Shown: positions 1 through 64,000 of the stretch, one piece after another
Position numbering within the stretch: the stretch's first letter is position 1
How the letters are laid out: every line of letters begins with the position of its first letter
Assembly: GCA_030650025.1 (NCBI GenBank)
Contig: JAUSEN010000016.1
Coordinates: 9,428 to 73,427 of the forward strand
DNA from: Candidatus Magasanikiibacteriota bacterium
GTDB lineage: Bacteria; Patescibacteriota; Patescibacteriia; Magasanikbacterales; GWA2-37-8
Direction of reading: 5' to 3'
Length of the DNA stretch: 64,000 bases
Notes under the pieces: generated by a model
Seen by the model: the letters and a program-made list of their open reading frames with translations, nothing else
What the model was told of the DNA's origin: nothing
Databases searched by the model: none
Program-made: the position numbers and the translations under genes

Positions 1-315
1 TGGCAGGCCATTGACCGCGATCATGCCGTCATAAACATGGGTGCCGCGCGCGCCATGGAAAGGAGTGTCATCGGTTTGGTCAGGGGTCGAGGTATAAGCG
101 GTGATAACGCCTTTATAGATAGCGTCTGGCTTTGGCTCCACATTTAAAAGCCTGGCGCCGGGGTCTTCAGAGATAGTAGTTTCAGTAGTAGAGATATAGT
201 TTACGCTAGAATTAGCCAAACTATAGCCATGATCAGCGGCAATAACAAGCCCGGGCGCTAAAACCTCTAATATTAGCGTAAATATGGTAAAGTATTGAGA
301 TATTTTTTTGGTCAT
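1..315 (-). CDS. 3D-domain (MltA/YocH-like) cell-wall protein, 5'-partial at window edge
   Basis: Minus-strand ORF starting at ATG 315-313 and running off the window. Translation has a signal peptide and the ...GVITAYTSTPDQTDDTPFHGARGTHVYDGMIAVNGLP 3D-domain-like signature. Confidence 0.5.
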   Translation of the reverse strand, partial: MTKKISQYFTIFTLILEVLAPGLVIAADHGYSLANSSVNYISTTETTISEDPGARLLNVEPKPDAIYKGVITAYTSTPDQTDDTPFHGARGTHVYDGMIAVNGLP

Positions 316-481
316 ATTTTTGGTCTTTTTCACCTGCCTGCCGGTAGGCAGGCCTGAATAAAGCGGTGGTTGCAAACTAAAAAGATACTCGACTAGAGTA
401 TCTATTAAATTCGCAACGCATAAGTATACCATAAACAGCCCTTTTTGTCAAGAGTCCGCTGGTGCGTTATAATAGCGTTCT

Positions 482-3352
482 ATGAGATGGCTAGGATTAA
501 AAAGGCGTCCGGCGCGCCGTGTTTATGGCGCTATTGGCACGGGTGTTCCCCAATACAAACGCCGGTTTAAGGCGCCGCGTTTTAAAATTCCGTGGCGGCG
601 GCTTTTGGTTTTGGCTTCGGTGGCCGCGGCCTTTTGTTTTGTGTTTGGCACGGGCGTGGTTTTGTGGGTGAGCCGCGATTTGCCTGACCCTAATAAACTT
701 AAAGAGCGTCAAGTAGCGGAAAGCACTAAGATTTATGACCGCACGGGCACGCATCTTTTATATGAAGTTTACCAAGATCAAAAAAGAACGATTGTGCCGC
801 TCGACCAGATTTCGCCTTTGGTAGTGAAGGCGACAATCGCGGTGGAAGACAAATATTTTTACGAACACAGAGGAATTCGCTTGGTAAGCATCGCGCGGGC
901 GGCGTTTAATAATTTAATCGGCCGTAAGCAGGGCGCGGGCGGAGCCTCCACCATGACACAACAGCTGATTAAGAAAACCGTGGTAGGTGACGAACGCCGC
1001 GGGCTCTCGGGACTGGGCCGTAAAATTAAAGAAGCCATTTTAGCGATTCGTTTGGAACGTAAATATACTAAAGATCAAATTGTTCAGCTTTATTTGAACG
1101 AGATTCCATATGGCTCCACTAACTACGGCGTGGAAGCGGCGGCGCAAACCTATTTTCGCAAAAGCGCCAAAGACGTGACACTAGCGGAAGCCGCCACGCT
1201 CGCCGCCATGATTAACCGCCCGAGTTTTTATTTAAATAATCGAAATGCTTTACGCAATCGCCGCGATGTGGTTTTGCGGCTGATGCAAGAACAGGGGTAT
1301 ATAACTCTTGAGGAGAAAACCAGCGCGCAAAACGAGGCCTTGCGTTTATATAGCGGCGCTAATTTGAAAGATGCTCCGCACTTTGTTTTATATGTTAAAC
1401 AGCTGTTGGCCGACCAGTTTGGCGAAAGCGCGATTGACACCGGCGGCCTACGAGTAATTACCACGCTGGATTATGATAAGCAGAAATTAGCCGAGCAAAT
1501 TATTAAAGAACAAGGCGATAAGTACGCGAAAGAGTCTAACGCGGACAACGCGGCCTTAGTGGCGATAGACCCCCAGAGTGGGCAAATTCTGGCTTTAGTC
1601 GGCTCGCGCGATTATAACGACGATAAGATCGACGGCCAATTTAACGTGGCGGTGTCGGGGCGGCGCCAGCCGGGTTCAAGCTTTAAGCCTTTTGTTTATA
1701 CCTTGGCTTTTCAAAAAGGATATACGCCCGCGACCGTGGTGTATGATGTTCAGACTGACTTTGATTTACGGGATGGGAACCAGGTGTATAGCCCTAAAAA
1801 TTATGATGGGAAGGAACACGGCCTCGTGACATTTCGCTCGGCTTTGCAAGGGTCGCTTAATATTCCCGCGGTAAAAGTGCTGTATTTGGTGGGGCCGACC
1901 ACCACTATTGAGTTTGCCAAAAATTTTGGCTACACCACATTTGGTGATAGTAATTTGTATGGTTTGAGCTTGGTTTTGGGAGGAGCGGAAGTCAATTTAT
2001 TAGAACACACTAATGCTTACGCGACGCTCGCTAATAACGGCGGCCACTTCGCGCCCGAAGTAATTCTAAAAGTCACTAATGTTAAGGGCGAAGTTTTAAA
2101 AGAGTGGCAGGAGAGTGAACCGAGCATCGTAGTGGCGCCCGAGATCGCGGCCACGATTACTAATGTTTTAAGCGATGACGCGGCGCGGGGGTCTCTTTTT
2201 GGCACGCGCGGTAATTTAACTTTGCCAGATCGCGCTGTGGCCGCTAAAACCGGCACGACCAATGATAACAAAGACGCTTGGACGCTGGGGTATGTGCCGA
2301 GTTTGGCGGCGGGCGTTTGGGTTGGGAATACGGCTCCGAAGCCAATGAAAGGCGGAGGCAATGCTTTGGCTGGGAAGATTTGGAATTTATTTATGCGGGG
2401 GGCTTTGGCTTCCACGACGCCAGATCAATTTTTGGCGCCGCCAAGCAACGACGCGACTAAGCCAGCCTTGCGCGGGTATGTGGGCGGAATTAGGCTCCCG
2501 ATTAATAAAATCACAGGTAAGATTGCTATTTCTTCAACACCCGAGGCGCTTATTGAGGCGCGGATATATTTGCCCCAACATGATATTTTGCATTATGTGA
2601 ATAAAGATGACCCGCGTGGCCCGGTGCCGAGCGACCCATACCAGGATGGCCAATACCAGAATTGGGAGAATGCTTTGATTGATTGGGTGAGTCGAGAGGC
2701 GGGGAAGGGACGGCTTATGAGCCTGCAAGATCCGCCTACCGAGTATGATGACAGCACGGCCAATGAATTTTCGCCGACCATAAAAATTTTAGCGCCAACT
2801 AGTAACCAGGTGTTTAACAGCCGCCAGCTTAATATCAGTGTCGCGGCCGGGGCGCCGCGCGGAGTGGCGAGCGTAATTTATTCGCTTGATAGCCAAACCA
2901 TCGGCGAGTCTAAGCAGTACCCATTTAACTTGGATTATTACATGACGGCGTTGCCACCGGGCGAGCATGTGCTTAAAGCGGTCGCGACTGACGAAGAGGG
3001 CGCGGCCGGGAGCGACCAATTGAATTTTTATCTGCGCGCGGATTATGACACGCCGAACTTCGATTGGCTAGACCAGTCGCCGCTTAATTTGACAGCCGAG
3101 GATTTCCCTCGAGCGATGCTTTTGAAGCCATATCAGTGGGATAATATTAAAGATATTCAAATTTATTTAAAAACTGATATAACCGAGAGAGCTATTTTTA
3201 ATTTTAATCATGCCGAGGACAAGGTAGTGAATGGCCAGCTGATGTTTACTTGGCGCAAGAGCCCGGGGTTCGGGAGCCACACTTTGCGGGCGGTTTTGAC
3301 AGATAAAGACGGACGTAAGATTGAAAAGGTGCTCAATATTGAAGTGAAATAA
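482..3352 (+). CDS. class A penicillin-binding protein (transglycosylase/transpeptidase) with long C-terminal extension
   Basis: N-terminal TM segment; glycosyltransferase motifs (EDKYFYEHRGI, RKQGAGGASTMTQQL); transpeptidase SxxK (GSSFKPF) and KTG(T) motifs. About 250 aa of extra C-terminal Ig-like sequence. Confidence 0.9.
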   Translation: MRWLGLKRRPARRVYGAIGTGVPQYKRRFKAPRFKIPWRRLLVLASVAAAFCFVFGTGVVLWVSRDLPDPNKLKERQVAESTKIYDRTGTHLLYEVYQDQKRTIVPLDQISPLVVKATIAVEDKYFYEHRGIRLVSIARAAFNNLIGRKQGAGGASTMTQQLIKKTVVGDERRGLSGLGRKIKEAILAIRLERKYTKDQIVQLYLNEIPYGSTNYGVEAAAQTYFRKSAKDVTLAEAATLAAMINRPSFYLNNRNALRNRRDVVLRLMQEQGYITLEEKTSAQNEALRLYSGANLKDAPHFVLYVKQLLADQFGESAIDTGGLRVITTLDYDKQKLAEQIIKEQGDKYAKESNADNAALVAIDPQSGQILALVGSRDYNDDKIDGQFNVAVSGRRQPGSSFKPFVYTLAFQKGYTPATVVYDVQTDFDLRDGNQVYSPKNYDGKEHGLVTFRSALQGSLNIPAVKVLYLVGPTTTIEFAKNFGYTTFGDSNLYGLSLVLGGAEVNLLEHTNAYATLANNGGHFAPEVILKVTNVKGEVLKEWQESEPSIVVAPEIAATITNVLSDDAARGSLFGTRGNLTLPDRAVAAKTGTTNDNKDAWTLGYVPSLAAGVWVGNTAPKPMKGGGNALAGKIWNLFMRGALASTTPDQFLAPPSNDATKPALRGYVGGIRLPINKITGKIAISSTPEALIEARIYLPQHDILHYVNKDDPRGPVPSDPYQDGQYQNWENALIDWVSREAGKGRLMSLQDPPTEYDDSTANEFSPTIKILAPTSNQVFNSRQLNISVAAGAPRGVASVIYSLDSQTIGESKQYPFNLDYYMTALPPGEHVLKAVATDEEGAAGSDQLNFYLRADYDTPNFDWLDQSPLNLTAEDFPRAMLLKPYQWDNIKDIQIYLKTDITERAIFNFNHAEDKVVNGQLMFTWRKSPGFGSHTLRAVLTDKDGRKIEKVLNIEVK

Positions 3353-3595
3353 GAAATCGTTGGGTTTGGTAACGATCCATTGACAAAATGGGTATTTTAT
3401 GGTATGATAATGCGTTCGAAGGGTTGTTTTTAAGCCTTTCGAATGAAGCTGTAGTTCTTTACAATTTAGACAATTTGACCATTGAAATTAGCAGTTTTCC
3501 TACCGGGAACAAAGTTTTGTAATCATACAAATCTTTTTCCCCGGTAGGACTCGTCTTGAGTTCTCCGTGCGGCTTCCAGCAGGAGGAAGAACGTC

Positions 3596-4510
3596 ATGAC
3601 CAAGACCTGGTTTGAGGGATTCAGCAAGGCGGCCATCTTGGCCGCGACCCTGCTCGTGGGGTTCACGAGCGCGGGGTGCGAGGAGAGGAAGGCTTCTCTC
3701 CTCATCACCATGACCTTCGATCCGTCGGTCTCCGAGGAGACGAGGGTCGAGGTCCGGCAGGTTGGAACGGTTCTCCGCCTCGCCGTGTCCGGCGTCGAGG
3801 AGTTGGCCGGCGATGGCAAGCTCGAGAGCCAGTCGCTCGACACGGACAAGCAGACCCTCCGGTATCGCCCGCTCGTCCAGAGCGGTCGTCTCAACTTCCA
3901 TATGGTGTTTTACAGTGGAAGGGATGTCGCGGTCCCGCTGATCTTCGGGCGGGGAGCGGGCGACATCCAGGCCGGCATCGAAGTGCCGGTCGCGGTCGTC
4001 CTCTTCCCCTGTGCAGGGGATCAAACAAACTGCCCGGGGAAGATTCCGGACAAGAAGTGCACTCGTGACGACGAGTGCAACCCGGGCTTCTCCTGCGATG
4101 TGCCGAGCGGTCGGTGCCTGCAGAAGCAGGACCAGCCGGACGCGGCCGCGCCCGTCGACATGGCCACGCCGCCGGATCTCACCCCGATCCCGGATCTCCA
4201 GATCGAGATCGAGAAGGTCTTCCGGGTGATCAAGGCCGGATCCGCAGTATGTTGCGAGATCCGCGATGTCCGGGGCAATTGGCTCGAGGACATCAAGATC
4301 GCGGACGGAACCGAGATCAAAAACCCTAAGGCGAAGTACTGTTTTCCCTTCGCCAAGGGGCTCGACATCACCGGCCGGTGCAACTTGCCGGAGGCGGTCA
4401 TCGCCCTCGGCCAGGGGCGTGACGGGTGCGTCAAGAAGGGAGGTCGCATCGACACCCCCAGCTTCAACTGGACGGAGGGGGGGATCGCGGACGACTGCAG
4501 TCAGAAGTAG
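3596..4510 (+). CDS. Cys-rich lipoprotein, hypothetical, encoded in a high-GC island
   Basis: Lipobox LVGFTSAGC after a signal peptide; strong SD (caggaggaag) 6 nt upstream. GC of about 65% and GC3-rich codons, unlike the flanking genes. Confidence 0.55.
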   Translation: MTKTWFEGFSKAAILAATLLVGFTSAGCEERKASLLITMTFDPSVSEETRVEVRQVGTVLRLAVSGVEELAGDGKLESQSLDTDKQTLRYRPLVQSGRLNFHMVFYSGRDVAVPLIFGRGAGDIQAGIEVPVAVVLFPCAGDQTNCPGKIPDKKCTRDDECNPGFSCDVPSGRCLQKQDQPDAAAPVDMATPPDLTPIPDLQIEIEKVFRVIKAGSAVCCEIRDVRGNWLEDIKIADGTEIKNPKAKYCFPFAKGLDITGRCNLPEAVIALGQGRDGCVKKGGRIDTPSFNWTEGGIADDCSQK

Positions 4511-4654
4511 CTGGCCCGAACCGCCGCGGGCCGGTCGTAGTAGCCTTCTCGCCTAGTACGTACGAAGAGCGAGAAGACCCCCAAACCTCCTCGCTCCTTA
4601 TGCCCGCAAATATTGTGGTTATAAGGAGTGAGGTTTGGGTGGTAAATTCTAATA

Positions 4655-4690
4655 TTAAAATAACCCGCCTCATCGGCGGGTTATTTTAAT
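4655..4690. terminator. bidirectional intrinsic terminator (aacccgcc-tcat-cggcgggtt + T tract) after ruvB
   Basis: Perfect GC hairpin at 4662-4682 flanked by A and T tracts, lying between convergent genes. Confidence 0.55.
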
Positions 4691-4692
4691 AG

Positions 4693-5736
4693 TTATAATA
4701 GAGTTTGGGCTTGGGGAGCAGGAAAGCCGAGGTGCCGATACGCGGCCGGGGTAGCTTTGCGGCCGCGGGCCGTGCGCTCTAAAAAGCCCATTTGTAATAA
4801 AAATGGTTCGTAGACTGTTTCAATTGTGTCCATTTCTTCGCCAATGGCCGCGGCTAAGGTATTAAGGCCGACCGGGCCGCCCTGAAATTTTTCGATTAAG
4901 GTAGTAAGAAGGCGGCGGTCAATTTCGTCTAAACCAAATTCGTCCACGCCCAGCATACCAAAGGCCTCGCTGGCAATATTTTTAGTAATAGCTCCGGTGC
5001 CTTTAATATCCGCTACGTCACGAATACGTTTAAGAAGGCGGTTAGCAATCCGCGGAGTGCGGCGCGCGCGCGAGGCAATGGCGGCGGCCGCGTCCGGCTC
5101 CAGCGGGGATTGTAAAATTTGCGCGTTGCGGTGAATGATTTTTTCAATGTCAGGGGTTTCGTAAAAATTTAGGTGGTAAGTGTGGCCAAACCGATCGCGC
5201 AGAGGCCCGGAGAGGAGGGAGAGCTTCGTGGTAGCGCCAATAAGCGTAAAACGATTTAGGGGCATGCGGATTGTTCGGGCGGCCGGGCCTTTGCCTAAAA
5301 TAATATCAAGCGAATAATCTTCGAGCGCGGGGTATAGTATTTCTTCGATAGTTTTATTCAAACGGTGGATTTCGTCGATAAACAAAACCTCGCCTTCTTG
5401 GAGGTTAGAGAGAATGGCCGCGAGGTCGCCAATTTTTTCTAGGGCTGGCCCCGAGGTTACTTTAATTCCGGCTTGCATCTCGCGGGCAATAATGTGGGCG
5501 AGCGTGGTTTTGCCAAGGCCCGGGTTGCCGTAGAGAAGAACATGTTCCAGCGGTTCGGACCGTTTTTGGGCGGCGGCAATACTAATACCCAGATTTTGTT
5601 TAATCTGTTCTTGGCCCACAAAATCTTGGAGTTCGCGAGGGCGGAGGGTGACGTCTAAAATTAGCTCGTCAGATTGCTCGGCGGGTTCCACCACACGCTC
5701 CTCATTACTTTCTGGATTTTGATTTTCTTCAGTCAT
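4693..5736 (-). CDS. ruvB: Holliday junction branch migration helicase RuvB
   Basis: Walker A LLYGNPGLGKTTLAHIIA and RuvB-typical N and C domains across the full-length translation. Confidence 0.9.
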   Translation of the reverse strand: MTEENQNPESNEERVVEPAEQSDELILDVTLRPRELQDFVGQEQIKQNLGISIAAAQKRSEPLEHVLLYGNPGLGKTTLAHIIAREMQAGIKVTSGPALEKIGDLAAILSNLQEGEVLFIDEIHRLNKTIEEILYPALEDYSLDIILGKGPAARTIRMPLNRFTLIGATTKLSLLSGPLRDRFGHTYHLNFYETPDIEKIIHRNAQILQSPLEPDAAAAIASRARRTPRIANRLLKRIRDVADIKGTGAITKNIASEAFGMLGVDEFGLDEIDRRLLTTLIEKFQGGPVGLNTLAAAIGEEMDTIETVYEPFLLQMGFLERTARGRKATPAAYRHLGFPAPQAQTLL

Positions 5737-5834
5737 AAATGATATAGTAGTATCAGCTTAACAATAAAATGGTCTTTAGTAAAGATTCACAAGTGAGGCA
5801 GGCAATCGGTATTTGTTAATAAAAAAAAGAAAGT

Positions 5835-6311
5835 ATGAATTTATTTGAACAGCGTGACAACGAATACAGCCAATCGATTAATGCGGAAGGGAGGGAAAGG
5901 CAGGAAGAGCAAAAAGAAAAGCAGGCCGAAGAGGTCGAGAAAAAGATGGCCGCGCGCGAGCGCTTCGAGGTTACTGGCAAGGAAATCAAAAATACCAAAC
6001 AGCAAATCCAAAATATTATTGCCAATATGCAGCAGGTAGTTAAGGCGGTGGCAGCTATCCGGGCCCAGCTTAATATTGCCCACGACGAAGACGATATTCC
6101 CTCGGTCAAGCGCGACCAAGTGGCGCTTAAGGCCTTAGAAAAGAAATTATCGGGTTTGCGTAGCGAGCTGATTGGTTTACGCTCCGCGCTCTTGGCCGAG
6201 GAGTCTAAGGCCATAGCCGCTGCCCACCCGGCCCTTGAGGCCAGCGAGGTTATGCGCATAGCCGAGGGCCGTGTTACCGAGTTGTTTGCCCAGTTTGGTT
6301 TGGTGGAGTAA
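5835..6311 (+). CDS. hypothetical coiled-coil protein
   Basis: Charged, heptad-like composition in the 158-aa ORF; no recognizable catalytic motif. Confidence 0.4.
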   Translation: MNLFEQRDNEYSQSINAEGRERQEEQKEKQAEEVEKKMAARERFEVTGKEIKNTKQQIQNIIANMQQVVKAVAAIRAQLNIAHDEDDIPSVKRDQVALKALEKKLSGLRSELIGLRSALLAEESKAIAAAHPALEASEVMRIAEGRVTELFAQFGLVE

Positions 6312-6323
6312 AATATCAGTATT

Positions 6324-6515
6324 ATGAACCCTAATACTATTTATCATTGTGATGGCGGTTGCGCGGCGCTTGCGGCTGCGCCCACCACGTGTGCCTCGCC
6401 TGGCTGCCCGGGTTATGGCGAAGCACTTGGTGCGTATATACAATGCAGTCGGTGTGTAGCGGCCCACGAACGGGATCAAAAAATGCACTGGTGCGAACAG
6501 TGCGAACAAGTTTAA
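6324..6515 (+). CDS. small Cys-rich (zinc-ribbon-like) protein
   Basis: 63 aa with about 10 Cys arranged as CxxGC ... CxxC ... CxxC pairs. Confidence 0.35.
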   Translation: MNPNTIYHCDGGCAALAAAPTTCASPGCPGYGEALGAYIQCSRCVAAHERDQKMHWCEQCEQV

Positions 6516-6540
6516 TTTATACACTATCTTTGAGAAAAAT

Positions 6541-6579
6541 AAAAATTGGTCCCGACGTTGCATCGGGACCAATTTTTTG
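6541..6579. terminator. bidirectional intrinsic terminator
   Basis: aaaaattggtcccga-cgttgca-tcgggaccaatttttt: a 15-bp perfect stem with A tract 5' and T tract 3', sitting between the small ORF and the tRNA-Leu. Confidence 0.65.
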
Positions 6580-6581
6580 TG

Positions 6582-6663
6582 TGCCCAGAGCGGGGGTCGA
6601 ACCCGCATGCCTTACGGCACAGGATTTTAAGTCCTGCGTGTATACCAGTTTCACCACCTGGGC
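6582..6663 (-). tRNA. tRNA-Leu(UAA), type II
   Basis: Manual fold of the reverse complement: acceptor gcccagg/cctgggc, anticodon stem cagga/tcctg, loop cTTAAaa, long variable arm, T arm gggttcgacccc; CCA not encoded. Confidence 0.8.
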
Positions 6664-6672
6664 AAGTTTTAT

Positions 6673-7062
6673 TTAATTCAAATCGGGCCGACGTTTAATG
6701 GCCTTAGCGAGTTTTTTATCAAAGGTAATTACTGGATAGAAACTAGAGAGAAATAATAGGGCCGCGTCTACAAAGGATAAGCCCGGGTGGGGGGATTGAT
6801 AGTAGAATTTTACGAGTTTTGTGAATATTTCTTCATCCGCGCTCCAGAGACGCGCCCCCGTTGCATTCAACCCGCGCTCAATAAACAGATTAGCGGTGGC
6901 CTTGCCACGATTTTGCGTAAGCACGGTGCACACTTCCGCGATTACGAATTGAGGGAGAAATATATCGTCTTTTATATCAGCCACCGTAATTTCCGCGGCG
7001 CGGTGTTGTGAGTCTTCTTCGTTGAAGAGCGCTACCCAGACACTGGAATCAAGGATCGTCAT
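6673..7062 (-). CDS. vapC: PIN-domain toxin VapC
   Basis: 129 aa. N-terminal MTILDSSVWVA... is typical of PIN domains; acidic residues are spaced as in VapC; the ORF overlaps the upstream antitoxin gene by 4 bp. Confidence 0.75.
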   Translation of the reverse strand: MTILDSSVWVALFNEEDSQHRAAEITVADIKDDIFLPQFVIAEVCTVLTQNRGKATANLFIERGLNATGARLWSADEEIFTKLVKFYYQSPHPGLSFVDAALLFLSSFYPVITFDKKLAKAIKRRPDLN

Positions 7063-7298
7063 ACGCCGTAAACGATTTTATCTATATTTTTGCTCAAGTT
7101 TGGGTCGCCGCCCTTAAAACGGATGGCGAATAAATCGTTTAGGGTGTATTTTTTGCGGTTAGGCGTCGCCACTGGCTCAATGCGAAAAATCGGTTTGGAG
7201 TATTTTACAACCGTAAAAGATTGGCCGCGCGCCGTTGCCCGAGCAATGCCGTGCAGATCGCGATATAATTTTTTGACGCCGATGATGGTTGGTTCCAT
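7059..7298 (-). CDS. Phd/YefM-type antitoxin
   Basis: 79 aa; the pattern KKLYRDLHGIARATARGQSFTVVKYSKPIFRIEPV resembles Phd/YefM; it is translationally coupled to the PIN toxin. Confidence 0.6.
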   Translation of the reverse strand: MEPTIIGVKKLYRDLHGIARATARGQSFTVVKYSKPIFRIEPVATPNRKKYTLNDLFAIRFKGGDPNLSKNIDKIVYGV

Positions 7299-7478
7299 AA
7301 TAAGTAAGCTTGAAATTATAAAAAGGTTAAATTTAAGTCTAACTTTAGTTTAACTTATTATGTTATTATTGTCAACCCCCTCGATTTTGCTCGGGGTTGA
7401 CCTTGAGTGGAATCGAAAGGTCAAGGCCGAGCCTCTGGCTAATAGCCAGGCCGCGCTCCAATATGGTATACTGCTGGT

Positions 7479-9275
7479 ATGCATAATAGGGGGCAGAATG
7501 GTTTTAGCTTAGTTGAAGTCATCGTGGCGGTGGCCGTGTTTGTGCTGTTTGCTCTTGGGGTTTACGGCGCGATAAATAGTATTTTGGTGATAGCGCGCGA
7601 GTCGCGCCTTAAAGTTGCTGTGGCTGGCGTGTTAAGCCAGCAAATGGAAATAATTCGTAGCGTGCCATATGACAGCGTCGGGACAATTAATGGCCTACCG
7701 AGCGGGGTGCTTTCAGCTACTTCTACGATTACCGATGGCGGCTTGGTTTTTAATGTCATTACTACAGTTAGTTTTACGGATGATGCCTTTGATGGAACCG
7801 CGACCAGTACACCCGCTGACACCAACCCGGCGGATTATAAAGTGGTGACCGTGGCAGTTAGGTGCGCCTTTTGCGTAAGCCAACAGCCAGCGGTGGGGCG
7901 CACGTTCGTGGCTCCTCCGGTTTTCGAGGGAGCGCCCGAGACCGGGTCGCTCTTTATTCATGTGGTGGACGCGGAAGGCTGGCCAGTACCTGGCGCCAGC
8001 ATCAGTATCAGAAATGATTTTGTTAATCCGCCAGTCGCTGTTGACGCGGTGACGGACATGGACGGCTGGTATACGCTATTAAGCGCTCCGACCAGCACTC
8101 TTGGCTATAATATTACTACCACTAAAAGTGGTTATTCGCTGGATTATACAGCGGCCTCTTCTACAAACAACCCCGCGCCCACCAAATTGCCGGCCAGCGT
8201 TAGTGTGGGGGCGGCCACGACCATCAGTTTCGCGATTGATTTAACAGCGACTCTAAATGTTAAGACAGTGGACAATGTCTGCGCGGGGGTTAGCGCCGTG
8301 CCTTTTGCGCTCTCTGGCCAGAAGTTGATTGGTTCTTTGCCAATGGTTTATAAATTTTATCAAGATTTTACTACTGATGGCGGTGGCGACAAAACTTTCA
8401 GCGCGCTCGAGTGGGATAATTATTCCATAATGTTAAATAGCGCTAATTATGACGTGGCGGGCACGGTGCCGCTTCTGCCTTTCCCACTTTTACCGGGGGC
8501 AGCGCAGAACGCTACGGTCGTAGTGGCTCCGCATTCTAATAATTCTTTATTGGTAATTGTTAAGGACGCGGTAACGGGGTTGCCGTTGGCGGACGCCACG
8601 GCCAGGCTAACTAAGTCTGGTTACGACCAATCCCTAGTGACTGGCCTTGGGTTTGTGGGGCAAACGGATTGGTCGCTCGGGAGCGGGCAAGAAAGTTTTG
8701 CCAACGCGCAAAAATATTTTTCGGATAGCGGCAGCTTGAATGTGGCCGGATCACCGGGCGATGTGGTGCTTAAATCGAGCGGAAATAATTCTTTTTTATC
8801 GTCCGGGTGGCTCGAATCCTCTACGTTTGACGCGCATACCAGCGACATTGCTTACGCTCATTTATATATAACGCCCACGGCGCAACCGCATAAAGCGGGA
8901 GCGACCCCGCTTCAGTTTCAGCTGGCCACGAGCAATTCGAGCTCGCCGGCGGTGTGGAATTTTTTGGGTTCAGATGGTTCAGCCAATACTTTTTATACCG
9001 CTACGAATACGGTGATAACATCGCTCCACAACGACCAACGTTATTTGCGTTACCGCGCCTTTTTGTCCACTGTTGATAATAAGTATACGCCCATACTCTC
9101 GGATTTTTATTATACATTCACGAGCAGTTGTACGCCTCCGGGCCAGGCATTTTTTACTAATTTAGCGGCCGCCACCTACACTTTGACTGTTTCTAAAACC
9201 GGGTATCAAACTAACAGCGGCTCTTTGAATATAGTGGGCAATGGGCAGGCGGTAGTTAATTTATCGCCCAGCTAG
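7479..9275 (+). CDS. large type IV pilin-like protein (prepilin leader MHNRGQNG|FSLVEV)
   Basis: Class III signal peptide with G|FSLVEV and a hydrophobic alpha-1 helix, followed by about 560 aa of Thr/Ser-rich beta-rich sequence. An extended -10 (tggtatact) lies at about 7455-7463. Confidence 0.75.
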   Translation: MHNRGQNGFSLVEVIVAVAVFVLFALGVYGAINSILVIARESRLKVAVAGVLSQQMEIIRSVPYDSVGTINGLPSGVLSATSTITDGGLVFNVITTVSFTDDAFDGTATSTPADTNPADYKVVTVAVRCAFCVSQQPAVGRTFVAPPVFEGAPETGSLFIHVVDAEGWPVPGASISIRNDFVNPPVAVDAVTDMDGWYTLLSAPTSTLGYNITTTKSGYSLDYTAASSTNNPAPTKLPASVSVGAATTISFAIDLTATLNVKTVDNVCAGVSAVPFALSGQKLIGSLPMVYKFYQDFTTDGGGDKTFSALEWDNYSIMLNSANYDVAGTVPLLPFPLLPGAAQNATVVVAPHSNNSLLVIVKDAVTGLPLADATARLTKSGYDQSLVTGLGFVGQTDWSLGSGQESFANAQKYFSDSGSLNVAGSPGDVVLKSSGNNSFLSSGWLESSTFDAHTSDIAYAHLYITPTAQPHKAGATPLQFQLATSNSSSPAVWNFLGSDGSANTFYTATNTVITSLHNDQRYLRYRAFLSTVDNKYTPILSDFYYTFTSSCTPPGQAFFTNLAAATYTLTVSKTGYQTNSGSLNIVGNGQAVVNLSPS

Positions 9276-9343
9276 CAGCCGCGCTTCAAAGGTCGTTCGC
9301 GACATCGCGAGAGACACTGCGCGGCATGATTTTGTCAAATCAT

Positions 9344-9940
9344 ATGAAATCGAATCAGAGTGTCAGAGGATTTACTTTAATTGAGGTCATGGTGGCCGTG
9401 GCGATATCGGCTTTGTTTTTTAGCGCGGTGGCGGAGATTTTTTTGACAAGCTTTAAAACCGCCGGGCTGGTGAGCGATGAGCTCGAAGGCCAGAGTGGCG
9501 CGCGGCGCGCGGTGAATGATTTTGTGAGCCAATTTAGGCTGGCTTCATACTCGAGCGCGGGTGACTACCCCCTGAAGACAGCCAATATTAATGAAATTGT
9601 TTTTTACGCCAATATTGATAAAGATAACTTAATTGAAAAAGTGCGTTATTATTTAACGGACACTACTTTATACCGAGGGGTAACTAAACCGATTGGCAAT
9701 CCCTTGTCGTATGGGTCAGCGAGTGAAACAGCGGAGACATTGCTCGAGGGGGTGCGGCTGAATGGGAACCCTTTATTTACTTATTACCCGGCGGGTATTG
9801 CCGAGGCGCTAGTCCAGCCAGTTGATATCACGACCGTGCGCTTGGCGGGCATTTATTTGCGCGTGGATAAGAAGCCAACGGCGTCGCCGACAGCTTGGAG
9901 CGTGGCGGCCCGGGCGCAGATGCGGAATCTTAAAAATTAA
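9344..9940 (+). CDS. type IV prepilin/pseudopilin (start moved to ATG 9344: MKSNQSVRG|FTLIEV)
   Basis: A classical prepilin leader appears only if the start is taken at the CATATG ATG (9344). The track's upstream ATG at 9326 lies inside the conserved leader palindrome. Confidence 0.75.
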   Translation: MKSNQSVRGFTLIEVMVAVAISALFFSAVAEIFLTSFKTAGLVSDELEGQSGARRAVNDFVSQFRLASYSSAGDYPLKTANINEIVFYANIDKDNLIEKVRYYLTDTTLYRGVTKPIGNPLSYGSASETAETLLEGVRLNGNPLFTYYPAGIAEALVQPVDITTVRLAGIYLRVDKKPTASPTAWSVAARAQMRNLKN

Positions 9941-9950
9941 TGCTTGCTTT

Positions 9951-11339
9951 ATGAAATCAAGATTGGTTTTAAAAAATTTTATGAAGACAGCTCCCGGGAG
10001 CATTTTGTTGTACGTAATTGTTTTTGGAGCGTTGTCTTTTTCTTTTATTGTGATTGGCGTCGCGGGCTACGCGATTGGAGAGCACCGGGCGGGAGCGTAT
10101 CGGCAAAATAGCGAACTGGCCTTCCAAATCGCGGAAGCGGGGATAGAATATTATCGCTGGCATCTTAATCATGACCCCGAAGATTTTCAGGATGGTACTG
10201 GCGTAGCTGGGCCATATGTCCACGAATTTAAGAGCGGTGACGAGGTAATCGGCTACTACTCGCTTAATATTATTCCGCCCCAAGCGACTTCGTCAGTCAC
10301 GGTAGTGGAGTCCACGGGCTGGCTCGCGAGCCAGCCGCAAAGCAAACGCACTATTAGGGTTAAGCTCGGCAGTTCCAGTTTCACAGATCTGGCTAATTAC
10401 GCGTTTGTCGGCAACACGGATATTTGGGTCGGCAATGATACTATTATTAACGGGAGGATTCATTCAAATAACGGCATCCGTTTTGACGGCGTGGCCACGG
10501 CGCCGGTAACCAGCGCGGTCGCGAGCTACCAGTGCCAGCCAATCCACGGCGAAGGATGCCAAAACCAAACCAAGCCGGGCATCTGGGGGCAGGGCGGGCC
10601 ACAGTCGTTTTGGAAATTTCCCGTGGCGGCGAAAGATTTTAGCACCATCGCGTCGGACTTGGCCAATATTAAAAGTTTGGCTCAAGAGAGCGGCCTGTAC
10701 TTTTCCGCCTCGGGGCAACAAGGGTGGTATCTGCACTTTTTAACTAATGGGACATTCACCGCCGCCAAGGTGACAGCGACCGACTGTTACGCTGGCCAAG
10801 ATTTAGATGAGGAAATTGACTCGTGGTATTGCATTGACATTAAAACTACTGACACGGCCACCACTTATATTATACCTACCAGCAGTTATATTTTTGTGGA
10901 AGACACTGTTTTTGTAGATGGAGTGGTAAAGGGGCGAGTGACGATTGGGAGCGGGGCGGAGAAGTCTATTATTATAAACGATGATTTGACTTATGACGCT
11001 AAAGATGGAACCAACGCTATTGGGCTGATCGCTGATCAGCACGTGCTTTTGCCGCACGATAGCCCGGAAGATTTAGAAGTTAACGCGGTAATTTACGCGA
11101 AAAATGGGGCGGCGCGCCGCTATTATTACGCGGGCGATTTTAAGGATTCATTGCTTTTGTATGGTTCAGTAATTTCGGCTGGCACCTGGACCTGGAGCTG
11201 GATATCCAATGGCGGCGCGGTGGTGTCGGGGTACCGTTCCACCACGATAATTTATGACAGTAATTTGACCTATAATCCGCCGGGAGGGTTTTCTTTTGGC
11301 AAGGTCTATACGCCGCTATTCTGGGAAGAAGTGCGTTAA
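9951..11339 (+). CDS. PilX-like minor pilin / pilus-associated protein with N-terminal TM anchor
   Basis: The start is likely MKSRLVLKNFMKTAPGSILLYVIVFGALSF; the track ORF extends upstream into the preceding gene. Membership in the pilin cluster is the main argument. Confidence 0.5.
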   Translation: MKSRLVLKNFMKTAPGSILLYVIVFGALSFSFIVIGVAGYAIGEHRAGAYRQNSELAFQIAEAGIEYYRWHLNHDPEDFQDGTGVAGPYVHEFKSGDEVIGYYSLNIIPPQATSSVTVVESTGWLASQPQSKRTIRVKLGSSSFTDLANYAFVGNTDIWVGNDTIINGRIHSNNGIRFDGVATAPVTSAVASYQCQPIHGEGCQNQTKPGIWGQGGPQSFWKFPVAAKDFSTIASDLANIKSLAQESGLYFSASGQQGWYLHFLTNGTFTAAKVTATDCYAGQDLDEEIDSWYCIDIKTTDTATTYIIPTSSYIFVEDTVFVDGVVKGRVTIGSGAEKSIIINDDLTYDAKDGTNAIGLIADQHVLLPHDSPEDLEVNAVIYAKNGAARRYYYAGDFKDSLLLYGSVISAGTWTWSWISNGGAVVSGYRSTTIIYDSNLTYNPPGGFSFGKVYTPLFWEEVR

Positions 11340-12508
11340 ATGAGAGCGTTTAAAAATTTGTCTACGCTCATAACGCGCACATTTTTTTCTTGCCAGTCTA
11401 CATTTGGTGTTTCCACAATTTGATACAGAAAAGGAATTTTGAGACGTTGTTCAAAATAGTTCAAATTTTTAGATGGAGTGGTGTCGGATAATTTTACTTC
11501 TACCGCAAACCAGGGCTCACGATGGTGCGTAATTAAAAAATCAATTTCACGTCCGGCAACATCGCGCAAGAAAAATAATTCAACATTGTGGCCGTCGGCA
11601 TCTTTTAAATAATGTACGAATTTCAACAAATGCGAAGCGACAATATTTTCTAGCCGCGCCGCGCTGTTTTCTAAAACCGACCAATCCCATAAATATAGTT
11701 TAGGTTCTTTACGCAGACTTTTTATGGCGGTTGCTTGGTATGGATAAATGCGATAATGGTAGTAAAAACGTTCTAAAATTTCCACCCAGTGGGCGATAGT
11801 TTTGTGTGTTACCCCCAGATCTTCGCGCAAACTGTTAAGAGAAAAAAGCGCTCCTACTTTAGAAGGCAACAATTCGTTAAGAACCTGTAAGCTAGATAAA
11901 TCGCGAACTAATTCCACGTCGCGAATGTCATCTTCGATCAGACGATCCAAGCGTTCGTTCTGCCAACGCCGCAAATGGCGCTCATCTTTGGTAAATAAAG
12001 GTTCGGGGAATCCGCCCCATTTAAATAAACTATCATAAGCCGATCGAGAGTTGAGAGACGAAAAGCTAAGGCTCTTTCCGACAATGATGTTGGGAGTTAA
12101 ATTGAGCAGTTCGGCAATGGAAAAAGGGTGTAAGCGAAAATAATGGTAACGACCCATTAAGGAGTCGCCCCCGTGACGATACAAATCTAGGCGGGCGCTG
12201 CCGGTAATAAGTAAGGCATATTTTTGGTTGTTTGTGTCATACAGACCTTTTAAGTAATTTTTCCATTGGCGATATTTATGAAGTTCATCAAAAATAACGA
12301 GACGGGAATCGCCCATAAATTGTTGTTTTAATATTCTTTGACGGTCAGCACGGTTGTCCCAATTTAGATAATCGCTTGGTGTTAGGGCGTTGTTGCCAAT
12401 AGAATGGGCAAGCGTAGTTTTACCTACTTGTCGGGGGCCGCCCACAAATACCATTTTTTTGTCTAAATCATTGGCGATTATTTTTTCCAGATAGCGTTTT
12501 ATATGCAT
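11336..12508 (-). CDS. AAA+ ATPase (DUF4143-type)
   Basis: Walker A VFVGGPRQVGKTTLAH and overall architecture typical of the ATPase_AAA + DUF4143 family. Confidence 0.75.
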   Translation of the reverse strand: MHIKRYLEKIIANDLDKKMVFVGGPRQVGKTTLAHSIGNNALTPSDYLNWDNRADRQRILKQQFMGDSRLVIFDELHKYRQWKNYLKGLYDTNNQKYALLITGSARLDLYRHGGDSLMGRYHYFRLHPFSIAELLNLTPNIIVGKSLSFSSLNSRSAYDSLFKWGGFPEPLFTKDERHLRRWQNERLDRLIEDDIRDVELVRDLSSLQVLNELLPSKVGALFSLNSLREDLGVTHKTIAHWVEILERFYYHYRIYPYQATAIKSLRKEPKLYLWDWSVLENSAARLENIVASHLLKFVHYLKDADGHNVELFFLRDVAGREIDFLITHHREPWFAVEVKLSDTTPSKNLNYFEQRLKIPFLYQIVETPNVDWQEKNVRVMSVDKFLNALI

Positions 12509-12703
12509 AAGTTAGCGGAAATTTAGTTAAATACAAAGATATTATACCGAAGTATAAAAAGTTTGTCAAGTTTTTGTACTTTGGTAGAAAATGTTGATTC
12601 CATAATTCAGGTATAAAAATTGGTTGCTGACATTCCGGAATTTTGTTATACTAGTCTAAGAGGAACGGTATTTAAGTTTCGCCAATTTTTAAAAAAATGA
12701 GGT

Positions 12704-12742
12704 GGCTCCGCGCGAGCGGAGTGAATTTTTGACAAAATTCAT
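12704..12742 (+). promoter_or_regulatory. leader module: GC hairpin (ctccgc-GCGA-gcggag) + palindrome TGAATTTT-tgac-AAAATTCA abutting the galU start codon
   Basis: Seen in sequence; same architecture at five other start codons (findings). Confidence 0.6.
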
Positions 12743-13609
12743 ATGCAAATAGTCCGTAAAGCCGTGATTCCGGTGGCGGGGTTTGGTACCAGGTTCTTGC
12801 CGGTGACTAAAGCCAGCCCTAAAGAAATGCTCCCGGTGGTGGACAAGCCCGTGGTGCAATATGTGGTGGAGGAGCTGGTCGCGTCCGGAATTACGGATAT
12901 TATTTTGGTTACCGGCGCGAGTAAAAGGGCGGTGGAGGACCACTTTGATTATAATTTTGAACTGCAAGCCTGGTTAAAAAAACAAGGCAAGTTAAAAGAA
13001 GAGCAAGAAGTGCGCCACATTGCCGAGATGGCGAATTTTATTTATATCCGCCAAAAAGGGAACTATGGCAATGGCACGCCGTTAATTTGCGCGAAAGATG
13101 TGGTGGGGAACGAGCCGTTTGTTTATATTTGGGGAGATGAGTTTGTGGGAGCGAATCCGCCGAGAGTGAAACAATGCTTGGACGTTTTTTATAAATATGG
13201 CGACCCGGTGGTGGCGGGCGTGCGCGTGCCCAAAAAAGACGTTAGCAAATATGGAATTGTTGAGGTGACAAAATTGGAAAAGAATATATATCAAATTTTT
13301 TCTTTTATTGAAAAACCCACTCCGCGCGAGGCGCCCTCAAATTTGGCGGCTCTCGGCTGTTATATTTTAACGCCCGATGTTTTTGATAATATTAAAAATA
13401 TTAAACCTGGCAAAAGTGGCGAGGTGTGGATTGTGGATTTGGTCAGCCGGCTCATGAAAAAGCGTCCGTTTTACGCCTGCGAAATTGCCAACGGCACTTA
13501 CTATGACACAGGTTCTAAACTTGGTTGGTTAAAAGCGAACGTGGATTTTGCTTTGCGCGACCCGCAGTTAAAGACAGAGTTTAAAAAATATTTGCGAAGC
13601 GTGGTATGA
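12743..13609 (+). CDS. galU: UTP--glucose-1-phosphate uridylyltransferase
   Basis: N-terminal AVIPVAGFGTRFLPVTKASPKEMLPVVDKPVVQYVVEE is the GalU signature. Confidence 0.9.
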   Translation: MQIVRKAVIPVAGFGTRFLPVTKASPKEMLPVVDKPVVQYVVEELVASGITDIILVTGASKRAVEDHFDYNFELQAWLKKQGKLKEEQEVRHIAEMANFIYIRQKGNYGNGTPLICAKDVVGNEPFVYIWGDEFVGANPPRVKQCLDVFYKYGDPVVAGVRVPKKDVSKYGIVEVTKLEKNIYQIFSFIEKPTPREAPSNLAALGCYILTPDVFDNIKNIKPGKSGEVWIVDLVSRLMKKRPFYACEIANGTYYDTGSKLGWLKANVDFALRDPQLKTEFKKYLRSVV

Positions 13610-14997
13610 AAATGGGGAATCGATTTTTAGCGATATTTTTAATAGCAAGCATTTTCTTGACTCTCGGTTTTGGTTGTAAAGGTTTATCGACGGCCGAGGT
13701 CGCCGCGACTAAGCCGGTAACTTTGGAAATGTGGACGTCCTACGATGATGTGGACGCGCTCCAAGGTATTCTTACTAAATATAGAGCGCTCCGGCCTTAT
13801 TTAAAAGTCAACATTCGGCAAATGTCGCCGAGCGATATGTATACCCGTTTGGTAGAAGAGTTGGCCGAGGATCGCGGGCCGGATATAATCTCGATTAATA
13901 GCCGCACGCTCGGCCTATATGTAAGCAAGCTTTCGGCTCTGCCGCCTACCGCCAAGGACATAACGGTTTTAGTAGAAAAGGGAACGCTCGGAACCAACAC
14001 CACGGTGTCGGAACATACGGTGAATTTGCCAACCGCGGCCCAGATTGATGATAACTTTGTGCAGGCGGTGGGCAAAAGCGTGGTTCGGGGCGGGAGCGCT
14101 TACGGCCTGCCATTGTCTTTGGATACGATGGCGATTTATTATAATAAGGACTTGTTGGACCGCTCGGGCGTGCCCGAGCCGCCGAAGACTTGGGACGATT
14201 TCCAAGTGGCGGCCAAGAAAATTACTAAATATAACCGCGCCGACAACAGCATTATTCAGGCCGGAGCGGCCCTCGGCACTGGCAATAATGTCCCGAATAG
14301 CGATGATTTGCTTTATATTTTATTAAAACAGAGTGATATAGATTTTACCAGCCGCTCGGGCCAGGCGGTATTTAACATGCCGCCCTCTGGCAACCGCCGC
14401 GAAGAGCCGCCGGCAGTTTCGGTGATTAATTTCTACACGGATTTTGCCAACCCAGGGCGCGACACTTATAGCTGGAGCGAGAATATGCCGAACGCTCTCG
14501 ATGCCTTTGTAAACGGGCAGGTTGGCTTTTTCTTTGGGTTTAGCTATTATAACAGTATTATTCGGGGGCGGGCGCCACAGCTTAACTACCGAATTTTGCC
14601 GCTTTTGCAGTTGAACCCGGACAAACCAGTGAACGCGGCTAATTTCTCGATGCTCTCGGTGGTAAACAAGAGCAAAAATAAGGACGCGGCCTTTGCCTTG
14701 ATCCAGTACCTTACTTATTCCGAAGCCACTAAAGATTATTTAGCCGCTACCAAGCGGCCAACCGCCGTGCGCTCTTTAATCGCCGCCCAAAAAGAAGACG
14801 CTAGTTTGGAGCCGTTTGTGAGCCAGGTTTTGGTGGCCGAAAGCTGGTACACGGGCAGTAATTATTCGGCCGCGACCAAAGCGCTGGTTGATATGTTTCA
14901 CGAATGGCTCTTGCCGCCGCCCGATCCGAACCGCCCCGAGCAATGGCGGGGCGATGTCTTGAACCGCGCGGCCGCGAAAATTAACCAGACAATTTAA
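13606..14997 (+). CDS. ABC transporter extracellular solute-binding protein (family 1, sugar-type)
   Basis: Signal peptide/lipobox (LGFGCKG); size and composition fit family 1 SBPs. Confidence 0.65.
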   Translation: MKMGNRFLAIFLIASIFLTLGFGCKGLSTAEVAATKPVTLEMWTSYDDVDALQGILTKYRALRPYLKVNIRQMSPSDMYTRLVEELAEDRGPDIISINSRTLGLYVSKLSALPPTAKDITVLVEKGTLGTNTTVSEHTVNLPTAAQIDDNFVQAVGKSVVRGGSAYGLPLSLDTMAIYYNKDLLDRSGVPEPPKTWDDFQVAAKKITKYNRADNSIIQAGAALGTGNNVPNSDDLLYILLKQSDIDFTSRSGQAVFNMPPSGNRREEPPAVSVINFYTDFANPGRDTYSWSENMPNALDAFVNGQVGFFFGFSYYNSIIRGRAPQLNYRILPLLQLNPDKPVNAANFSMLSVVNKSKNKDAAFALIQYLTYSEATKDYLAATKRPTAVRSLIAAQKEDASLEPFVSQVLVAESWYTGSNYSAATKALVDMFHEWLLPPPDPNRPEQWRGDVLNRAAAKINQTI

Positions 14998-15012
14998 ATG
15001 CCATTAATTATA

Positions 15013-15136
15013 GATTCGTTGTCATTCCGACGACGAAGCCTGCCCGACACGCTGACGCGAGTCATGCGGGCGAGGAGGAATCTCTGTCATCATGACCGGA
15101 GAGAGATCTCTCCTGCGACGTCGAGATGACAAAATG
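15013..15136. repeat. structured ~115-bp intergenic repeat, copy 1
   Basis: A 69-nt stretch (tgtcattccgacgacgaagcctgcccgacacgctgacgcgagtcatgcgggcgaggaggaatctctgtc) is identical to 24433-24546, and the 3' arm ...gagagagatctctcctgcg.cgtcgagatgacaa is conserved; outer arms (gtcattccgacgacg / cgtcgtcgagatgac) are complementary. Confidence 0.65.
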
Positions 15137-15181
15137 GGTTAAATGTAATGCGGGATGATTTATTAAATTTTTCTTGGTGGT

Positions 15182-15871
15182 ATGAGTTTGAAAAAATTAT
15201 TACTAGGGGCGAGCCTCGGAATGATGGTGTTAAGTTTGGCAATGCCAACCGCTCCGGCTCTAGCTGATAACAAGTTTTGTTTTTGCGGAACTGATTTAAA
15301 AAAATTTCCGGAGACGGGCGATTTGAATGATTCGCAAAAATATAATTCTTGGTGCTTTCCTAACCAGATCCCCGAAGAAAAGTGCACGGCTACAATTTAT
15401 AAAGCCGAGGCACGGGCCCAGGCGCAGTTAGTGAAGTGCGACGTTTTTACGACGCAACAACAATGCAAACAGGCGGAAACAGACTGGAATACGGCATTTA
15501 CCATACTCTATAATTCGCGCCAGAACGAGGTTTTTAAAAATACGATGCAGGGGTCGGGCGGGCGAGCCTTGCCGGATTGCGTTTTGAAGGACGATTTGAC
15601 CGAAGACTGCCGCGATATCACGGTCTTGGTCGCTTTGGTAGTTAATTATGGGCGGGTAAGCCTTGGCATTATTGGGGCGTTTGCTTTGTGCTTTTTTATT
15701 TACGGCGGGTTTATTTTAATAATGTCGAGCGGCAACCCGGAAAAGGTTAAGAAAGGCACGGACACGATGCTGGCCGCGCTAATCGGCCTTTTTATCGCCT
15801 TTGTGGCTTACTTATTTATCCGCTTTTTGGGCACGGCCATTGGCATCAAAGAGCAATTTAGGTTGTTTTAG
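15182..15871 (+). CDS. VirB2/TrbC-like pilin-module protein, paralog 1 (signal peptide + Cys-containing ectodomain + 2-TM C-terminal module)
   Basis: C-terminal ...FIYGGFILIMSSGNPEKVKKGTDTMLAALIGLFIAFVAYLF matches the module shared by 11 paralogs in this window. Confidence 0.6.
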   Translation: MSLKKLLLGASLGMMVLSLAMPTAPALADNKFCFCGTDLKKFPETGDLNDSQKYNSWCFPNQIPEEKCTATIYKAEARAQAQLVKCDVFTTQQQCKQAETDWNTAFTILYNSRQNEVFKNTMQGSGGRALPDCVLKDDLTEDCRDITVLVALVVNYGRVSLGIIGAFALCFFIYGGFILIMSSGNPEKVKKGTDTMLAALIGLFIAFVAYLFIRFLGTAIGIKEQFRLF

Positions 15872-15875
15872 TTTT

Positions 15876-16868
15876 ATGATGAAGAAGTTTTTGATTTTAT
15901 TAGCGGTGCTAGGAGCTTTTTTATTATACCGGCCTTCTCCGGCGCAGGCGGCGGCGTGTGTTTGCGACCAAGGGGTACAAGAAGGAGTTCCAACAAATAA
16001 CTCTTGCCTTACCTTGACCCAGAAAGGCAATTTGACTGGTTGCAAATGGGTAGAGCAGGAGACAAATTATTGCGTTTGTAAAACCGTCATTGCCTCGCCA
16101 GACGGCCTTAATGATGCGTCGTGCACGCAAAAACTGTATTATGCAAGCGCATTTTACCAGGGGAGATTACTAGGAATAGCTTGCGACGCTGACTTTAACC
16201 CCGCCCTGCAAGTTGGCTGTGATGATTTTTGCGAATCCTTGGGGCCCAATTCTAAAAAAATATATTGCGGCAACGAAGCGGGGAAAGATGAAGTCGATAA
16301 TACGCCGATTAACCAAGCCAAGGGCTGTGCGCCCATTCACTGCTGGTGTGGCAACCCGGCTGGGTATTGCACGCACGATACCGTAAAGCCCAATGGCGGC
16401 AGTTTTTACGACAGACCTTCTTGCAATAAATATTGCGATGATAAAAATGTGAATGGCGAGACGGGGTGGAAGTCCACTCACTGGGATGATAAGTATACTA
16501 ATTATTATAAAATTCCGGTGTCTAATAACGGCTGTTTGTACGAGATCCCCCGGCCAAAAATTAGTCCTTATGATTTTACCGGTAATATAAAGCTGAACGC
16601 CATAAACTTAAACCCGCTTACCAAATTTCGCGGACCCCAGGATTTTCTCGGCAATGCTATTCGCGTAATTCTGTCTCTCATTGGCGCCTTGGTGTTGGTC
16701 ATGTATATTTATGGCGGGCTCCTCTGGATGACAGCGGCGGGCAATAGCGAACAAACCGGCAAAGCCAAACAGATTTTGGTGTGGTCCACGCTCGGGGTGG
16801 CGGTCATGCTCTCGAGCTATGTCTTGGTAACATTCTTGTTTAGAGACGTGCTTAAGTTAACGATTTAA
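15876..16868 (+). CDS. pilin-module paralog 2 with ~280-aa Cys-rich ectodomain
   Basis: Start reassigned to MMKKFLILLAVLG (15876). About 26 Cys in the ectodomain; C-terminal IYGGLLWMTAAGNSEQTGKAKQIL... module. Confidence 0.6.
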   Translation: MMKKFLILLAVLGAFLLYRPSPAQAAACVCDQGVQEGVPTNNSCLTLTQKGNLTGCKWVEQETNYCVCKTVIASPDGLNDASCTQKLYYASAFYQGRLLGIACDADFNPALQVGCDDFCESLGPNSKKIYCGNEAGKDEVDNTPINQAKGCAPIHCWCGNPAGYCTHDTVKPNGGSFYDRPSCNKYCDDKNVNGETGWKSTHWDDKYTNYYKIPVSNNGCLYEIPRPKISPYDFTGNIKLNAINLNPLTKFRGPQDFLGNAIRVILSLIGALVLVMYIYGGLLWMTAAGNSEQTGKAKQILVWSTLGVAVMLSSYVLVTFLFRDVLKLTI

Positions 16869-16870
16869 TT

Positions 16871-17785
16871 ATGAAGAAATTTTTGGTAGTAGCGGTGATG
16901 GCACTCGGCATAGCCGGAATTTGGGGCGTAGCGACTGCCCGCGCGCAAGTAGGCTGCGCGGATAACCGCGGGTGCGCGCCAGGCGATGTTTGTATTAATA
17001 ATGTTTGCAAACCGGCAGTGGCCGATGGCCAGGTGTGTGTTAACAGCCAAGAGTGTTTGTCGGGGCGGTGCGTGAGTGGAATTTGCAAATCACCGGGCCA
17101 AGTGGGCGAGGCCTGTACCGAGGATGGCGAGTGTGTTACGAACAATTGTTTTGACGGTTTGTGCGGCCAGAAAGCCGAATGCAACGCGGATGGTGATTGC
17201 GGCGCGGGGAGGACGTGCACGCAGAATAAGTGCGTGGAAACATTTTCGACCGAGCCGCCGGCTCCGCCTCCGTCAGGGGATAGTGGCGGGCTAAGCCAGT
17301 GCCAAGATGAAAAAGGCTGCCCGGCTGGGCAAGTCTGTGTTGACCATGTCTGCCGCGTGCCTGTGGGGACTTCTGATTCTGGCAAACCGGTAGTAAATAG
17401 GTATTGTTTAAAAGACGACATGTGCCAGCCGATGGATCCGGTGAACGGCTGCCCGGCTGGCTGGGCGCCTAAACCCAAGTGCCCCTGCCCGAATAGCGAC
17501 AGCGGCGCGGAGTGCATTCCGCTCGAGAATCCGCTCGCCGGCAACACCGTGGATATTTTTGGAATCTTCGGCCGGATCTTGCGCGTGGCGCTTGGCTTAA
17601 TTGGTTCCCTTACGCTTTTAATGCTGGTGTGGGGAGGGTTCCAATGGATGATGTCGGGCGGGAGCCCGGAGCGCATCAAGAAGGGTACGGACACGATGCT
17701 CTGGGCCGCGATTGGAGTGGTACTAGTATTCGCCAGCTATTTCATTTTGAGTAATTTTGTAGACTATTTAACTGGCGTTCAATAG
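16871..17785 (+). CDS. pilin-module paralog 3 with five tandem 4-Cys modules
   Basis: Repeats such as CADNRGCAPGDVCINNVC, CVNSQECLSGRCVSGIC and CTEDGECVTNNCFDGLC; C-terminal VWGGFQWMMSGGSPERIKKGTDTML module. Confidence 0.6.
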   Translation: MKKFLVVAVMALGIAGIWGVATARAQVGCADNRGCAPGDVCINNVCKPAVADGQVCVNSQECLSGRCVSGICKSPGQVGEACTEDGECVTNNCFDGLCGQKAECNADGDCGAGRTCTQNKCVETFSTEPPAPPPSGDSGGLSQCQDEKGCPAGQVCVDHVCRVPVGTSDSGKPVVNRYCLKDDMCQPMDPVNGCPAGWAPKPKCPCPNSDSGAECIPLENPLAGNTVDIFGIFGRILRVALGLIGSLTLLMLVWGGFQWMMSGGSPERIKKGTDTMLWAAIGVVLVFASYFILSNFVDYLTGVQ

Positions 17786-17790
17786 GAATT

Positions 17791-17801
17791 TGTGGTATAA
17801 T
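17791..17801 (+). promoter_or_regulatory. extended -10 promoter (tgtggtataat) for paralog 4
   Basis: TGnTATAAT lies about 55 nt upstream of the strong SD gggaggtga and ATG 17854. Confidence 0.4.
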
Positions 17802-17853
17802 AGATTTTAGCTATGTTGACGTTATTATTAAACATAGGAAGGGAGGTGACACT

Positions 17854-18252
17854 ATGATTAAAATGCAGAAATTTCTCGCTCCAATCATGATGTCTTTAAC
17901 ACTCGTTAGCGCCATGCCAGCGATCGCGGCGACAGACACTCTTAAGGATACGGATCTCTTACCGCCGAAGATAGGAGAAACGACCGGCCTTGGCACTGGT
18001 GATATCCGTTTGACCGTCGCGAAAATTATTCGCGTCGCTATGGGCCTCCTTGGTATCGTGGCCGTGGTTATTATCTTGATTGGCGGCTTTACTTGGATGA
18101 CCGCGGGCGGCAACGAAGAAAAGGTAGGCGAAGCCAAGAAATGGATTTTCGCCGGTATTATTGGTCTCGCGATTATTCTTTCCGCTTACGCGATTGCCAG
18201 CTTCGTTATTACGCAATTGGTGGACGCGACTACGCAAGCCGGAGTCATTTAG
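17854..18252 (+). CDS. pilin-module paralog 4 (short form)
   Basis: Signal peptide, short ectodomain, ILIGGFTWMTAGGNEEKVGEAKKWIFAGIIGLAIILSAYAIASFV. Confidence 0.65.
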   Translation: MIKMQKFLAPIMMSLTLVSAMPAIAATDTLKDTDLLPPKIGETTGLGTGDIRLTVAKIIRVAMGLLGIVAVVIILIGGFTWMTAGGNEEKVGEAKKWIFAGIIGLAIILSAYAIASFVITQLVDATTQAGVI

Positions 18253-18413
18253 TAGTCTCCAATTTATTAAGTTTCCATTGGTTAGCAGGGGGAGAAGAGA
18301 AACGACTAACTTGGTCAGCTTGCCAAGCCGAGCGCAGATAGAGATATATGCACTTCGCTTGGTAAGCTACCACCCCCTGCTCTGCCAATAAATTATTTTG
18401 AATTACGAACAGT

Positions 18414-18833
18414 ATGGCGAAAATATTTTTTAAAAAATCTGCTTGGGCGGGTATAGCGGCGGGCATCGCACTGCTCACAGCTTTAGTGGTTCCAGCAGAT
18501 TCAGCCAGGGCAATTTCGGATTTGGAATTGGGGCTGGATTATGGCACGTTTACCGGCTTAAGCTATAGCGACCCGAGAGCCGTGGCCGCGGCCATTATTC
18601 GGGTGGCTCTCGGGCTCCTCGGCACCGTGGCGTTAATAATTATTTTGATTGGCGGATATACTTGGATGACCGCGGGCGGCAACGAAGAAAAAGTAGAAGA
18701 AGCCAAAAAATGGATTAAAGCGGGCGTGATTGGCCTCGCGATTATACTTTCGGCTTTCGCGATTACCAGTTTTGTGGTGCAACAGTTGGTGCGAGCCACG
18801 CAAGAGGCGAGTAACGTAAATTTGGCGCAATAA
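18414..18833 (+). CDS. pilin-module paralog 5 (short form)
   Basis: ILIGGYTWMTAGGNEEKVEEAKKWIKAGVIGLAIILSAFAI; closely related to paralog 4. Confidence 0.65.
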   Translation: MAKIFFKKSAWAGIAAGIALLTALVVPADSARAISDLELGLDYGTFTGLSYSDPRAVAAAIIRVALGLLGTVALIIILIGGYTWMTAGGNEEKVEEAKKWIKAGVIGLAIILSAFAITSFVVQQLVRATQEASNVNLAQ

Positions 18834-18839
18834 TTTTTT

Positions 18840-19463
18840 ATGTTTAAAGTTAAAGCGTTAAGCGGAATTAGTGCCTTAATTTTAAGCTGGTCATTTTTAG
18901 TTCCCCTCCCGGCCTTGGCTGACAGCTATGGCATTAGCCAAACGGCAGACCAAGTAAACATTGAGAACCCAAATTTATTGCCAAAAACCGTGGCGGGAGA
19001 GTCCACGGTTCCAGAAGTTATTGGCGCGATTATTGGGTACGCACTGTCCCTCGTTGGCATAGTTTTTTTCGGCCTGATGCTTTACGCGGGCGTGCGCTGG
19101 ATGATTGCCATGGGCAACACGGAGGACGTGGAAAAGGCCAAGCAAACTTTGGAAGCGGCCGCCATTGGTTTAGTAATAGTTTTGGCGGCTTATGTTTTGA
19201 CTAGCGAGATATTTAAGGTTTTGAGCCCAGCCACCGCGCCGACGGATTCGGCGCAGTTAGACGCCAAGTTAGGGCAGAAATTAGGCGAGCCAGTCGATTG
19301 CACTAACGGCCAGAAGGAATTACTAGAGTCCGATGTGGATTGCGGGGGAATTTGCTCTAAGAAATGCGAAGCCGGAAAGCATTGTTCCGAAGGCAAGGAT
19401 TGCCTGTCCGGAGCTTGCCTCGCGTCTCGAGATCCAAACAATCCCGGTTTTATTTGCCAATAA
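18840..19463 (+). CDS. pilin-module paralog 6 with Cys-rich domain C-terminal to the TM hairpin
   Basis: [40 protein letters not shown] followed by [40 protein letters not shown]. Confidence 0.6.
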
Positions 19464-19481
19464 TTGTGAGTAGCGCTTTAT

Positions 19482-19886
19482 ATGATTATGATAAGAAAAG
19501 TTTTAAATAATATTTTTTTAACCGGGACGCTTTTGCTCTCTGGTTTAATTTTTACTAATTTTGTTTTTACTAATTTTGTTAGCGCGGTTGGTTTGTATGA
19601 CGCCGGCGGGAAGTTGGAACAGGCGGTCGGGGCGGATTCGCAGGTAGGTTTGCGCGGTGATTTAACCTCCACTATTACCACGGTAGTAACGGCAGTGTTA
19701 GCCGTTGTGGGCACAGTTTTTTTGCTTCTCACGATTTACGCTGGCATTCTTTGGATGACCGCGGCGGGTGCGGAAGACCAAATAGAAAAGGCGCAAAATA
19801 TAATTAAAGCCACGGTAATTGGTTTGTTTATAACCATGGGCGCGTACGCGATTACGGCTTTTGTGGGCGGGCGGTTAAGCGGCTAA
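19482..19886 (+). CDS. pilin-module paralog 7
   Basis: IYAGILWMTAAGAEDQIEKAQNIIKATVIGLFITMGAYAITAFV. Confidence 0.65.
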   Translation: MIMIRKVLNNIFLTGTLLLSGLIFTNFVFTNFVSAVGLYDAGGKLEQAVGADSQVGLRGDLTSTITTVVTAVLAVVGTVFLLLTIYAGILWMTAAGAEDQIEKAQNIIKATVIGLFITMGAYAITAFVGGRLSG

Positions 19887-19888
19887 GT

Positions 19889-20419
19889 ATGAGACGAGCC
19901 CAAGTAATTTTAATGCTGGTGGCGGTAGGCGGTATCACTTTTGGGGCGGTTACTTTTGGACAGGCTTTAGGGTTTCAGGATTCGGTTGGCCTGGTAACGA
20001 ACGCGGTGGGGCCAGCGACTAAGGTTGGTTTGGAAGGAAATTTAACCACGTCAATTGCGACAGCAGTTAAAATAGCGCTCGCCTTAGTCGGAACAATTTT
20101 TTTGGGTCTCACGGTTTACGCCGGGATTCTGTGGATGACGGCATCGGGAGCGGAAGACAAAATCGAAAAAGCGCAAGGCATAATTAAAGCCACGGTGATA
20201 GGCCTCGGCATCACTTTTGGAGCCTACGCGATTACAGCTTTTGTGGGCAGTAAATTAGGGGGCAGTGGCGCCCCTACCCCGAGCCAAGTTATTTCTTGCA
20301 CGGAAGCGCCCAATAATGGCAACTGCGTTACCGACAATGGCGCCCCTTGCCCGGGCGGCACCAAAGAAATCCAGGGGACTGATTGCGCCCCAGGCAAGCT
20401 CTGTTGCGCCCCGCTCTAA
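19889..20419 (+). CDS. pilin-module paralog 8 with short C-terminal Cys-rich tail
   Basis: VYAGILWMTASGAEDKIEKAQGIIKATVIGLGITFGAYAITAFV followed by ...CTEAPNNGNCVTDNGAPCPGG...CAPGKLCCAPL. Confidence 0.6.
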   Translation: MRRAQVILMLVAVGGITFGAVTFGQALGFQDSVGLVTNAVGPATKVGLEGNLTTSIATAVKIALALVGTIFLGLTVYAGILWMTASGAEDKIEKAQGIIKATVIGLGITFGAYAITAFVGSKLGGSGAPTPSQVISCTEAPNNGNCVTDNGAPCPGGTKEIQGTDCAPGKLCCAPL

Positions 20420-20451
20420 AAATGAAAAAATTATTTTAAATAGTAAAGGGT

Positions 20452-20958
20452 ATGATTAAAAATTTTTTAGTAAGTTTTATAATGATATTAGCCCTGATGC
20501 CCGGGGTCGCGTTGGCCGCGCCTAATATTGGTTTGGGTGAAGATGGGTTAGCGACAGGCGTCGCGGCGGGCGCGGGGTATGCCCCAGCCACGGACACGAC
20601 GCTGTCGGAATCGGTGGGTAAGGTCATTCGGGTGATTTTGTCCATGGTGGGAACAATTTTTCTGGCGCTAACGGTTTACGCCGGAATTCTGTGGATGACC
20701 GCGGCGGGAGCGGAAGACCAAATAGAAAAGGCGCAAAATATTATCAAGGCCGCGTCGCTTGGTTTAATAATCGTGATTGCCGCTTATGGCATAACCACTA
20801 TAGTGGTTGCGGCCATGACATTTGCCTCGCAACCAAATACCGGAGCAACTGTCGGGGGCAAGCCCAGCCAATCATTTTGGCAACAGCAAGGGCAGTATTG
20901 GCAAGACTGGGCTAACAATTGGAAAATTTCTACCAAGAGTATGTTTGGAATTAAATAG
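20452..20958 (+). CDS. pilin-module paralog 9
   Basis: VYAGILWMTAAGAEDQIEKAQNIIKAASLGLIIVIAAYGITTIV; about 85-90% nt identity to paralogs 7 and 8 across the module. Confidence 0.6.
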   Translation: MIKNFLVSFIMILALMPGVALAAPNIGLGEDGLATGVAAGAGYAPATDTTLSESVGKVIRVILSMVGTIFLALTVYAGILWMTAAGAEDQIEKAQNIIKAASLGLIIVIAAYGITTIVVAAMTFASQPNTGATVGGKPSQSFWQQQGQYWQDWANNWKISTKSMFGIK

Positions 20959-20962
20959 ATCG

Positions 20963-21052
20963 CGATTGCGCCGCGCTTCAAAGGACCCGCCCGCCTCGCT
21001 ACGCGAAGCGTTGCGGGCAGGCACTGCGCGGCACGATTTTGTTAAATCGCAT
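20963..21052 (+). promoter_or_regulatory. conserved structured 5' leader (variant B) ending in palindrome CGATTTTgttAAATCG + CATATG
   Basis: Shares gccgcgcttcaaagg...cactgcgcggca(c/t)gattt with leaders at 9278-9343 and 22911-22961; contains a nested GC palindrome homologous to 54606-54645. Confidence 0.55.
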
Positions 21053-21526
21053 ATGAAAAAACTTTTTGCGTATCAACTAGTGGCAGTATTCGTAGCGTTC
21101 CTCGCTTTGTCTTTTGTGGTAATAACCCCGGCGCGGGCGGAGGACACCAGCTCTGATATCCGGAAACAACTCGAGGCGGCGGGTGGCACGCAAGGCGCGA
21201 ATTATGGGGAAGCGGTTGACCCGCGAGTCACCGCGGCTTTGATTATTCGGGCGATGCTCGGCATGACTACGATTATTTTGATTATTTTAAATATTTACGC
21301 GGGAATCACTTGGATGACAGCCGGCGGAAACGAGGAAAAGGTGGACAAAGCCAAAACGACAATTAGAAATTCCACTATCGGACTGATTATTGTTTTGTCC
21401 GCTTACTCGATAACTGTTTTTGCCACTTACATCGCGCGGGGCCAGCAGTTTGGCCTCGGCGGCGGGCCTAACGCTTTATCGCGCGGTTTAGGCAATTTCT
21501 TCCAGTCGCGGCAGGGTCCGAATTAA
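21053..21526 (+). CDS. pilin-module paralog 10 (start moved to CATATG ATG 21053: MKKLFAYQLVAVFVAF...)
   Basis: The track ORF begins at 20822 but its first 77 aa are the translated GC-rich leader. A plausible signal peptide begins at 21053. C-terminal IYAGITWMTAGGNEEKVDKAKTTI module. Confidence 0.6.
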   Translation: MKKLFAYQLVAVFVAFLALSFVVITPARAEDTSSDIRKQLEAAGGTQGANYGEAVDPRVTAALIIRAMLGMTTIILIILNIYAGITWMTAGGNEEKVDKAKTTIRNSTIGLIIVLSAYSITVFATYIARGQQFGLGGGPNALSRGLGNFFQSRQGPN

Positions 21527-21554
21527 TTTAAGAAATAGAAAAGAGAGAAATTTT

Positions 21555-21590
21555 GATTTAAAAAAATGGCTCCCGAGAGTGGGAGCTTTT
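21555..21590. terminator. bidirectional intrinsic terminator (gctccc-gagagt-gggagc between A and T tracts)
   Basis: aaaaaaatggctcccgagagtgggagcttttttat. Confidence 0.6.
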
Positions 21591-21607
21591 TTATCAAGAT
21601 AACTAAA

Positions 21608-22315
21608 ATGCAGATTTCAGTAATTATACCAGCCTACAACGAAGAAAAAACTCTAGCCAAAACGCTGGAGTCTTTAATAAAGCAAACCACCGATCGCGCG
21701 TTTGAAGTGATTGTCGTAAATAACGCCTCGACGGATAAAACGAGAGTAGTCGCCGAGTTTTTTTTAGATAAATTAGATTTAAAAATAATAGACGAGCCGA
21801 ATAAAGGGCGCGGGGCGGCGCGAGCCGCCGGGTGCGCGTCTGCCGCCGGAGAAATTTTTTTATCAACGGACGCGGATACGATTTTGCCTAGCAATTGGAT
21901 TGATGTTTTGATAAAGCCAGTTCATTCCGGGGTGGTTGGCGTGACTGGTACCGCGAAAATAGAGGATTGTTCATTTTTTGTTAATATTTTTTTCAAACTT
22001 TTTCAACCGGCGTTAACTAAAATTTCGCGGTGGTTACTTGGCTATTATTGGCTGGCTGGTTTTAGCTCGAGCGTGACGAGGGGTGCGTACGAGAAAGCGG
22101 GCGGTTTTGACAAAGCGCTCAATTCTTTAGAAGATACGGACCTAGCGAGAAGAGTTTCTCGGCAGGGCAAAATTGTGTGTGTTTGGAATTGTCCGGTAGT
22201 CTTTTCTGGCCGGCGATTTAAAAAGGGGGTGTTGCGCGGGCTGTTATCGTACCTGCCGCCGTTTATTATGTTTTTGTTTAAGTCGCGGCGTGTTAATTTA
22301 TCAGATATTCGCTAG
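21608..22315 (+). CDS. family 2 glycosyltransferase
   Basis: MQISVIIPAYNEEKTL...VIVVNNASTDKT...DADT: GT2 signature. Confidence 0.75.
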   Translation: MQISVIIPAYNEEKTLAKTLESLIKQTTDRAFEVIVVNNASTDKTRVVAEFFLDKLDLKIIDEPNKGRGAARAAGCASAAGEIFLSTDADTILPSNWIDVLIKPVHSGVVGVTGTAKIEDCSFFVNIFFKLFQPALTKISRWLLGYYWLAGFSSSVTRGAYEKAGGFDKALNSLEDTDLARRVSRQGKIVCVWNCPVVFSGRRFKKGVLRGLLSYLPPFIMFLFKSRRVNLSDIR

Positions 22316-22506
22316 TATAAACCCTGCACCACAAGGGTGCAGGGCACCCTGAACTCTTGTAGTTCAGGGTGAACCGTAAAATGTAAGTTGATGATTAAAA
22401 TAGTTGGGTGCCCAATGGGAATTGTCTCCCTACGGGAGATCCCCCGTAGGGGGAAACCCATTTTGTACCAACTATAAAAAAAGTCGGATTGTTTATTATT
22501 GAATTG

Positions 22507-22580
22507 GGGTGCCCAATGGGAATTGAACCCATATTGTCGGTACCACAAACCGACGTAATAACCATTATACCATGGGCACC
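22507..22580 (-). tRNA. tRNA-His(GUG)
   Basis: Reverse complement folds as acceptor ggtgccc/gggcacc, anticodon stem tcggt/accga with loop ttGTGgt, T arm gggttcaattccc. Confidence 0.7.
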
Positions 22581-22638
22581 ATGAGTAAAATCCGCTCTAG
22601 TATAGCGCCAAAATTGCTTTTAGTCAATGTGAGGGAGT

Positions 22639-22712
22639 GTCTCCTCGAGAGGAATCGAACCTCTATACTTAGCTTAGAAGGCTAATGCTCTATCCATTGA
22701 GCTACGAGGAGA
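22639..22712 (-). tRNA. tRNA-Arg(UCU)
   Basis: Reverse complement: acceptor tctcctc/gaggaga, D arm gtagctcaatggatagagc, anticodon stem ttagc/gctaa with loop ctTCTaa, T arm gaggttcgattcctc. Confidence 0.75.
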
Positions 22713-22910
22713 AAAAATAGCTTATCCCGCCACAGCGGGACCCCGCCTCGCGGCGGTGGGAAGGCTACTGTTTTATCCGCTCCGACGCCCCGCTTTGCGG
22801 GGGTCGGAGCCCCGACTTTACGTCGGGGTTAAACTATGGGATCAAGTGGCTCTATGGTAATCAATTTGGCCTTAAAAATCAAGTTATGGTATAATTTAAG
22901 AGTAACTAAT

Positions 22911-22961
22911 ATTTGCGCCGCGCTTCAGAGGACGTTGCGCGGCATGATTTCGTCAAATCAT
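22911..22961 (+). promoter_or_regulatory. conserved structured 5' leader (variant C) with palindrome TGATTTcgtcAAATCA + CATATG, preceded by an extended -10 (tggtataat at ~22888)
   Basis: ttgcgccgcgcttcagaggacgttgcgcggcatgatttcgtcaaatcatATG. Confidence 0.55.
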
Positions 22962-23324
22962 ATGTACAAGAAGATAAAAGTACTGTCGACTGTTTTTATA
23001 ACTTTTTTGGTTACTTGGCCAATGACAGCCCTGGCGCAATATGGTTTGAACGAAGCGGCCGGGAAAATGGGGTTTGATAGAAGCAAGAATGTTTACGGAG
23101 TGATTAGCCTCGTGGTGGGGGCAGCGTTGGCGTTTACCGGACTAGTGTTTTTTGGAATGATGATGTACGCTGGTGTGCGCTGGATGACCGCGCGCGGCAA
23201 CGAAGATTTGGCAGAGAAGGCCAAACAAGCCCTCGCGAATTCTACGATTGGTTTTGTAATCGTGGCGCTTTCTTACGCCCTGACGCGGTTTGTGTTTGGA
23301 GCGCTTAATTTGCCGACATTTTAA
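22962..23324 (+). CDS. pilin-module paralog 11 (start moved to ATG 22962: MYKKIKVLSTVFITFLVTWPMTALA)
   Basis: C-terminal MYAGVRWMTARGNEDLAEKAKQALANSTIGFVIVALSYALTRFV; the track ORF starts upstream inside the leader. Confidence 0.6.
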   Translation: MYKKIKVLSTVFITFLVTWPMTALAQYGLNEAAGKMGFDRSKNVYGVISLVVGAALAFTGLVFFGMMMYAGVRWMTARGNEDLAEKAKQALANSTIGFVIVALSYALTRFVFGALNLPTF

Positions 23325-23492
23325 GTAGGGGTATGGTATATCATGCCCCTGGCTGTTGCTTGACAGAAATTCGGATTTAAGGTAGGCTGAAGCTATTATT
23401 TATCCTCGTCTAGACGAGCTTTTAAGCGCCAGACAAGGACCGGACGGCTTTGGGGGCATGCCCTGGGCTCGCTCGGTGAGAAATACGCATGT

Positions 23493-23858
23493 ATGTTAGA
23501 CAACAAAAAGAAGCAGGCAGTTATTAAAAAATATCAGACCCACGCCGGGGACACTGGCAGTAGCGAAGTGCAAATAGCGATTCTGTCCGCTGAAATTGAT
23601 GAATTGATTGGGCACTTAAAATTACATCCTAAAGATCATTCTTCCCGCCGCGGCCTGTTACGCAAAGTCTCTAGCCGCCGCAGTTTACTTCGATTTTTGA
23701 AAAAAGAAGATACCAAGAGTTACGATAATTTAATTAAAAAGTTAAAGCTTAAAGCGGCGCGCAATTTGGTAAAACCCGGCGCGACCGGAGTGGCCGCTGA
23801 AGAAGAGATAGTGGAAGAAGAATTGGCGGAGGAACCCCATGAGGAACATGCCAGTTAA
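23493..23858 (+). CDS. rpsO: 30S ribosomal protein S15 with acidic C-terminal extension
   Basis: [58 protein letters not shown] is the S15 core; about 35 extra acidic residues ([19 protein letters not shown]) at the C-terminus. Confidence 0.85.
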
Positions 23859-24432
23859 AACTACTCACCCCTTAAAACACCCCGACCAACGTGTTGGCGT
23901 GTTTATTGATGTGCAAAATATGTATTATAGCGCGCGGAATTTGTTCCACGCCAAGGTTAATTTTGGAAATATTGTTAAAGAGGCCACGGCGGGCCGCAAA
24001 TTGATTCGCGCGATCGCTTACGTGGTGCGCACCGAGAGCAAAGAAGAACAGCCTTTTTTTGACGCCCTATATAACTTAGGAATAGAAACGCGCGAGAAGC
24101 CGCTCCAGATTTTTTGGGGGGGAGAAAAGAAGGCGGATTGGGATGTGGGGCTCGCGGTAGATGCCATTCGGCTCGCCCCAATGGTGGACGCGATTGTAAT
24201 CGTGTCAGGGGACGGGGACTACGTTCCGTTGATGGAATATTTGCGTAATCAGGGTAAACAAGTAGAAGTGGCGGCGTTTGGCGAGACTACCTCGAGCAAG
24301 CTAATTGAGTCGGTCGATGATTTTATGGATTTGAGCGCCGAAAAAGGCAAATTTTTGATCGGCGATAGAAAACTAGCCACACGTCTATTCCGGCCGAATC
24401 CAAAGATGCCAGCGCCGGTGATTAAAAAATAA
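23839..24432 (+). CDS. NYN/LabA-like domain protein
   Basis: [12 protein letters not shown]...[12 protein letters not shown]...[13 protein letters not shown] matches NYN ribonuclease-like domains. The start overlaps the rpsO 3' end. Confidence 0.7.
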
Positions 24433-24546
24433 CTGTCATTCCGACGACGAAGCCTGCCCGACACGCTGACGCGAGTCATGCGGGCGAGGAGGAATCTCTG
24501 TCCGATTGACGAGAGAGATCTCTCCTGCGTCGTCGAGATGACAACA
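24433..24546. repeat. structured ~115-bp intergenic repeat, copy 2
   Basis: See copy 1 (15013-15136). It begins immediately after the NYN stop codon. Confidence 0.65.
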
Positions 24547-24645
24547 AAATAAAAAATTTATTCACGAAGTTTGGGCAAGGACACAGAGGCCATTCACTAG
24601 AATTGGTCTTCAGCTCTTGCCGGAACTTCGATAAATCAAGAACAT

Positions 24646-26847
24646 ATGGCTATTAGAAATTGGTCGCTTAATTGGGGCGGCCGGGAACTCACTGTTGAAG
24701 TGGGTCGGTTTGCTTTAAACACTAACGCCAGCTGTACGGTACGCTATGGCGATACGGTGATTTTAGCTACGGCCACGATAAGTAAAAAAGTTCGCGCGGG
24801 CTTAGACTTTTTCCCGCTGATGGTAAATTTTGAGGAAAAATTGTACGCCGCTGGCAAGATCAAGGGTTCGCGATTCATCAAACGGGAAGGCCGCCCGACT
24901 GATGAAGCGATTTTGTCCGGGCGTTTAGTGGACCGTTCAATTCGGCCCCTGTTTGACCAAGCAATCAGGAATGACGTGCAGGTTATTTTAACGGCTTTGT
25001 CGTATGACATTGAAAACGATCCGCAAGTGCCCGCTTTAATCGCGGCTTCGATCGCGCTGTCTATTTCTGATATTCCCTGGAACGGACCGATTGCGGGCGC
25101 GCGAATGGGCAAGATTAACGGTGAATGGAAATTTAACCCTGGCGTTACTGAACGGATCGCTGGTGAGGCAGATATAATTGTCGCTGGCACTCCAGAAAAA
25201 TTAATCATGGTGGAAGCTGGTACTAAAGAAATTCCGGATTCGGAAGTAGTTGTGGCCATGAAGCAGGGCGCCAAAGAAATGGCCCCGATGGTTGATTTTA
25301 TCAAGAAAATTGTTAAAGAAATGGGTAAAACTAAAATTGATATTAAAACGAATGGTGGTGAGACTGGTGAGAAAATTTTGGAGGTTGAAAAAGAAATACG
25401 CGCTTTTGTGGCCTCGCATGTGGATGATTGGATGTTTGACAACATCAAGCCTGGCAAACAAGAACGCGTGGCGATGGTAGAAAAATTTAGCAAAGCGATT
25501 GAAGCCATGCTGGCCGCTAAAGAGGGATTAGACGAGACTATTCCGGTGATTGTGCTCGGACGCGTCAAAACGTACGTGGAGGAGTTTATCTCGGCGCGTA
25601 TTTTAAAGAACGAACAGCGACTAGACGGTCGCAAGCTTTCCGATATCCGCCCTCTCACTATTGACGTTGGATTACTGCCTCGGACCCATGGCACGGGCTG
25701 TTTCCAGCGTGGCGACACGCAAGTGCTCTCGGTAGTTACGCTGGGCGCGCCGGGCGACGTGCAAACGATTGATACCATGGAAGAAGACGGCACCAAGCGT
25801 TACATGCACCACTATTCTGACACGCCCGCGACTTATGGCGAAACTGGTCCACTCCGGGGGCCGGGGAACCGCGCTATTGGGCACGGTGCTTTAGCCGAGC
25901 GTGCATTGGAGCCAGTTTTACCAGACGAAAATTCGTTTCCATATGCCATGCGCGTGGTTTCCGAAGTGTTTGGTTCTAATGGTTCGAGTTCAATGGCTTC
26001 GACCTGCGCTTCCACGCTCGCTTTAATGGACGCGGGGGTGCCGATTAAAAAACCGGTGGCGGGTATTGCCATGGGTTTGGCGAGCGGCGAGAATGGTAAA
26101 TTTAAAATTTTAACGGATTTACAAGATATCGAAGACGGACCGGGCGGCATGGACTTTAAAATTACCGGGACGCGGGACGGCGTTACCGCCATCCAAATGG
26201 ATACTAAAACCGCTGGTCTGTCTTGGGAGATTGTGGAAGAGACTTTTAAACAATCGCTGGCCGCGCGTCTCAAGATTTTGGACGCCATGAATGCTGTCTT
26301 GCCAGTGCCCCGAGCCGAACTTAGCAAATACGCCCCGCGTATTGAAACTATTATGATTAACCCGGACAAGATTCGTGACGTGATTGGCCCGGGCGGCAAG
26401 ATGATTAATAAAATTATCGCGGAATGCGGCGTGCAAATCGATATTGAAGACAGTGGGCGCGTTTGCGTTACTTCTACTGACCCGGTTGGCATGCAGAAGG
26501 CGATGCAGTGGGTTAAAGATTTAACTCACGAAATTACCGCGGGCGAGTTGTACGATGGCACGGTAGTACGTTTGGAAGATTTTGGCGCTTTTGTGCAGGT
26601 CTTGCCCGGGCAGGACGGCTTGGTGCATGTTTCGGAAATTGCTTGGGATCGCACTAACAAGCCTTCGGATGTTTTAAAACTTGGTGATAAAGTGAAAGTA
26701 GTGGTGAAAGAAATCGATGGCATGGGTCGCGTTAACCTCTCTATGAAGCAGTTATTACCGAAACCAGCTGGTTATGTGGATAGGCCCGCGTTTGAACGCC
26801 CACCCCGCAGTGGTGGTGGCGGGTTTCGCGGGGGACGCAGGCCGTAA
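24646..26847 (+). CDS. pnp: polyribonucleotide nucleotidyltransferase (PNPase)
   Basis: Two RNase PH-like domains, KH and S1 (GELYDGTVVRLEDFGAFV), Gly-rich C-terminal tail. Confidence 0.9.
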   Translation: MAIRNWSLNWGGRELTVEVGRFALNTNASCTVRYGDTVILATATISKKVRAGLDFFPLMVNFEEKLYAAGKIKGSRFIKREGRPTDEAILSGRLVDRSIRPLFDQAIRNDVQVILTALSYDIENDPQVPALIAASIALSISDIPWNGPIAGARMGKINGEWKFNPGVTERIAGEADIIVAGTPEKLIMVEAGTKEIPDSEVVVAMKQGAKEMAPMVDFIKKIVKEMGKTKIDIKTNGGETGEKILEVEKEIRAFVASHVDDWMFDNIKPGKQERVAMVEKFSKAIEAMLAAKEGLDETIPVIVLGRVKTYVEEFISARILKNEQRLDGRKLSDIRPLTIDVGLLPRTHGTGCFQRGDTQVLSVVTLGAPGDVQTIDTMEEDGTKRYMHHYSDTPATYGETGPLRGPGNRAIGHGALAERALEPVLPDENSFPYAMRVVSEVFGSNGSSSMASTCASTLALMDAGVPIKKPVAGIAMGLASGENGKFKILTDLQDIEDGPGGMDFKITGTRDGVTAIQMDTKTAGLSWEIVEETFKQSLAARLKILDAMNAVLPVPRAELSKYAPRIETIMINPDKIRDVIGPGGKMINKIIAECGVQIDIEDSGRVCVTSTDPVGMQKAMQWVKDLTHEITAGELYDGTVVRLEDFGAFVQVLPGQDGLVHVSEIAWDRTNKPSDVLKLGDKVKVVVKEIDGMGRVNLSMKQLLPKPAGYVDRPAFERPPRSGGGGFRGGRRP

Positions 26848-26965
26848 AAAGATTGATGTTTAATTTGTTGTAGAGATGCCCCAGTAGAGACGCCCCAGCG
26901 GGGCGTCTCTACGTTATCTGGCGGTTGATTTTCTGGTTTAATTATGGTTAAATAGCGCGGCAATT

Positions 26966-27047
26966 GGGCAAGTGGCGGAATTGGCATACGCGCATGGCTT
27001 AGGACCATGTCCCGTAAGGGTTGAGGGTTCGACTCCCTCCTTGCCCA
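26966..27047 (+). tRNA. tRNA-Leu(UAG), type II
   Basis: Acceptor gggcaag/cttgccc, anticodon stem catgg/ccatg with loop ctTAGga, long variable arm, T arm gagggttcgactccctc. Confidence 0.8.
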
Positions 27048-27235
27048 CAAACACACAAGATACGAGTTCGAGTCCCCGCCCGAAACGCCTCCGGCGTAGC
27101 CGGGGCGGGCGGGTCTCCCGCGGCACAAAAGCAATATATTGTCTAAGCACGAATAAATTGCTATAATAGACACAGGGTGCGCCAAGCGCGCTCATGTTAA
27201 TTCGCGATCTCTTTTAGAATATAAACAAATAGAAT

Positions 27236-27805
27236 ATGTACAAACAACTGCTTTTTTTGATGGCGGGAATAATTCTGGCCGGCGCCGGGTGCGGTGGCGG
27301 CGGCGCGCCCAATGTAGCCAGCCCTGGGGCGGAGGATGGGAGCGCGCCAATGGCCAGCAGCGCCGACCCTTGCGCCGCGCTTAAAACGGCCTCCGGGGAG
27401 GCCCTACTTACCCCCCCAGACGCGGCCCTGGCTCTCGGCGGCAATTGGTCGGAGCCGGCGAAATTCAATACTGACATCGGCTGCGCGTTCACTTTATCCA
27501 GCGACGAAATGCCCTCGGCCGCGTATCGTTTTCTGTTTGTCACGGTGAGCGTGGTGGAGTCGTTTATGTATGATGAAATAGTAAATACCAAACAGGGCAA
27601 AGTAGCCAATGTCGCCAATTACGAATATAAAGATGTGCCTAACCTGGGCGCGGAAGCTTTTTTCCAGCTTCCCACCGACAGCACTCGCGAATTTAGCACC
27701 CTGCTCTTCGTAAAAAAAGGCAACCGGATTATTTCCATTGGTAGCCGTTACGCCACCGAAGCGCAGATTATTAAACTCGGCCAAACCGCGACTAACCGGT
27801 GGTGA
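27236..27805 (+). CDS. hypothetical lipoprotein
   Basis: Lipobox LAGAGCGGGG after a signal peptide. Confidence 0.5.
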   Translation: MYKQLLFLMAGIILAGAGCGGGGAPNVASPGAEDGSAPMASSADPCAALKTASGEALLTPPDAALALGGNWSEPAKFNTDIGCAFTLSSDEMPSAAYRFLFVTVSVVESFMYDEIVNTKQGKVANVANYEYKDVPNLGAEAFFQLPTDSTREFSTLLFVKKGNRIISIGSRYATEAQIIKLGQTATNRW

Positions 27806-27849
27806 AGTCGCGGCTGTCTTTTTAAAGTTTTTTAATAAAGTAAAATCGT

Positions 27850-29796
27850 ATGCGGAATTTATTTTTGGTAAATTTTAACCAGTTGGCCCGGGCCATTATA
27901 GCGGCCATGGTGTTATTAGCGCCGATTAGCCCGGCCTTGGCCGTAGCGCCGTTTATGCCGCCGCCCATTAATTTAGCGCTGGTGCCCGGAGTCGGCGTGG
28001 TAACTTTGTCATGGAATCCGGGCGCTAATGGCACTGGAAATGAAGAAGCGTACGATATTCAGCAGTCCACTGATGGACAAAATTTTGTTGATATTGGAGT
28101 TGTTTTTAATACCGGGCAAAATAGTTATTCGCGCGCTGTTTCCGGATTAGCGTACGACACAGAATACTGGTTTAAAGTGGCGGGGTATCAACCACCTGGC
28201 ACTTATTCTGACTGGGTAGTAGCCGGGTCGGTTTCCACATTAATAGAAAATCCGGCGCCGCCAACTGCCAGCGGCCCCACTAATTCCACGCTTAATTTAA
28301 GCTTTTCCGCGCCAGCTAATAATCCGGCGACCGTTAAATATGGATTTTACAACATGACATTAGGATCCTATTTAAAGGAAGATGGTTCCGCCGCGAATCA
28401 GGAGAATGTGTTTTTAGCGGCTCCCAATGATCCGCGTTGGACTAATTTTAAGGCCATTGGTTTGTCACCGAATACGGCTTACCGATTTGAAGTTAAAGCG
28501 CAGGGCGCCAATACCGAGAGCTGGTCTGGCGACAGCGCGGCCGTACGCACTTTGGCCAATCCACCCACTAACCTGCAAGCGACCGCGGCCAGCGCCACTA
28601 GCGTTACGGTAAGCTGGGGGGGCGACGCGGTAACTTCTTACAACGTAAAAAATACCAGCACCGGCGCGGAATCGGGTTGGCGCACGGGCACGTCTTACGC
28701 TTTTACCAACCTCACTTGCAACACTAATTATAACTTTACCGTTCAAAGCCGCAACAGCGACAATGTCGCGGGCGCGGCCGTGGCAGTGTCCGGCACCACC
28801 GCGGCTTGCCCCGCAGAGCCGCCACCGGTCCAACCCACCTTGACCTCGGTCTCGGCCGCGGCCAATAGCAATACCAGTATTACCGTTAGTTGGAATGGCA
28901 CGGCCAGCAATTATTTTGTTCAGAATGCTACCGACGCTACCAATTCCGGCTGGATTAGCGGCAATTCTTATACTTTCAATAATTTAATTTGTAACACTAC
29001 CTATAACTTTACTGTTCAAGGCCGAAATACCGGCGGCACTTTGACAGCGCAGTTGTCGGTAACAGCGCAAACTAAGGCCTGTGGCTCGCCGCCTCCTTCT
29101 GCCACCACCACTACGCCTCCGCGGTTTCCTTTGCCAGCGACTTGCCCGGCCACGTTAGCACCCGGTAGTATGATTAAAGTGCGGGGCAAGCCTCCGATAT
29201 ATGTTTTAAATGCTCAATTTCAAGTGTTGCATTTTCCGAGCGGCGATGAATTTAAGAGCTGGAACGCGGATGATAAATACGGCGGCTATATATTAGTCGA
29301 AGAGAGCTGTTTCGATGATTTGCCACTGCCGTCAATTTTCCCGGTGGGTGTAAATTATCGGCCCGGGAGTTATGTGGTTAAAAAAAGTTCGTCCGACCAG
29401 CTTTACGCGGTATTGCCGAATGATTCTTTAGCTAAAATTACCGAGCGCGCCGCGCGCGATCTTTACGGCGCAAATTTTATCCCTAAAGTAATTGCTGATA
29501 TATCTTGGCTGAACTATATAAAAAGGGGGGTGGATATTACCGAAGCTAAAGCTCACGTGGGTATGCTGGTGCGCCAAAATGCCAAGAATTGGTATATCGA
29601 ACCTCATTTTAGTACGGGTCGCTTATGGTTGCGCGAAGTAACCGCGGCTGGTTTTACGGCCAACCGATTTAAATCCATTTTTATTAGAACAGTCCCGGCA
29701 ATCGCGGTGGCAGATTACCCTGTGGGCGCGCCAATTACCACTGATGAGTCTAGGATTAGTAACAGAATTTATATATACGTCCAGCCTCCCACATGA
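27850..29796 (+). CDS. secreted fibronectin type III repeat protein with unknown C-terminal domain
   Basis: Signal peptide; several FN3-like repeats (SWNPG..., TVSWGGD..., TVSWNGT...) with recurring CNTNYNFTVQ motifs. Confidence 0.6.
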   Translation: MRNLFLVNFNQLARAIIAAMVLLAPISPALAVAPFMPPPINLALVPGVGVVTLSWNPGANGTGNEEAYDIQQSTDGQNFVDIGVVFNTGQNSYSRAVSGLAYDTEYWFKVAGYQPPGTYSDWVVAGSVSTLIENPAPPTASGPTNSTLNLSFSAPANNPATVKYGFYNMTLGSYLKEDGSAANQENVFLAAPNDPRWTNFKAIGLSPNTAYRFEVKAQGANTESWSGDSAAVRTLANPPTNLQATAASATSVTVSWGGDAVTSYNVKNTSTGAESGWRTGTSYAFTNLTCNTNYNFTVQSRNSDNVAGAAVAVSGTTAACPAEPPPVQPTLTSVSAAANSNTSITVSWNGTASNYFVQNATDATNSGWISGNSYTFNNLICNTTYNFTVQGRNTGGTLTAQLSVTAQTKACGSPPPSATTTTPPRFPLPATCPATLAPGSMIKVRGKPPIYVLNAQFQVLHFPSGDEFKSWNADDKYGGYILVEESCFDDLPLPSIFPVGVNYRPGSYVVKKSSSDQLYAVLPNDSLAKITERAARDLYGANFIPKVIADISWLNYIKRGVDITEAKAHVGMLVRQNAKNWYIEPHFSTGRLWLREVTAAGFTANRFKSIFIRTVPAIAVADYPVGAPITTDESRISNRIYIYVQPPT

Positions 29797-30437
29797 AATT
29801 ATTTATAGACTCCGCTGTAATCAATGAAATCAAAACCGCCGTGAGCTGGGGGATGGTTGATGGCGTAACCACCAACCCGACTTTAATTATGCGGGCGGGT
29901 AAAGATTTTAAGACCACTATTTTAGAAATTTGTAAGATGGTTTCGGGCCCCGTGAGCGCAGAAACTATTTCGCCGGATGCTGAAGGCATGATTAGAGAGG
30001 GCCGGGAGTTTGCCAAGTGGCACAAAAATGTTTACGTAAAAGTGCCGTGCACGTCCGAGGGGCTTAAAGCCTGCCATGAATTAACTAAACTTGGAATAAA
30101 AGTAAATGTGACGTTGGTATTTTCGGCGAATCAGGTTTTGCTCGCGGCCAAGGCCGGAGCCGCGCTAATCTCACCCTTTGTGGGGCGTTTGGTAGACGCG
30201 GGTGAAGACGGCATGAAAATGATTCAAGAGGCAATGGCGATAATTAACAACTATCATTTTGCGGCGCGATTACTCGTGGCTTCGGTACGCGACACGCGCA
30301 TGGTAACAGACGCGGCCATACTCGGCGCGCACATTGCCACGGTGCCGTTTAAGGTGCTGGAGGCGATGTATAGACACCCGCTGACTGATAAGGGGATCCA
30401 AACTTTTTTAGAAGATTGGGCTAAAGCTAAGAAGTAA
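29793..30437 (+). CDS. transaldolase / fructose-6-phosphate aldolase family (short form)
   Basis: MKLFIDSAVINEIK...GVTTNPTLI and the KVP Schiff-base lysine region. Confidence 0.8.
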   Translation: MKLFIDSAVINEIKTAVSWGMVDGVTTNPTLIMRAGKDFKTTILEICKMVSGPVSAETISPDAEGMIREGREFAKWHKNVYVKVPCTSEGLKACHELTKLGIKVNVTLVFSANQVLLAAKAGAALISPFVGRLVDAGEDGMKMIQEAMAIINNYHFAARLLVASVRDTRMVTDAAILGAHIATVPFKVLEAMYRHPLTDKGIQTFLEDWAKAKK

Positions 30438-30500
30438 AAGCGCTGCAGGAGTTTAGTTTGAGTTAAGGTTTTTGATAAATGTTATCCCCATTTTACCCCC

Positions 30501-30529
30501 TTGACAGGGGAGTTTGGGTATAGTAAAAT
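30501..30529 (+). promoter_or_regulatory. near-consensus sigma70-type promoter (TTGACA-17-TAAAAT) embedded in a 9-bp inverted repeat, ~560 nt upstream of 23S
   Basis: ttgaca 30501-30506 and taaaat 30524-30529; flanking IR ccattttac (30488-96) / gtaaaatgg (30523-31). Confidence 0.5.
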
Positions 30530-32310
30530 GGTGCGTACCGCAAAAAGGTCGTTTTTTACGACCGCCACGTCCCCTGCACCAGAACGCTTCGCGTCCGGTT
30601 CAGGGCTTCGCAGTCTAGCTCTGGCTACTAGCGAAGCGCCACTCGGGACCTCTAGAAAATTGCGTAGCTTACACAAAAAACGATGTATATTGCTACAAAA
30701 TTTACTCGAGTTACTCCAAGTGGTTAAAAACCCCACCCATTTTATTGGGCCGCTTGGAAAAGCGGCTTTTATTATTTTGGTCGGCTCAGATCGGTGAGAC
30801 AGAGATTTCTCCCCGCTCTAGGCGGGTCGAAATGACAGTGCAGAGTGGACTGGCTGGTACTTTGACAATTCAGGCAAGCACCATGCACCACCATAAACCA
30901 CAAGGGTTTATGGCAAACAAGGGTGCATGGCTAAATAACCATGAACCACAAGGGTTCATGGCAAGATTAATGCTTATTTTAAACATCAAGGTCTGGTGTT
31001 TAAAATAATAAAGGGTAACTTCATAAACATGAATATTGTCATGAAAAATTATGAAGTCAACTCAACGTAAGCACCATTTGGTGTTTTCGTTGTGTGCAAT
31101 TTCAACAAGAGCATATGGTGGATGCCTAGACACTAAAAGATGAAGAAGGACGTTGCAAGGTGCGATAAGCCTCGGGGAGCTCCTAAGCAAGCTGTGATCC
31201 GGGGATTTCCGAATGGGGAAACCCGTTACAAAGAAATTTGTAACATCGTATACTGAATTCATAGGTGTACGAGGAAGACCTGGCGAAGTGAAACATCTCA
31301 GTAGCCAGAGGAAAATAAATCGAAGAGATTCCCTTAGTAGTGGCGAGCGAAAAGGGATCAGCCTAAACCTTATACATGTTGTTGCCGTAACAGATTGATC
31401 GCAAGGTTAATTATGAGCGGCAGTTTAAAGACGCAGGTCGTTGTGTATATGGTGTAATAAGACAATTACGCGTCCGCCCTGCGGCGGACGGTGAAAATGT
31501 GACTTTCCTAGTAGAACGCTCTGGAACGAGCGGCCGCAGAGGGTAAGAGCCCCGTACGCGAAAGGAGTCTATATAATCATGGTAGTTGTTCTTGAGTAGG
31601 GCGGAACTCGTGAAATTCCGTCTGAATTCGGGCCGACTATGGTCTAAGGCTAAATACTTTTAGTGATCGATAGTGGACTAGTACCACGAGGGAAAGGTGA
31701 AAAGTAGCCCGGTGAGGGCGATGAAATAGTATCTGAAACCATATGTTTACAAAGAGCGGAAGACCGGAGTACCCAGAATTATTCCCCCCTACGGGGGGAA
31801 TAATTCTGGGTCCTGGTCGACCGTGTTCCTATTGAAGAATGAGCCTGCGAGTGTGCTGTATGTCGTTGCTTAAACCCTTCTGGGGTGGAGGCATAGCGAA
31901 AGCGAGTCTTAACGGGCGTATATAATGGCATGCACATAACCCGAAACCGGGTGAGCTATCCATGACCAGGATGAACCCTTCCGAAAGGAAGGGGGAGGTC
32001 CGAACACACGAGCCGTGCAACACTCGGTGATGAGTTGTGGATGGGAGAGAAATTCTAATCGAACTCGGTGATAGCTGGTTCTCCTTGAAATAGTTTTAGG
32101 ACTAGCCTCGCGCGTTCCCTTTGGCGGTAGAGCACTGGATGAGACTCGGGTCCTTCGGGATACCAGTTTCAATCAAACTCCGAATGCCGAAGATTAAAAG
32201 CGCGGGAGTCAGACTGTGGGGGCTAAGCTCCATAGTCAAAAGGGAAACAGCCCTGATCGCCAGCTAAGGTCCCTAAATCCATATTAAGTGTGAAAGGTGG
32301 TGTTAACTCT

Positions 32311-32348
<38 letters not shown>

Positions 32349-33172
32349 TAAAGAAAGCGTAACAGCTCACTGGTCAAGAGTTTTCGCGCCGAAAATGTAC
32401 CGGGGCTAAATATGGTACCGAAGCTGCGAATTGGTAGATCCTCCGGGATTTACCTCTGGTAAAGGAGCGTTGGTAGCTGCGCTGAAGCCATAGCCGCGAG
32501 GCGTGGTGGAGTGCTACCAAGTGAGAATGCAGGCATGAGTAACAATAAGGGAAGTGAGAATCTTCCCCGCCGAAAATCCAAGGTTTCCTGGGCAACGAGA
32601 CTCGACCCAGGGTTAGTCGATCCTAAGGCCAGGCCGAAAGGCGTAACCGATGGAAGAGCAGGTTAATATTCCTGCACTTGGTATAGTTTGTTTGTTAGTG
32701 CGCATAGTGAAGCTGACAGCGTGTTTTGAATATACACGTTTCTTTACCCCGACGTGAAGTCGGGGCAGGGACGAAGATGAAGCCTTCGGGTGGAGTCAAC
32801 TGTCGGGGACGCTGTGCCTAGAAAAGCTAATAAACGTTAAGCTATATCAAACCGTACCGTAAACCGACACAGGTAGGTGAGTCGAGAAGACTAAGGCGTA
32901 CGAGAGAACCCTCTTTTAGGAACTCTGCAATACAGCGGCCGTAACTTAGGGATAAGGCCCGCCCCGATGTAAAAATCGGGGTTACAACAAAAGACGCACT
33001 GCGACTGTTTACCAAAAACACAGCTCCCTGCAAAAGCGCAAGCTGAAGTATAGGGAGTGATGCCTGGCCAGTGTCAGAACGTTAAGGCGAGAGGTTATCC
33101 GGTCATCCGACCGGAGAAGCCTTGAACTGAAGCGCTGATGAACGCCGGCGGTAACTATAACCGTCCTAAGGT

Positions 33173-33408
33173 AGCGGACTTGAGAAATCGAGCACGCTAG
33201 GATTGGGACGGATATAGCAAAAAGTAAACAATCATTAAAGATGAGCAGAGTCATCGAAATATTAACAGCCATTCAAAAAATGCTACCTTGCTTTGCAGTA
33301 ATGCAAAGAATAATCCGGTCATAGCTTATGAGAGACTATACGCTATGCTCCTCCGACGAAACTCGGAGGAAGAAGATTTAGTCCTTCGTCATTAAACAGG
33401 AAACGAAG
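33173..33408 (+). mobile_element. group I-like intron (ORF-less), inserted after the U of GGU|AGCG (E. coli ~L1931, helix 69/70 region)
   Basis: The conserved ccgtcctaaggt.agcgaaattccttgtcgg is interrupted by 236 nt; the 5' exon ends in U and the insert ends in G. Confidence 0.6.
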
Positions 33409-33430
33409 AGCGAAATTCCTTGTCGGGTAA

Positions 33431-33682
33431 ACCAAGAACTTGCCCCCTGGTCGAGTAATTGACCTTGAAGCAATAGCTGTATCGGTGGAACCCATAAAAA
33501 ATCGTGCAGATTAATTATGGGCAATACCGAGGGAAGTCCTCCCAAAATGGAGTGACCCCGTAGAGACTACACGCTGTCTCCCGAGTTATTCGGGATGAAG
33601 ATATAGTCCGATCCTGCCGAGTAATTGGCAGCCCTACGAAAATCAAAAATCTAAAATCATAAATCGAAAATTCGTAGATGGA
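33431..33682 (+). mobile_element. second 23S insertion (~252 nt) within GGGUAA|GUUCCGACC (E. coli ~L1951-1953); intron-like, ORF-less
   Basis: Conserved flanks gggtaa and gttccgacctgcacgaatgg are contiguous in E. coli; boundaries are uncertain by 1-2 nt. Confidence 0.55.
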
Positions 33683-34208
33683 GTTCCGACCTGCACGAAT
33701 GGCATAACGATAGTGCGACTGTCTCAAAGAGGGACTCGGTGAAATTGCAAGGAAGGTGAAGATGCCTTCTACCCGCAACTAGACGAAAAGACCCCGTGAA
33801 GCTTTACTACAGCTTGCTATTGGTATACGTGCACGTATGTTGAGCGTAGGTGGGACCCGCAAGGGGCCAATGAGACACCACCCTTATGTATATGTATGCC
33901 TAATCTCTGCCCGTGAATCCGGGGAGGGAGACAGTGGCTGGCGGGTAGTTTATCTGGGGCGGATGCCTCCTAAAATGTAACGGAGGCGTTTACAAAGGTA
34001 GGCTTAGCGCGGATGGAAATCGCGCTGGACGTGCAAACGCAAAAGCCTGCTTTACTGCAAGGGCTACAACCCGCGCAGTTGCGAAAGCAGAAGTTAGTGA
34101 ACCGACCATCCTATATAGGAAGGTGGAAGATCAACGGATAAAAGCTACTCCGGGGATAACAGGCTGATCGCGCCCAATAGTCCACATAGACGGCGCGGTT
34201 TGGCACCT

Positions 34209-34573
34209 TAAATTATCGGGGTGCATACAAAGTGATTTGTTTCCAAGTTTTTTCGTCTAAAACAATTATGTTAAGATAGAAATAGAGATTTAAATCGGCT
34301 TATAACGGTGAACCCGTCATCCCGCCTAAGGCGGGATCGGCAATACCGTGGGAAGTCGCCCATTAACTGTGGGTTGACCCCGTAACGACTGACCCGAAAG
34401 GGGAGACTCGGTTACAGTTAGTAATCGGGTAATACGCCGACTCTTATATTAATCAAACTGAGATCATGCGACTCACGCCCCGAGCAAGTCCCGAAAGGGA
34501 CAAGTCGAGGGGTCCGCTAACATCCAGTATAAGAAGAAGATATAGTCTGCCCCATACGAAAGTATGGAATCAT
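34209..34573 (+). mobile_element. third 23S insertion (~365 nt) in the peptidyl-transferase-centre strand GGCACC|U(A)CGAUGUCGG (E. coli ~L2500); intron-like, ORF-less
   Basis: tttggcacc ... tacgatgtcggctcatc flanks; no long ORF inside. Confidence 0.55.
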
Positions 34574-34636
34574 GTACGATGTCGGCTCATCGCATCCTGG
34601 GGGTGAAGAAGCTCCCAAGGGTTTGGCTGTTCGCCA

Positions 34637-34688
<52 letters not shown>

Positions 34689-35124
34689 CTATCTGTTGCG
34701 GGCGCAGAATGTTGCAAAGACTCTTCCCTAGTACGAGAGGACCGGGAAGAATAAACCTCTGGTGTGCGAGTTGTTCCGTCAGGAGCATTGCTCGGTAGCT
34801 ACGTTTAGCACGGATAAACGCTGAAAGCATCTAAGCGTGAAGCCGTCTTTAAGATTAACATTCGTTATAGACCCCTTGTAGATTACGAGGTTGATAGGCT
34901 CTACGTGTAAGCACAGTAATGTGTTGAGCGGAGGAGTACTAATCGGTCGAGCGCACAACGAAAGCATTAAGTGGTGCTCACCTCTTCGGTGAGTCTACGA
35001 GTTATGTTTGCCATGTCATTCGACATGGCCTTGCCTGAATTTAGTCATTGTAGTAAACTATTTTGAAAATTCCCCCGCCAAAAGCGGGATCAGCTCGCTA
35101 ACGCGAGCCGAAAAAAGAACTAAT

Positions 35125-35236
35125 GTCTTGGTGGCTTTAAGCGAAGGGGTCACACCCGATCCCATCCCGAACTCGGCAGTTAAGCCCTTCTGCGCTGATG
35201 ATAGCCCAAGTGGCAAAAGTAGGCCGCCGCCAGGAC
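35125..35236 (+). rRNA. 5S rRNA
   Basis: cccgatcccatcccgaactcggcagttaagc matches the 5S loop B/C consensus (cf. E. coli cccacctgaccccatgccgaactcagaagtgaaac); terminal helix gtcttggtggc / gccgccaggac. Confidence 0.8.
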
Positions 35237-35295
35237 ATTGGTTCTTTTTTTATTTGACGCTGGTTTTCTTGTGTGGTAGTGTAGTTTCATAAACT

Positions 35296-35895
35296 TTGCT
35301 TATGGTTATTAAAGAGAATGCTATAATGCCACAGAAGTCCAGAATAATAGTCATTGGAGGCACATATGGAGTAGGAAAAACCAGCGCCGCCCACCAGTTA
35401 TCGGCTGATTTAGATATTCGTCAGCGCGGCGGTCTTGATGTTATCACCGACACCATGAAGGCTTTTTTAAAAAATTCTAAGTTGGTAGCCAACCTTTCTC
35501 GGTTTGAGGACGTATCAAAACAGGCTTTAAAAAATAAATTACATCGGGAGAGCAAATTTATTAGCAAAGCGATTAATACGATTATAGGTATCGCTGACAA
35601 GACAGGCGAAAGTTTTATAATAGAAGGCGTCCAAATTTTGCCGGAGTTTTTGCCGCTAGATCGTGTCCAATACTGTGTATTGAAGGTTTCCGACAGTCGT
35701 GAGCATCAACAGCGGTTCGAGTCGCCGTCTTTAATGCGCTTCCGGCATTATAATAATGCTAACTTTGGAGTGGTAAAAAAGTTGGAAGAGGTAATTTTGA
35801 GCGCGGTTGAACAGTATAAAGCGCCGATATTCGATAATGTGGTTCCTCTTGAGCAAACAGTATTAAATATTCGTAAATATTTTAGTTTAGTTTAA
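35296..35895 (+). CDS. P-loop NTPase / small kinase-like protein
   Basis: Walker A IVIGGTYGVGKTSAAH; no further assignment possible. Confidence 0.45.
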   Translation: MLMVIKENAIMPQKSRIIVIGGTYGVGKTSAAHQLSADLDIRQRGGLDVITDTMKAFLKNSKLVANLSRFEDVSKQALKNKLHRESKFISKAINTIIGIADKTGESFIIEGVQILPEFLPLDRVQYCVLKVSDSREHQQRFESPSLMRFRHYNNANFGVVKKLEEVILSAVEQYKAPIFDNVVPLEQTVLNIRKYFSLV

Positions 35896-35928
35896 AAAAA
35901 GAGGACAAAATTTTTTTCTATTCAAGTT

Positions 35929-36585
35929 ATGTCTTCGGCCTTGGTGCAAAAAACAGCAGAATACGTAAAATTAAAACTTCATCATGAGCCATCCGGACAT
36001 GATTGGTATCATGTGAGGCGAGTTTGGCAAATGTCTCGTTTGCTACAAAAAGAAGAAGGTGGCGATTTAGAGCTAGTGGAACTGTCGGCGTTGTTACATA
36101 ATTTACGCGAACATGGCAACACGGCTTTTTATGAAGAAAAAGGGTCGCTCGCGCTTTTTGGCATGATGGATGTTTTAGGAATTGAGGAAGAGCTGAAACA
36201 AAAAATTTTACATGTGGTAGAGGATGGCAAATATCAGGGTGATGATACCAAAAAACCAATGACGATTGAGGGCATGATTCTGCAAGACGCCAACTGGCTC
36301 GATGCCTTGGGAGCGGTGGGAATTGCCCGGGCGTTCGCATCGGGCGGGTTTATTGGGAGGCCAATTTATGATCCTGATATTAAAGTTCGTAAACGAATGA
36401 ATAAGCAGTTATATCAACAAAAAAAGAAGGATACCACGAGTTTTAATTATCTATATGAAAAAGCTTTCCGAGTAGCGGAGATATTGAATACCACGACAGC
36501 CAAAAGGATAGGCGCGACCCGCATCGCATTTATGAAGAATTTTATAGAAGAATTTGTTAAAGAGTGGGAAGAAAAAGATCAGTAA
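35929..36585 (+). CDS. HD-domain phosphohydrolase
   Basis: H..HDWYHV... and downstream D residues typical of HD domains. Confidence 0.6.
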   Translation: MSSALVQKTAEYVKLKLHHEPSGHDWYHVRRVWQMSRLLQKEEGGDLELVELSALLHNLREHGNTAFYEEKGSLALFGMMDVLGIEEELKQKILHVVEDGKYQGDDTKKPMTIEGMILQDANWLDALGAVGIARAFASGGFIGRPIYDPDIKVRKRMNKQLYQQKKKDTTSFNYLYEKAFRVAEILNTTTAKRIGATRIAFMKNFIEEFVKEWEEKDQ

Positions 36586-36692
36586 AATTATATATTTCAC
36601 GCGGCTGGTCTCTTGACAAGCCGTATTTTTTTTGATACGTTCAGAATAGACGAACGGGACGTCAACCACAACCAACAACCCGGGAGGGCCAG

Positions 36693-37343
36693 ATGCGCAA
36701 AAAGCATAAAAAGCCCGAGCGGGGGCTGGTTCTGTGTTTTGACGGCCCTTCCGCCGCCGGGAAGGACCATGTGGTGAGGTACCTGCTTCGCCGCCACCCC
36801 GAATGGGTGTTCGTGCCGCGCTACACCACGCGGCCGCTGAAGCCCGGGGAGCGGAATGGGGTGGATTATCACTTCGTAGCGCCTGCCGAGTTCGCTCGTC
36901 TCAAAAAGACGGGCAGGCTCAAGGGCGTGCACCACTTTGACGGGAATTGGTACGGGGTGGATGTCCGCGAGATTGACCGCCACCTCGGCGCCAAGAAGCG
37001 CCGCACGGTGGTCGGGATCTTCGGCCGGTGCTCTCCGGCCGTACGCGAGGAGTTTGGCAAACGCGTTGGCAAACGCGCGGTGCTATTTTTCATCACCGCG
37101 TCGCCGGCAGTACTCGCCGAGCGCTTGCGTGAGCGAGGGGAGCTCACCGAGGGGCAGTTCCACACGCGCCTCGGAAATGCCGCGCGTCACATCAGTGAGG
37201 CGCAGGGGAAGTTCGACTACGTCGTGTCGACCGACCCTGATGCTCGCCCCCCGCCGCTCTTCATCGAGGCGGTGCTCCACAGCCTCGAAATCAAGCTCGG
37301 AATCAAGGTGGCGGGCCTTGATTTCAACAACAACGACGACTGA
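36693..37343 (+). CDS. gmk: guanylate kinase-like protein, compositionally foreign (high GC)
   Basis: GPSAAGKDHV (P-loop) ... TTRPLKPGERNGVDYHFV ... YGV: guanylate-kinase signature blocks. GC of about 62% against a background of about 45-50%. Confidence 0.65.
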   Translation: MRKKHKKPERGLVLCFDGPSAAGKDHVVRYLLRRHPEWVFVPRYTTRPLKPGERNGVDYHFVAPAEFARLKKTGRLKGVHHFDGNWYGVDVREIDRHLGAKKRRTVVGIFGRCSPAVREEFGKRVGKRAVLFFITASPAVLAERLRERGELTEGQFHTRLGNAARHISEAQGKFDYVVSTDPDARPPPLFIEAVLHSLEIKLGIKVAGLDFNNNDD

Positions 37344-37396
37344 TGCGTTCAGTCGTTAAGCAAGGAGGAGAACAACAGGCCGTCCTGCTGGTGTTG

Positions 37397-38008
37397 CTAA
37401 GGCAACTCCAGCAGGGAAGTACTGAATCCAGCAATAATATTTTTGATTGCCGGGTTGAGCATTTTTTCGGCTAGGATTTCTTCCCAAGAATACTCTTTAA
37501 AGTAGGCTACTTCTTGTAAATCCGGAGTCGGGGTGCCTTGGAATTCGCTATAAAATATATACCAATAGTGGTGGGGGGCGCCGCGGCGGCAAAGGTCATT
37601 TTCGGAAAGTCCTTCCCATAGTAGTTTATATTTTTCTAAAGTAAAACCAGTTTCTTGGGCAGTTTCTCGAAGCAAAGTCTGTTCGGGAGTTTCGTCTATA
37701 GTAACGTGGCCGGCAACATTGTCGATTACTTGAGGGAAGGTGCGTTTTTTCATGAGTAAAAATTTTCTGGTGGCGACATTGCGCAGTAAAACGCCAATGG
37801 TAAAATGCTGCATTTGCTCGCGATGCCAAACAGTTTTGGTGCGGTTGTCCAGGCGCAACTTTAGCCCATCGGTTTTATTGCATTGCAAACAATGAAATTG
37901 TATTTGGTCTGGCGTAATAATTTTGCGAGGGTTTGGCGCCAGGCAAAAATAGCAATAATCGCCATCGGCTAATTTGGCTAGATCTTTTTTTAGATGAATA
38001 GGATACAT
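37397..38008 (-). CDS. NUDIX hydrolase with N-terminal zinc-ribbon
   Basis: CYFC...CLQC zinc ribbon; Nudix box GHVTIDETPEQTLLRETAQETGF. Confidence 0.75.
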   Translation of the reverse strand: MYPIHLKKDLAKLADGDYCYFCLAPNPRKIITPDQIQFHCLQCNKTDGLKLRLDNRTKTVWHREQMQHFTIGVLLRNVATRKFLLMKKRTFPQVIDNVAGHVTIDETPEQTLLRETAQETGFTLEKYKLLWEGLSENDLCRRGAPHHYWYIFYSEFQGTPTPDLQEVAYFKEYSWEEILAEKMLNPAIKNIIAGFSTSLLELP

Positions 38009-38139
38009 AAGTAATTATACGTTACTCTTATTAGTTAAATAGATCAAGACTTGGCAATTTCGTAAGTTTGCGTTATAATGAATCGTCGATAGGTTTAATG
38101 GGTTTAATTGAAGCCTATTTTTTAATAAGTTGAGAATTT

Positions 38140-38676
38140 ATGAAGCAAGCTATTGCCAAAATTTACGCAAAAAACAAGCGCGAAGTTAAGATAAGTTGGG
38201 AAGAGGTGGAGAGGGCGACTTTGCGCATTGTGCATGCCATGCAGAGAGATAATTATAAGCCTGATATAATAATTTCCTTGGCGCGCTCAGGCTTAATCCC
38301 GGCCGCGATGATTAGTTATACGCTCGGCAATAAACAGTTGTATTTTATTAAAGCAGAATTAACCAAAACGCAACGCTCGGGGAAAGATCAGGATTTTTTA
38401 AGCCGTCCGGTATTAACGCAACGCATTAAGCGCAGTTTAAAAAACCATCGTCTGCTGGTGGTGGACGAAATGACAGTCTCGGGCGCGACCCTTGAACTTG
38501 TGAGCGAATATTTAAAAACTAAAAAACCAAAACAGGTAAAATACGCCGTGCTGTTTAAACAGCCCTGGTCGCATTTTAAGCCAGATTATTTTGGAAAGGT
38601 TTTGAAAGATTGGCCTCTCTACCCCTGGAAGGATTTGCGTAATAATATAAGAGATCCGCGGAGTTTGATTAAATAA
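38140..38676 (+). CDS. purine phosphoribosyltransferase-like protein
   Basis: PRPP-binding motif LLVVDEMTVSGATL. Confidence 0.65.
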   Translation: MKQAIAKIYAKNKREVKISWEEVERATLRIVHAMQRDNYKPDIIISLARSGLIPAAMISYTLGNKQLYFIKAELTKTQRSGKDQDFLSRPVLTQRIKRSLKNHRLLVVDEMTVSGATLELVSEYLKTKKPKQVKYAVLFKQPWSHFKPDYFGKVLKDWPLYPWKDLRNNIRDPRSLIK

Positions 38677-38735
38677 AAATAAAATGATATTGTATCTGTA
38701 GGGGCGGGGTTACCCCGCCCCTACGTTGTATATTT

Positions 38736-39686
38736 ATGGACCGAAATTTGGCTTTAGAATTCGTGCGGGTTACCGAAGCCGCCGCGATTGCCGCGGCTGG
38801 TTGGATTGGCCGTGGTGATGCCAAGGCCGCGGACCAAGCCGCCGTGGACGAAATGCGGGACCGGTTTAAATATGTGCCATTTCAGGGCGTTGTCGTGATT
38901 GGCGAAGGCGCTAAAGACGAAGCACCCGAGTTGTATGTTGGCGAAAAATTGGGAGACGGCACTGGTCCAGAGCTTGATATTGCCGTAGATCCGCTTGAAT
39001 GTACCGACAGTGTCGCTAATGGCCGGCCGAATGCTATGGCCGTGATCGCGACTGGCAAAAAAGGATCGTTGTTTCATGCGCCCGATACATACATGAATAA
39101 AATTGCCTGCGGCCCTCAAGCCCGCGGAGTTATTGATTTAGACGCGAGCGTGGAAGAAAATATTGGCCGCGTGGCCGAAAAATTAGAAAAATCCATCTCG
39201 GATATGGTATTAATTGCTTTGGACAGGCCTTATAATCAAGAAATAATTGAAGAAGTGCGGCGACTAGGCGCGCGTATACGATTGATTCCGGATGGCGATG
39301 TAGCGGGGGCGATTGCCACCTGCCTGCCAGATTCGGGTATTGATTTATTAATCCAAAAAGGCGCTTCAGCCGAAGGGGTACTCGCGGCCGTGGCGATTAA
39401 AGCTCTCGGTGGAGATTTCCAGGGCCGCTTGGCGCCTAAAAACGACGAGCACCTGGCGCGCGTCAAGGCCATGGGCATAACCGATGTTAATAAAAAATTA
39501 CTGCTCGAAGATTTAGCCGCGGGCGACGACCTGACATTTACCGCCACGGGCGTTATCGATGGCCCGCTTTTGAAGGGCGTGCGGTATACAAGCAATTATT
39601 GCCTAACCCATTCTGTGGTTATCCGGGCTAAAAGCGGAACCGTGCGATTTTTAGAAACGCAACATCGTTTAAAAAATAATTTTTGA
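38736..39686 (+). CDS. glpX: fructose-1,6-bisphosphatase class II
   Basis: MDRNLALEFVRVTEAAAIAAAGWIGRGDAKAADQAAVDEMR is the GlpX N-terminal signature. Confidence 0.85.
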   Translation: MDRNLALEFVRVTEAAAIAAAGWIGRGDAKAADQAAVDEMRDRFKYVPFQGVVVIGEGAKDEAPELYVGEKLGDGTGPELDIAVDPLECTDSVANGRPNAMAVIATGKKGSLFHAPDTYMNKIACGPQARGVIDLDASVEENIGRVAEKLEKSISDMVLIALDRPYNQEIIEEVRRLGARIRLIPDGDVAGAIATCLPDSGIDLLIQKGASAEGVLAAVAIKALGGDFQGRLAPKNDEHLARVKAMGITDVNKKLLLEDLAAGDDLTFTATGVIDGPLLKGVRYTSNYCLTHSVVIRAKSGTVRFLETQHRLKNNF

Positions 39687-40429
39687 TGAGTATGGCAGGT
39701 GAAAGAGACGATGTTTATCCGTTTCCACAGACAGCAGAATTTGAGATGGCGAAAAGAAAGTTTTTTTCTGATTTTGCTCTAGCGCACTTGTCTCAATTTA
39801 GAATTCATCAGAGCGGGGGAATTTTAGGAAAAGAAAATAGAGATTGGCGAAATATTTCCGAGCACTGTTTGGTAGAGGCTGTAGCGGCTGATACTATCGC
39901 CGCGGCAACTGGCGCGAATCGAGAAATTTTGGTTGCCGCGGCTCTCCTACACGACTGGTTCAAACGAAGAGAAATAGAACGGACGTGCGCTACTAATCCA
40001 GCACAAATGGGGGCGAGTTTGGCGGACATAGAAAAAGCCGATCGGGTAGCGTTAGAGAAATTTGGGGTGGCCCCGGTGGTAATTGATTTGGCCCATGCTA
40101 ACATCTTAGCGGCAGGGGACGCAGAATATCTCGGAAGCCGAACACTTGAAGAAAAAATAATGCACTGGATAGATTTGTCGACCCAAGATACTTTAGTAGT
40201 TGATTTTCGAGAACGGGTGCAAGCGGCCGAGCAAAAAGATGCTTACCGGGCATGGTCCGAGTCACTGCGTCCCCAATACGGCGGAAAAAGTCTTTCCGAA
40301 ATTGATATTGCAGTGGCTGCCCAAGAACAAGCAGAAATAGAACGTCTTTTAAATATCCCAGACGGGGCTCTCGTTACTTGGATTCGTAGTCAAATTGAAA
40401 ATAAAATTGCCAATAAATTAAAAAAATAA
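39683..40429 (+). CDS. HD-domain protein
   Basis: LLHDWFKR HD motif. Confidence 0.5.
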   Translation: MMSMAGERDDVYPFPQTAEFEMAKRKFFSDFALAHLSQFRIHQSGGILGKENRDWRNISEHCLVEAVAADTIAAATGANREILVAAALLHDWFKRREIERTCATNPAQMGASLADIEKADRVALEKFGVAPVVIDLAHANILAAGDAEYLGSRTLEEKIMHWIDLSTQDTLVVDFRERVQAAEQKDAYRAWSESLRPQYGGKSLSEIDIAVAAQEQAEIERLLNIPDGALVTWIRSQIENKIANKLKK

Positions 40430-40433
40430 AAAT

Positions 40434-40928
40434 ATGTCCGAAAAGAAAGGCCCAAGAGGTAAAATACCAGTTGAAGATAACCCTCGCAAAAAGGTAATAA
40501 ATTACTCGGTTCATGAGGGAGGAACGATAGAAGTTTCACAGATAGATTTTTCTAATCCCGCAGAAATTTTAAAATTAAAACCTAAAAATTCAGTATTACC
40601 TGACCAAACGTGGATTTTATTGGTCGGATTTAAAGGAATTGTCGGCGCCTGGGTTAAGGATTTTCGCGCCTACGCCACGGCACAAGAGCGCACCAGTTCA
40701 AAATTACCTGGCGGGGTAGTTGATCTAGGGGAAGTCGGTCAGCAATTTTTCGATCAGGCTGGCCGTGACTATAAAGTGTATGTTCGCTTAGTAAGAGATA
40801 GTGTGGTAAAAGATAGTAGTTTTTTTGATGATGTTACTAAGCTTGGACTATTCGGCCAATGGTTTGTCGGATCGGGGGTTAGCCCTAGTCGGATGAAAGA
40901 AATACTTATTGAACATGTAAACTCTTAA
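40434..40928 (+). CDS. hypothetical protein
   Basis: ORF only; sits in an operon-like run with neighbours. Confidence 0.4.
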
Positions 40929-40933
40929 TTTTT

Positions 40934-42013
40934 ATGTCAAAAATCTACACAACAATTCAAGATCAACTCGGCGTTGACGCGGAAAATTTGCTTGGCTTTA
41001 CCAATCCCAAAATTTCTAAAAGTCGGCTTTCTCTGCCCAGCCCGCAGTTTATAGAAAAAGTTTTTAGTGAGTCTGATCGATCGGCAAAAGTCGCGGCCAA
41101 TCTTAAAAAAATGCGTAACCATGGCCGGCTTAAGGGTACTGGCTATGTTTCTATTTTGCCGGTGGACCAGGGCATCGAGCATTCGGCCGGCGCGAGTTTT
41201 GCTAAAAATCCTGACTATTTTGACCCGGAAAATATTGTAAAGTTAGCAGTAGAGGGTGGGTGTAATGCGATGGCCTCAACGCTCGGTGTTTTAGGCATGG
41301 TGAGCAAAAAATATGCTGCGAAGATTCCATTTATCGTAAAATTAAATCACAACGATTTTTTGCGCTACCCAAACGACTACGATCAAACCATGTTTGGCTC
41401 GGTACAACAAGCGTATGACATGGGGGCCGTGGGTGTCGGTGCCACTATATATTTTGGTTCGCTCGAATCAAAACGCCAAATTCAAGAAGTAAGCGTGGCT
41501 TTTGCCGAAGCGCATAAAAAAGGCATGTTTACAGTACTGTGGTGCTATTTGCGTAATAATGGTTTTAAGGTTAATAGCGTGGATTACCACGATTCCGCAG
41601 ATTTAACCGGCCAAGCTAATCATATCGGCGCCACGATTGAAGCTGATATTGTAAAACAAAAATTGCCAGTAAAAAATGGCGGATACAAAGCTTTGAACGA
41701 AGGCGACAAAAAGTTTGGAAAATTTAGTGAAAAAATGTATACGGATTTATGCTCCGACCACCCAATTGATCTCTGTCGCTATCAGGTTATTAATGGTTTT
41801 GCTGGCCGCGTGGGGCTGATTAATTCAGGCGGCGAGAGCGGCGGGGCATCGGACTTGGCCGAAGCGGTTAAAACCGCGGTTATTAACAAGCGCGCCGGCG
41901 GTATGGGACTTATTGTGGGGCGCAAGTCGTTCCAAAAATCTCTCAAAGAAGGTATCCAAATTTTAAATGCCGTACAAGATGTGTATTTATGTAAAGAAGT
42001 GACGGTCGCTTAA
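40934..42013 (+). CDS. class I fructose-bisphosphate aldolase, archaeal-type (DhnA family)
   Basis: [13 protein letters not shown]...FIVKLNHND...Schiff-base lysine context, typical of DhnA/FbaB. Confidence 0.7.
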
Positions 42014-42014
42014 T

Positions 42015-43037
42015 ATGAAACCAATCCGTCTCGCCATCAATGGATTCGGCCGCATGGGGCGTATTTTAACCCGCGTGATTTGGAATAATTCTAATTTTGA
42101 GTTAGTGGCCGTTAATAGCCGTTCGGATGCGGATATTTATGCTCATCTTTTAAAATACGACTCTATTTATGGGCCGTGGGAACACGAAGTTGGTTTTAAA
42201 GAGAATGACGCTTTAACTGTGGATGGAAAAAAAATTAAACTATTTCATGAACAAGAGATTGGCGGATCTCTGTGGAGAGAAAGTAATGTTGATGTGGTGA
42301 TAGAATCTACTGGAGTTTTTCGCGATCGGGCTTCGAGCGAGCAGCACCTCGCGGCCGGAGCCAAGTATGTGGTGATTTCGGCCCCAGCCAAAGACGAAGA
42401 TATCACCATGATTTATGGTATTAACCACGAATTGTTTAACCCGAGCAAACATAAAATAATCTCGGCGGCCTCGTGCACCACCACTTGCTTAGCGCCAGTG
42501 GTAAAGATTTTGCATGAGAATTTTAAAATTAAACACGGCACAGTTATCACCACTCACGCCTATACCAACGACCAGCATTTGGTAGATAACCCGCACAAAG
42601 ACAAAAGTTTTCGGCGTTCTCGCGCGGCCGCGATTTCAATCGTTCCAACTTCTACCGGAGCGGCCAAAGCGATTGGCAAAGTTATCCCGGAATTAAATCA
42701 CAAATTAGATGGCAATGCTTTGCGTGTGCCGGTGACCGTGCCGTCGATTTTAAGTTTTGTAGCCGAAGTCGAGAAGCCAACCACGATGGAAGAGGTGAAT
42801 AAGGTTTTTACAGCCGCCGCGCAGAACGCTCCGGATCGGTTGGCAGTTTCGGATATTGGTCTTGTTTCGGTGGACTATATCCGCTCGCCATTTGGCGCCA
42901 CGGTGGATACGCTCTCTACCCTTGTCACTAATGGCACCCAAGTGTTCGTGCAAGCCTGGTATGACAATGAGTGGGGGTATGTAACACAGCTCGCGAAACT
43001 TGTAGAATATATGGGCAAGGAGATTATTAAAAGCTAA
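42015..43037 (+). CDS. gap: glyceraldehyde-3-phosphate dehydrogenase
   Basis: NGFGRMGR NAD-binding fold and ASCTTTCLAP active-site Cys motif. Confidence 0.9.
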   Translation: MKPIRLAINGFGRMGRILTRVIWNNSNFELVAVNSRSDADIYAHLLKYDSIYGPWEHEVGFKENDALTVDGKKIKLFHEQEIGGSLWRESNVDVVIESTGVFRDRASSEQHLAAGAKYVVISAPAKDEDITMIYGINHELFNPSKHKIISAASCTTTCLAPVVKILHENFKIKHGTVITTHAYTNDQHLVDNPHKDKSFRRSRAAAISIVPTSTGAAKAIGKVIPELNHKLDGNALRVPVTVPSILSFVAEVEKPTTMEEVNKVFTAAAQNAPDRLAVSDIGLVSVDYIRSPFGATVDTLSTLVTNGTQVFVQAWYDNEWGYVTQLAKLVEYMGKEIIKS

Positions 43038-43148
43038 TTTGTAGTAAAAAAGGCTAAGTAAAGCCAGAACAGTGGTTTATCCACAGGTAGCTGTCAGAAA
43101 AAAATTGACAGCTATTTTGTTCTATGTTATGCTTAAATTAGCAAAAAT

Positions 43149-43883
43149 ATGGATATTTCTTTTTTTAAGAAATTGGGATTTTCTGACAAAGATGCCATGG
43201 TTTATATGGCACTTTTGGCGCTGGGGCCGTCGTCAGTGCGCAATTTGGCTAAAAAGGTGGAATTAAATCGCGGAACGGTTTATGAAATTTTGAAGAGCCT
43301 TAAAGAGCAGAAGCTGGTAACTTATTACGAAAAAGAAGCTAAACAATTTTTTGTAGCCGAGGATCCTATTAAACTGGAAGAATTGCTAGCTAGGCAGGAA
43401 GGAGAGCTGAATGATGTAAAGTCTAAGCTAAAAGGCGTGGTGTCCGAATTAAAGGCGGTTTATGACAAAGGCGGAGCGCGACCGGTGGCTCGCTATTATG
43501 AAAAAGGGGAAATCAAGAAAATTTTGGAGCATGTATTAGATATTTGCGAGGTGACAGAAGAGACGCAGTACCGGGTGTATTCGGATTCGAATATAACTGA
43601 ATATTTATATGAAGGGTTTCAAAGTTTTAGTGACGCGCGCGTCGCCAAGGGTATCGCGGTAAAGGCGATCGCCAGTGGGAGCGGCGGGGCGCTCCGCGGT
43701 TTAGATGAGCGCAAGTTTTTTACTGTTAAAAGCCAGAAGCCAACGTACATATTAATTTATCCAGGGCACACGGCCTATATTTCGCTCGACTCGGCCAACG
43801 AACTGGTTGGAGTGGTGATTGAGAATGACGGTATTTTTGAAATGCAGAAAAGTATTTTTGATGAGCTTTGGAAGAATTTGTAA
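43149..43883 (+). CDS. TrmB-family transcriptional regulator
   Basis: N-terminal wHTH LGFSDKDAMVYMALLALGPSSVRNLAKKVELNRGTVYEILKSLKEQKLV plus a coiled-coil and sugar-binding-like C-terminal domain. Confidence 0.75.
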   Translation: MDISFFKKLGFSDKDAMVYMALLALGPSSVRNLAKKVELNRGTVYEILKSLKEQKLVTYYEKEAKQFFVAEDPIKLEELLARQEGELNDVKSKLKGVVSELKAVYDKGGARPVARYYEKGEIKKILEHVLDICEVTEETQYRVYSDSNITEYLYEGFQSFSDARVAKGIAVKAIASGSGGALRGLDERKFFTVKSQKPTYILIYPGHTAYISLDSANELVGVVIENDGIFEMQKSIFDELWKNL

Positions 43884-43896
43884 CATAGATTACGCA

Positions 43897-44532
43897 GATT
43901 TTATGTTTATTATAGATTTCGATGATACGTTGTTTGATACACGCCCAAAGTTTATAGAGGCGAGGTTTGCGGCGGTAGCGACGCTTGGAGTAACTCGAGA
44001 ACAATACGATATTGCGCGCAACGGATTAAATAAAAATGGCAATTATACAACTAGGCGGCATGCCTACGAAATCGCGAAATTTGATTTTGATGAAGAAAAA
44101 GTTTGTTTAGCCCTCGATTCGGTTTTGGATTCAGAAAAATTACGCAGTTTTTTATTTGCTGATGCATCATATTTTTTAGAAAGCTTAAAAAAGTTAGAGC
44201 AACCGTTAGTTCTGTTAAGCCTGGGAGACGAGGAATTTCAAGCCTGTAAAGTACAGGGGGCAGGAATAGAGAAATATTTCGATAGAATATTTTATGTAAA
44301 TGATACGAAAAAACACGTAGTGCGAGAATTGCTTAGAGCCATCTCGGACGCAAAAGTATGGTTTGTGAATGACAGAGTAGAACAAACCAAAGAGTTGGCA
44401 GAAATGTTTCCGCGCTTAGTGCCGGTACTAAAACAGTCGGCGCGAGATAGTGAGGAGGATTATAAGTTAAGTGGTATTCCATATTTTAAGACTCTGACTG
44501 AAATTTATGACTATATTAAAGCGCAATCCTAG
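43897..44532 (+). CDS. HAD-superfamily hydrolase
   Basis: Motif I FIIDFDDTLFDT. The start was chosen at the first ATG that does not overlap the upstream gene; the track ORF starts at 43819. Confidence 0.55.
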   Translation, partial: DFMFIIDFDDTLFDTRPKFIEARFAAVATLGVTREQYDIARNGLNKNGNYTTRRHAYEIAKFDFDEEKVCLALDSVLDSEKLRSFLFADASYFLESLKKLEQPLVLLSLGDEEFQACKVQGAGIEKYFDRIFYVNDTKKHVVRELLRAISDAKVWFVNDRVEQTKELAEMFPRLVPVLKQSARDSEEDYKLSGIPYFKTLTEIYDYIKAQS

Positions 44533-45280
44533 TAATGTCGCGACGGTAATATTGGCCGCAGGGGAAGGCAGGCGGATGCAAAGCGCTTTGCCCAAAGTTA
44601 TGCATGAGCTTAGTAGGAAGCCGTTGATTGAATATGTGGTAAAGGCGGCAGAAGATTCTGGCGTGGCCGGGAGTTTAGTAGTAGTAGCGAGCGCAACAGG
44701 GCAGGCAGTGCAGGATTATTTAGGAGAGCGGGTAAGTTATGTGGTGCAGTCGCAGCAGCTTGGTACCGGGCACGCGGTAGCGGCTACGGAAGATTTTTTT
44801 AAAGAGCAATCAGACGAAATAGAAAGTATGGTGGTGCTTTATGGCGACATGCCATTTATCTCGCCCCAGTCGATTAAGCGTTTGACGGGAGAGCATATTG
44901 CTAAGCGCAATGTGCTAACCGTGATGACTGCCACGGTGCCAAATTTTGAGGGTACTAACAGCCAGTTTAAAGATTTTGGTAGGATCGTAAGGAATAGTAG
45001 GGGAGAGATTGAGAAGATTGTTGAGTATAAAGACGCGAGCGTGGCAGAAAAAAATATTGGTGAGGTAAATACTGGATTTTTCTGTTTTGACGCGCCGTGG
45101 CTTTGGTCGCATCTAAAGTTAATTAGGAACTCCAATGACCAGGGCGAATATTATTTGACGGATTTAGTGGGGCTCGCGATTCAAGGCGGGTATCCCATTA
45201 GCACAGTTTTGGTGGAAGTTAGCGAAGCGATTGGGGTTAATACCAAAGAGCAGTTAGAAAGATTGCATGTTATTAATTAA
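44507..45280 (+). CDS. sugar-1-phosphate nucleotidyltransferase (GlmU N-terminal-domain-like, no acetyltransferase domain)
   Basis: VILAAGEGRRMQSALPKVMHEL... nucleotidyltransferase fold; the left-handed beta-helix is absent. Confidence 0.7.
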   Translation: MTILKRNPSNVATVILAAGEGRRMQSALPKVMHELSRKPLIEYVVKAAEDSGVAGSLVVVASATGQAVQDYLGERVSYVVQSQQLGTGHAVAATEDFFKEQSDEIESMVVLYGDMPFISPQSIKRLTGEHIAKRNVLTVMTATVPNFEGTNSQFKDFGRIVRNSRGEIEKIVEYKDASVAEKNIGEVNTGFFCFDAPWLWSHLKLIRNSNDQGEYYLTDLVGLAIQGGYPISTVLVEVSEAIGVNTKEQLERLHVIN

Positions 45281-45287
45281 GTAAATT

Positions 45288-45326
45288 CGCTCCACGCGAG
45301 TGGAGTGATTTTCTGAGGAAAATCAT
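45288..45326 (+). promoter_or_regulatory. leader module: hairpin ctccac-GCGA-gtggag + palindrome TGATTTT-ctgagg-AAAATCA abutting the glmS start codon
   Basis: It begins 8 nt after the upstream stop codon and ends at CATATG. Confidence 0.6.
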
Positions 45327-47168
45327 ATGTGTGGAATTGTTGGGTACATTGGAAAAAAACAGGCGTTACCGATTTTGCTTAATGGCTTGAAGCGTTTGGA
45401 ATACCGAGGGTATGATTCCGCGGGCGTGGCAGTATTAAATGAGGGGTTGTTTCAGACTACGCGATCGGTCGGTAAGATCGATAATTTGGTGGCAAAAATG
45501 CAAGATGAAAAAATAGGTGGGGCGAGCGGAATAAACGGGACGATGGGAATCGCTCACACCCGCTGGGCTACGCATGGCGGTGTTACCGAGGAAAATGCCC
45601 ATCCGCATAAGGATTGCACGGGTAATTTGATGATTGTGCATAATGGTATTATAGAAAATTATCGCGAACTTAAAGAAGATCTTGGTAAAAAACATGAATT
45701 TAAATCGCAGACTGATACGGAAGTGCTGGCGCATTTAATTGAGTCTTTATATAAAGGCGATTTACGGCTGGCAGTGGAAGCCGCTCTGGCTAAGGTGCGC
45801 GGGACATATGGATTGGTAGCTATGCATGCCAGCGAGCCCACAAAAATAGTAGCGGCGCGTTTGGGGAGCCCGCTCGTGGTGGGAGTGGGCGATAAAGAAT
45901 ACTATGTAGCTTCCGACACTTCGCCAATGCTGGCGCACACGCAGCAAGTGATTTTTTTAGATGATGGCGAAATCGCGGAAATTAGCGAACACGGGGTGCA
46001 GATTTATAATTTGGCTGATGAGAGGCTGAATAAACCAAGTGAAAAAATTGATTGGGACGAAACTACGGCCGAGCGGCAAGGGCATGACCACTTTATGCTT
46101 AAAGAAATTTTGGACCAGCCCACGGTTATTAAAGATGCTTTGCGCGGCCGTTTGGTAGAGAGCGATGGCACGGCTCGTCTCGGCGGCCTCAACATGACCG
46201 AGGAAGAAATGCACAAGATTAAGAGGGTGATATTGATCGCGTGTGGGACAGCGAGTTATGCCGCTCTCGTCGGTAAATATGCCTTTGAACGTTTAGCGGG
46301 GTTACCGACTACCGTAGAAATTGCCAGTGAATTTCGCTACAGCGACCCGGTGATAGATAATCACACTTTGGTTTTTGGCATCTCACAGTCTGGGGAAACC
46401 GCTGATACGCTCGCGGCCTTGCGCGAAGCCAAACGCAAGGGCGCGTTTGTGCGTGGTATTGTTAATGTGGTAGGTTCGACAATCGCTCGCGAAACTGATG
46501 GCGGCACCTATATTCACGCGGGGCCAGAATTGGCGGTCGCTTCGACAAAAGCGTTTATGAATATGATAGGCGTTTTGCTGATGTACGCGTTGCAGTTTGG
46601 GCGAGTAAATCGCCTGGCTGTGGCCACGGGCCAGCGTTTAGTTAAAGCCATGCTCCAGATTTCGGGAAAGATGAAGCAGACGCTCGAGTTAAGCGATCAA
46701 ATTAAAATTCTCGCCAAAAAATATTCTGGTTATAAAAATTATTTTTTCTTGGGGCGAGGAGTTAATTACCCGGTAGCTTTGGAAGGGTCTCTGAAACTTA
46801 AAGAATGTTCATATATTCATAGCGAAGCTTACCCGGGAGGGGAAATGAAGCATGGGCCAATCGCGCTTTTGTCGCCGGATTTCCCGGTGATGGCGATTAT
46901 GACCAAAAACCAGCTCTACGATAAAATGCGCAGCAATGTTGAAGAGATTAAGGCGCGTCAGGCGCCGCTGATAATTATAGCGACCGAGGGGGATGATAAG
47001 GCCAAAGAGCTCTCTGAAGATGTAATATATGTTCCTGCCACGATGGAGCTTTTAGAGCCGTTAATTAATACGATCCCGCTCCAGCTGTTTGCTTACCACA
47101 CCGCAGTAATGCTCGGGCGCGATGTTGACCGCCCGCGCAATTTAGCAAAGAGCGTGACTGTTGAGTAA
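45327..47168 (+). CDS. glmS: glutamine--fructose-6-phosphate aminotransferase
   Basis: MCGIVGY N-terminal nucleophile and two SIS domains; the C-terminus ends ...SVTVE. Confidence 0.9.
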   Translation: MCGIVGYIGKKQALPILLNGLKRLEYRGYDSAGVAVLNEGLFQTTRSVGKIDNLVAKMQDEKIGGASGINGTMGIAHTRWATHGGVTEENAHPHKDCTGNLMIVHNGIIENYRELKEDLGKKHEFKSQTDTEVLAHLIESLYKGDLRLAVEAALAKVRGTYGLVAMHASEPTKIVAARLGSPLVVGVGDKEYYVASDTSPMLAHTQQVIFLDDGEIAEISEHGVQIYNLADERLNKPSEKIDWDETTAERQGHDHFMLKEILDQPTVIKDALRGRLVESDGTARLGGLNMTEEEMHKIKRVILIACGTASYAALVGKYAFERLAGLPTTVEIASEFRYSDPVIDNHTLVFGISQSGETADTLAALREAKRKGAFVRGIVNVVGSTIARETDGGTYIHAGPELAVASTKAFMNMIGVLLMYALQFGRVNRLAVATGQRLVKAMLQISGKMKQTLELSDQIKILAKKYSGYKNYFFLGRGVNYPVALEGSLKLKECSYIHSEAYPGGEMKHGPIALLSPDFPVMAIMTKNQLYDKMRSNVEEIKARQAPLIIIATEGDDKAKELSEDVIYVPATMELLEPLINTIPLQLFAYHTAVMLGRDVDRPRNLAKSVTVE

Positions 47169-47194
47169 TTAATTATTATGAGTGAGCTTTTTTT

Positions 47195-47848
47195 ATGAAA
47201 TTTTCGGCAGTAATTTTTGACCTCGACGGCGTTTTGATTGACAGTGAATTGCACTGGTTTCGCGAGGAGATGAAATTTTTGAAACAGTTTAATATCCAGC
47301 TTAAGCCGGCGGACGCGTTTAAACTAAGCGGCAAAAGTTTGTATGAGGTGGCTGGCATTTTAAAAGCAGAGCATGGATTACTCGCGCCGATTGATGATTT
47401 GCTGGGGCAAAAAAAAGCTATGGCTGACAAAATTTACCGCTTTAATGCCAGAAAAATGCGCGGAGTGGATAAGTTACTAAAGGTTTTAGAGAAAAATGAA
47501 TATAAAATAGCGATTGCGTCGGGCTCGGCGTTAAAACGCGTTAAAATGATTGTGGAGAGATTTGGTTGGAAAAAGTATTTTGACAAATTAGTGTCCACGG
47601 AGCAAGTTAACTTGCTGGGGAAACCGGATCCGGCCATATATCGTTACGCGGCTATGAGTTTAAAAGTTAAGCCAGAAAATTGTTTGGTATTTGAAGATTC
47701 TTTAAATGGAGTATATGCGGCTCATGGCGCTGGCATGCAATGTGTGGGAGTGCCAGATGCCAGGTGGAGCTGGGGCGATTTTTCAGAGGCCGATTTGGTA
47801 ATAGATTCGTTAGCCGATAAAAAGTTGTTTAATTTTTTGGGGTTATGA
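47195..47848 (+). CDS. HAD hydrolase (beta-phosphoglucomutase-like)
   Basis: AVIFDLDGVLIDSE motif I. Confidence 0.65.
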   Translation: MKFSAVIFDLDGVLIDSELHWFREEMKFLKQFNIQLKPADAFKLSGKSLYEVAGILKAEHGLLAPIDDLLGQKKAMADKIYRFNARKMRGVDKLLKVLEKNEYKIAIASGSALKRVKMIVERFGWKKYFDKLVSTEQVNLLGKPDPAIYRYAAMSLKVKPENCLVFEDSLNGVYAAHGAGMQCVGVPDARWSWGDFSEADLVIDSLADKKLFNFLGL

Positions 47849-48837
47849 AAAAAAATAAATTAAAAGTCGTGGCGGTGGGGGGAGGAAATGGCAGTGCGAT
47901 TGTGCTTGAGGCCTTAAAAAATTACGCTGATCGTTTGGAAATTTCGGCGGTGATTTCGGTAAGCGACTCGGGCGGCTCGAGCGGAGAATTACGGCGCCAG
48001 TTTAAATTGCCGCCGCCGGGCGATATTTTGCGCGCGGTTTTGGGTTTGTCACCTTATGATTACCGCTTATTAAAAAAGATTTTTTATGGCAATCGTTTTG
48101 AACACTTGAAAAAATTTAAAGTCAAAGGCGCCGTGCGCGGTTTAAAAGGGCATAATTTAGGCAACTTATTTTTGATGATGTTAGCAAATGCCGAAGGGGA
48201 CTACTTAAACGCTATTAGAGCTTTGGAAAAAGCGGTAGCAGCGCAAGGTCATGTTTACCCTGTATCCCTAGAATTAACTGATTTAGGAGTAGAATTAGCA
48301 AACGGCAGAGCGGTTATTGGCGAAGGCAATATTGATCGGCCGAACTATAGTAGAAAATTAAAAATTGAAAAAGCATTTTTAAAGCCACTTGTTAAAGTTT
48401 ATAAACAAGCGGAGCAGGTACTTAAGAGTGCGGATGTAATTATTTTTTGCCCGGGCAGTTTATACTGCAGTGTAATCGCCGCGCTTTTGCCCAGAGGTGT
48501 TAAAGAGGCGATAGCGAGAAATGGGAGAGCGAAGTTAGTCTATATTCCGGGCGATGCTTATGAGATTAATGGCGAGACGGGCCCAGAGAAATTGAGCGAA
48601 TTTGTTAGCCAAATTGAACAGTATTTACCGCGCGCCCTTGATGTAGTAATGTACAATGACTGCGAATTAAGTGGACGCCTAAAAAAACGTTATAAAGAAA
48701 AGAAATGGGCGCAGTTTAAGAAAGATCCTGAGGATATAAAAGGCAAAAAGTTGGTGAGCGGAGATTTTGAGAAAGAAGCAGGTGGCTTGAGCAGTGCCAA
48801 GCTCGCACCTATGCTTAAAAAAATAATTTTTGTATGA
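47845..48837 (+). CDS. CofD/YvcK-family (UPF0052, gluconeogenesis-factor-like) protein
   Basis: VVAVGGGNGSAIVL...VSDSGGSSGELRR signature. Confidence 0.7.
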   Translation: MKKNKLKVVAVGGGNGSAIVLEALKNYADRLEISAVISVSDSGGSSGELRRQFKLPPPGDILRAVLGLSPYDYRLLKKIFYGNRFEHLKKFKVKGAVRGLKGHNLGNLFLMMLANAEGDYLNAIRALEKAVAAQGHVYPVSLELTDLGVELANGRAVIGEGNIDRPNYSRKLKIEKAFLKPLVKVYKQAEQVLKSADVIIFCPGSLYCSVIAALLPRGVKEAIARNGRAKLVYIPGDAYEINGETGPEKLSEFVSQIEQYLPRALDVVMYNDCELSGRLKKRYKEKKWAQFKKDPEDIKGKKLVSGDFEKEAGGLSSAKLAPMLKKIIFV

Positions 48838-49196
48838 ATATTAAGAAAGACATAATAAAAGACAGTTTGATGGTAAAGATAACAGTGACAGAAGAGGGCC
48901 AAGAAGCGGGGCGGTGCTTTGTATATATTTTGCATAATGATTTGCACGCCGAGCCGTTTGCGTATTTAGAGGATGTATTTGTTGCCGAGAAATTTAGAGG
49001 CCAAAAAATTGGGACTAAATTGGTGGAACTGGCTGTGGAAGAGGCGAAAAGCCGGGGGTGTTATAAAATGATTTTTACAACTCGCCATGCTAAGCCCGAA
49101 GTGCAGGAGTGGTATAAAAAATTGGGATTTAAAGATTGGGGAACAGAATTTAGGATGGATTTAAAATCAGACTCGAAAATATTGACGAAAGATTAA
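48834..49196 (+). CDS. GNAT-family N-acetyltransferase
   Basis: VAEKFRGQKIGTKLV acetyl-CoA-binding motif. Confidence 0.6.
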   Translation: MNIKKDIIKDSLMVKITVTEEGQEAGRCFVYILHNDLHAEPFAYLEDVFVAEKFRGQKIGTKLVELAVEEAKSRGCYKMIFTTRHAKPEVQEWYKKLGFKDWGTEFRMDLKSDSKILTKD

Positions 49197-49197
49197 T

Positions 49198-50397
49198 ATG
49201 AATCTGTACGAATTTGAGGGAAAAAATTTATTGGCTAAACATGGAATTAAAACGCCGCGAGGCGTGGTGGTTCGGCGTGGGGATGATTTTGTTAGTAAGT
49301 ATAATGAATTAGTGAAATTGGGAATTAAAGACGTGGTGGTGAAGGCCCAAGTTTTGAGCGGTAAGCGTGGTAAAAATAATGGGATTAAATTTTGTGATAA
49401 TGGCGAGGAGGTAAAAAAGGCATGTGAGGAATTATTTACTTTAAATATTCGAGGGCAGTATGTGGCGGCTATATTAATTGAAGAAAAATTAGCCATTGCG
49501 GAAGAACATTATATTTCGATTGTTTATGATACTAACAAAAAACAGCCGTGTTTAATTTATAGTAAACAGGGAGGGATGGATATTGAGGATGTGGCAGAGG
49601 AGAAGATTGAGAAAGTGTGGTTGGATATTAGGGAAGAAAATGTCGTTGGCGTAGAGACGTTGCACGCAACGTCTCTACCGATTGATGAATTATGGAAATT
49701 ATTTTTAAACGAAGATACCCGGCAAGTAGAAATTAATCCGCTCGTGAAAACCAAATCTGGCGAATGGGTCGCGGCGGACGCAAAAATCGCGATTGATGAT
49801 GATGCTTTTTTTAGACACCCCTCGGCAAGCTCGGGGCCTTCGGTAACTGATTGGACCAAATTTGAGCCGCGGACAATGCTGGGGCGCCTGCCGACAAGCC
49901 GGGAAATTGCCGTCAAGAAAATTGATGAAGGCGAAAAATATTACCAAGGCACAGCCGGGAAGTATATTGAGCTCGACGGTGATATCGCGATGATTTTAAA
50001 CGGGGGTGGAGCGAGTATCGCCAATATGGACGCCCTAGCTCAAGTGGGACTCAAAGCTGCTAATTACACGGAATATTCCGGTAATCCACCGAGAGAAAAA
50101 GTCGCGGCGTTGGCGCGCATTGTACTATCTAAACCTGGTCTCAAGGGCCTTTGGATGTGTGGGGTAGTAGCCAATTTTACTAACATTAAAGAAACGTTTT
50201 TAGGGATTTGCGATGCCCTCGATGAAATTAAGCCGACTTACCCAATTGTCGTCCGGCGCGACGGCACGGAGAGTGCCGCGGGGTTCGCATTATTAGAAGA
50301 ATGCGCCAAGCGTAATAATTTGAATATTAAAATGTTTAAAAAGGAAACCGGCATGAGTGCCACGGCGCAAATTTTGGCGGAGATGATAGAAAAATAA
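49198..50397 (+). CDS. SucC-like ATP-grasp subunit (succinyl-CoA synthetase beta / citryl-CoA synthetase large subunit-like)
   Basis: MNLYEFEGKNLLAKHGI... ATP-grasp N-domain and the ...DGDIAMILNGGGASIANMD ligase-CoA motif. Confidence 0.7.
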   Translation: MNLYEFEGKNLLAKHGIKTPRGVVVRRGDDFVSKYNELVKLGIKDVVVKAQVLSGKRGKNNGIKFCDNGEEVKKACEELFTLNIRGQYVAAILIEEKLAIAEEHYISIVYDTNKKQPCLIYSKQGGMDIEDVAEEKIEKVWLDIREENVVGVETLHATSLPIDELWKLFLNEDTRQVEINPLVKTKSGEWVAADAKIAIDDDAFFRHPSASSGPSVTDWTKFEPRTMLGRLPTSREIAVKKIDEGEKYYQGTAGKYIELDGDIAMILNGGGASIANMDALAQVGLKAANYTEYSGNPPREKVAALARIVLSKPGLKGLWMCGVVANFTNIKETFLGICDALDEIKPTYPIVVRRDGTESAAGFALLEECAKRNNLNIKMFKKETGMSATAQILAEMIEK

Positions 50398-50406
50398 TAA
50401 TCAACT

Positions 50407-51297
50407 ATGTCTATCTTGATAGATAAAAACACAAAAGTAGTAGTCCAAGGCATGACTGGCAAAGAAGGCCAGAAAGGCGCCAAAGCCATGCTGGATTATA
50501 ATACCACTGTTTTATGCGGAGTAACGCCGAACAAAGGTGGGCAAGAAGTGGAAGGAAAGCCGATTTTTAATTCAGTAGGAGAAGCTAAAGCGCAGTGGCC
50601 GGATTTAAATACCAGCGTTATTTATGTGCCGCCGTTTGCGGCTAAAGCCGCGATTTTGGAAGCGATTGAAGCGGGGGTAGCGTTAATAAATGTGTTTACC
50701 GAGAGAATTCCCATTAAAGACACGGCGTATTGTTTGGCGGCGTCTCAGGAGAAGGGGGCGAGAGTGCTCGGACCAAGTTCGTTAGGCGTGATTAACCCAG
50801 GAATTGGGAGATTAGGAGTGGTCGGAGGGCCATTAGTTAATGAAATTTTTCAGCCTGGGAGTATTGGCGTGGTCTCGCGTTCGGGCGGAATGACCAATGA
50901 ACTCTCTTGGAGTTTGAGGCAGGCAGGTTTAGGGCAGAGTGCGGCGGTGCACGTGGGCGGCGATTTGCTTATGGGCACAACGTATGCGGATGTTTTGCGC
51001 CTGTTTGAGAAAGATGCCAACACCAAGGGCGTGATTATTTTTGGAGAACACGGCGGCAGTTATGAATTTGAAATTGTGGAGGCGATACAAAAGAAAGAAT
51101 ACACCAAGCCGCTCGCCATTTTTATCGGCGGTAAATTTGCCAGCAGCCTCCCGGAAGGCATGAATATTGGCCACGCCGGCGCGATTGTGGAGCGCGGCAA
51201 GGGCGCGGCGGAAAAGGCCGCTGCTTTGGCTACAGTGGGAGTAATGATCGCGGAGCAATACGAAGATTTGGTTAATTTGATTAAACCTTATGCCTGA
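50407..51297 (+). CDS. SucD-like CoA-binding subunit (alpha)
   Basis: VVVQGMTGKEGQKGA CoA-binding Rossmann fold; SRSGGMTNE and GHAGAI (phospho-His) regions. Confidence 0.7.
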   Translation: MSILIDKNTKVVVQGMTGKEGQKGAKAMLDYNTTVLCGVTPNKGGQEVEGKPIFNSVGEAKAQWPDLNTSVIYVPPFAAKAAILEAIEAGVALINVFTERIPIKDTAYCLAASQEKGARVLGPSSLGVINPGIGRLGVVGGPLVNEIFQPGSIGVVSRSGGMTNELSWSLRQAGLGQSAAVHVGGDLLMGTTYADVLRLFEKDANTKGVIIFGEHGGSYEFEIVEAIQKKEYTKPLAIFIGGKFASSLPEGMNIGHAGAIVERGKGAAEKAAALATVGVMIAEQYEDLVNLIKPYA

Positions 51298-51631
51298 TTT
51301 AAACCAAATGACGAGCACAATTCAACAGGCGGAAGAGGCCATTGCTAAAGTTTCTAGTACAGCTGGGGCGATAAATGATGCTTATGTAAAAACCAAAAAT
51401 GTGATAGAGCAGGGTAGGCGTTATTATGATGTGTTTAAGAGTTGGGTGGAAAAATTTCAGGAGTGGTTGGAAAAACTTGAGCCCTATATTACGCCGGTAA
51501 AAAATTTCTGGCTAAAAATTAGCAATAATAACGAACCGAAACGGGTACTAGTCATCGTTTTGGTGGTAGTGGTGGTAATTGTTTTATGGAAATTGCGTAA
51601 TTTACGCGCGGGGCAAAAATTTGACCGATAG
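51290..51631 (+). CDS. hypothetical protein with C-terminal TM helix
   Basis: ORF with a hydrophobic C-terminal segment (VLVIVLVVVVVIVLW). Confidence 0.4.
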   Translation: MPDLNQMTSTIQQAEEAIAKVSSTAGAINDAYVKTKNVIEQGRRYYDVFKSWVEKFQEWLEKLEPYITPVKNFWLKISNNNEPKRVLVIVLVVVVVIVLWKLRNLRAGQKFDR

Positions 51632-51634
51632 TTT

Positions 51635-52462
51635 ATGAAGAAAAACCAAATGAAAAAATTTAGAAAAGGTGAACGAAACGCGCTCGGAATGACAGCTGAC
51701 CAGAGCTCTGTAATACGTAATACGGCTTGGGAAAAATCCAGCCGCTGGTACGATAAGCTGGTGGGTGAGGGCGGGCATTATTACCATGAGCATGTAATAC
51801 TCCCGGCAGTTTTAGCTATTTTTAAACTCCAGAACGGCGACAGTGTTTTAGATATTGGCTCGGGCCAGGGGGTGCTCGCCCGTATTCTGCCAAGAGGCAT
51901 TTCGTATGTTGGGGTGGACGCGTCGCTCTCTCTCACTAAAGTGGCGTCGGCAAAAAATAAAAACCCAGAGCACCGGTACGTGTGTGCCGACGCTGGCAAG
52001 ACTCTTCCGGTAGCGAAAAAAGATTTTACGCACGCGGCGATTATTTTGGCTTTACAGAATATGGAGAACCCGGGTAGTGTGCTCAAAAACACTGCCGTGC
52101 ATCTTAAAGGCGGAGCAAAATTAGTGATTGTTCTTAATCACCCGGCCTTTCGGATTCCGCGCCAGAGCGGGTGGGATGTTAACCCCAAGAATAATATCCA
52201 ATACCGCTGGATAAATCGTTATTTAAGTCCCATGAAAATTCCGCTCAATATGCACCCGGGGAAAAGTAATACCGAGTTAACCTGGAGTTTCCACGAGCCG
52301 ATTTCGGCATACGCGAAATTTTTGAAAGAAGCCGGGTTTGTGATTGAAAATATTGAAGAGTGGAGCTCGGATAAAACCAGTACGAGCCGCGAAAAAAAAC
52401 GCGAGGACCGGGCGCGGGCGGAAATCCCGCTGTTTATGTGCGTGGTGGCTATCAAAAAATAA
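51635..52462 (+). CDS. class I SAM-dependent methyltransferase
   Basis: Motif I VLDIGSGQGVLA. Confidence 0.6.
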   Translation: MKKNQMKKFRKGERNALGMTADQSSVIRNTAWEKSSRWYDKLVGEGGHYYHEHVILPAVLAIFKLQNGDSVLDIGSGQGVLARILPRGISYVGVDASLSLTKVASAKNKNPEHRYVCADAGKTLPVAKKDFTHAAIILALQNMENPGSVLKNTAVHLKGGAKLVIVLNHPAFRIPRQSGWDVNPKNNIQYRWINRYLSPMKIPLNMHPGKSNTELTWSFHEPISAYAKFLKEAGFVIENIEEWSSDKTSTSREKKREDRARAEIPLFMCVVAIKK

Positions 52463-52484
52463 TTATTTATTATAACTTTTCGAT

Positions 52485-53219
52485 ATGACGATAAAATTTA
52501 AAACAGCTATTTCTAATGTTAACGCCGGCGATGAGGTGGTGCGGGGAGAAAATTTAAAAAATTTAATAGTAGCCAAAACATTTACCGAAGTTATTTTTTT
52601 GATTTTACGGGGTGTGATGCCAACGTCAGAAGAAGTTCAGATGCTGAACGCGGTATTAGTAAGTATGATTGACCATGGGCCCGGGGTGAGCTCGGCTTTA
52701 ACGGCGCGGGTGGTTCAGTCCGCGGGGAATGATTTGCATACGGGGGTGGCCGCGGGAATGCTAGCTTTGGGAGGGAATAGGCATGGCGGAGCGCTCGGCG
52801 GCGCGGCTAAATTTTTTCAGGAAAATTTTGAGACTCAAGACTTGCCTGGGTTATTAAAAAATTTAAAAGACAAGAAAATTCGTGTGCCGGGGTATGGGCA
52901 TAAAGTTTTGGCGCATGATAACAGAACCGACGTGCTTTTTGGAGTAGCCAAAGAAACAGGTTTTTTTGGAAAATATTCTGAATTTGCTAATACAGTGCAT
53001 GAAGAAATTAATAAAATAGCTTCGAAAAAATTGCCGTTGAATATGGACGGGGCGAACGCGGCGATTCTGTCTGACATGGGTTTTGATTGGCGTTTAATAA
53101 CGGGATTTTTCTTAATTGGCCGCACCCCAGGCCTCGTGGCGCAAGTCTACGAGGAAATGCAGAGCGGGGAGGGTATCAGACGGTTAGAAGAGAGTGAGAT
53201 AGAGTATTTGGGAAGTTAG
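52485..53219 (+). CDS. citrate-synthase-like catalytic-domain protein (citryl-CoA lyase-like, short form)
   Basis: VPGYGHKVLAHDNRTDVLF resembles the citrate synthase GxGHxVY(K)xxDPR active-site block; the whole protein is only 244 aa. Confidence 0.55.
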   Translation: MTIKFKTAISNVNAGDEVVRGENLKNLIVAKTFTEVIFLILRGVMPTSEEVQMLNAVLVSMIDHGPGVSSALTARVVQSAGNDLHTGVAAGMLALGGNRHGGALGGAAKFFQENFETQDLPGLLKNLKDKKIRVPGYGHKVLAHDNRTDVLFGVAKETGFFGKYSEFANTVHEEINKIASKKLPLNMDGANAAILSDMGFDWRLITGFFLIGRTPGLVAQVYEEMQSGEGIRRLEESEIEYLGS

Positions 53220-53253
53220 GCTTTTGCAGGCAACGCGTAATTTAAATAGAGCA

Positions 53254-54090
53254 TTATTCTTTTTCGGCGTATATTACCGCGTAGCGTGAGAGAAATTTTA
53301 AAAAGGGAAAAATTTTGAGAAGTTTTTCGTCCCCGCGCTGCAAGGCGCGGTTCATTTTTTGTTTGCCAGTTTCTAAGTCTGGTTCGCGCTTAAAAAAAAT
53401 CTTGGTTAAAAACAAAAATAGCGGTTTTATTTTGTAAATAAAGGGGCTAAAGATTCGGTAGGGAATAAAAATGGTGTGAGTAAAGATTGTTGCGATTAGC
53501 CGCAAGTCGTCAATTAGTAAAATTCTTTCGGTGGGGGTTTCCTGCCTAATAGGGTAGAGCTTAGTAAAAAGTTTGGAGACGCGAATATTTTGGATGGTTT
53601 TGGAAAAGGCCAAAGGTTCGATAGCGATTAATTTTCCGCCTGGTTTTAACACACGTTTAAATTCGTTGAGGGCCAGGTCTACTTCCAGGTGGTGGAGCGA
53701 AACATTAATGAATACAATGTCAAAAAAGTTATCCTCAAACGGGGTGTGTTCAGCAGGGCAGGCATAAAAATGTGTTTGGGCAGTGGTATTATTGGTACGG
53801 GATCTAGCCTCGGCAATTTTGATGCTTTCGTCGCTGATGTCAAGGCCATAAACTTCAGCGCCGTTTTTGGCCAGCCAAACGCTTAGTTCGCCATTGCCAC
53901 AGCCAATTTCCAAAATCTTTTTGCCGTTAACATTTTACAAAAATTTTTTAGCGCCGTCCAACAAGTCTCCGCTGTAAGTGCCAAAGGGCGGCACGTTTTT
54001 GTCGACCAACAGAGGTTTACCGTCCCATTTTTCGTGGACAATAGCGTTGAAACAGTCGCGTTCGATATTTTGTTTTGAGCTGTAAGACAT
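53254..54090 (-). pseudogene. class I SAM methyltransferase (UbiE/SmtA-like) interrupted by an in-frame TAA (53935-53937)
   Basis: MSYSSKQN...GAKKFL - TAA - NVNGKKILEIGCGNGELS... are in one frame; motif I spans the junction. The track calls only the part downstream of the stop (53254-53913). Confidence 0.55.
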
Positions 54091-54191
54091 ATCTTAGCCA
54101 GTTTAGCATATTTGAGGCGGTTGGCAAAGCCAGCGCGATTAGGGCCGAGCCCCTTCATTTTTATTTATAAAAATGATAGTATCTAGGTATT

Positions 54192-55277
54192 ATGCAATAC
54201 CAAATTTTAGAAGTAAACCCAGTTTCCGGTTATGAATTGTTAGATTCGGGTGATGGCGAAAAATTAGAGCGCTATGGCGATGTTGTAGTTGTACGGCCAG
54301 ACCCACAGGCCTTATGGCGCAAGAAGCTGCCGGAGAGCGAGTGGCAAAAAGCCAACGCTTATTTTAAACCCCGCATCACCATAAACCACAAGGGTTTATG
54401 GCAAACAAGGGTGCAGGGCGAGCGTGATAGTAAGAGCGCAGAGTGGCAGACGCGCAGCGAGATTCCAGCACGGTGGCCAATTGAATTTGGGGGTTTAAAG
54501 TTTTGGATTAAACTTTCGGCTTTTAAGCATACGGGGTTATTTCCGGAACAGCTTCCGAATTGGGTTTGGCTGCAAGAAAAAATACGATTGGCGAGACCCC
54601 ACCCCCGCCCGACTTCGCTACGGCGAAGCCGTTGCGGGCGGGCTGCCCTCCCCTTTGCGAAGGGGATGGGAAGCGATACCCCCTCTGTCGCAACGGAGGG
54701 GGAAGGGGGAGGACTGGCGCGCGTTTTAAATTTATTTGGCTATACCGGTGGGGCGACGCTCGCTTGCGCGCAGGCTGGCGCCAGTGTTGTCCATGTGGAT
54801 GCTAGCAAGTCCGCCATTGGATGGGGGAGGGATAACGCGGTGCTTTCCGGCTTAGATAAAAAACCAATTCGTTGGATACTAGACGATGCCGCGACGTTTG
54901 TGCGTCGCGAAATTAAGCGCGGCAACAAATATGATGGCATCATTATGGATCCGCCGGCTTTTGGACACGGACCTAACCGAGAACTTTGGAAAATAGAAGA
55001 TCATTTTTTACCGCTTCTTGAGGATTGTAAAAAAATATTAAGCAGAGAGCCTCTGTTTTTTTTGGTGAATGGCTATGCCTCGGGGTATTCGGCCGTGGCT
55101 TATGAAAATAGTTTAGGTGATTTGTTAAAACACACCCCCCGGCCCCCTCTTGTTAGAGGGGGAGGCGAAAAAGATAATCTAGGAAATATAGAAATTGGTG
55201 AATTGACGATTGCCGAGAGCGGGAGTGGCAGAATTTTGCCAGCTGGTATTTTCGCGCGCTGGAGCGCCCCGCAGTAA
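54192..55277 (+). CDS. RlmI/RlmK-like SAM-dependent rRNA methyltransferase carrying in-frame palindromic insertions
   Basis: NLFGYTGGATLACAQAGA...VDASKSAI (motif I) and DPPAFG (motif IV). GC-rich low-complexity inserts at 54377-54418, 54593-54718 and 55131-55168. Confidence 0.65.
   Translation: MQYQILEVNPVSGYELLDSGDGEKLERYGDVVVVRPDPQALWRKKLPESEWQKANAYFKPRITINHKGLWQTRVQGERDSKSAEWQTRSEIPARWPIEFGGLKFWIKLSAFKHTGLFPEQLPNWVWLQEKIRLARPHPRPTSLRRSRCGRAALPFAKGMGSDTPSVATEGEGGGLARVLNLFGYTGGATLACAQAGASVVHVDASKSAIGWGRDNAVLSGLDKKPIRWILDDAATFVRREIKRGNKYDGIIMDPPAFGHGPNRELWKIEDHFLPLLEDCKKILSREPLFFLVNGYASGYSAVAYENSLGDLLKHTPRPPLVRGGGEKDNLGNIEIGELTIAESGSGRILPAGIFARWSAPQ
54593..54718. repeat. nested GC-rich palindromic mini-element (in-frame inside CDS)
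   Basis: gagaccccaccc...ccctcccctttgcgaagggga.gggaa...ccccctc.gtcgcaacggagggggaagggggagg; related to 61947-62033 and 20985-21020. Confidence 0.65.
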
Positions 55278-55298
55278 GTTTGTTTCGAACAGAGATTT

Positions 55299-56369
55299 AT
55301 GGAGATGGTTATCCAAGAGCGATTAGTGAGCCGCGAGCACAATAATTTTAACATCTTGCGCCTGTTGGCCGCGGTGGGTGTTATTATTACGCACGCCTAC
55401 GCGCTCCTTGGGCTACCTCAATTCGATTGGCTTAAACGCACGAGCCTGGGGCTAATTTCATTTAGCAAATTGGGCGTGTACGTGTTTTTTGTTATCAGCG
55501 GGTTTTTAGTTACCCGCAGCCTTGAAAACAGCGCTACAATTAAGTCATTTTTTTGGAAACGATTTTTGCGAATTTTTCCGGCCATGGTAGTAGTAATTGG
55601 TTTGGCCGTGTTTGTGTTAGGCCCGCTGGTCACCGAGGCACCGCTGGGGGATTATTTTACGAGTCTTGAGACGTATCGGTATTTGGGGGGGTCGTTCCTG
55701 TATTTTATAACCTATTCGCTTCCCGGTGTTTTTTTAAATAACCCATATCCGGGGGCAGTTAACGGGTCGCTGTGGACTTTGCCGTATGAATGGGCGTGCT
55801 ATTGTTTGCTCGCGTGCCTCGCCCCGCTTATTAGAAAGCGCAGTTTTATATGGCTCGCCGGTATTGCCGCGGCGTGTATGGCAACGCGCACGCTCCTGGG
55901 GCACTACCAGGTGTTTTTGGTAGTTCCATTTGTAAGCATCGACACGCGCGAGCTCCTTTTATTTGCTTTTTTATTTTTTTGGGGCGCGGCCGCTGGATAC
56001 GTGGCTTCATATATTCGATATAATTTTTTGGCTGTTTGCCTCGCGCTTGTAGCCTTGGGTGGGTTGTTATTTTTTCACAAGAAACTCGCTTCGTATTGGC
56101 TCCTTATTATTTTGCCCTTTATTACTGTTTGGCTCGCGGCCATTCCCCTGCCCGCGGTCATCCGCCGCTGGTTTAACCAGGCCGATTTTTCTTATGGCAT
56201 GTATATCTACGCCTTTCCAGTGGCGCAGCTTTTGGTATATAGCTACCGCGGCTTTACGGTTACCACTTTTGCTCTTGCTACTATTTTTGCCACGTTGCCG
56301 TTGGCCATGCTGTCGTGGTACTTGGTCGAAAAACCCGCGCTGGCTTTAAAAAAATTTCCCCCCATATAG
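55299..56369 (+). CDS. acyltransferase family 3 (OafA-like) membrane protein
   Basis: NILRLLAAVGVIITHAY and about 10 TM helices. Confidence 0.75.
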   Translation: MEMVIQERLVSREHNNFNILRLLAAVGVIITHAYALLGLPQFDWLKRTSLGLISFSKLGVYVFFVISGFLVTRSLENSATIKSFFWKRFLRIFPAMVVVIGLAVFVLGPLVTEAPLGDYFTSLETYRYLGGSFLYFITYSLPGVFLNNPYPGAVNGSLWTLPYEWACYCLLACLAPLIRKRSFIWLAGIAAACMATRTLLGHYQVFLVVPFVSIDTRELLLFAFLFFWGAAAGYVASYIRYNFLAVCLALVALGGLLFFHKKLASYWLLIILPFITVWLAAIPLPAVIRRWFNQADFSYGMYIYAFPVAQLLVYSYRGFTVTTFALATIFATLPLAMLSWYLVEKPALALKKFPPI

Positions 56370-56370
56370 T

Positions 56371-57063
56371 ATGGCGCTAACGGTTTTATACGAAGATAAC
56401 CATTTAATCGCGGTTTTTAAACCGGCGGGGGTTTTAGTGCAGGGAGATAAAACTGGAGATGCCACCTTGATGGACGAAGTCAAGTATTATTTAAAACAAA
56501 AATACCATAAAACCGGCAAAGTTTTTTTGGGGCTCATTCACCGGCTCGATCGGCCGGTCGCGGGCGTAGTGTTATTTGCTAAAACCAGTAAAGGGGCCAG
56601 CCGCCTTAGCGAGCAATTCAGAAATCATACCGTAGAAAAAATATACGAAGCCTTAGTTGAGGGAGTGCCACCTCAAGGACAAGGGCAGTTAGTGCATTTT
56701 TTAAAAAAAGATAAAGAGGGGAACGTTACCACGGTTTATGATAATTTTGTGCCTGGTAGCCAACGGGCGGAATTGCAGTATGAAGTTTTAGATGAAAAAA
56801 TGGTTGGGCCAGTAGGGAACACGCCCCAGGCGCGTTCCCTACTGCGAATTAAATTAGGTACGGGCCGAAGCCACCAGATTCGCGCGCAACTCGCCAAAAT
56901 TGGCTGTCCGATTGTCGGCGATGTTAAGTATGGTGCAAGTTCGGCTTTAGAGGATAAAGCCATTGCCCTGACTGCCGCGTCTCTGATATTTGATACGGCC
57001 ACCGGAGAGAAAAGGGTTACCGTGCGTGTGGATAGTTTTCTAGACAAAGCCTTCACACCGTGA
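56371..57063 (+). CDS. RluA-family pseudouridine synthase
   Basis: HRLDRPVAGVVLFAKT catalytic Asp motif. Confidence 0.8.
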   Translation: MALTVLYEDNHLIAVFKPAGVLVQGDKTGDATLMDEVKYYLKQKYHKTGKVFLGLIHRLDRPVAGVVLFAKTSKGASRLSEQFRNHTVEKIYEALVEGVPPQGQGQLVHFLKKDKEGNVTTVYDNFVPGSQRAELQYEVLDEKMVGPVGNTPQARSLLRIKLGTGRSHQIRAQLAKIGCPIVGDVKYGASSALEDKAIALTAASLIFDTATGEKRVTVRVDSFLDKAFTP

Positions 57064-57116
57064 TAACCTGACAAAGTATTCAATTTTACTTATTTTTTTA
57101 ACTCATTTTTAATTAA

Positions 57117-57155
57117 CGTCCCGACGTACGTCGGGACATGATTTCGTAAAATCAT
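57117..57155 (+). promoter_or_regulatory. leader module: hairpin gtcccgac-gta-cgtcgggac + palindrome TGATTTcgtaAAATCA abutting the start codon
   Basis: Ends at CATATG 57153-57158. Confidence 0.55.
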
Positions 57156-58304
57156 ATGCGAAAGCTTAAGTTTTTGGGGGCAATGGCAGCAGGTTTGGCG
57201 CTTTTCGGCGCCGGGTGTTCTTTTACTCCGCCAGGAGAGAAGTCTGTTACAGAGGGTAGCTATGTCCCTAAAACAGCTGATACTAGCCCAATTAAAATTG
57301 GTTGGGTGGGGCCTTTGACAGGGGACGCGGCGAGTGTTGGTAAAGACGCGTTGACAGCGGCGCAGTTGGCAGTGGAGGAAGTGAATGCCGCGGGCGGCAT
57401 TAACGGGCGAATGCTTGAACTTGTGGCCGAAGACGGCAAATGTAATCCTAAAGACGCGGCTACGGCAGGGAATAAGCTTATTAATGTAGACAAAGTCCCG
57501 GCGATTGTGGGGACGGCGTGTTCAGGCGAGATGATGGCAATTGCGCCAACTGCCGAACAGAATAAAACAATTATGGTGGGTTACTGCGCTTCGGCTCCGA
57601 CGGTCAGCGCGGCGGGTGATTATATCTTTCGCACGTATCCGTCCGATGTTCTGCAATCCAAATTTGTCGCTGAATATGTTTATAATACTCTTGGCAAGAA
57701 GAAAGTGGCCACGCTTGCCGTCCTCGGCGATTGGGGGACTGGCCTTAAGAACGGCTTTGAACAGCGCTTTAAAGAATTAGGCGGAGAAGTTGTTTCTTCT
57801 CAAGACTATGTGCAGGAAAGTCGCGATTTACGCACACAGTTGACTAAAGCCAAGGACAGCCAGCCCGAGATTTTATTTTTTGTCGGATACACAGAAGCTT
57901 CGATTGCTGGTTTAAAACAAGCTAAAGAGCTCGGCCTTAATGTATCGATAATTGGCGGCGATGCCTGGGATGACACCAAGATTCATGCTAATTCTTTTGC
58001 CGAGGGCATTATGTACAGTGTCGGGGCCGCGCCCCAGTATGACCTGGCCTGGGTAGAAAAATTAAAACAGAAGGGCGCTACCACCAATGTCTGCGTGCCT
58101 CGTTCGTATGACAACGTCAAACTCCTGGCAGAAATTATGAAACGGACTGGGACGGACACTGCTAAAATTAAAGACGAGCTGTACAAGGTGCAAGGTTATC
58201 AAGGAATTGGTGGCATAGTAAATATGGACAGCAACGGTGACAATACTTCTGCCCAGTTCCAAATTAAAGTAGTTAAGAACGGCAAAGCCGAAGCGGCAAA
58301 ATAA
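57156..58304 (+). CDS. branched-chain amino acid ABC transporter substrate-binding lipoprotein (LivJ/LivK family)
   Basis: Lipobox FGAGCS; IKIGWVGPLTGDAASVGKD...INGRMLELVAEDGKC. Confidence 0.8.
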   Translation: MRKLKFLGAMAAGLALFGAGCSFTPPGEKSVTEGSYVPKTADTSPIKIGWVGPLTGDAASVGKDALTAAQLAVEEVNAAGGINGRMLELVAEDGKCNPKDAATAGNKLINVDKVPAIVGTACSGEMMAIAPTAEQNKTIMVGYCASAPTVSAAGDYIFRTYPSDVLQSKFVAEYVYNTLGKKKVATLAVLGDWGTGLKNGFEQRFKELGGEVVSSQDYVQESRDLRTQLTKAKDSQPEILFFVGYTEASIAGLKQAKELGLNVSIIGGDAWDDTKIHANSFAEGIMYSVGAAPQYDLAWVEKLKQKGATTNVCVPRSYDNVKLLAEIMKRTGTDTAKIKDELYKVQGYQGIGGIVNMDSNGDNTSAQFQIKVVKNGKAEAAK

Positions 58305-58381
58305 AAATTGCTTAATCAGAGTCTTCAAGCGGGCGCCCCGCGCCACAGGCACGGGGCGCCCGTTCTGTAAATTGGCGTAAT

Positions 58382-59287
58382 ATGGAAATCGCCAGTGCCG
58401 CAATTTTGCCCCAGCTCATAGTCAACGGCCTGATAGCCGGGGCAATGTATTCTCTTACGGCCGCAGGGTTCTCGCTGGTGTACGCGACGAATCGTTTTTT
58501 GAATTTGGCACACGGTGGCATAATGATGGTGGGGGCGTACCTCGTGTATACGTTTTTTAATCTGGCTGGTTTAAATTTTTACGCGGCGAGCTTTTTGGCA
58601 GTGATTTGCACCAGCCTGTTTGGGGGATTTTTGTTTGTAAGCGTTTATCGGCCGCTCCGCCAGAAAAAAGCGGCCAATATGGTAATGCTTATCGCCGCCG
58701 CTGGCTTAGCAATACTCTTAGAAGCGCTCGTTACCTTAATTTTTGGCACTGACGTTAAACAGCTGAATTTTATCAGCGTGCAAGAGGGGTGGCATATCGC
58801 CGGGGCGATTATTACTCCGCTCCAGCTTGTCGTGATGGCAGTATCGGCCGTTCTTTTGGTGAGTTTCGCGGTTTTTATGAAGTATAGCTCTTGGGGCAAA
58901 TTAATCCGCGCTGTTGCCGATAATGCTGATTTAGCGCGCACCACCGGTATTAACCCTTACGCTGTGCAATTATGGAGTTTTGTGATCGCGTGCGCCATCG
59001 CGAGCGTAGCCGGAATTTTAATCGGCCTGGAGCGCAATATCGAGCCGCGCATGGGCTTGGGCTTCGCGCTGGTTAGTTTTGCTAGCACGGTAGTAGGCGG
59101 CATGGGTTCGCTCCCCGGGGCAATACTCGGGAGTTATTTGATAGGGCTAGCAGAAAATGTCGGTCAGTGGATTCTGCCTTCTGGCTATAAAGAAGCTATT
59201 TGGCTTGTGATGCTGTTTTTGTTTTTACTTATCCGCCCGAGCGGAATTTTTGGCACGGAGCAAGGGGTGCGGCAAACAAAATTATGA
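58382..59287 (+). CDS. livH: branched-chain amino acid ABC permease
   Basis: LivH-like TM protein in operon context. Confidence 0.7.
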   Translation: MEIASAAILPQLIVNGLIAGAMYSLTAAGFSLVYATNRFLNLAHGGIMMVGAYLVYTFFNLAGLNFYAASFLAVICTSLFGGFLFVSVYRPLRQKKAANMVMLIAAAGLAILLEALVTLIFGTDVKQLNFISVQEGWHIAGAIITPLQLVVMAVSAVLLVSFAVFMKYSSWGKLIRAVADNADLARTTGINPYAVQLWSFVIACAIASVAGILIGLERNIEPRMGLGFALVSFASTVVGGMGSLPGAILGSYLIGLAENVGQWILPSGYKEAIWLVMLFLFLLIRPSGIFGTEQGVRQTKL

Positions 59288-60156
59288 GCGCGTATTTTTC
59301 TCAAATTTTGATACTCATTTGTATTTATGCGATTGTCGCTGGCAGTTTGAATTTGGCGTTTGGCTATACCGGCCTTGTAAACTTGGGGCACATCGCATTT
59401 TTTGGGTTGGGAGCCTATACCTCGGCGATTTTGACCGTTGAGTATCAGGTGCCGTTTATGGCAGCTTTTTTTGCCGCGGGGGCAGTGGCCGGTGTCTTTG
59501 GCTGGGTTATTACTGCCATCACGAGCCGCCTCAAGGGTGATTATTTTGCGCTGGCCGCGCTGGCCTTTAATTTTTTAGCGGTGGCTGTTTTTTTGAATTG
59601 GATTTCGTTCACTCACGGCCCCTTGGGAATCGCGGGAGTTCCGCGCCCCCAGATTTTCGGCTTAAAAATTTTAAGCCCCGAGGGCTATGCCGCGTTCGCA
59701 TTTTTGGTGATGGCGGCCGTGTTTCTTTTTATGCGTCGGCTTACCGCTTCGCGCTACGGCCGAGTTTTGGAGGCAGTGCGCGATGACGCTTTAGGCGCCG
59801 AAGCGCTCGGCAAAAATGTTTTTCGCCTCAAGTGCCAGTGCTTGGTAGCTTCCACGTTTTGCGCCGGATTGGCCGGGTCATTGTTCGCTCACTTTATTCA
59901 ATTTATCGATCCGTACTCGTTTTATCTGCCAGACCTTATCGTGGCGCTTACCATTTTGATTGTCGGCGGCCTGGCTTCGCTTAAGGGCTCACTAGCTGGA
60001 GCACTCATTATTATAATTATCCCGGAATTGCTCCGATTCTTGCCGATCCCAGATCATGTGGTCGGACCCTTGCGGCAAGCCGTATACAGCGCTATCTTAA
60101 TCGGAATTTTGCTCGTGCGGCCACGTGGGATTTTTGGCAAAGTTGACTTGGAATAG
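59284..60156 (+). CDS. livM: branched-chain amino acid ABC permease
   Basis: Start moved to ATG 59284 (MSAYFSQIL...), overlapping the livH stop by 4 nt. Confidence 0.65.
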   Translation: MSAYFSQILILICIYAIVAGSLNLAFGYTGLVNLGHIAFFGLGAYTSAILTVEYQVPFMAAFFAAGAVAGVFGWVITAITSRLKGDYFALAALAFNFLAVAVFLNWISFTHGPLGIAGVPRPQIFGLKILSPEGYAAFAFLVMAAVFLFMRRLTASRYGRVLEAVRDDALGAEALGKNVFRLKCQCLVASTFCAGLAGSLFAHFIQFIDPYSFYLPDLIVALTILIVGGLASLKGSLAGALIIIIIPELLRFLPIPDHVVGPLRQAVYSAILIGILLVRPRGIFGKVDLE

Positions 60157-60228
60157 CACAGATTACCTGCCCGCAATGCTTCGCATAGCGAGGCGGGCGG
60201 GCGCAGATTCATTTGGATTAAACAGATT

Positions 60229-60957
60229 ATGTTACAGATTGAAAATATCACTAAGAATTTTGGCGGCGTGGAGGCTATCAAAGGTTCTGATTTTAGCGTA
60301 GTCGAAGGACGCACCACGGCGTTGATTGGCCCAAACGGTGCCGGTAAAACAACTTTATTTGATATTATCAGCGGGTTTGTGAGGCCAGACACTGGCCGGG
60401 TGATTTTCGCTGGCGAGGAGTTAAATAAATTACAACCATTTCAGAGAGCGAACCTTGGCATCAGCCGTACGTTTCAGCAGGTAAGATTATTTCGTTATTT
60501 GACTATCATGGATCATCTCATAATGTCCGAAGATAGTTTTGACACTAAGTTTTGGCGCAATATTTTTAAGCGGCCGCGCGTGGAGCGCAGTAAATATGAG
60601 GCGGTGCTTGAGCAGTTTGGCATCGAACGGACGTTAGATACAGTCGTTTCTGATCTTAGTTATGGCCAACGTAAACTTCTTCAGATCGCTATGGCGCTCC
60701 GCCGGCCGCACAAGCTTTTAATGCTCGATGAGCCGGTAGCGGGTGTTAATAGCGTGGTCCAAGCCAAAATTGAAAATTTGTTGCTTGATTTAAAATCTAA
60801 GGGCGAGACAATTTTATTGATTGACCATGATATGAATTTTGTACGGCGATTGGCTGATCATGTCATTGCCCTAGATGCGGGGGTAGTGATTGTCGACGGG
60901 ACTCCGGAACAAGTGCTAAATGACTCGCGAGTTTTAGAAGCTTATTTGGGAGTATGA
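60229..60957 (+). CDS. livG: ABC transporter ATP-binding protein
   Basis: Walker A GPNGAGKTT, signature LSYGQRKLL, Walker B LLMLDEP. Confidence 0.8.
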   Translation: MLQIENITKNFGGVEAIKGSDFSVVEGRTTALIGPNGAGKTTLFDIISGFVRPDTGRVIFAGEELNKLQPFQRANLGISRTFQQVRLFRYLTIMDHLIMSEDSFDTKFWRNIFKRPRVERSKYEAVLEQFGIERTLDTVVSDLSYGQRKLLQIAMALRRPHKLLMLDEPVAGVNSVVQAKIENLLLDLKSKGETILLIDHDMNFVRRLADHVIALDAGVVIVDGTPEQVLNDSRVLEAYLGV

Positions 60958-60993
60958 TGTTTATTTACGGAACAACAATTTTCTCGCTAACTG

Positions 60994-61725
60994 TTGTTCC
61001 GTAAATTATATATGCTAAAAATAACAAATTTAAATGCCGGCTATGCGGATTTACCTGTTTTAAAAGAGGTAAATTTGGAATTACAACCCGCTACCATGTC
61101 AGTGTTGATGGGTCCGAATGGCGCTGGGAAGTCCACGCTTTTGAAGTCGGTTTTTAATTTGACCAATATTACCAGCGGGCAAATTTATTTTGAAGGCGTT
61201 GAGATTACTGGTTGGCCGGCGCACAAGTTGCTATCATTAGGAATCGCGTATGTAGCCCAAGGAAAGATTAATTTTAGTTCCATGACCGTGCGCGAAAATT
61301 TGATGCTCGGCGCGCATTTTATAAAAAATAAAATGGAATGTCAGGAACGCTTGGTAAAAATTTATGAACAGTTCCCAATGCTTTTAGAAAAAGAAGGCGC
61401 TTTGGCCTTTACGCTTTCGGGCGGGCAGCAGCAGATGCTTGCGATCGGCCGGGCGTTGATGAGCGCCCCGCGGTTGCTTTTGCTCGACGAGCCTTCGCTT
61501 GGGCTCGCGCCTAAATTGGTGAAAGAAGTGTTTGCTAAAGTCAGAGCCATTAAAGATATTTTTGGCGCGACAGTTTTAATCGTGGAGCATAACTTAAAAA
61601 GTTTAATGGAAGTGGCGGATTATGGGTATATTTTGGTGCAGGGTCAAATTGTCGCTCATGATAAATGTAGTATTTTAAAAAATCTGCCTATCATGAAAGA
61701 TGTGTTTGTGGGTAAATTAGATTAG
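60994..61725 (+). CDS. livF: ABC transporter ATP-binding protein
   Basis: GPNGAGKST, LSGGQQQML, LLLLDEP. Confidence 0.8.
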   Translation: MFRKLYMLKITNLNAGYADLPVLKEVNLELQPATMSVLMGPNGAGKSTLLKSVFNLTNITSGQIYFEGVEITGWPAHKLLSLGIAYVAQGKINFSSMTVRENLMLGAHFIKNKMECQERLVKIYEQFPMLLEKEGALAFTLSGGQQQMLAIGRALMSAPRLLLLDEPSLGLAPKLVKEVFAKVRAIKDIFGATVLIVEHNLKSLMEVADYGYILVQGQIVAHDKCSILKNLPIMKDVFVGKLD

Positions 61726-61744
61726 AAGTCGGATAAGTTTTTTT

Positions 61745-63085
61745 ATGCTTAAACAAATTGTTGACTTACACGTACACTCAAAATACTCGCGCGCTTGTTC
61801 GCCGCAGTTGGATCTGCCGAATATCGCCGCGGCTTGTAATAAGAAAGGGATAGATATTATCGCGACGGGCGATTTTACGCACCCGGCCTGGTTTAAACGC
61901 CTCGAAGAAAATTTGGAAGAAACGAGTGAAGGGGTGTATGAATTGCGAGACCCCACCCTCGCCCTCCCCTTTGCGAAGGGGAGGGAAATTGTCGCCCCCC
62001 TCCTTAGCAAAGGAGGGGGTAGGGGGAGGTCTCACGTACGTTTTGTGCTCGGGACGGAAATTTCTTGCATTTATTCTCATAAAGACAAGACCCGCCGCCT
62101 GCATTTGTTAATTTTTGCGCCTAATTTAGAGGCAGTAAGAAAATTTAATGCCGAGTTAGAGAAGAGAGGGGTGAATTTAAAGGCTGATGGGCGGCCGATA
62201 ATGGGTTTGAGCGGTAAAGAGATTGTGCAGATTTGTTTAGATATAGATAAAAATATGTGGGTGGTGCCGGCCCATGCCTGGACACCGTGGTTTGCGGTAT
62301 TTGGGTCTAAATCTGGGTATGATTCGCTGGAAGAATGTTTTGAAGAGTTAACGCCACATATTACCGCCATTGAAACTGGCTTGTCGAGCGATCCTACTAT
62401 GAATCGCCGGTTGTCTAGGCTTGATAATATTACTCTCATTTCTAATTCGGACGCTCATAGTTTGGAAAAGTTAGGCCGAGAGGCGAATATTTTGCAGTTT
62501 AATGATGAGGAGAGTCTCACGTATGCAGAATTAAAGAGAATTATTACCACCGGGGACAGAAAAAAATTTTTAAACACGATAGAATTTTATCCGGAAGAGG
62601 GAAAATATTATGCTGATGGCCATGCGGATTGCAAAATTAGCCTGACACCAGAAGAGGCCATAACCAATAAATTAAAATGCCCTAAGTGCCAGCGCCCACT
62701 AACAGTAGGCGTCTTGCACCGTGTAGTAGCGCTCGCCGATAGAGATGAGAAGGAAATACCCAAAAACAAGTTTATTCCGCACCAATACGCGGTGCCATTA
62801 CTCGAAATTATCGCGGGAGCGTTTAGGGTGGGAGTGGCCAGTAAAAAAGTAAGAGCGGAATATGAGAGTTTAATAAAAAAATTGGGCGCAGAATTTGATA
62901 TCTTGTTGAATATTCCGATTGATAAGATTGAGGGGGCGGTAAGTAATAAAAACATCGCGTTCGGCATACAGAATATGCGGGCGGGGAAGGTAGCGGTAAA
63001 ACCAGGGTACGATGGTATTTTTGGCGTGGTTGACGTGTTCTCTGACAAAAAATATCATCGGCCGGTGCAGACTAGCCTGCTTTAG
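61745..63085 (+). CDS. PHP-domain protein (TIGR00375-like; possibly endonuclease-Q-like) with 29-codon in-frame palindromic insertion
   Basis: VDLHVHSKYS...GDFTHP PHP motifs and CPKC zinc-finger-like motif; insert PTLALPFAKGREIVAPLLSKGGGRGRSHV encoded by 61947-62033. Confidence 0.6.
   Translation: MLKQIVDLHVHSKYSRACSPQLDLPNIAAACNKKGIDIIATGDFTHPAWFKRLEENLEETSEGVYELRDPTLALPFAKGREIVAPLLSKGGGRGRSHVRFVLGTEISCIYSHKDKTRRLHLLIFAPNLEAVRKFNAELEKRGVNLKADGRPIMGLSGKEIVQICLDIDKNMWVVPAHAWTPWFAVFGSKSGYDSLEECFEELTPHITAIETGLSSDPTMNRRLSRLDNITLISNSDAHSLEKLGREANILQFNDEESLTYAELKRIITTGDRKKFLNTIEFYPEEGKYYADGHADCKISLTPEEAITNKLKCPKCQRPLTVGVLHRVVALADRDEKEIPKNKFIPHQYAVPLLEIIAGAFRVGVASKKVRAEYESLIKKLGAEFDILLNIPIDKIEGAVSNKNIAFGIQNMRAGKVAVKPGYDGIFGVVDVFSDKKYHRPVQTSLL
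61947..62033. repeat. GC-rich palindromic mini-element with terminal inverted repeats gagacc/ggtctc, 87 bp, in-frame in CDS
   Basis: gagaccccaccctcgccctcccctttgcgaaggggagggaaattgtcgcccccctccttagcaaaggagggggtagggggaggtctc. Confidence 0.7.
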
Positions 63086-63099
63086 CAGAGCGATTGCTT

Positions 63100-63150
63100 C
63101 GTAATTTTTTTTCATAAAAAAACCCTGAACCACATAGGATTCAGGGTTAG
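63100..63150. terminator. bidirectional intrinsic terminator (ccctgaa...ttcaggg hairpin between T and A tracts)
   Basis: ttttttttcataaaaaaaccctgaaccacataggattcagggtt. Confidence 0.55.
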
Positions 63151-63164
63151 TTTAAGAGAGAAGT

Positions 63165-63227
63165 TTATTTCTTCTTCTTTTTTCCAGCCTTCTTCTTGCC
63201 CTTCTTGGCGGCTTTTTTCTTGGCCAT
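63165..63227 (-). CDS. 20-aa polylysine micro-ORF MAKKKAAKKGKKKAGKKKKK with strong SD
   Basis: aagggaggtg lies 5 nt upstream of the ATG (minus strand) and the terminator hairpin is immediately downstream; not in the ORF track because it is under the length cutoff. Confidence 0.45.
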   Translation of the reverse strand: MAKKKAAKKGKKKAGKKKKK

Positions 63228-63465
63228 ATGTGGCACCTCCCTTCGAACTTGTTTTATGAGAAACAAGCTTGATTAAATTTTTTTTCTACTCGCGAGTGAG
63301 AGAAAAAATTTTAAAAAAGAATTTTTCCCGACAAGCATCGAGGATAAATTCTTTTCACGACCCTTAGATATAGTATATATGGTGCACGTAAAATGTAAAT
63401 AGAAAAGAGGAGAGTTATGCACACCCCTACGCTAAAGCTTCGGGATGCAAGCAGCTCAAGAATTT

Positions 63466-63538
63466 GTGTCTCCATGAGGAATTGAACCTCAATTACAGGC
63501 TTCGGAGGCCTGTGTTTTATCCGTTAAACTATGGAGAC
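63466..63538 (-). tRNA. tRNA-Arg(CCG)
   Basis: Reverse complement: acceptor gtctcca/tggagac, D stem gttt/aaac, anticodon stem caggc/gcctg with loop ctCCGaa, T arm tgaggttcaattcctca. Confidence 0.8.
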
Positions 63539-63784
63539 CTTATTTAAAAAATCCCTAATCTGTTGTCGCAGTAATCTTTTGCCTTCTGTCGTTTTTAAAA
63601 ATTTTTCTCTCCTTTCTGCATCGGATTTTTCTAGGTAGCATTCATAATGAACTAACATTGGCATTTTATTTTTAGTCGAAGCAACTCTATCCTGTTTATG
63701 TTGGTTCACACGTTTAGCCAAGTCAGCAGTTGACCCTTTGTATAAATCGCCATTTTTTAATAATAGAATATATGTATAATACAT
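63524..63784 (-). CDS. GIY-YIG nuclease-family small protein
   Basis: YYTYILLLKNGDLYKGSTADLAKRVNQH matches GIY-x10-YIG. The 3' end overlaps tRNA-Arg by ~15 nt, so the true C-terminus may be shorter. Confidence 0.7.
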   Translation of the reverse strand: MYYTYILLLKNGDLYKGSTADLAKRVNQHKQDRVASTKNKMPMLVHYECYLEKSDAERREKFLKTTEGKRLLRQQIRDFLNKVSIV

Positions 63785-64000
63785 ATTGTGGTTAACTTCG
63801 CCCAGTCATTCGACTGGGCGCCCGGTCGTATGACCGGGCGGAGGCCGGTATCCTATCCGTTGAACGACGAGGACTAAACTAAACGCCGCACAGCGCGCAG
63901 CGCCTCGTATATCCTATACTGGAGAGGGGAAATAATCAAGTCAAAAGTCCCGGGCTTTTCTGCTGTATAGCCACCAAAATTAATTTTAAACCGGGTCACA

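What the first reader, a model, noticed from the sequence alone, without database searches (positions are those of the whole stretch)
3500..4560. High-GC island encoding a Cys-rich lipoprotein in a moderate-GC genome
About 1 kb reads at roughly 65% GC with GC3-biased codons, against a 45-50% background. It carries one SD-led ORF (lipobox LVGFTSAGC; CxxxC/CC motifs) plus many spurious overlapping ORFs on both strands, which is typical of GC skew. The edges carry inverted repeats that do not match each other: cctaccggga/tccccggtagg at 3500-3550, and a ~22-bp IR at 4576-4650. This looks like a recent horizontal acquisition (or an assembly chimera) from a high-GC donor.
Basis: seen in the sequence. 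Interest (0 to 1): 0.5.

Follow-up and report, generated by a model that had tools for sequence, protein, structure and literature searches.

The report
Recently acquired foreign lipoprotein gene
A one-gene, roughly 1-kb stretch of high-GC DNA encoding a cysteine-rich surface lipoprotein lies between two housekeeping genes of an ultra-small (CPR, Magasanikbacteria) bacterium; it looks like a recent gene transfer from a high-GC, probably myxobacterial, donor, which is a clean but ordinary case.

Summary
Window 3560-4560 is 63.9% GC against 47.2% for the rest, the most extreme 1-kb stretch in 64 kb. The SD-led ORF 3596-4510 (304 aa) is a real gene: GC1/2/3 = 0.61/0.46/0.85, a PROSITE-type lipobox (TLLVGFTSAG|C28), and 12 further Cys. 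The claimed CxxxC motif does not exist. Both edge hairpins are real.

HGT is well supported:
- The contig is Candidatus Magasanikbacteria. Its closest available relative keeps the same gene order, but its PBP1A and ruvB stop codons are only about 25-30 bp apart, with no island.
- The only detectable homologues among billions of proteins are four small lipoproteins. They share 28-34% identity over the N-terminal ~190 aa and lie on 63-67% GC contigs.
- On the one such contig tested, every named ProB relative is Polyangia or Myxococcales.
- The homologues' GC3 (0.85-0.87) equals the island's, so the gene has not ameliorated.

An independent Logan assembly is 100% identical across both junctions, and both flanking genes are intact, so a chimera is unlikely. 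No integrase, transposase, attC site or target duplication was found. A consensus host-type promoter at 3380-3408 lies upstream.

The protein's function is unknown; a surface β-sandwich binding protein is the best guess. A second high-GC single-gene islet lies at 36693-37343.

The parts
482..3352 (+). Left flanking host gene: class A penicillin-binding protein (PBP1A-type), intact to its stop codon
   Evidence: Pfam Transgly 1.7e-55, Transpeptidase 3.3e-28, Big_7. 62% aa identity to the L002 orthologue over residues 6-956.
3380..3408 (+). Sigma-70-type promoter-like site with extended -10 (TTGACA-17-TATGAT, TG at -15), in AT-rich host-like spacer (33% GC)
   Evidence: 11 of 12 hexamer matches. 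It is the only match in 64 kb to TTGACA-N14-TGnTATRAT, with 0 expected by chance. A near-identical promoter is seen in the related patescibacterial locus L003. Activity is inferred, not shown.
3413..3445 (+). 13-bp hairpin in the putative 5' leader
   Evidence: RNA fold of 3410-3600: -64.7 kcal/mol, z = -5.3.
3498..3549 (+). Left-edge imperfect inverted repeat (24-nt arms, 88% complementary), ending where GC starts to rise
   Evidence: Unique in the window.
3550..4580 (.). High-GC foreign segment (about 64% GC)
   Evidence: Tetranucleotide correlation is -0.06 with the host and 0.67 with Polyangia contigs, the lowest host correlation of all 1-kb windows.
3581..3586 (+). Shine-Dalgarno AGGAGG, 9 nt upstream of the ATG
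   Evidence: Read directly from the sequence.
3596..4510 (+). CDS of 304 aa. Residues 1-28: signal peptide and lipobox (Cys28). About 31-140: β-sandwich domain. 139-174: six-Cys module. About 177-202: Pro/Asp 'PDL' linker. About 203-304: C-terminal six-Cys domain.
   Evidence: GC1/2/3 = 0.61/0.46/0.85. Lipobox and Cys map. Identical to MDO8626431.1, a hypothetical protein of Candidatus Magasanikbacteria. Homology to P0004-P0007 over residues 16-202. AF2 model with pLDDT about 70 for residues 31-140 only.
4510..4535 (+). GC-rich hairpin (GGCCCG...CGGGCC) immediately after the stop codon, inside the high-GC segment and so probably donor-derived
4544..4575 (+). Short hairpin (CTTCTCGC / GCGAGAAG)
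   Evidence: (I10).
4580..4639 (+). Right-edge long imperfect hairpin (about 27 bp with a 3-nt bulge), where GC falls back to host level
   Evidence: (I2, I18). Unique in the window. Does not fit the attC R''/R' consensus.
4653..4691 (.). Perfect 17-bp-arm hairpin flanked by A- and T-runs: a bidirectional intrinsic-terminator-like element shared with ruvB
   Evidence: (I3).
4693..5736 (-). Right flanking host gene: ruvB, intact
   Evidence: Pfam RuvB_N 7.7e-76, RuvB_C, AAA_lid_4. 74% aa identity to the L002 orthologue.

Best explanation
A single foreign gene of about 1.0 kb (roughly 3550-4580) was recently inserted by horizontal transfer into the short spacer between the convergent housekeeping genes PBP1A and ruvB of a Candidatus Magasanikbacteria (CPR/Patescibacteria) genome. 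The donor had about 64-69% GC and a codon usage like that of Polyangia (Myxococcota), which is the only lineage tied to any detectable relative of the protein. The gene is intact and has kept the donor's composition, so the event is recent.

The gene is most likely expressed. It has its own SD, a strong host-type promoter lies 190 nt upstream, and the ruvB terminator lies downstream. It would be exported through Sec and lipidated at Cys28; the genome encodes LspA. The likely product is a disulfide-rich protein on the cell surface, with a β-sandwich domain, a Cys-knot, a PDL linker and a second Cys domain. A binding or adhesion protein is the best guess.

Shown: the composition shift, the coding signature, the lipobox, absence from the syntenic locus of a relative, homologues only on high-GC contigs (one assigned to Polyangia), and identity of two assemblies.

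Inferred: the direction and recency of transfer, illegitimate recombination (possibly after DNA uptake) as the integration route, expression, lipidation and function.
For: Composition:
- 63.9% against 47.2% GC, z = 4.7.
- GC3 is 0.849, against 0.507 +/- 0.089 for 49 host ORFs.
- Per-codon log-likelihood is -0.90 under a Polyangia-contig model and -1.29 under the host model. PBP1A and RuvB give the reverse.
- Tetranucleotide correlation is -0.06 with the host and 0.67 with Polyangia contigs.

Phyletic pattern:
- The 5.8-billion-protein search finds only the protein itself.
- The exhaustive 1.84-billion-representative search adds only P0004, plus two repeat-driven hits.
- A profile search adds P0005-P0007.
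- A profile of P0004-P0007 built without the island protein scores it at 38 bits, E = 1.3e-4 at whole-library size. The best of 2000 shuffles scores 7.4 bits.
- Those genes lie on contigs of 63-67% GC and have GC3 of 0.85-0.87.
- ProB on contig L009 has 62-67% identity to proteins whose only names are Polyangia or Myxococcales.

Synteny:
- The Baikal Magasanikbacteria MAG (L002) keeps DksA-LspA-ComM-h213-PBP1A-RuvB-h158.
- Its PBP1A and ruvB stops are about 25-30 bp apart, against 1340 bp here.

Assembly and signals:
- The Logan contig from SRR13727527 is 100% identical over window 1-9307.
- Promoter, SD and terminator are present.
- LspA (Peptidase_A8) lies about 6.3 kb upstream of the island on the same contig.
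Against: - No read-level data were available, so coverage and read-pair continuity over the junctions are untested. The NCBI and Logan assemblies may derive from the same reads.
- The homologues are distant (28-34% identity, N-terminal two thirds only). There are only four of them, so no phylogeny can show nesting inside a donor clade, and the true donor is unidentified.
- Only one homologue-bearing contig (L009) was taxonomically placed, and by a single gene.
- No mobility gene, tRNA target or convincing target-site duplication explains how the DNA got in.
- Expression, lipidation and function are all unverified.
- The AF2 model is poor outside residues 31-140 (mean pLDDT 43).
Confidence: 0.82

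Rival explanations
1. Assembly chimera: a fragment of a high-GC organism's genome was mis-joined into the Magasanikbacteria contig.
For: The sequence comes from a metagenome-assembled genome. The composition jump is abrupt and coincides with hairpins. No read data could be examined.
Against: - It would need two mis-joins that excise exactly one complete gene with its SD and place it in an intergenic spacer without damaging either flanking gene.
- The edge sequences are unique in the window.
- An independent per-run assembly (Logan) gives the identical sequence across both junctions.
Confidence: 0.06
2. Cargo of a small mobile element, such as an integron-type gene cassette with the 4580-4639 hairpin as its attC, or an IS200/IS605-like or PATE element bounded by hairpins. 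It would still be HGT, but with a defined vehicle.
For: - A single ORF of about 1 kb is followed by a 60-nt imperfect hairpin with a bulge and AAC...GTT at its base.
- Hairpins sit at both GC boundaries.
Against: - The R''/R' boxes CCCAAAC/GTTTGGG miss the RYYYAAC/GTTRRRY consensus at 2 of 7 positions.
- A strict attC-type scan finds nothing anywhere in the 64 kb.
- No Phage_integrase, transposase or TnpA/TnpB Pfam hit is on record for any gene from 10 kb upstream to 4.8 kb downstream.
- The two hairpins share no sequence and have no other copies.
- The only flanking direct repeat is a 10-mer with one mismatch, no better than 13 other chance families in the same 1.5 kb.
Confidence: 0.07
3. Ancestral patescibacterial gene whose GC content was driven up locally by selection or biased gene conversion.
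For: The neighbouring host T4SS-pilin-like Cys-rich gene at 16871-17785 is also somewhat GC-enriched, at 56%.
Against: - The gene is absent from the syntenic spacer in L002.
- No patescibacterial homologue exists among billions of proteins.
- The shift is concentrated at third codon positions and matches the homologues' GC3.
- It extends into the 3' untranslated hairpin at 4510-4535.
Confidence: 0.03
4. Not a protein gene but a GC-rich structured non-coding RNA, the ORF being a by-product of high GC.
For: GC-rich islands in lower-GC genomes often mark structured RNAs. Many overlapping ORFs are open.
Against: - There is strong 3-base periodicity, GC3 0.85 > GC1 0.61 > GC2 0.46, in exactly the SD-led frame.
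- The lipobox, the β-domain and the linker are conserved with protein homologues.
- No Rfam match reaches any gathering score.
Confidence: 0.01

Closest known systems
Horizontally transferred genes and genomic islands in Patescibacteria, as surveyed in groundwater MAGs (mSystems 2025, PMC12455944)
   Same: A compositionally atypical, lineage-specific gene in a streamlined CPR genome. That survey reports hundreds of islands and individually transferred genes in Patescibacteria.
   Different: - That survey found most transfers to be intra-Patescibacteria and not recent, with 24% mean divergence.
- Its table of cross-phylum donors does not list Myxococcota.
- Here the gene is unameliorated, a singleton, and points to a high-GC Polyangia-like donor.
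Uncharacterised small lipoprotein family of Polyangia-type contigs (P0004-P0007, 233-243 aa)
   Same: They share the signal peptide with an invariant G-C lipobox, an N-terminal β-domain of about 110 aa, and a Pro/Asp 'PDL' linker. Identity is 28-34%, and the family profile scores the island protein at 38 bits.
   Different: - The island protein has an inserted six-Cys module (139-174) and a different, longer, Cys-containing C-terminal domain.
- On the two longer homologue contigs (L009, L011) the gene is followed by a secreted, tail-fibre-like protein of about 500 aa with a Peptidase_S74 domain. That partner is absent here.
β-sandwich secretin-pilotin lipoproteins ExsB (2yjl) and the Vibrio T2SS alternative pilotin (5wec)
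   Different: - The model is only moderately confident (pLDDT about 70).
- Sequence identity is 7-12%.
- Generic β-sandwiches (CBM20, FN3, Bacteroides adhesins) score nearly as well, and Foldseek finds nothing at E < 0.001.
- No secretin is known in this genome. This is a resemblance, not membership.

Membership tests
Horizontally acquired genomic islet | Composition (GC, GC3, codon usage, tetranucleotides) deviates significantly from the host genome | tested here: met
Horizontally acquired genomic islet | Absent from the orthologous, syntenic position in related genomes | tested here: met
   In L002 the PBP1A and ruvB stops are about 25-30 bp apart, within 8 kb of conserved gene order. Only one relative retaining this synteny was available.
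Horizontally acquired genomic islet | Closest homologues lie in a distant lineage whose composition matches the island | tested here: met
   Homologues occur only on 63-67% GC contigs. For L009, the named ProB relatives are all Polyangia or Myxococcales.
Horizontally acquired genomic islet | Phylogeny nests the gene inside the donor clade | not tested
   Only four distant homologues exist, too few for a meaningful tree.
Horizontally acquired genomic islet | Continuous read support across both junctions (not a chimera) | not testable with these tools
   Reads were not available. The indirect support is an identical independent Logan assembly.
Bacterial lipoprotein (Lgt/Lsp substrate) | N-terminal signal peptide ending in a lipobox with invariant Cys (PROSITE PS51257-type pattern) | tested here: met
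   TLLVGFTSAGC at residues 18-28. G27 and C28 are invariant across the homologues.
Bacterial lipoprotein (Lgt/Lsp substrate) | Host encodes the processing enzymes | tested here: inconclusive
   LspA (Peptidase_A8) is present about 6.3 kb upstream on the same contig. Lgt was not looked for, because the rest of the genome was not available.
Integron gene cassette | attC site with R'' RYYYAAC and R' GTTRRRY boxes | tested here: not met
   CCCAAAC/GTTTGGG fails at 2 of 7 positions. The strict scan gave 0 hits in 64 kb.
Integron gene cassette | Integron integrase or a neighbouring cassette array | tested here: not met
   No Phage_integrase hit on record among the genes of L001, which covers -10 kb to +4.8 kb. 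No second attC-like site.
IS200/IS605 or PATE element | TnpA/TnpB, or matching subterminal hairpins at both ends, and multiple copies | tested here: not met
   The hairpins are unrelated to each other and single-copy. No transposase domain nearby.
Polyangia small lipoprotein family (P0004-P0007) | Full-length architecture and the conserved downstream tail-fibre-like partner | tested here: not met
   Only residues 16-202 align. The C-terminal domain differs, and the partner gene is absent. The island protein is a distant relative sharing the N-terminal module, not a member.
Dickkopf_N / Myxococcus Cys-rich repeat modules | Score above the curated Pfam or NCBIfam cut-off | tested here: not met
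   Dickkopf_N scores 10.8 bits against a cut-off of 25. No NCBIfam hit at E <= 1.

The most novel reading that the evidence does not exclude
The islet, together with the second high-GC single-gene islet at 36693-37343, may record very recent and repeated DNA flow from a myxobacterial (Polyangia) partner into this Magasanikbacterium. That would point to a physical association, either episymbiont and host or prey and predator. The acquired surface lipoprotein would then be used for attachment to, or mimicry of, that partner's envelope. If so, it would be one of the few genomic clues to the unknown hosts of this CPR lineage.
Probability: 0.1. Interest if true: 0.6.

Novelty: new member of a known kind. 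Interest (0 to 1): 0.3.

Why it matters
Hosts and partners of most CPR bacteria are unknown. Recent cross-phylum transfers into their streamlined genomes are reported to be rare (PMC12455944). A fresh, unameliorated surface-protein gene with myxobacterial affinities gives a concrete lead: look for a near-identical copy and a co-occurring Polyangia genome in the same sample. It also gives a candidate attachment protein to test. Otherwise this is a textbook single-gene HGT islet encoding an uncharacterised protein, and its main practical value is as a well-controlled example that is not an assembly artefact.

Tried and rejected
- **Family searches.** Pfam, NCBIfam, PHROGs and PDB sequence searches of the 304-aa protein gave nothing above threshold.
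- **Phage and plasmid origin.** tblastn against 50,697 phage and 72,556 plasmid records found no match. An IMG/VR scan with the family alignment found none. A phage or plasmid origin is therefore unsupported.
- **Repeat-driven hits.** P0002 (13 stretches) and P0003 (6 stretches) in the exhaustive search are long repeat proteins matching short segments. I judged them repeat-driven and uninformative, although P0003 hints that the C-terminal domain may be Ig-like.
- **RNA families.** Rfam scans of the flanks and the whole window found no family for the leader or the hairpins.
- **Integron and IS models.** The attC, integron and IS200 models were rejected.
- **Target-site duplication.** The only flanking repeat is a 10-mer with one mismatch, at chance level. 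Aligning both flanks to the L002 spacer showed nothing decisive.
- **Closer relatives.** A metagenome scan for genomes retaining the PBP1A-ruvB junction returned only more distant ones.
- **Flank duplication.** The AT-rich flanks have no copy elsewhere in the window.
- **Second islet.** Plasmid and phage tblastn gave only hits at or below about 40% identity, the full-length ones 28-32%, mostly annotated gmk.

Full report
**1. The observation**

A 300-bp sliding profile shows GC rising from 0.39 at 3301-3600 to 0.62-0.66 across 3601-4650, then returning to about 0.50.
- Window 3560-4560 is 63.9% GC. The rest of the 64-kb window is 47.2%.
- Against all other 1-kb windows (mean 47.2%, sd 3.5%, maximum 58.1%) this is z = 4.7.
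- At 60-bp resolution the steps lie at about 3545-3560 and 4580-4600.

The ORF 3596-4510 (+) encodes 304 aa and is preceded by AGGAGG nine bases upstream. At least nine further ORFs of 50 aa or more overlap it on both strands, and one antisense frame has no stop at all across the gene. This is expected in GC-rich DNA.

The edge inverted repeats exist and are unrelated to each other. One is 3498-3521/3526-3549, with 24-nt arms at 88% complementarity. The other is 4580-4639, a stem of about 27 bp at -36.6 kcal/mol.

One detail of the finding is wrong. The protein has 13 Cys and a CC pair at 219-220, but no CxxxC or CxxC motif.

**2. It is a real protein-coding gene**

In the SD-led frame GC1/GC2/GC3 = 0.61/0.46/0.85, the canonical pattern for a gene from a genome of roughly 65% GC. 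The 49 long ORFs of the window have GC3 of 0.507 +/- 0.089.

The N-terminus (MTKTWFEGFSKAAILAATLLVGFTSAG|C) fits the PROSITE lipoprotein pattern. No Rfam family reaches its threshold. A structured-RNA reading is therefore rejected.

**3. Whose genome is it, and is the gene native?**

The protein is identical to MDO8626431.1, locus tag Q7K39_03160. This is a hypothetical protein of a Candidatus Magasanikbacteria MAG, on a 130-kb contig. The flanks are ordinary housekeeping genes, a class A PBP at 482-3352 and ruvB at 4693-5736 on the minus strand.

A scan of one genome per GTDB species with the PBP C-terminus found seven related loci. The closest is a Lake Baikal Magasanikbacteria MAG, L002, with 62% PBP and 74% RuvB identity.
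- L002 keeps the gene order DksA-LspA-ComM-h213-PBP1A-RuvB-h158.
- Its PBP1A and ruvB stop codons are only about 25-30 bp apart. Here they are 1340 bp apart.
- The island is thus a lineage-specific insertion into a conserved neighbourhood.

**4. Where are the relatives?**

- The word-indexed search of 5.8 billion proteins found only the protein itself.
- The exhaustive phmmer search of 1.84 billion cluster representatives added one credible hit, P0004 (240 aa). It also gave two long repeat proteins whose scores come from many short stretches.
- A profile search added P0005-P0007.

These four are small lipoproteins. They share with the island protein the lipobox (G27 and C28 invariant), a β-rich domain of about 110 aa, and a Pro/Asp 'PDL' linker. 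BLASTP gives 34% identity over 190 aa at E = 4e-14 pairwise.

A profile built from the four alone scores the island protein at 38 bits, E = 1.3e-4 for the whole library. The best of 2000 composition-preserving shuffles reaches 7.4 bits. The homology is therefore real but distant.

Their contigs have 63-67% GC, and the genes have GC3 of 0.85-0.87, the same as the island. On contig L009 the glutamate 5-kinase has 62-67% identity to many proteins. Every one that carries an organism name is Polyangia or Myxococcales.

Codon usage and tetranucleotides agree.
- The island fits a model built from the Polyangia-type contigs better than the host model (-0.90 against -1.29 per codon). PBP1A and RuvB do the reverse.
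- The island's tetranucleotide correlation is -0.06 with the host, the lowest of all windows, and 0.67 with the Polyangia contigs.

**5. Chimera?**

No reads could be examined. Three points argue against a chimera.
- A per-run Logan assembly of SRR13727527 contains an 18.6-kb contig that is 100% identical to window 1-9307, spanning both junctions.
- The insert is exactly one complete gene with its SD and a post-stop GC-rich hairpin. It sits in a spacer, and both neighbours are intact to their stop codons.
- The junction sequences are unique in the window, so there is no obvious repeat to cause a mis-join.

I put a chimera at about 6%.

**6. Anatomy of the flanks**

Upstream, in 33%-GC host-like spacer, lies TTGACA-17-TATGAT with an extended -10 TG, scoring 11 of 12.
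- It is the only match in 64 kb to TTGACA-N14-TGnTATRAT, with zero expected by chance.
- It closely resembles a promoter in the related patescibacterial locus L003.
- A leader of about 185 nt follows, with strong hairpins at 3413-3445 and 3498-3549 (z = -5.3).

Downstream there are four consecutive hairpins (z = -10.9).
- 4510-4535 is GC-rich and lies inside the foreign segment.
- 4544-4575 is a short hairpin.
- 4580-4639 lies at the GC boundary.
- 4653-4691 has perfect 17-nt arms between A- and T-runs. It is a bidirectional terminator-like element abutting the ruvB stop.

The inference is that the foreign ORF is transcribed from a host-type promoter and terminated at the shared terminator. 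This is not shown.

**7. Vehicle**

No vehicle was identified.
- No integrase or transposase domain is on record for any gene from 10 kb upstream to 4.8 kb downstream.
- The nearest tRNA is 2 kb away, beyond ruvB.
- The right hairpin has AAC...GTT at its base, but its boxes (CCCAAAC/GTTTGGG) miss the attC consensus at two positions. A strict attC scan finds nothing in the window.
- The two edge hairpins share no sequence and are single-copy. The only flanking direct repeat is at chance level.
- Phage, plasmid and IMG/VR searches are negative.

Illegitimate recombination of taken-up DNA is the default inference.

**8. The protein**

The architecture is as follows.
- Residues 1-28: signal peptide and lipobox.
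- About 31-140: β-sandwich.
- 139-174: C-x6-C-x8-C-x5-C-x5-C-x6-C.
- About 177-202: PDL linker.
- About 203-304: a domain with six more Cys.

The AF2 model, built from a five-sequence alignment, is credible only for residues 31-140, with pLDDT of about 70.
- Foldseek against PDB gives nothing at E < 0.001.

LspA is encoded on the same contig. The best functional guess is a lipid-anchored, disulfide-stabilised surface binding protein. This is weakly supported.

On the two longer homologue contigs (L009, L011) the homologue is followed by a secreted tail-fibre-like protein of about 500 aa with a Peptidase_S74 chaperone domain. That partner is not present here.

**9. Comparison with what is known**

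HGT into Patescibacteria is documented. A 2025 survey found hundreds of islands and transferred genes. Most transfers were between Patescibacteria and not recent, and its donor table has no Myxococcota (PMC12455944).

This case is a clean, apparently recent, cross-phylum single-gene example. It is a new member of a known kind, not a new kind.

**10. Verdict**

Interest is modest at 0.3. The more interesting reading is that this islet and a second high-GC islet at 36693-37343 mark an association with a myxobacterial partner. That reading remains possible but untested, at about 10%.

Noticed in passing
window 36693-37343 (+): A second high-GC single-gene islet: a 216-aa divergent guanylate-kinase-like protein. 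Pfam Guanylate_kin scores 2.7e-16, but the protein is far below the NCBIfam gmk equivalog cut-offs. It has 63% GC and GC3 of 0.79, and is the only other GC3 outlier among 49 ORFs. Tetranucleotide correlation is 0.28 with the host and 0.76 with Polyangia contigs. It lies between an HD-domain gene and a NUDIX gene and is also present in the Logan assembly. Full-length tblastn hits in plasmid and phage records are 28-32% identical (partial hits up to about 40%). The donor was not searched.
   Followed up: partly
window 31093-34959 (+), 33419-33631, 35127-35235: The 23S rRNA gene spans 3867 nt against a 2925-nt model. It contains a group I intron match (56 bits) and evidently further insertions. 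A 5S gene follows and no 16S is adjacent. This is typical of CPR genomes but worth recording.
   Followed up: no
window 15801-16868 and 16871-17785 (+): Two tandem genes encode Cys-rich secreted proteins, each ending in a T4SS_pilin (PF18895) membrane domain. The second also matches DUF7107 and, below its curated cut-off, the EB module, and is GC-enriched (56%, GC3 0.62).
   Followed up: partly
L009 5860-8804 and L011 161-2367 (Polyangia-type contigs): On both contigs the small-lipoprotein homologue is followed by a secreted protein of about 500 aa with a phage tail-fibre-like C-terminus (Peptidase_S74; PHROG tail-fibre hits down to 6e-26). On L009 it is preceded by a TPR protein. The neighbours are otherwise chromosomal-looking, and the function is unknown.
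   Followed up: partly
L001 1119-1707, 5468-6116 and 13078-13703 (the last is window 6673-7298): Three toxin-antitoxin-like pairs (PemK, Gp49/HTH, PIN) lie within 16 kb around the island. The Gp49/HTH pair, like the island, is absent from the syntenic Baikal relative L002, which suggests a locally plastic neighbourhood.
   Followed up: partly
window 3380-3560 (+): The strongest consensus promoter in the window is followed by a highly structured AT-rich leader of about 185 nt with two long hairpins, before the foreign ORF. It matches no Rfam family. It could be a remnant or an independent small RNA rather than just a 5' UTR. A 44-aa ORF (3388-3522) called in the Logan annotation has no SD and is probably spurious.
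   Followed up: partly

What the first reader, a model, noticed from the sequence alone, without database searches (positions are those of the whole stretch)
9278..9346. Conserved GC-rich structured leader (variant A) ending in the start-codon palindrome, upstream of a prepilin gene
Sequence: gccgcgcttcaaagg-[tcgcga-cat-cgcgag hairpin]-cactgcgcggcaTGATTTtgtcAAATCAtATG. The outer arms ccgcgc/gcgcgg and the terminal palindrome are shared with leaders at 20963-21052 and 22911-22961 (both before VirB2-like pilin paralogs); the inner hairpin differs between copies. The element starts at the stop codon of the upstream pilin gene. The classical prepilin leader only appears if translation starts at the CATATG ATG (9344).
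Basis: seen in the sequence. Interest (0 to 1): 0.55.

Follow-up and report, generated by a model that had tools for sequence, protein, structure and literature searches.

The report
Pseudoknotted start-codon leader repeat of Patescibacteria
The flagged sequence is one copy of an apparently undescribed ~48-nt folded element, found many times per genome across the tiny "candidate phyla radiation" bacteria, that sits directly against the start codons of pilin, ribosomal, chaperone and other genes in organisms that barely use the normal ribosome-binding site.

Summary
9278-9346 folds into a GC stem (P1, with an extra inner hairpin), then an AU hairpin (P2) that ends one base before ATG 9344. The window (a Ca. 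Magasanikbacteria MAG) holds six such modules, all abutting true start codons. An exact search for the P2+ATG 22-mer found 61 loci, almost all Patescibacteria of several classes, in front of DnaK, GroEL, EF-Tu, ribosomal proteins, SecE and pilins. P1 and P2 covary. A loop-loop base pair (GAC-R with Y-GU) covaries almost perfectly (46/48; 40/40; 17/17), indicating a pseudoknot-like tertiary contact. Rfam 15 and the literature searches returned nothing. These genomes show no Shine-Dalgarno enrichment. In an unbiased set, 37/48 copies are followed within 0-2 nt by a real ORF, and 17/48 fill a whole intercistronic gap. The module also behaves like an insertable repeat. Copy A is absent from four orthologous prepilin loci. 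Copies occur nested and in tandem, in frame inside ORFs, and as standalone promoter-motif-terminator units. Best reading (inferred): a duplicative structured mRNA leader that supports SD-independent expression of the abutting gene. Rivals are a regulator-binding site, a purely selfish repeat and a processing signal.

The parts
9278..9284 (+). Copy A, P1 5' arm GCCGCGC
   Evidence: Pairs with 9319-9325 in the MFE fold. The same arm occurs at 20970 and 22917. P1 covaries across the family.
9285..9318 (+). Copy A, P1 loop (L1): UUCAAAGG, inserted inner hairpin (core 9296-9311), then GACACU. GACA 9313-9316 is the 5' strand of the loop-loop contact.
   Evidence: Canonical copies have a 13-14 nt loop UUYAAWGGACRNU. 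Copies A and B carry an extra hairpin at the same loop position. GACA matches P2 loop UGUC, following the family-wide R:Y covariation.
9319..9325 (+). Copy A, P1 3' arm GCGCGGC
9326..9343 (+). Copy A, P2 hairpin AUGAUUU-UGUC-AAAUCAU (zero-nt linker from P1)
   Evidence: The P2 stem covaries in the P1-anchored set.
9344..9346 (+). Start codon of the prepilin-type gene (9344-9940), immediately after P2
   Evidence: Pfam N_methyl at residues 7-29. Copy B lacks the upstream ATG.
20970..21055 (+). Copy B: P1 20970-20976/21026-21032 with a 35-nt inserted hairpin in L1; P2 CGAUUU-UGUU-AAAUCG 21034-21049; CAU; ATG 21053 (T4SS_pilin gene)
   Evidence: 29 bits; z -3.7. The U-A to C-G change in P2 is compensatory.
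22915..22964 (+). Copy C: canonical motif (P1 22917-22923/22937-22943, L1 UUCAGAGGACGUU, P2 22944-22961, ATG 22962; T4SS_pilin gene)
   Evidence: 75.6 bits. A promoter-like TTGGCC-18-TG-TATAAT lies at 22866-22895 upstream. The copy is conserved at syntenic L084 4980-5029.
57116..57158 (+). Copy D: plain GC hairpin GUCCCGACG-UA-CGUCGGGAC + canonical P2 + ATG 57156 (periplasmic binding protein)
   Evidence: 46.9 bits; (z -3.9)
12705..12745 (+). Simplified module: GNRA-capped GC hairpin + AU hairpin GAAUUUU-UGAC-AAAAUUC + AU + ATG 12743 (NTP_transferase/GalU-like)
   Evidence: 15.4 bits, E 0.096, borderline; z -4.2. The upstream gene is divergent, so there is nothing to terminate here.
45289..45329 (+). 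Simplified module: GC hairpin CUCCAC-GCGA-GUGGAG + AU hairpin + AU + ATG 45327 (GlmS); fills the gap after the upstream gene (stop 45278-45280)
   Evidence: 18.3 bits, E 0.019; z -4.0

Best explanation
9278-9346 is one copy of a multi-copy, Patescibacteria-wide structured module. It consists of a 7-bp GC helix P1 whose 13-nt loop (UUYAAWGGACRNU) contacts the tetraloop (YGUN) of an immediately following 6-7-bp AU helix P2, and the start codon follows P2 by 0-2 nt. It is transcribed as part of the mRNA, either as a 5' leader or as the whole intercistronic spacer, and acts in cis on the gene it abuts. The most likely function is a Shine-Dalgarno-independent expression module. Its compact fold would present the AUG right at its 3' edge for ribosome loading, hide the upstream in-frame AUG/GUG inside P2, and shield an otherwise AU-rich leader from nucleases. 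The module spreads by a copy-and-insert process. Copy A is a recent insertion placed exactly between the stop codon of the large pilin-like gene and the start of the prepilin-type gene, which would replace translational coupling with independent initiation. Shown: the structure with its covariation, the distribution, the position relative to start codons, the absence of SD usage, and the insertion polymorphism. Inferred: transcription through the element, and any effect on translation or stability.
For: Structure. P1 is 97-98% paired with compensatory changes. The P2 stem shows double changes at 3 pairs. The tertiary pair R20:Y39 reads G:C 29 / A:U 17 / G:U 1 / other 1, Fisher p = 7e-11. It is 40/40 in the P2-anchored set and 17/17 in the inner units of nested copies. 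Position. All six window copies end on verified start codons. In the P1-anchored, ATG-blind metagenome set, 37/48 copies have an ATG 0-2 nt after P2 that opens a real ORF, and 17/48 have an upstream same-strand ORF ending <=15 nt before P1. Gene set. Downstream genes include EF-Tu, uS5, S12, S14, S20, L9, L11, L24, L35, L36, DnaK, GroEL, enolase, SecE, SecA, SSB and pilins, and the same genes recur in different lineages. No SD. An SD core occurs upstream of 6/60 window genes against 6/60 for an in-gene control, and 41/420 against 49/420 in related loci. The anti-SD is reported missing in about half of Parcubacteria (PMC9297842). Paralogous T4SS-pilin genes in the window carry either a strong SD (17854) or the motif (21053, 22962). 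Copy C is conserved at a syntenic locus far above the flanking genes.
Against: There are no expression, structure-probing or ribosome-binding data. A hairpin that ends at position -1 would normally hinder 30S binding. Some copies cannot act on initiation: two lie in frame inside ORFs (L176, L063), two are promoter-motif-terminator units with no ORF (L123, L124), and about 20% have no adjacent ATG. Copy A and the GalU module are missing at orthologous sites, so the element is dispensable there. G:U versus A:C mismatch counts do not identify the folded strand. Only two loop-loop pairs are supported; the two further pairs I proposed are not. There is no fixed spacing to -10 boxes.
Confidence: 0.45

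Rival explanations
1. The element is an operator for a trans-acting global post-transcriptional regulator. A protein, or another titratable factor, would recognise the folded P1-L1-P2 unit on many mRNAs for growth-related and envelope genes and repress or activate their translation. Standalone copies would act as decoys, as CsrB does for CsrA.
For: The primary sequence of L1 and P2 is very strongly conserved across classes, beyond what pairing alone needs. The downstream gene set is large and coherent in being highly expressed. Promoter-motif-A-run-terminator units with no ORF exist (L123, L124). The element lies directly on the initiation region.
Against: No candidate protein was identified. 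The CsrA-type GGA is not conserved (GGAC in 26/40; the rest are UGAC, CGAC or AGAC). Only two standalone copies were seen. Presence/absence at orthologous genes is odd for a fixed regulon.
Confidence: 0.17
2. The element is a purely selfish short palindromic repeat of the REP / MITE / Rickettsia-palindromic-element type. It would be mobilised as DNA, perhaps as a folded single strand, and survive mainly where insertion is harmless. In these compact genomes that means just upstream of start codons. The covariation would reflect the structure needed for mobilisation.
For: Copy A and the GalU module are absent at orthologous loci. Nested and tandem copies exist, including whole units inserted exactly between P1 and the (C)ATG of P2. 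In-frame copies sit in ORF linkers with filled and empty alleles. Copy number is high (6 in 64 kb). The wobble statistics fit DNA as well as RNA.
Against: Harmlessness alone does not explain the strict sense orientation or the 0-2 nt abutment to real start codons in 37/48 unbiased copies. The element recurs at the same housekeeping genes in distant lineages (uS5 in L002/L018/L028/L034/L097; DnaK; EF-Tu; SecE; L9). A syntenic copy is conserved at 96% against ~69% flanks. 22-mers are identical across classes. No terminal inverted repeats, target-site duplication or transposase were seen. No copies were found in IMG/VR.
Confidence: 0.15
3. The element is an RNA processing signal. An RNase, or the element itself acting as a small ribozyme, would cut at a defined site. 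A cut at the P2/AUG boundary would yield leaderless mRNAs. A cut 5' of P1 would separate cistrons and leave a protected 5' end. This would be analogous to tRNA punctuation in mitochondria or HDV-like ribozymes in R2 elements.
For: The element fills intercistronic gaps (17/48). It is a compact pseudoknotted fold abutting the AUG. These genomes initiate without SD, which suits leaderless or 70S initiation. The L1 sequence UUCAA resembles a T-loop (from memory, untested).
Against: No match to any ribozyme or tRNA-like family in Rfam, even at E <= 10. Cleavage is untestable here. The distance P2-AUG varies by 0-3 nt and the -1 base varies.
Confidence: 0.08
4. The element is a small pseudoknot riboswitch or thermosensor for a global signal. 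Ligand or temperature would stabilise the L1-P2 contact and P2, controlling access to the AUG.
For: Its size and topology resemble preQ1-I/II, SAM-II and guanidine-III aptamers. There are conserved unpaired nucleotides in L1. P2 is weak and AU-rich and lies next to the AUG. DnaK and GroEL are among the targets.
Against: The downstream genes have no common metabolic theme. There are dozens of copies per genome. Copies occur inside ORFs and as standalone units. The simplified copies (12705, 45289, 57116) lack L1 altogether.
Confidence: 0.05
5. The element is a DNA-level signal: an intrinsic terminator of the upstream gene, a promoter for a leaderless transcript, or a palindromic operator for a dimeric DNA-binding protein.
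For: There is a GC hairpin followed by a U-containing stretch. A TAAAAT-like hexamer lies near the ATG. P2 is a perfect palindrome.
Against: The terminator scan finds none at copy A, and the tail AUGAUUUY has only 4 U. Copies at 12705 and 22915 follow divergent genes. The -10-like hexamer sits at -9..-4, too close to a +1 at the A of ATG. No + strand promoter was found at copy A. The P1 stem covariation, and the covariation between the P1 loop and the P2 loop, are not explained by double-stranded DNA recognition.
Confidence: 0.04

Closest known systems
Short interspersed palindromic repeats co-transcribed with mRNAs (REP/BIME, Neisseria Correia/NEMIS elements, ERIC, Rickettsia palindromic elements)
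   Same: Multi-copy, hairpin-forming and located in transcribed intergenic space. They show insertion polymorphism between relatives and nesting, and, like RPEs, in-frame copies inside ORFs.
   Different: The element is much shorter (~48 nt). No TIR, TSD or associated transposase was seen. It has strict sense orientation and 0-2 nt abutment to start codons and a covarying loop-loop tertiary pair. It is conserved at the same housekeeping genes across class-level lineages.
Structured translation-initiation regions: hairpin-bridged ('split') ribosome-binding sites of phage T4 genes 38 and 25; viral IRES pseudoknots; HDV-like ribozymes preceding R2 ORFs (all recalled from knowledge, not tested)
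   Same: A compact folded RNA sits directly 5' of the start codon and is proposed to help initiation rather than block it.
   Different: The T4 cases still use an SD. The IRES and R2 cases are eukaryotic. None is a genome-wide, multi-copy bacterial element. No sequence or structure similarity was found (Rfam negative).
H-type pseudoknot riboswitches (preQ1-I/II, SAM-II/V, guanidine-III) and ribosomal-protein mRNA operator pseudoknots (rpsO/S15)
   Same: A 35-55 nt hairpin whose loop pairs with a neighbouring segment, located on the initiation region.
   Different: There is no SD to sequester, the downstream genes are unrelated, there are many copies per genome, and only two tertiary pairs are supported.
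CsrA/RsmA target hairpins and CsrB-type decoy RNAs
   Same: An A(N)GGA-like loop near the start codon of many mRNAs; standalone copies followed by terminators (L123, L124).
   Different: GGA is not conserved, and the conserved GAC is engaged in the loop-loop contact.
5'-terminal stabiliser stem-loops (ompA, ermC, aprE leaders)
   Same: A stable GC hairpin at or near the mRNA 5' end in some copies (-10-like boxes 3-20 nt upstream).
   Different: There is no consistent spacing to promoters. A third of copies are internal to operons. The loops are conserved and there is a second helix.

Membership tests
Any Rfam 15 family | Covariance-model score at or above the family's gathering threshold | tested here: not met
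   The whole window at gathering thresholds gives only rRNA, tRNA and a group I intron. Permissive scans (E<=10) of copy C, copy A and a canonical Nomurabacteria copy gave nothing meaningful.
Intrinsic (Rho-independent) terminator | GC-rich stem-loop immediately followed by a U-tract (>=5 U in 8) | tested here: not met
   No terminator-like site at 9100-9450. The canonical tail is AUGAUUUY. Copies at 12705 and 22915 have no co-directional upstream gene.
Sigma-70 promoter of a leaderless mRNA | -10 hexamer about 6-8 nt upstream of a +1 at the A of ATG, with a -35 or extended -10 | tested here: not met
   The only -10-like hexamer (TAAAAT/TCAAAT) lies at -9..-4. There is no + strand promoter at copy A. 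No conserved -35 is present, because the region is the covarying P1 stem.
Shine-Dalgarno ribosome-binding site | Anti-SD-complementary purine run 5-10 nt upstream of the start codon | tested here: not met
   Positions -1..-18 are the AU hairpin. Genome-wide there is no SD enrichment.
H-type pseudoknot | Hairpin loop base-paired to a segment outside the hairpin, supported by covariation | tested here: inconclusive
   One covarying pair (R20:Y39: 46/48, 40/40, 17/17) next to an invariant C19:G40. The two further pairs I tried are paired in only 40-46% of sequences. A tertiary contact is supported; a full second helix is not.
Riboswitch | Conserved aptamer upstream of genes tied to one metabolite or ion | tested here: not met
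   The downstream genes are functionally unrelated: pilins, r-proteins, chaperones, GlmS, SBP, RNase HI, NrdR and others. Ligand binding is not testable here.
CsrA/RsmA binding site | GGA conserved in the hairpin loop | tested here: not met
   GGAC occurs in 26/40 copies of the L1-unbiased set. The others have UGAC, CGAC or AGAC.
MITE / Correia-like element | Terminal inverted repeats and a target-site duplication at filled versus empty sites | tested here: not met
   In the filled versus empty alleles of the HTH-SocA gene, 44 nt replace ~17 nt with no duplication. The stop/start junction of copy A compared with L182 shows none either. The comparisons are between diverged sequences, so the result is weak.
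REP / RAYT system | Conserved tetranucleotide (GTAG-type) beside the hairpin, and a RAYT (Y1 transposase) gene in the genome | not tested
   No GTAG-type flank is visible in the alignments. Presence of a RAYT gene could not be assessed from 64 kb plus 8-kb loci.
Rickettsia-palindromic-element-like repeats | Palindromic repeat found in frame inside protein-coding genes as well as in intergenic DNA | tested here: met
   L176 (HTH_XRE-SocA linker, GRASKDTARHDFTKSE) and L063 (GRASMDSARHDSVESE) carry the motif in the same reading frame. Most homologues of the L176 protein lack the segment. There is no sequence relation to RPEs.
Known small self-cleaving ribozymes (pistol, twister, hatchet, hammerhead, HDV-like) | Match to the family model; site-specific self-cleavage | tested here: not met
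   No Rfam match. Cleavage itself is not testable with these tools.

The most novel reading that the evidence does not exclude
Patescibacteria that have largely abandoned Shine-Dalgarno pairing use a portable, pseudoknotted RNA cassette as a general ribosome-loading signal, in effect a bacterial IRES-like or SD-helix-mimicking element. The cassette is copied in front of genes that need high, coupling-independent expression. It would be a new mode of bacterial translation initiation carried by a mobile module.
Probability: 0.3. Interest if true: 0.95.

Novelty: new variant of a known kind. Interest (0 to 1): 0.78.

Why it matters
Patescibacteria/CPR make up a large share of bacterial diversity. 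They have reduced ribosomes, and in many lineages the anti-SD is missing or unused. How they select start codons and achieve high expression is unknown. Here a ~48-nt element with strong covariation sits directly against the start codons of EF-Tu, ribosomal-protein, chaperone, secretion and pilin genes across several classes. This gives a concrete, testable candidate for that mechanism, or alternatively for a global post-transcriptional regulon. It also improves start-codon annotation: gene callers pick the in-frame AUG inside P2, for example 9326 instead of 9344. It adds an apparently undescribed RNA family to model. Finally, it shows a short repeat that inserts precisely at gene starts and even in frame into ORFs, which matters for understanding genome evolution in these streamlined organisms.

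Tried and rejected
(1) Intrinsic terminator. The scan was negative and some copies follow divergent genes. (2) Leaderless promoter or operator. The geometry is wrong, and the P1 and loop-loop covariation is not explained. (3) SD presented in the P1 loop, or pairing of the P2 5' arm (UGAUUU) with the 16S GGAUCA tail. GGA is not conserved, and changes in the P2 arm are compensated within P2 rather than held to a fixed rRNA sequence. The 16S gene is in neither the window nor the loci, so its 3' end could not be read. (4) Fixed spacing between -10 boxes and P1, meaning P1 would always be the mRNA 5' end. The histogram shows no peak. (5) Strand assignment from G:U versus A:C mismatches. Inconclusive: 8 vs 12 and 3 vs 5. 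(6) Extending the loop-loop helix to 4 bp. Not supported. (7) Phage copies. None in IMG/VR; the five P1-pattern hits are chance matches. (8) TIGR-Tas arrays of CPR. These are unrelated tandem guide arrays with a different architecture. (9) Literature. Nine full-text searches and two papers read for this question (PMC9297842, PMC5737381) gave no description of this motif. (10) Clean target-site duplication at filled versus empty sites. None seen.

Full report
OBSERVATION. GCCGCGC (9278-9284) pairs with GCGCGGC (9319-9325). The enclosed loop starts UUCAAAGG, carries an inner hairpin (core UUCGCG-ACAU-CGCGAG, 9296-9311) and ends GACACU. Then, with no linker, comes AUGAUUU-UGUC-AAAUCAU (9326-9343), followed immediately by ATG 9344. 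The upstream 598-aa pilin-like ORF stops at 9273-9275. The 15-mer GCCGCGCTTCARAGG occurs exactly three times in the window, at 9278, 20970 and 22917. The palindrome TGATTT-N4-AAATCA occurs three times against 0.36 expected, and 0 of 100 shuffles reach three. ViennaRNA folds copy A into exactly this architecture (-32.1 kcal/mol, z = -4.7).

MORE COPIES IN THE WINDOW. Listing all CATATG contexts and searching with a covariance model (R1) gave six modules. All are on the + strand and all end on a start codon.
- Copy C, 22915-22964, 75.6 bits, canonical.
- Copy D, 57116-57158, 46.9 bits.
- Copy A, 39.6 bits.
- Copy B, 20970-21055, 29 bits, with a 35-nt hairpin inserted in the loop.
- Two simplified modules at 45289-45329 (E 0.019) and 12705-12745 (E 0.096). 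Each has a GNRA-capped GC hairpin followed by an AU hairpin and AU-ATG.
Pfam confirms the downstream genes: N_methyl prepilin-type (A), T4SS_pilin (B, C), Peripla_BP_6 (D), NTP_transferase (12743) and GlmS (45327). GlmS must begin MCGIVG, and copy B has ACG where A and C have the upstream ATG. The ORF lister picks 9326 instead.

THE FAMILY. An exact scan of one genome per species for CATGATTTYGTNAAATCATATG returned 61 loci; by my estimate about one is expected by chance. Almost all are Patescibacteria: Nomurabacteria, Paceibacterota, Magasanikbacteria, Zambryskibacteria and Saccharibacteria-labelled MAGs. A few MAGs are labelled Gammaproteobacteria, but their genes resemble the Magasanikbacteria ones. 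In nearly every hit the terminal ATG opens an ORF. The genes include DnaK, GroEL, enolase, L24, L11, L36, S20, L9, uS5, SecE, prepilins and many signal-peptide proteins, plus S14 and SecA. Upstream there is almost always a 7-bp GC stem with the loop UUYAAWGGACRNU. In 40 simple copies P1 is 97% paired, with double changes at 4 of 7 pairs.

I then scanned metagenomes with a pattern anchored only on the P1 5' arm and the start of the loop. This scan is blind to P2 and to the ATG. It gave about 50 true copies, in front of EF-Tu, S12, L35, ATP synthase gamma, an RpoC-like gene, MscL, RNase HI, NrdR, SSB, SecE and L9. In these copies the P2 stem covaries: UA<->CG at two pairs and GC<->AU at one.

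A TERTIARY PAIR. The base after GAC in the P1 loop covaries with the first base of the P2 tetraloop. The counts are G:C 29, A:U 17, G:U 1, other 1 (Fisher p = 7e-11). The pair holds in 40/40 copies of the P2-anchored set and in 17/17 inner units of nested copies. The neighbouring C:G is invariant. Two further pairs that I proposed are not supported. Copy A (GACA / UGUC) and copy C (GACG / CGUC) obey the rule within one genome. The topology is that of an H-type pseudoknot with P1 sitting in its first loop, but only a two-pair contact is demonstrated. G:U versus A:C mismatch counts do not tell which strand folds. The sense-strand assignment rests on the invariable orientation relative to genes.

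CONTEXT.
- The window is a Ca. Magasanikbacteria MAG.
- Its genes show no Shine-Dalgarno enrichment. An SD core lies upstream of 6/60 genes against 6/60 for an in-gene control. In the related loci the figures are 41/420 against 49/420.
- This fits the report that about half of Parcubacteria lack the anti-SD motif (PMC9297842).
- In the unbiased set, 37/48 copies have an ATG 0-2 nt after the P2 core that opens a real ORF.
- In 17/48 a same-strand upstream ORF ends <=15 nt before P1. In those cases the element is the whole intercistronic spacer and must be co-transcribed unless a promoter lies inside the upstream gene.
- Copy C has a good extended -10 promoter about 20 nt upstream.
- There is no fixed promoter spacing family-wide.
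- Among the window's T4SS-pilin paralogues, one has a strong SD (17854, GGGAGGTGA) and two have the motif.

CONSERVATION AND TURNOVER. L084 is syntenic with the window: T4SS pilin, S15 and onward to the 23S rRNA gene. It keeps copy C at 96% identity over 53 nt, while the flanking genes are ~69% identical. The four available orthologues of the gene after copy A (64, 59, 36 and 31% identity) have no element. Three junctions are visible: TAA-TTTTTT-ATG in L182, overlapping ATGA in L184, and a 1-nt gap in L185. The GalU orthologue in L183 also lacks its module. Copy A is therefore a lineage-specific insertion exactly between the stop and start codons.

Other signs of a copy-and-insert process:
- Whole units sit inside the P1 loop of another unit (L031, L016, L008, L020, L053).
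- Whole units sit exactly between P1 and the (C)ATG of P2 (L037, L058).
- Two copies lie in frame inside ORFs (L176, L063). Filled and empty alleles exist in the very widespread HTH_XRE-SocA family.
- Two units consist of promoter, motif, A-run and terminator with no ORF (L123, L124).
No TIR or TSD was seen, and no phage copies were found.

WHAT IT IS NOT.
- It matches no Rfam 15 family, even at E <= 10.
- It is not a canonical terminator.
- It is not a promoter for a leaderless mRNA, because the hexamer geometry is wrong.
- It is not an SD.
- It is not a CsrA site, because GGA is not conserved.
- It is not a TIGR array.
- Nine literature searches and two papers read for this question gave no description of it.

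INTERPRETATION. The following are shown: a structured, covarying element, its multi-copy and phylum-wide distribution, its tight association with start codons in SD-poor genomes, and its gain and loss at individual loci. The function is inferred. I favour (0.45) a duplicative mRNA leader or intercistronic module that supports SD-independent, coupling-independent expression of the abutting gene. It could do this by presenting the AUG at the edge of a compact fold, hiding the upstream AUG/GUG, and protecting an AU-rich leader. The rivals are:
- a binding platform for a global regulator, with decoy copies (0.17);
- a purely selfish REP/RPE-like repeat that survives next to start codons (0.15);
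- a processing or ribozyme signal that yields leaderless mRNAs (0.08);
- a riboswitch or thermosensor (0.05);
- DNA-level signals (0.04).
The copies that cannot act on initiation (in-ORF and standalone) and the dispensability at orthologous loci are the main evidence against a purely functional reading. The orientation, the 0-2 nt abutment, the recurrence at the same housekeeping genes in distant lineages and the conservation of the syntenic copy are the main evidence against a purely selfish one. A domesticated mobile module reconciles both sets of evidence.

VERDICT. It is too narrow in two respects: the element is not pilin-specific, and copy A is not conserved at orthologues. The element belongs to an apparently undescribed family. 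That family is of high interest for translation initiation and genome evolution in Patescibacteria.

Noticed in passing
window, all predicted gene starts (e.g. one search list): Position -1 before the start ATG is T in 52 of 60 window genes (87%), and in 60% of 420 genes in related loci. No Shine-Dalgarno enrichment accompanies it. The organism seems to use a U-AUG start context instead of an SD.
   Followed up: partly
window 17837-17853 and 63233-63250 (- strand): A few genes do carry long perfect SD-like runs, such as GGGAGGTGA before the T4SS-pilin paralogue at 17854 and GGGAGGTG before a 20-aa Lys-rich ORF at 63230(-). The canonical anti-SD is therefore probably still present but rarely used.
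   Followed up: no
L123 1727-1830; L124 (- strand) around 1455-1504: Standalone units: a -10-like box, the full motif, an A-run and an intrinsic-terminator-like hairpin, with no ORF. These are possible small RNAs or decoys carrying the motif.
   Followed up: partly
L176 2053-2829; L192 301-1107; L063 520-1689: The motif DNA lies in frame inside ORFs and encodes G-RAS(K/M)D(T/S)ARHD... In the HTH_XRE-SocA antitoxin family it replaces the usual EKKE..KQ linker in a minority of alleles.
   Followed up: yes
L176 2053-2829 and homologues P0008-P0127: This HTH_XRE + SocA/Panacea protein has about 7000 homologues, the best 120 at 73-95% identity and nearly constant length, across Patescibacteria metagenomes. 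That is unusually conserved and abundant for an antitoxin-like gene. In one locus (L176) it sits near a cytosine-methyltransferase-like ORF.
   Followed up: no
window 56664-61769 versus L023 5950-5555: The ABC-transporter operon headed by copy D (57156-61725) is absent from the syntenic region of a related Magasanikbacteria MAG: about 5.1 kb in the window against ~0.4 kb in L023. It is an indel whose 5' edge carries a motif copy.
   Followed up: partly
window 22715-22835: A cluster of GC-rich hairpins lies between the divergent tRNA genes and copy C, e.g. CCCGC-CACA-GCGGG and CCGACTTTACGTCGG. The last resembles the P1 hairpin of copy D (GTCCCGACG..CGTCGGGAC).
   Followed up: no
window 31093-34959 (intron hit 33419-33631): The 23S rRNA gene is interrupted by a group I intron, and no 16S gene lies upstream. 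Both are typical CPR rRNA features.
   Followed up: no
window 9326-9343 and other P2 hairpins: The P2 5' arm begins with AUG or GUG in most copies. Depending on the loop, this AUG either opens a 3-codon mini-ORF (AUG AUU UCG UAA, copy D) or is in frame with the real start (MISSNH-M...). Gene callers therefore tend to over-extend N-termini by 6 codons.
   Followed up: partly
L024, L039, L041, L042, L045, L048, L051, L052, L061: Motif-bearing contigs sit in MAGs labelled Pseudescherichia or uncultured Gammaproteobacteria. Their genes resemble Magasanikbacteria ones (e.g. L045 vs L026), so these look like taxonomic mislabels or bin contamination.
   Followed up: no

What the first reader, a model, noticed from the sequence alone, without database searches (positions are those of the whole stretch)
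12704..12745. Recurrent composite module (GC hairpin + TGAWTTT-N3-6-AAAWTCA palindrome) placed exactly at six start codons, all in CATATG context
Six sites share one architecture: 9325-9346 (prepilin), 12704-12745 (galU), 21031-21055 and 22941-22964 (pilin-module paralogs), 45288-45329 (glmS), 57117-57158 (Liv-type SBP). Each has a short GC hairpin and then, within 0-2 nt, an imperfect palindrome TGA(A/T)TTT-(3-6 nt)-AAA(A/T)TCA whose last base is followed by tATG. Two of the hairpins have GNRA-type GCGA loops (ctccgc-GCGA-gcggag; ctccac-GCGA-gtggag). The hairpin followed by the U-run of the palindrome's first half looks like an intrinsic terminator sitting within ~20 nt of the start codon. 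At glmS it begins 8 nt after the upstream stop, which leaves no room for a promoter. This suggests either a read-through attenuator or a protein- or RNA-binding operator overlapping the initiation region. The gene set points to a common regulon: UDP-glucose and GlcN-6-P synthesis, a surface pilin, two pilin-like paralogs and a solute-binding protein.
Basis: seen in the sequence. Interest (0 to 1): 0.75.

Follow-up and report, generated by a model that had tools for sequence, protein, structure and literature searches.

The report
Structured 45-nt repeat abutting start codons
The six hairpin-plus-palindrome sites are real copies of a previously undescribed, widely dispersed 45-nt two-hairpin element of Magasanikbacteria-like (CPR) bacteria; it has been inserted exactly one base upstream of the start codons of very diverse genes, and sometimes in-frame inside genes, so it is not a sugar/pilin regulon signal.

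Summary
All six sites exist, and a covariance model ranks exactly these six first in the window.

Three sites (9278, 20970, 22917) belong to a large family found in about 60 metagenome contigs. The consensus is G(Y)CGCGC-UUCAAAGGAC(R)NU-GCGCG(R)C-AUGAUUU-(Y)GNN-AAAUCA-U-AUG. It forms a 7-bp GC hairpin (P1), a 7-bp AU hairpin (P2) and a covarying loop-loop pair (AU 29, GC 28, GU 2, never unpaired).

The galU (focal), glmS and SBP sites keep P2 and its spacing to the AUG, but have unrelated GC hairpins in place of P1.

About 75% of 61 copies end 1 nt before the ATG of unrelated genes, including S12, L7/L12, EF-Tu, ATP synthase, SSB, GlmS, PurF and pilins. Five copies sit in-frame inside FtsK, TrpD, TrmD, TatD and an XRE-Panacea gene. 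Syntenic relatives have empty sites.

It is therefore an insertional repeat, resembling Rickettsia palindromic elements, that is placed or retained at start codons. My best guess, unproven, is that it works in the mRNA as a portable structured initiation leader in an organism that rarely uses Shine-Dalgarno sequences. The terminator/attenuator and regulon readings are not supported.

The parts
12705..12722 (+). Focal site (galU), P1: GCUCCGC-GCGA-GCGGAGU, a GC hairpin with a GNRA loop. This is the 'class B' type, which lacks the conserved family loop.
   Evidence: It is about 85% identical to the glmS copy, with one compensatory G-C to A-U change.
12723..12742 (+). Focal site, P2: (U)GAAUUUU-UGAC-AAAAUUC(A), then U, then the galU start codon at 12743.
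   Evidence: MFE structure; 14.6 bits, sixth-best hit in the window.
12624..12652 (+). galU promoter, TTGCTG-N17-TATACT. It places the module inside an approximately 83-nt 5' leader. A GAGGUGG Shine-Dalgarno-like run lies at 12699-12705, just 5' of P1.
   Evidence: The closest relative, L121 (87% GalU identity), has the same TTGTTATACT box only 9 nt from the ATG and no hairpins.
45289..45326 (+). glmS copy (class B): P1 GCUCCAC-GCGA-GUGGAGU at 45289-45306; P2 GAUUUUC-UGAG-GAAAAUC at 45307-45324, with GAGGA in and beside the loop; then AU and the ATG at 45327.
   Evidence: No hairpins are present at glmS in 20 relatives.
57118..57155 (+). SBP copy (class B): P1 GUCCCGAC-GUAC-GUCGGGAC; P2 AUGAUUU-CGUA-AAAUCAU, identical to the family P2; ATG at 57156.
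   Evidence: (36.0 bits).
22917..22961 (+). Canonical 45-nt family copy (class A): P1 22917-22943 (GCCGCGC-UUCAGAGGACGUU-GCGCGGC); P2 22944-22961; ATG at 22962 (T4SS pilin). The promoter is at 22866-22895.
   Evidence: (73.9 bits). The orthologous copy in L024 is 44/45 identical although the pilin proteins are only 38% identical. The site is empty in L123.
9278..9343 (+). Class A copy with an extra hairpin inserted in the P1 loop: P1 arms 9278-9284 and 9319-9325; P2 9326-9343; ATG at 9344 (prepilin). The upstream gene's TAG stop ends at 9275.
   Evidence: (63.1 bits). Empty sites in L122 and L123: stop codon, then 1-8 nt, then ATG.
20970..21052 (+). Class A copy with a larger hairpin inserted in the P1 loop: P1 arms 20970-20976 and 21026-21032; P2 CGAUUU-UGUU-AAAUCG at 21034-21049; CAU; ATG at 21053 (T4SS pilin).
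   Evidence: (55 bits).

Best explanation
The six sites are copies of a short insertional repeat that folds as a single strand. I infer that it acts in the mRNA as a portable leader placed directly against the start signal.

Shown:
- The canonical element is 44-45 nt. It has a 7-bp GC hairpin (P1) with a nearly invariant 13-nt loop UUCAAAGGAC(R)NU. This is followed at once by a 7-bp AU hairpin (P2), AUGAUUU-(Y)GNN-AAAUCA(U).
- The R in the P1 loop and the Y that opens the P2 loop covary as a Watson-Crick pair next to an invariant C:G. This indicates a loop-loop or pseudoknot contact.
- Copies are scattered across many contigs of 32-62% GC.
- About three quarters of copies end exactly 1 nt before the ATG of unrelated genes, both in 5' UTRs and between operon genes.
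- A few copies lie in-frame inside conserved enzymes, and a few lie in 3' regions.
- Syntenic relatives have empty sites.
- The window organism uses Shine-Dalgarno sequences at only about 1 gene in 9 and has U at -1 of nearly every start.

Inferred, at roughly 40% confidence:
- When transcribed, P1, P2 and the loop-loop contact fold the 45 nt into a compact body. The UAUG start signal then sits at its 3' foot, insulated from upstream sequence.
- P1 displays its conserved AAAGGA in a loop close in space to the AUG. This would be a 'split ribosome-binding site', as in phage T4 genes 25 and 38.
- The weak AU-rich P2 either stays looped out or melts into an unstructured A/U-rich 18-nt leader.
- Copies persist only where this exact spacing leaves translation intact or improves it.
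- The galU, glmS, SBP and L126 copies are simplified versions in which any stable GC hairpin replaces P1.

How the element is copied to new sites is unknown.
For: - Family and structure. In 60 distinct sequences P1 is 99% paired, with compensatory changes at 5 of 7 pairs. P2 is 95.5% paired, with compensatory changes at 4 of 7. The loop-loop pair is AU 29, GC 28, GU 2 and never unpaired. All 500 shuffles and all slid registers score lower. The two main covarying pairs assort independently of each other.
- Spacing to the start codon. Of 61 unique copies, 45-46 have a real ORF's ATG 0-4 nt after AAAUC, and 41 have it at exactly +2. The -1 base is T in about 89% of these, the same as the genome-wide rate.
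- Diverse downstream genes.
- Insertion polymorphism. Syntenic loci L121-L125 lack all modules, while the flanking promoters and the stop-ATG junctions are conserved.
- In-frame copies. FtsK, TrpD, TrmD, TatD and an XRE-Panacea gene all carry the 45-nt version in the same frame. Against solved TrmD and TrpD homologues the element appears as an 11-residue gap.
- Strong sequence conservation. The copies in the window and in L024 are 44/45 identical, while the adjacent pilin proteins are 38% identical.
- Architecture kept with an unrelated P1. Four class B copies occur in this one genome, which argues for selection on the hairpin-hairpin-UAUG layout.
- Shine-Dalgarno-poor host. Only 6 of 53 starts have a Shine-Dalgarno-like run. 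The literature reports that the anti-Shine-Dalgarno motif is often missing in Parcubacteria (PMC9297842).
- GGA in the P1 loop is invariant.
Against: - No expression, structure-probing or ribosome-binding data exist. The translational role is inference only.
- The linear distance from the loop GGA to the AUG is about 29 nt. It would work as a Shine-Dalgarno sequence only if both stems stay folded, and that was not testable.
- The same GAC that follows AAAGG is used in the loop-loop pairing, so the two roles compete.
- Distribution is patchy: 6 copies in 64 kb here, against 2 in about 330 kb of 20 related species. This is what a selfish repeat looks like, not an essential mechanism.
- Wobble versus A-C mismatch counts in the stems are equal, so the data cannot distinguish RNA from single-stranded DNA as the folded form.
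- Three loci carry two different copies stacked at the same start (L029, L097, L034). This favours targeted insertion over selection alone.
- The metagenome pattern required near-consensus sequence, so conservation is partly a result of how the copies were found.
Confidence: 0.4

Rival explanations
1. A purely selfish palindromic repeat, like REP, RPE or MITE elements, whose copying machinery targets the position just 5' of start codons or sites next to existing copies. It would have no function for the host, and the folded form that matters would be single-stranded DNA recognised by an unknown enzyme.
For: - Empty sites in syntenic relatives.
- Patchy, burst-like distribution.
- In-frame copies inside conserved enzymes.
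- Copies in 3' regions, and one antisense copy next to 5S rRNA.
- Stacked double insertions.
- No excess of wobble pairs over A-C mismatches in the stems.
Against: - DNA carries no mark of a start codon. The -1 base varies exactly as it does at ordinary starts, and the in-gene copies are not followed by ATG, so no sequence target explains the spacing.
- There are no terminal inverted repeats, target-site duplications or a GTAG/CGTC tag.
- No HUH transposase was found in the held DNA. This is a weak test.
- Class B copies keep the layout with unrelated P1 sequences, which suggests selection on architecture.
Confidence: 0.3
2. A global regulatory operator or riboswitch. A small ligand or an RNA-binding protein would bind the conserved P1 loop and stabilise the loop-loop contact and P2. 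One candidate type is a CsrA-like binder of GGA in hairpin loops. Binding would occlude positions -1 to -18 and repress about 10% of genes together. Copies followed by a terminator (L027, L067, L085) could act as decoy RNAs.
For: - An invariant 13-nt loop plus a tertiary covarying pair is typical of a binding pocket.
- CAAAGGACGU resembles the CsrA consensus ACARGGAUGU (consensus quoted from my own knowledge).
- Module-plus-terminator units with no ORF exist.
- The size is comparable to the smallest riboswitches.
Against: - The spacing to the AUG is fixed to within 1 nt and the helix never covers the AUG, unlike typical sequestering helices.
- Class B copies lack the loop entirely yet keep the layout.
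- There is no Rfam match, even at E = 10.
- No CsrA or Hfq was found in the held DNA. This is a weak test.
- The element is absent from close relatives that have the same genes.
Confidence: 0.15
3. An RNA processing or stability signal, a form of 'punctuation'. An endonuclease would cut at the 3' foot of P2 to release leaderless or near-leaderless mRNAs from operon transcripts, or P1 would act as a stabiliser at the 5' end.
For: - The fixed 1-nt distance from the P2 foot to the AUG.
- Several promoter-proximal genes in this genome look leaderless.
- The module occurs between operon genes.
- In some loci the -10 box lies 6-7 nt before P1, so P1 would form the 5' end of the transcript.
Against: - In-frame copies inside FtsK, TrpD, TrmD and TatD would cut essential mRNAs.
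- The distance from the promoter to P1 varies from 6 to 37 nt.
- No candidate nuclease is known.
Confidence: 0.1
4. One reading: an intrinsic terminator or read-through attenuator, or a DNA operator for a regulator such as TrmB, that defines a regulon for UDP-glucose and GlcN-6-P synthesis, pilins and a solute-binding protein.
For: - The loose terminator scan flags the galU P1 at 12705-12722.
- Class B copies have U4-5 three nt after the stem.
- A TrmB gene lies upstream of galU in relatives L122 and L125.
Against: - Downstream genes across the family are unrelated to sugars or pili.
- The class A consensus has a 13-nt loop and a poor U-tract.
- The module occurs inside ribosomal-protein and ATP-synthase operons.
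- Relatives that have TrmB next to galU have no module.
- Loop-loop covariation has no meaning for a double-stranded DNA operator.
Confidence: 0.03

Closest known systems
Rickettsia palindromic elements (RPE; Ogata et al. 2000, from my own knowledge; reviewed in PMC10969869)
   Same: A dispersed palindromic repeat found both between genes and in-frame inside conserved protein genes. Inside genes it adds a short hydrophilic peptide in permissive loops. Its distribution is lineage-specific and its copying mechanism is unknown.
   Different: RPEs are 100-150 bp, are restricted to Rickettsia and are unrelated in sequence. They show no fixed placement 1 nt before start codons and no reported loop-loop covariation.
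REP/BIME elements and their RAYT transposases (PMC3733652)
   Same: Short (20-40 nt) GC-rich hairpin repeats, present in many copies per genome, with compensatory changes in the stems.
   Different: REPs carry a terminal GTAG or CGTC tag, lie mostly 3' of genes and co-occur with a RAYT gene. None of these features was seen here.
Split ribosome-binding sites of phage T4 genes 25 and 38 (from my own knowledge)
   Same: A hairpin between a distant Shine-Dalgarno-like sequence and the AUG is looped out, so that the two come close together.
   Different: Those are single-gene cases with a single-stranded Shine-Dalgarno sequence. Here the GGA sits in a hairpin loop, there are two hairpins, and the unit is a multi-copy repeat. 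The function here is untested.
Small pseudoknot or kissing-loop riboswitches (preQ1-I, guanidine-II, guanidine-IV; from my own knowledge)
   Same: About 35-50 nt, with conserved loop nucleotides and loop-loop or pseudoknot pairing directly upstream of the start codon.
   Different: Riboswitches precede functionally coherent genes and are not inserted inside genes. There is no Rfam hit, and the ACGR loops that are invariant in guanidine-II vary here (GACG/GACA).
Intrinsic terminators
   Same: A GC hairpin followed by U-rich sequence. One site is flagged by a loose scan.
   Different: The family consensus has a 13-nt loop and an interrupted U-tract. The element sits inside operons and directly before start codons.

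Membership tests
Intrinsic terminator / attenuator | A GC-rich stem with a short loop, immediately followed by an uninterrupted U-tract. | tested here: not met
   The class A consensus has a 13-nt loop followed by AUGAUUUY. Only the class B galU copy passes a loose scan.
Intrinsic terminator / attenuator | An alternative antiterminator pairing, or location at the end of a transcription unit. | tested here: not met
   No competing helix appears in the folds. Copies lie between L10 and L7/L12, before L18, and within atp operons.
Any described RNA family (Rfam 15) | A match to a curated covariance model. | tested here: not met
   No hit at any site at the gathering threshold or at E up to 10, even on 76-111-nt pieces.
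Riboswitch / regulon-specific cis-regulator | Association with a functionally coherent set of downstream genes. | tested here: not met
   Downstream genes include S12, L18, L7/L12, EF-Tu, ATP synthase, SSB, NrdR, SecDF, GlmS, PurF, PurD, AspRS, TpiA and pilins.
Structured single-strand element (RNA or ssDNA) | Base pairs maintained by compensatory changes. | tested here: met
   Eleven of 18 pairs change on both sides. The tertiary pair is AU 29, GC 28, GU 2. None of 500 shuffles reaches the observed score.
RPE-like in-frame palindromic repeat | Copies inserted in-frame in conserved protein genes, seen as an extra loop relative to homologues. | tested here: met
   Seen in FtsK, TrpD, TrmD, TatD and an XRE-Panacea gene. 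The element corresponds to 11-residue gaps against solved TrmD and TrpD structures.
RPE-like in-frame palindromic repeat | Sequence homology to RPE families, or occurrence in Rickettsia. | tested here: not met
   The element is 45 nt, not 100-150 bp. The host is Candidatus Magasanikbacteria.
REP / RAYT | A terminal GTAG or CGTC tag and an associated Y1 (HUH) transposase. | tested here: not met
   The element starts with G(Y)CGCGC, the 5' flanks are unconserved and there is no tag. A tblastn search with an IS608 TnpA sequence recalled from memory found nothing in about 1 Mb of held DNA. This is a weak test.
MITE | Terminal inverted repeats and target-site duplication. | tested here: not met
   The ends (GYCGCGC... 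and ...AAAUCA) are not inverted repeats of each other. The flanks show no duplication.
Split ribosome-binding site / loop-displayed Shine-Dalgarno | A conserved Shine-Dalgarno-like purine run that folding brings close to the AUG. | tested here: inconclusive
   AAAGGA, with GGA invariant, lies in the P1 loop. Canonical GGAGG sites do function at a few genes of this lineage. The 3-D spacing and the 16S 3' end could not be examined, because no 16S gene is in the held DNA.
CsrA-type binding hairpin | GGA in a hairpin loop, plus a CsrA gene in the genome. | tested here: inconclusive
   The loop motif is present. No CsrA was found in the held DNA, but only a small part of each genome is held.
Mobile / insertional element (general) | Filled versus empty orthologous sites. 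| tested here: met
   The galU, prepilin and T4SS-pilin junctions are empty in syntenic loci L121-L125, while flanking promoters are conserved.

The most novel reading that the evidence does not exclude
The element is a portable, self-folding ribosome-recruitment or start-codon-positioning module, in effect a bacterial analogue of an internal ribosome entry site. It would have spread through CPR genomes that have largely given up Shine-Dalgarno-based initiation. Its P1-loop/P2-loop pseudoknot would dock on the small ribosomal subunit and deliver the abutting UAUG to the P site. The copies inside genes would be by-products of its mobility.
Probability: 0.2. Interest if true: 0.92.

Novelty: new variant of a known kind. 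Interest (0 to 1): 0.7.

Why it matters
How bacteria of the Candidate Phyla Radiation select start codons is an open question, because many of them lack Shine-Dalgarno/anti-Shine-Dalgarno pairing. Here a conserved 45-nt structure with a tertiary contact is fixed 1 nt before the start codons of highly expressed, unrelated genes. That provides a concrete, mutable object for testing Shine-Dalgarno-independent initiation.

If it instead proves to be purely selfish, it is the first RPE-like in-frame palindromic repeat described outside Rickettsia-type genomes, as far as my limited searches show. It would also have an unexplained, near-exact preference for the base before the start codon.

There is a practical consequence as well. 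The in-frame AUG inside P2 misleads gene callers into adding a spurious MI(S/L)xNH extension to the protein. The in-gene copies add RASKDxARHDFxKS loops to enzymes.

Tried and rejected
- Rfam. I searched at gathering thresholds and at E up to 10, on the whole window and on short pieces. There were no matches.
- Conservation at orthologous glmS genes. Twenty relatives lack the hairpins, although six keep AAAUCAUAUG, which turned out to be a glmS-specific context rather than a general one.
- Viral contigs. The only hit is a chance match in a giant-virus bin.
- 16S 3' end. I looked for it to test pairing with UUCAAAGG or AAAUCAU, but no 16S gene is in the window or in any locus.
- Promoter reading of the element. 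TTCAAA would be a possible -35 box, but no -10 box sits at the right distance. Rejected by inspection.
- Ribozyme reading. There are no hammerhead, pistol or twister core motifs and no Rfam hit.
- Strand test from G-U versus A-C mismatches. It was uninformative: 6 G-U against 8 A-C in the P1 and P2 stems.
- CsrA, Hfq and IS608-TnpA by tblastn against the held DNA. Negative, but a weak test, because the query sequences were recalled from memory and only about 1 Mb was held.
- Generic scan for 'GC hairpin + AU hairpin + ATG' in 0.74 Mb. Once G-U pairs were allowed, the output was dominated by noise. It found no class B copies outside this genome.
- About 30 of the 97 metagenome matches are one unrelated, conserved gut-bacterial gene, and a few others are chance hits. 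All were discarded.
- One look-up of the window's last protein found no record, so the 3' side of the source contig could not be extended.
Full report
**1. The observation**

Each has a GC-rich hairpin, then within 0-1 nt an AU-rich hairpin or palindrome, then 0-3 nt and an ATG.

The ATGs open real genes (Pfam):
- an N_methyl prepilin (9344)
- an NTP_transferase/GalU (12743)
- two T4SS_pilin proteins (21053, 22962)
- GlmS (45327)
- a Peripla_BP_6 binding protein (57156)

Single-sequence folds give the two adjacent hairpins as the MFE structure at the galU, glmS and 22917 sites. At 9278, 20970 and the SBP site only P1 is returned, and P2 is replaced by a competing pairing. The z-scores are modest, from -1.7 to -3.5.

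TCATATG occurs five times on the + strand of the window, always at these sites.

For the focal site, P1 is 12705-12722, P2 is 12723-12740, and the start codon is at 12743.

**2.

At 9278, 20970 and 22917 the 'short GC hairpin' is the 3' arm of a larger hairpin, GCCGCGC-UUCA(A/G)AGG...-GCGCGGC. The same unit turned up next to glmS in a related MAG (L017:7246).

I then scanned metagenome contigs for GCTTCARAGG-N5-35-GC-N7-GATTT-N4-AAATC. The pattern leaves five of the seven P1 pairs and the outer P2 pairs free. It returned 97 loci. About 60 are true copies. About 30 are one unrelated gut-bacterial gene, and a few are chance matches.

The family consensus is G(Y)CGCGC-UUCAAAGGAC(R)NU-GCGCG(R)C-AUGAUUU-(Y)GNN-AAAUCA-U-AUG.

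**3. Structure**

- On 45 sequences, and then on 60 distinct sequences, P1 is 99% paired, with compensatory changes at 5 of 7 pairs.
- P2 is 95.5% paired, with compensatory changes at 4 of 7 pairs.
- The purine after GGAC in the P1 loop pairs with the pyrimidine that opens the P2 loop: AU 29, GC 28, GU 2, never unpaired. It lies next to an almost invariant C:G (58 of 60).
- No shuffle and no slid register approaches these values.
- The states of the main P1 pair and of the loop-loop pair occur in all four combinations. The covariation therefore does not come from two clonal lineages.
- The stems show as many A-C mismatches as G-U pairs. The data prove a folded single strand but cannot say whether it is RNA or DNA.

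**4. The six window sites as one family**

A covariance model (R1) was searched without filters over both strands of the window. Everything else scores below 12 bits.

- Three sites are canonical ('class A'). Two of them have an extra hairpin inserted in the P1 loop between AAAGG and ACR. In one (9278) the loop-loop complementarity stays perfect (GACA with UGUC). In the other (20970) it is partial: CA with UG, plus wobble pairs.
- The galU, glmS and SBP sites ('class B') keep P2 and the spacing to the start, but have unrelated GC hairpins with tetraloops in place of P1.
- The galU and glmS copies are about 85% identical to each other, with one compensatory change in P1.
- A seventh, class B copy lies 2.6 kb upstream of the window in the same genome, before a ChlI/ComM-like gene (L126:6722-6779).
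- Class B copies were not found anywhere else in the DNA I held.

**5. Where copies sit**

Of 61 unique class A copies, 45-46 are followed within 0-4 nt by the ATG of a real ORF, and 41 are followed at exactly AAAUC+2. The base between the element and the ATG is T in about 89% of cases. That matches the genome-wide rule in the window, where T occupies -1 in 48 of 53 starts. The element therefore ends at ...AAAUCA, and the U-AUG belongs to the gene.

The downstream genes are unrelated to one another. They include ribosomal proteins S12, L18 and L7/L12, EF-Tu, ATP synthase alpha and epsilon, SSB, NrdR, SecD/F-like, YebC, GlmS, PurF, PurD, AspRS, TpiA, AroQ, a UDP-glucose dehydrogenase-like protein, an FtsW/RodA-like protein, an RND-type transporter and pilins.

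Copies occur after promoters, with the -10 box 6-37 nt upstream. They also occur directly after the stop codon of an upstream operon gene. This rules out a sugar/pilin regulon and makes a terminator role implausible.

**6. It is an insertional repeat**

- *Empty sites.* Syntenic loci recovered through GalU homologues (76-87% identity) contain no module at galU, at the prepilin or at any of about 10 T4SS pilin genes. The flanks are conserved:
  - L121 has the same TTGTTATACT box 9 nt from the galU ATG, where the window has an approximately 83-nt leader.
  - L123 has TGGTATAAT, then 20 nt, then ATG, where the window has TGGTATAAT, 21 nt, the 45-nt element, then ATG.
  - L122 and L123 have a stop codon, 1-8 nt, then ATG, where the window has the 66-nt copy.
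- *Copies inside genes.* Five independent copies lie inside long ORFs: FtsK (L058), TrpD (L089), TatD (L037), TrmD (L080) and an XRE-Panacea protein (L033, L068, L072, L094). Each is the 45-nt version, always in the same frame, and encodes (G/S)RASKDxARHDFxKS. Against solved TrmD and TrpD structures the peptide aligns to an 11-residue gap.
- *Copies with no ORF after them.* L027, L067 and L085 are each followed by a terminator-like hairpin. One degenerate copy lies antisense just after a 5S rRNA gene (L005).
- *Stacked copies.* Three loci have two different copies stacked at one start. The copy nearer the start is intact in all three. The upstream copy is degenerate in two of them (L097, L034) and intact in the third (L029).
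- *Uneven density.* There are 6 copies in 64 kb here, against 2 in about 330 kb from 20 related species.
- *Conservation next to diverged genes.* The copy before the orthologous T4SS pilin in L024 is 44/45 identical to the window's, although the pilin proteins are only 38% identical. PNPase in the same locus is 74% identical.

**7. How it most likely works**

*Shown:* the element is a self-folding 45-nt unit that has been inserted, and is retained, exactly against the U-AUG start signal of many genes. The host has a Shine-Dalgarno-like run at only 6 of 53 starts. The literature reports frequent absence of the anti-Shine-Dalgarno motif in Parcubacteria (PMC9297842).

*Inferred:* no DNA sequence can mark 'one base before a start codon'. 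The -1 base varies as it does at ordinary starts, and the in-gene copies are not followed by ATG. The exact spacing is therefore best explained by selection on translation.

I think the transcribed element acts as a portable structured leader, as follows:
- P1, P2 and the loop-loop contact make a compact body.
- That body insulates the AUG at its foot from upstream sequence.
- It displays the invariant AAAGGA of the P1 loop close in space to the AUG, as a split ribosome-binding site of the phage T4 gene 25/38 type (known to me from the literature, not tested here).
- The weak AU-rich P2 can either stay looped out or melt into an A/U-rich 18-nt leader.

The class B copies, which keep the layout with any GC hairpin in place of P1, fit selection on architecture.

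I put this reading at about 0.4. The alternatives are:
- *Purely selfish repeat with an unknown targeting mechanism, about 0.3.* The stacked insertions and patchy distribution favour it.
- *Global operator or riboswitch acting through the conserved loop, about 0.15.* The GGA-in-loop resembles CsrA sites.
- *RNA processing or stability signal, about 0.1.* This is disfavoured, because in-gene copies would cut essential mRNAs.

**8. Comparison with known systems**

- The closest analogue in behaviour is the Rickettsia palindromic element: a dispersed palindrome that is tolerated in-frame inside genes. Size, sequence, host and the start-codon placement all differ.
- REP/RAYT and MITE definitions fail. 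There is no GTAG/CGTC tag, no terminal inverted repeats and no target duplication.
- No Rfam family matches.
- My literature searches found no description of such an element in CPR bacteria. The searches were limited.

**9. Caveats**

- The metagenome pattern demanded near-consensus sequence, so conservation is partly a result of how copies were found. The pattern did not include the ATG, so the start-codon association is not biased in this way.
- The taxonomy of most metagenome contigs is unknown (GC 32-62%). L005, L017 and L024 are demonstrably Magasanikbacteria-like. L063 is more distant (GlmS 63% identical).
- I could not scan genome collections a second time, could not find a 16S gene, and have no expression data.

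**10. Verdict**

The finding is real and leads to something more interesting than proposed, although the proposed interpretation is largely wrong. Novelty: a new variant of a known kind, namely dispersed palindromic repeats or structured leaders. There is a credible chance (about 0.2) that it is a genuinely new type of translation-initiation element. Interest: 0.7.

Noticed in passing
window, all gene starts (e.g. 482, 7479, 13606, 16871 ... 61745): T occupies position -1 before the ATG in 48 of 53 genes, against about 28% of all ATGs on that strand. Only 6 of 53 starts have a GGAG/GAGG/AGGA run in -25..-4. The organism appears to use a four-base UAUG start signal and little Shine-Dalgarno pairing.
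   Followed up: partly
window 9326-9343, 22944-22961, 57138-57155: The 5' arm of P2 begins with an AUG that is in-frame, 18 nt upstream of the real start. At 57138 it opens a 3-codon mini-ORF, AUG AUU UCG UAA. The mechanical ORF list starts the prepilin at 9326, which adds MILSNH. Automatic annotation is likely to make the same error.
   Followed up: partly
window 31093-34959, 33419-33631, 35127-35235: The 23S rRNA gene is 3.87 kb. It contains a group I intron and several other insertions, and is followed by 5S rRNA. No 16S gene lies upstream in the window, so the rRNA genes appear unlinked. L005 shows the same 23S-intron-5S layout.
   Followed up: no
L008, L009, L015, L021, about 100 nt upstream of glmS (e.g. 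L009:9900-10000): Four AT-rich Magasanikbacteria share a different conserved glmS leader: gaacguagcuaaaacaaaaguuuucagagucuacagaucc-[variable hairpin]-ggauaauaaaaaucauAUG. It has no Rfam hit and may be an unrelated structured leader. AAUCAUAUG is conserved at glmS in 6 of the 20 Magasanikbacteria-like relatives and is rare elsewhere.
   Followed up: partly
window 7450-7481; 38008-38030 (- strand); L121:1020-1048: Several promoter-proximal genes look leaderless or nearly so. TATACT lies 6 nt before the ATG at 7479. TATAAT lies 5 nt before the ATG of the minus-strand gene ending at 38008. TATACT lies 9 nt before galU in L121.
   Followed up: no
window 11336-12508 (- strand): An AAA_14/DUF4143 ATPase gene on the opposite strand sits between the pilin cluster and galU. 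Syntenic relatives L122 and L123 have galU directly after the 456-464-aa gene. This is a local insertion right next to the focal galU leader.
   Followed up: no
window 17800-17856; L123:14440-14498; L125:7740-7792: One T4SS pilin paralogue keeps a strong canonical Shine-Dalgarno sequence (GGAAGGGAGGUGACA, then NU, then AUG) and a TATAAT promoter in all three genomes. Canonical Shine-Dalgarno pairing therefore still works for at least this gene.
   Followed up: no
window 38700-38735 and 58330-58381: Other long GC hairpins lie 11-23 nt before start codons, without a P2-type palindrome: guaggggcgggg-uua-ccccgccccuac before 38736, and gggcgccccg...cggggcgccc before 58382. They may be ordinary terminators of the upstream genes.
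   Followed up: no
L029:10711-10806; L097:2957-3048: A sub-family with P1 = GUCGCCCC-UCAAAGGAC(R)U-GGGGGCGAC occurs in two unrelated contigs. Each time it is stacked in tandem with a canonical copy. In L029 its P2 has fully compensated arms (AUAAUGU/ACAUUAU).
   Followed up: partly
window 1-64000: GC skew is positive across the whole window, and almost all genes and all six modules are on the + strand. Orientation relative to replication and relative to transcription therefore cannot be separated here.
   Followed up: no
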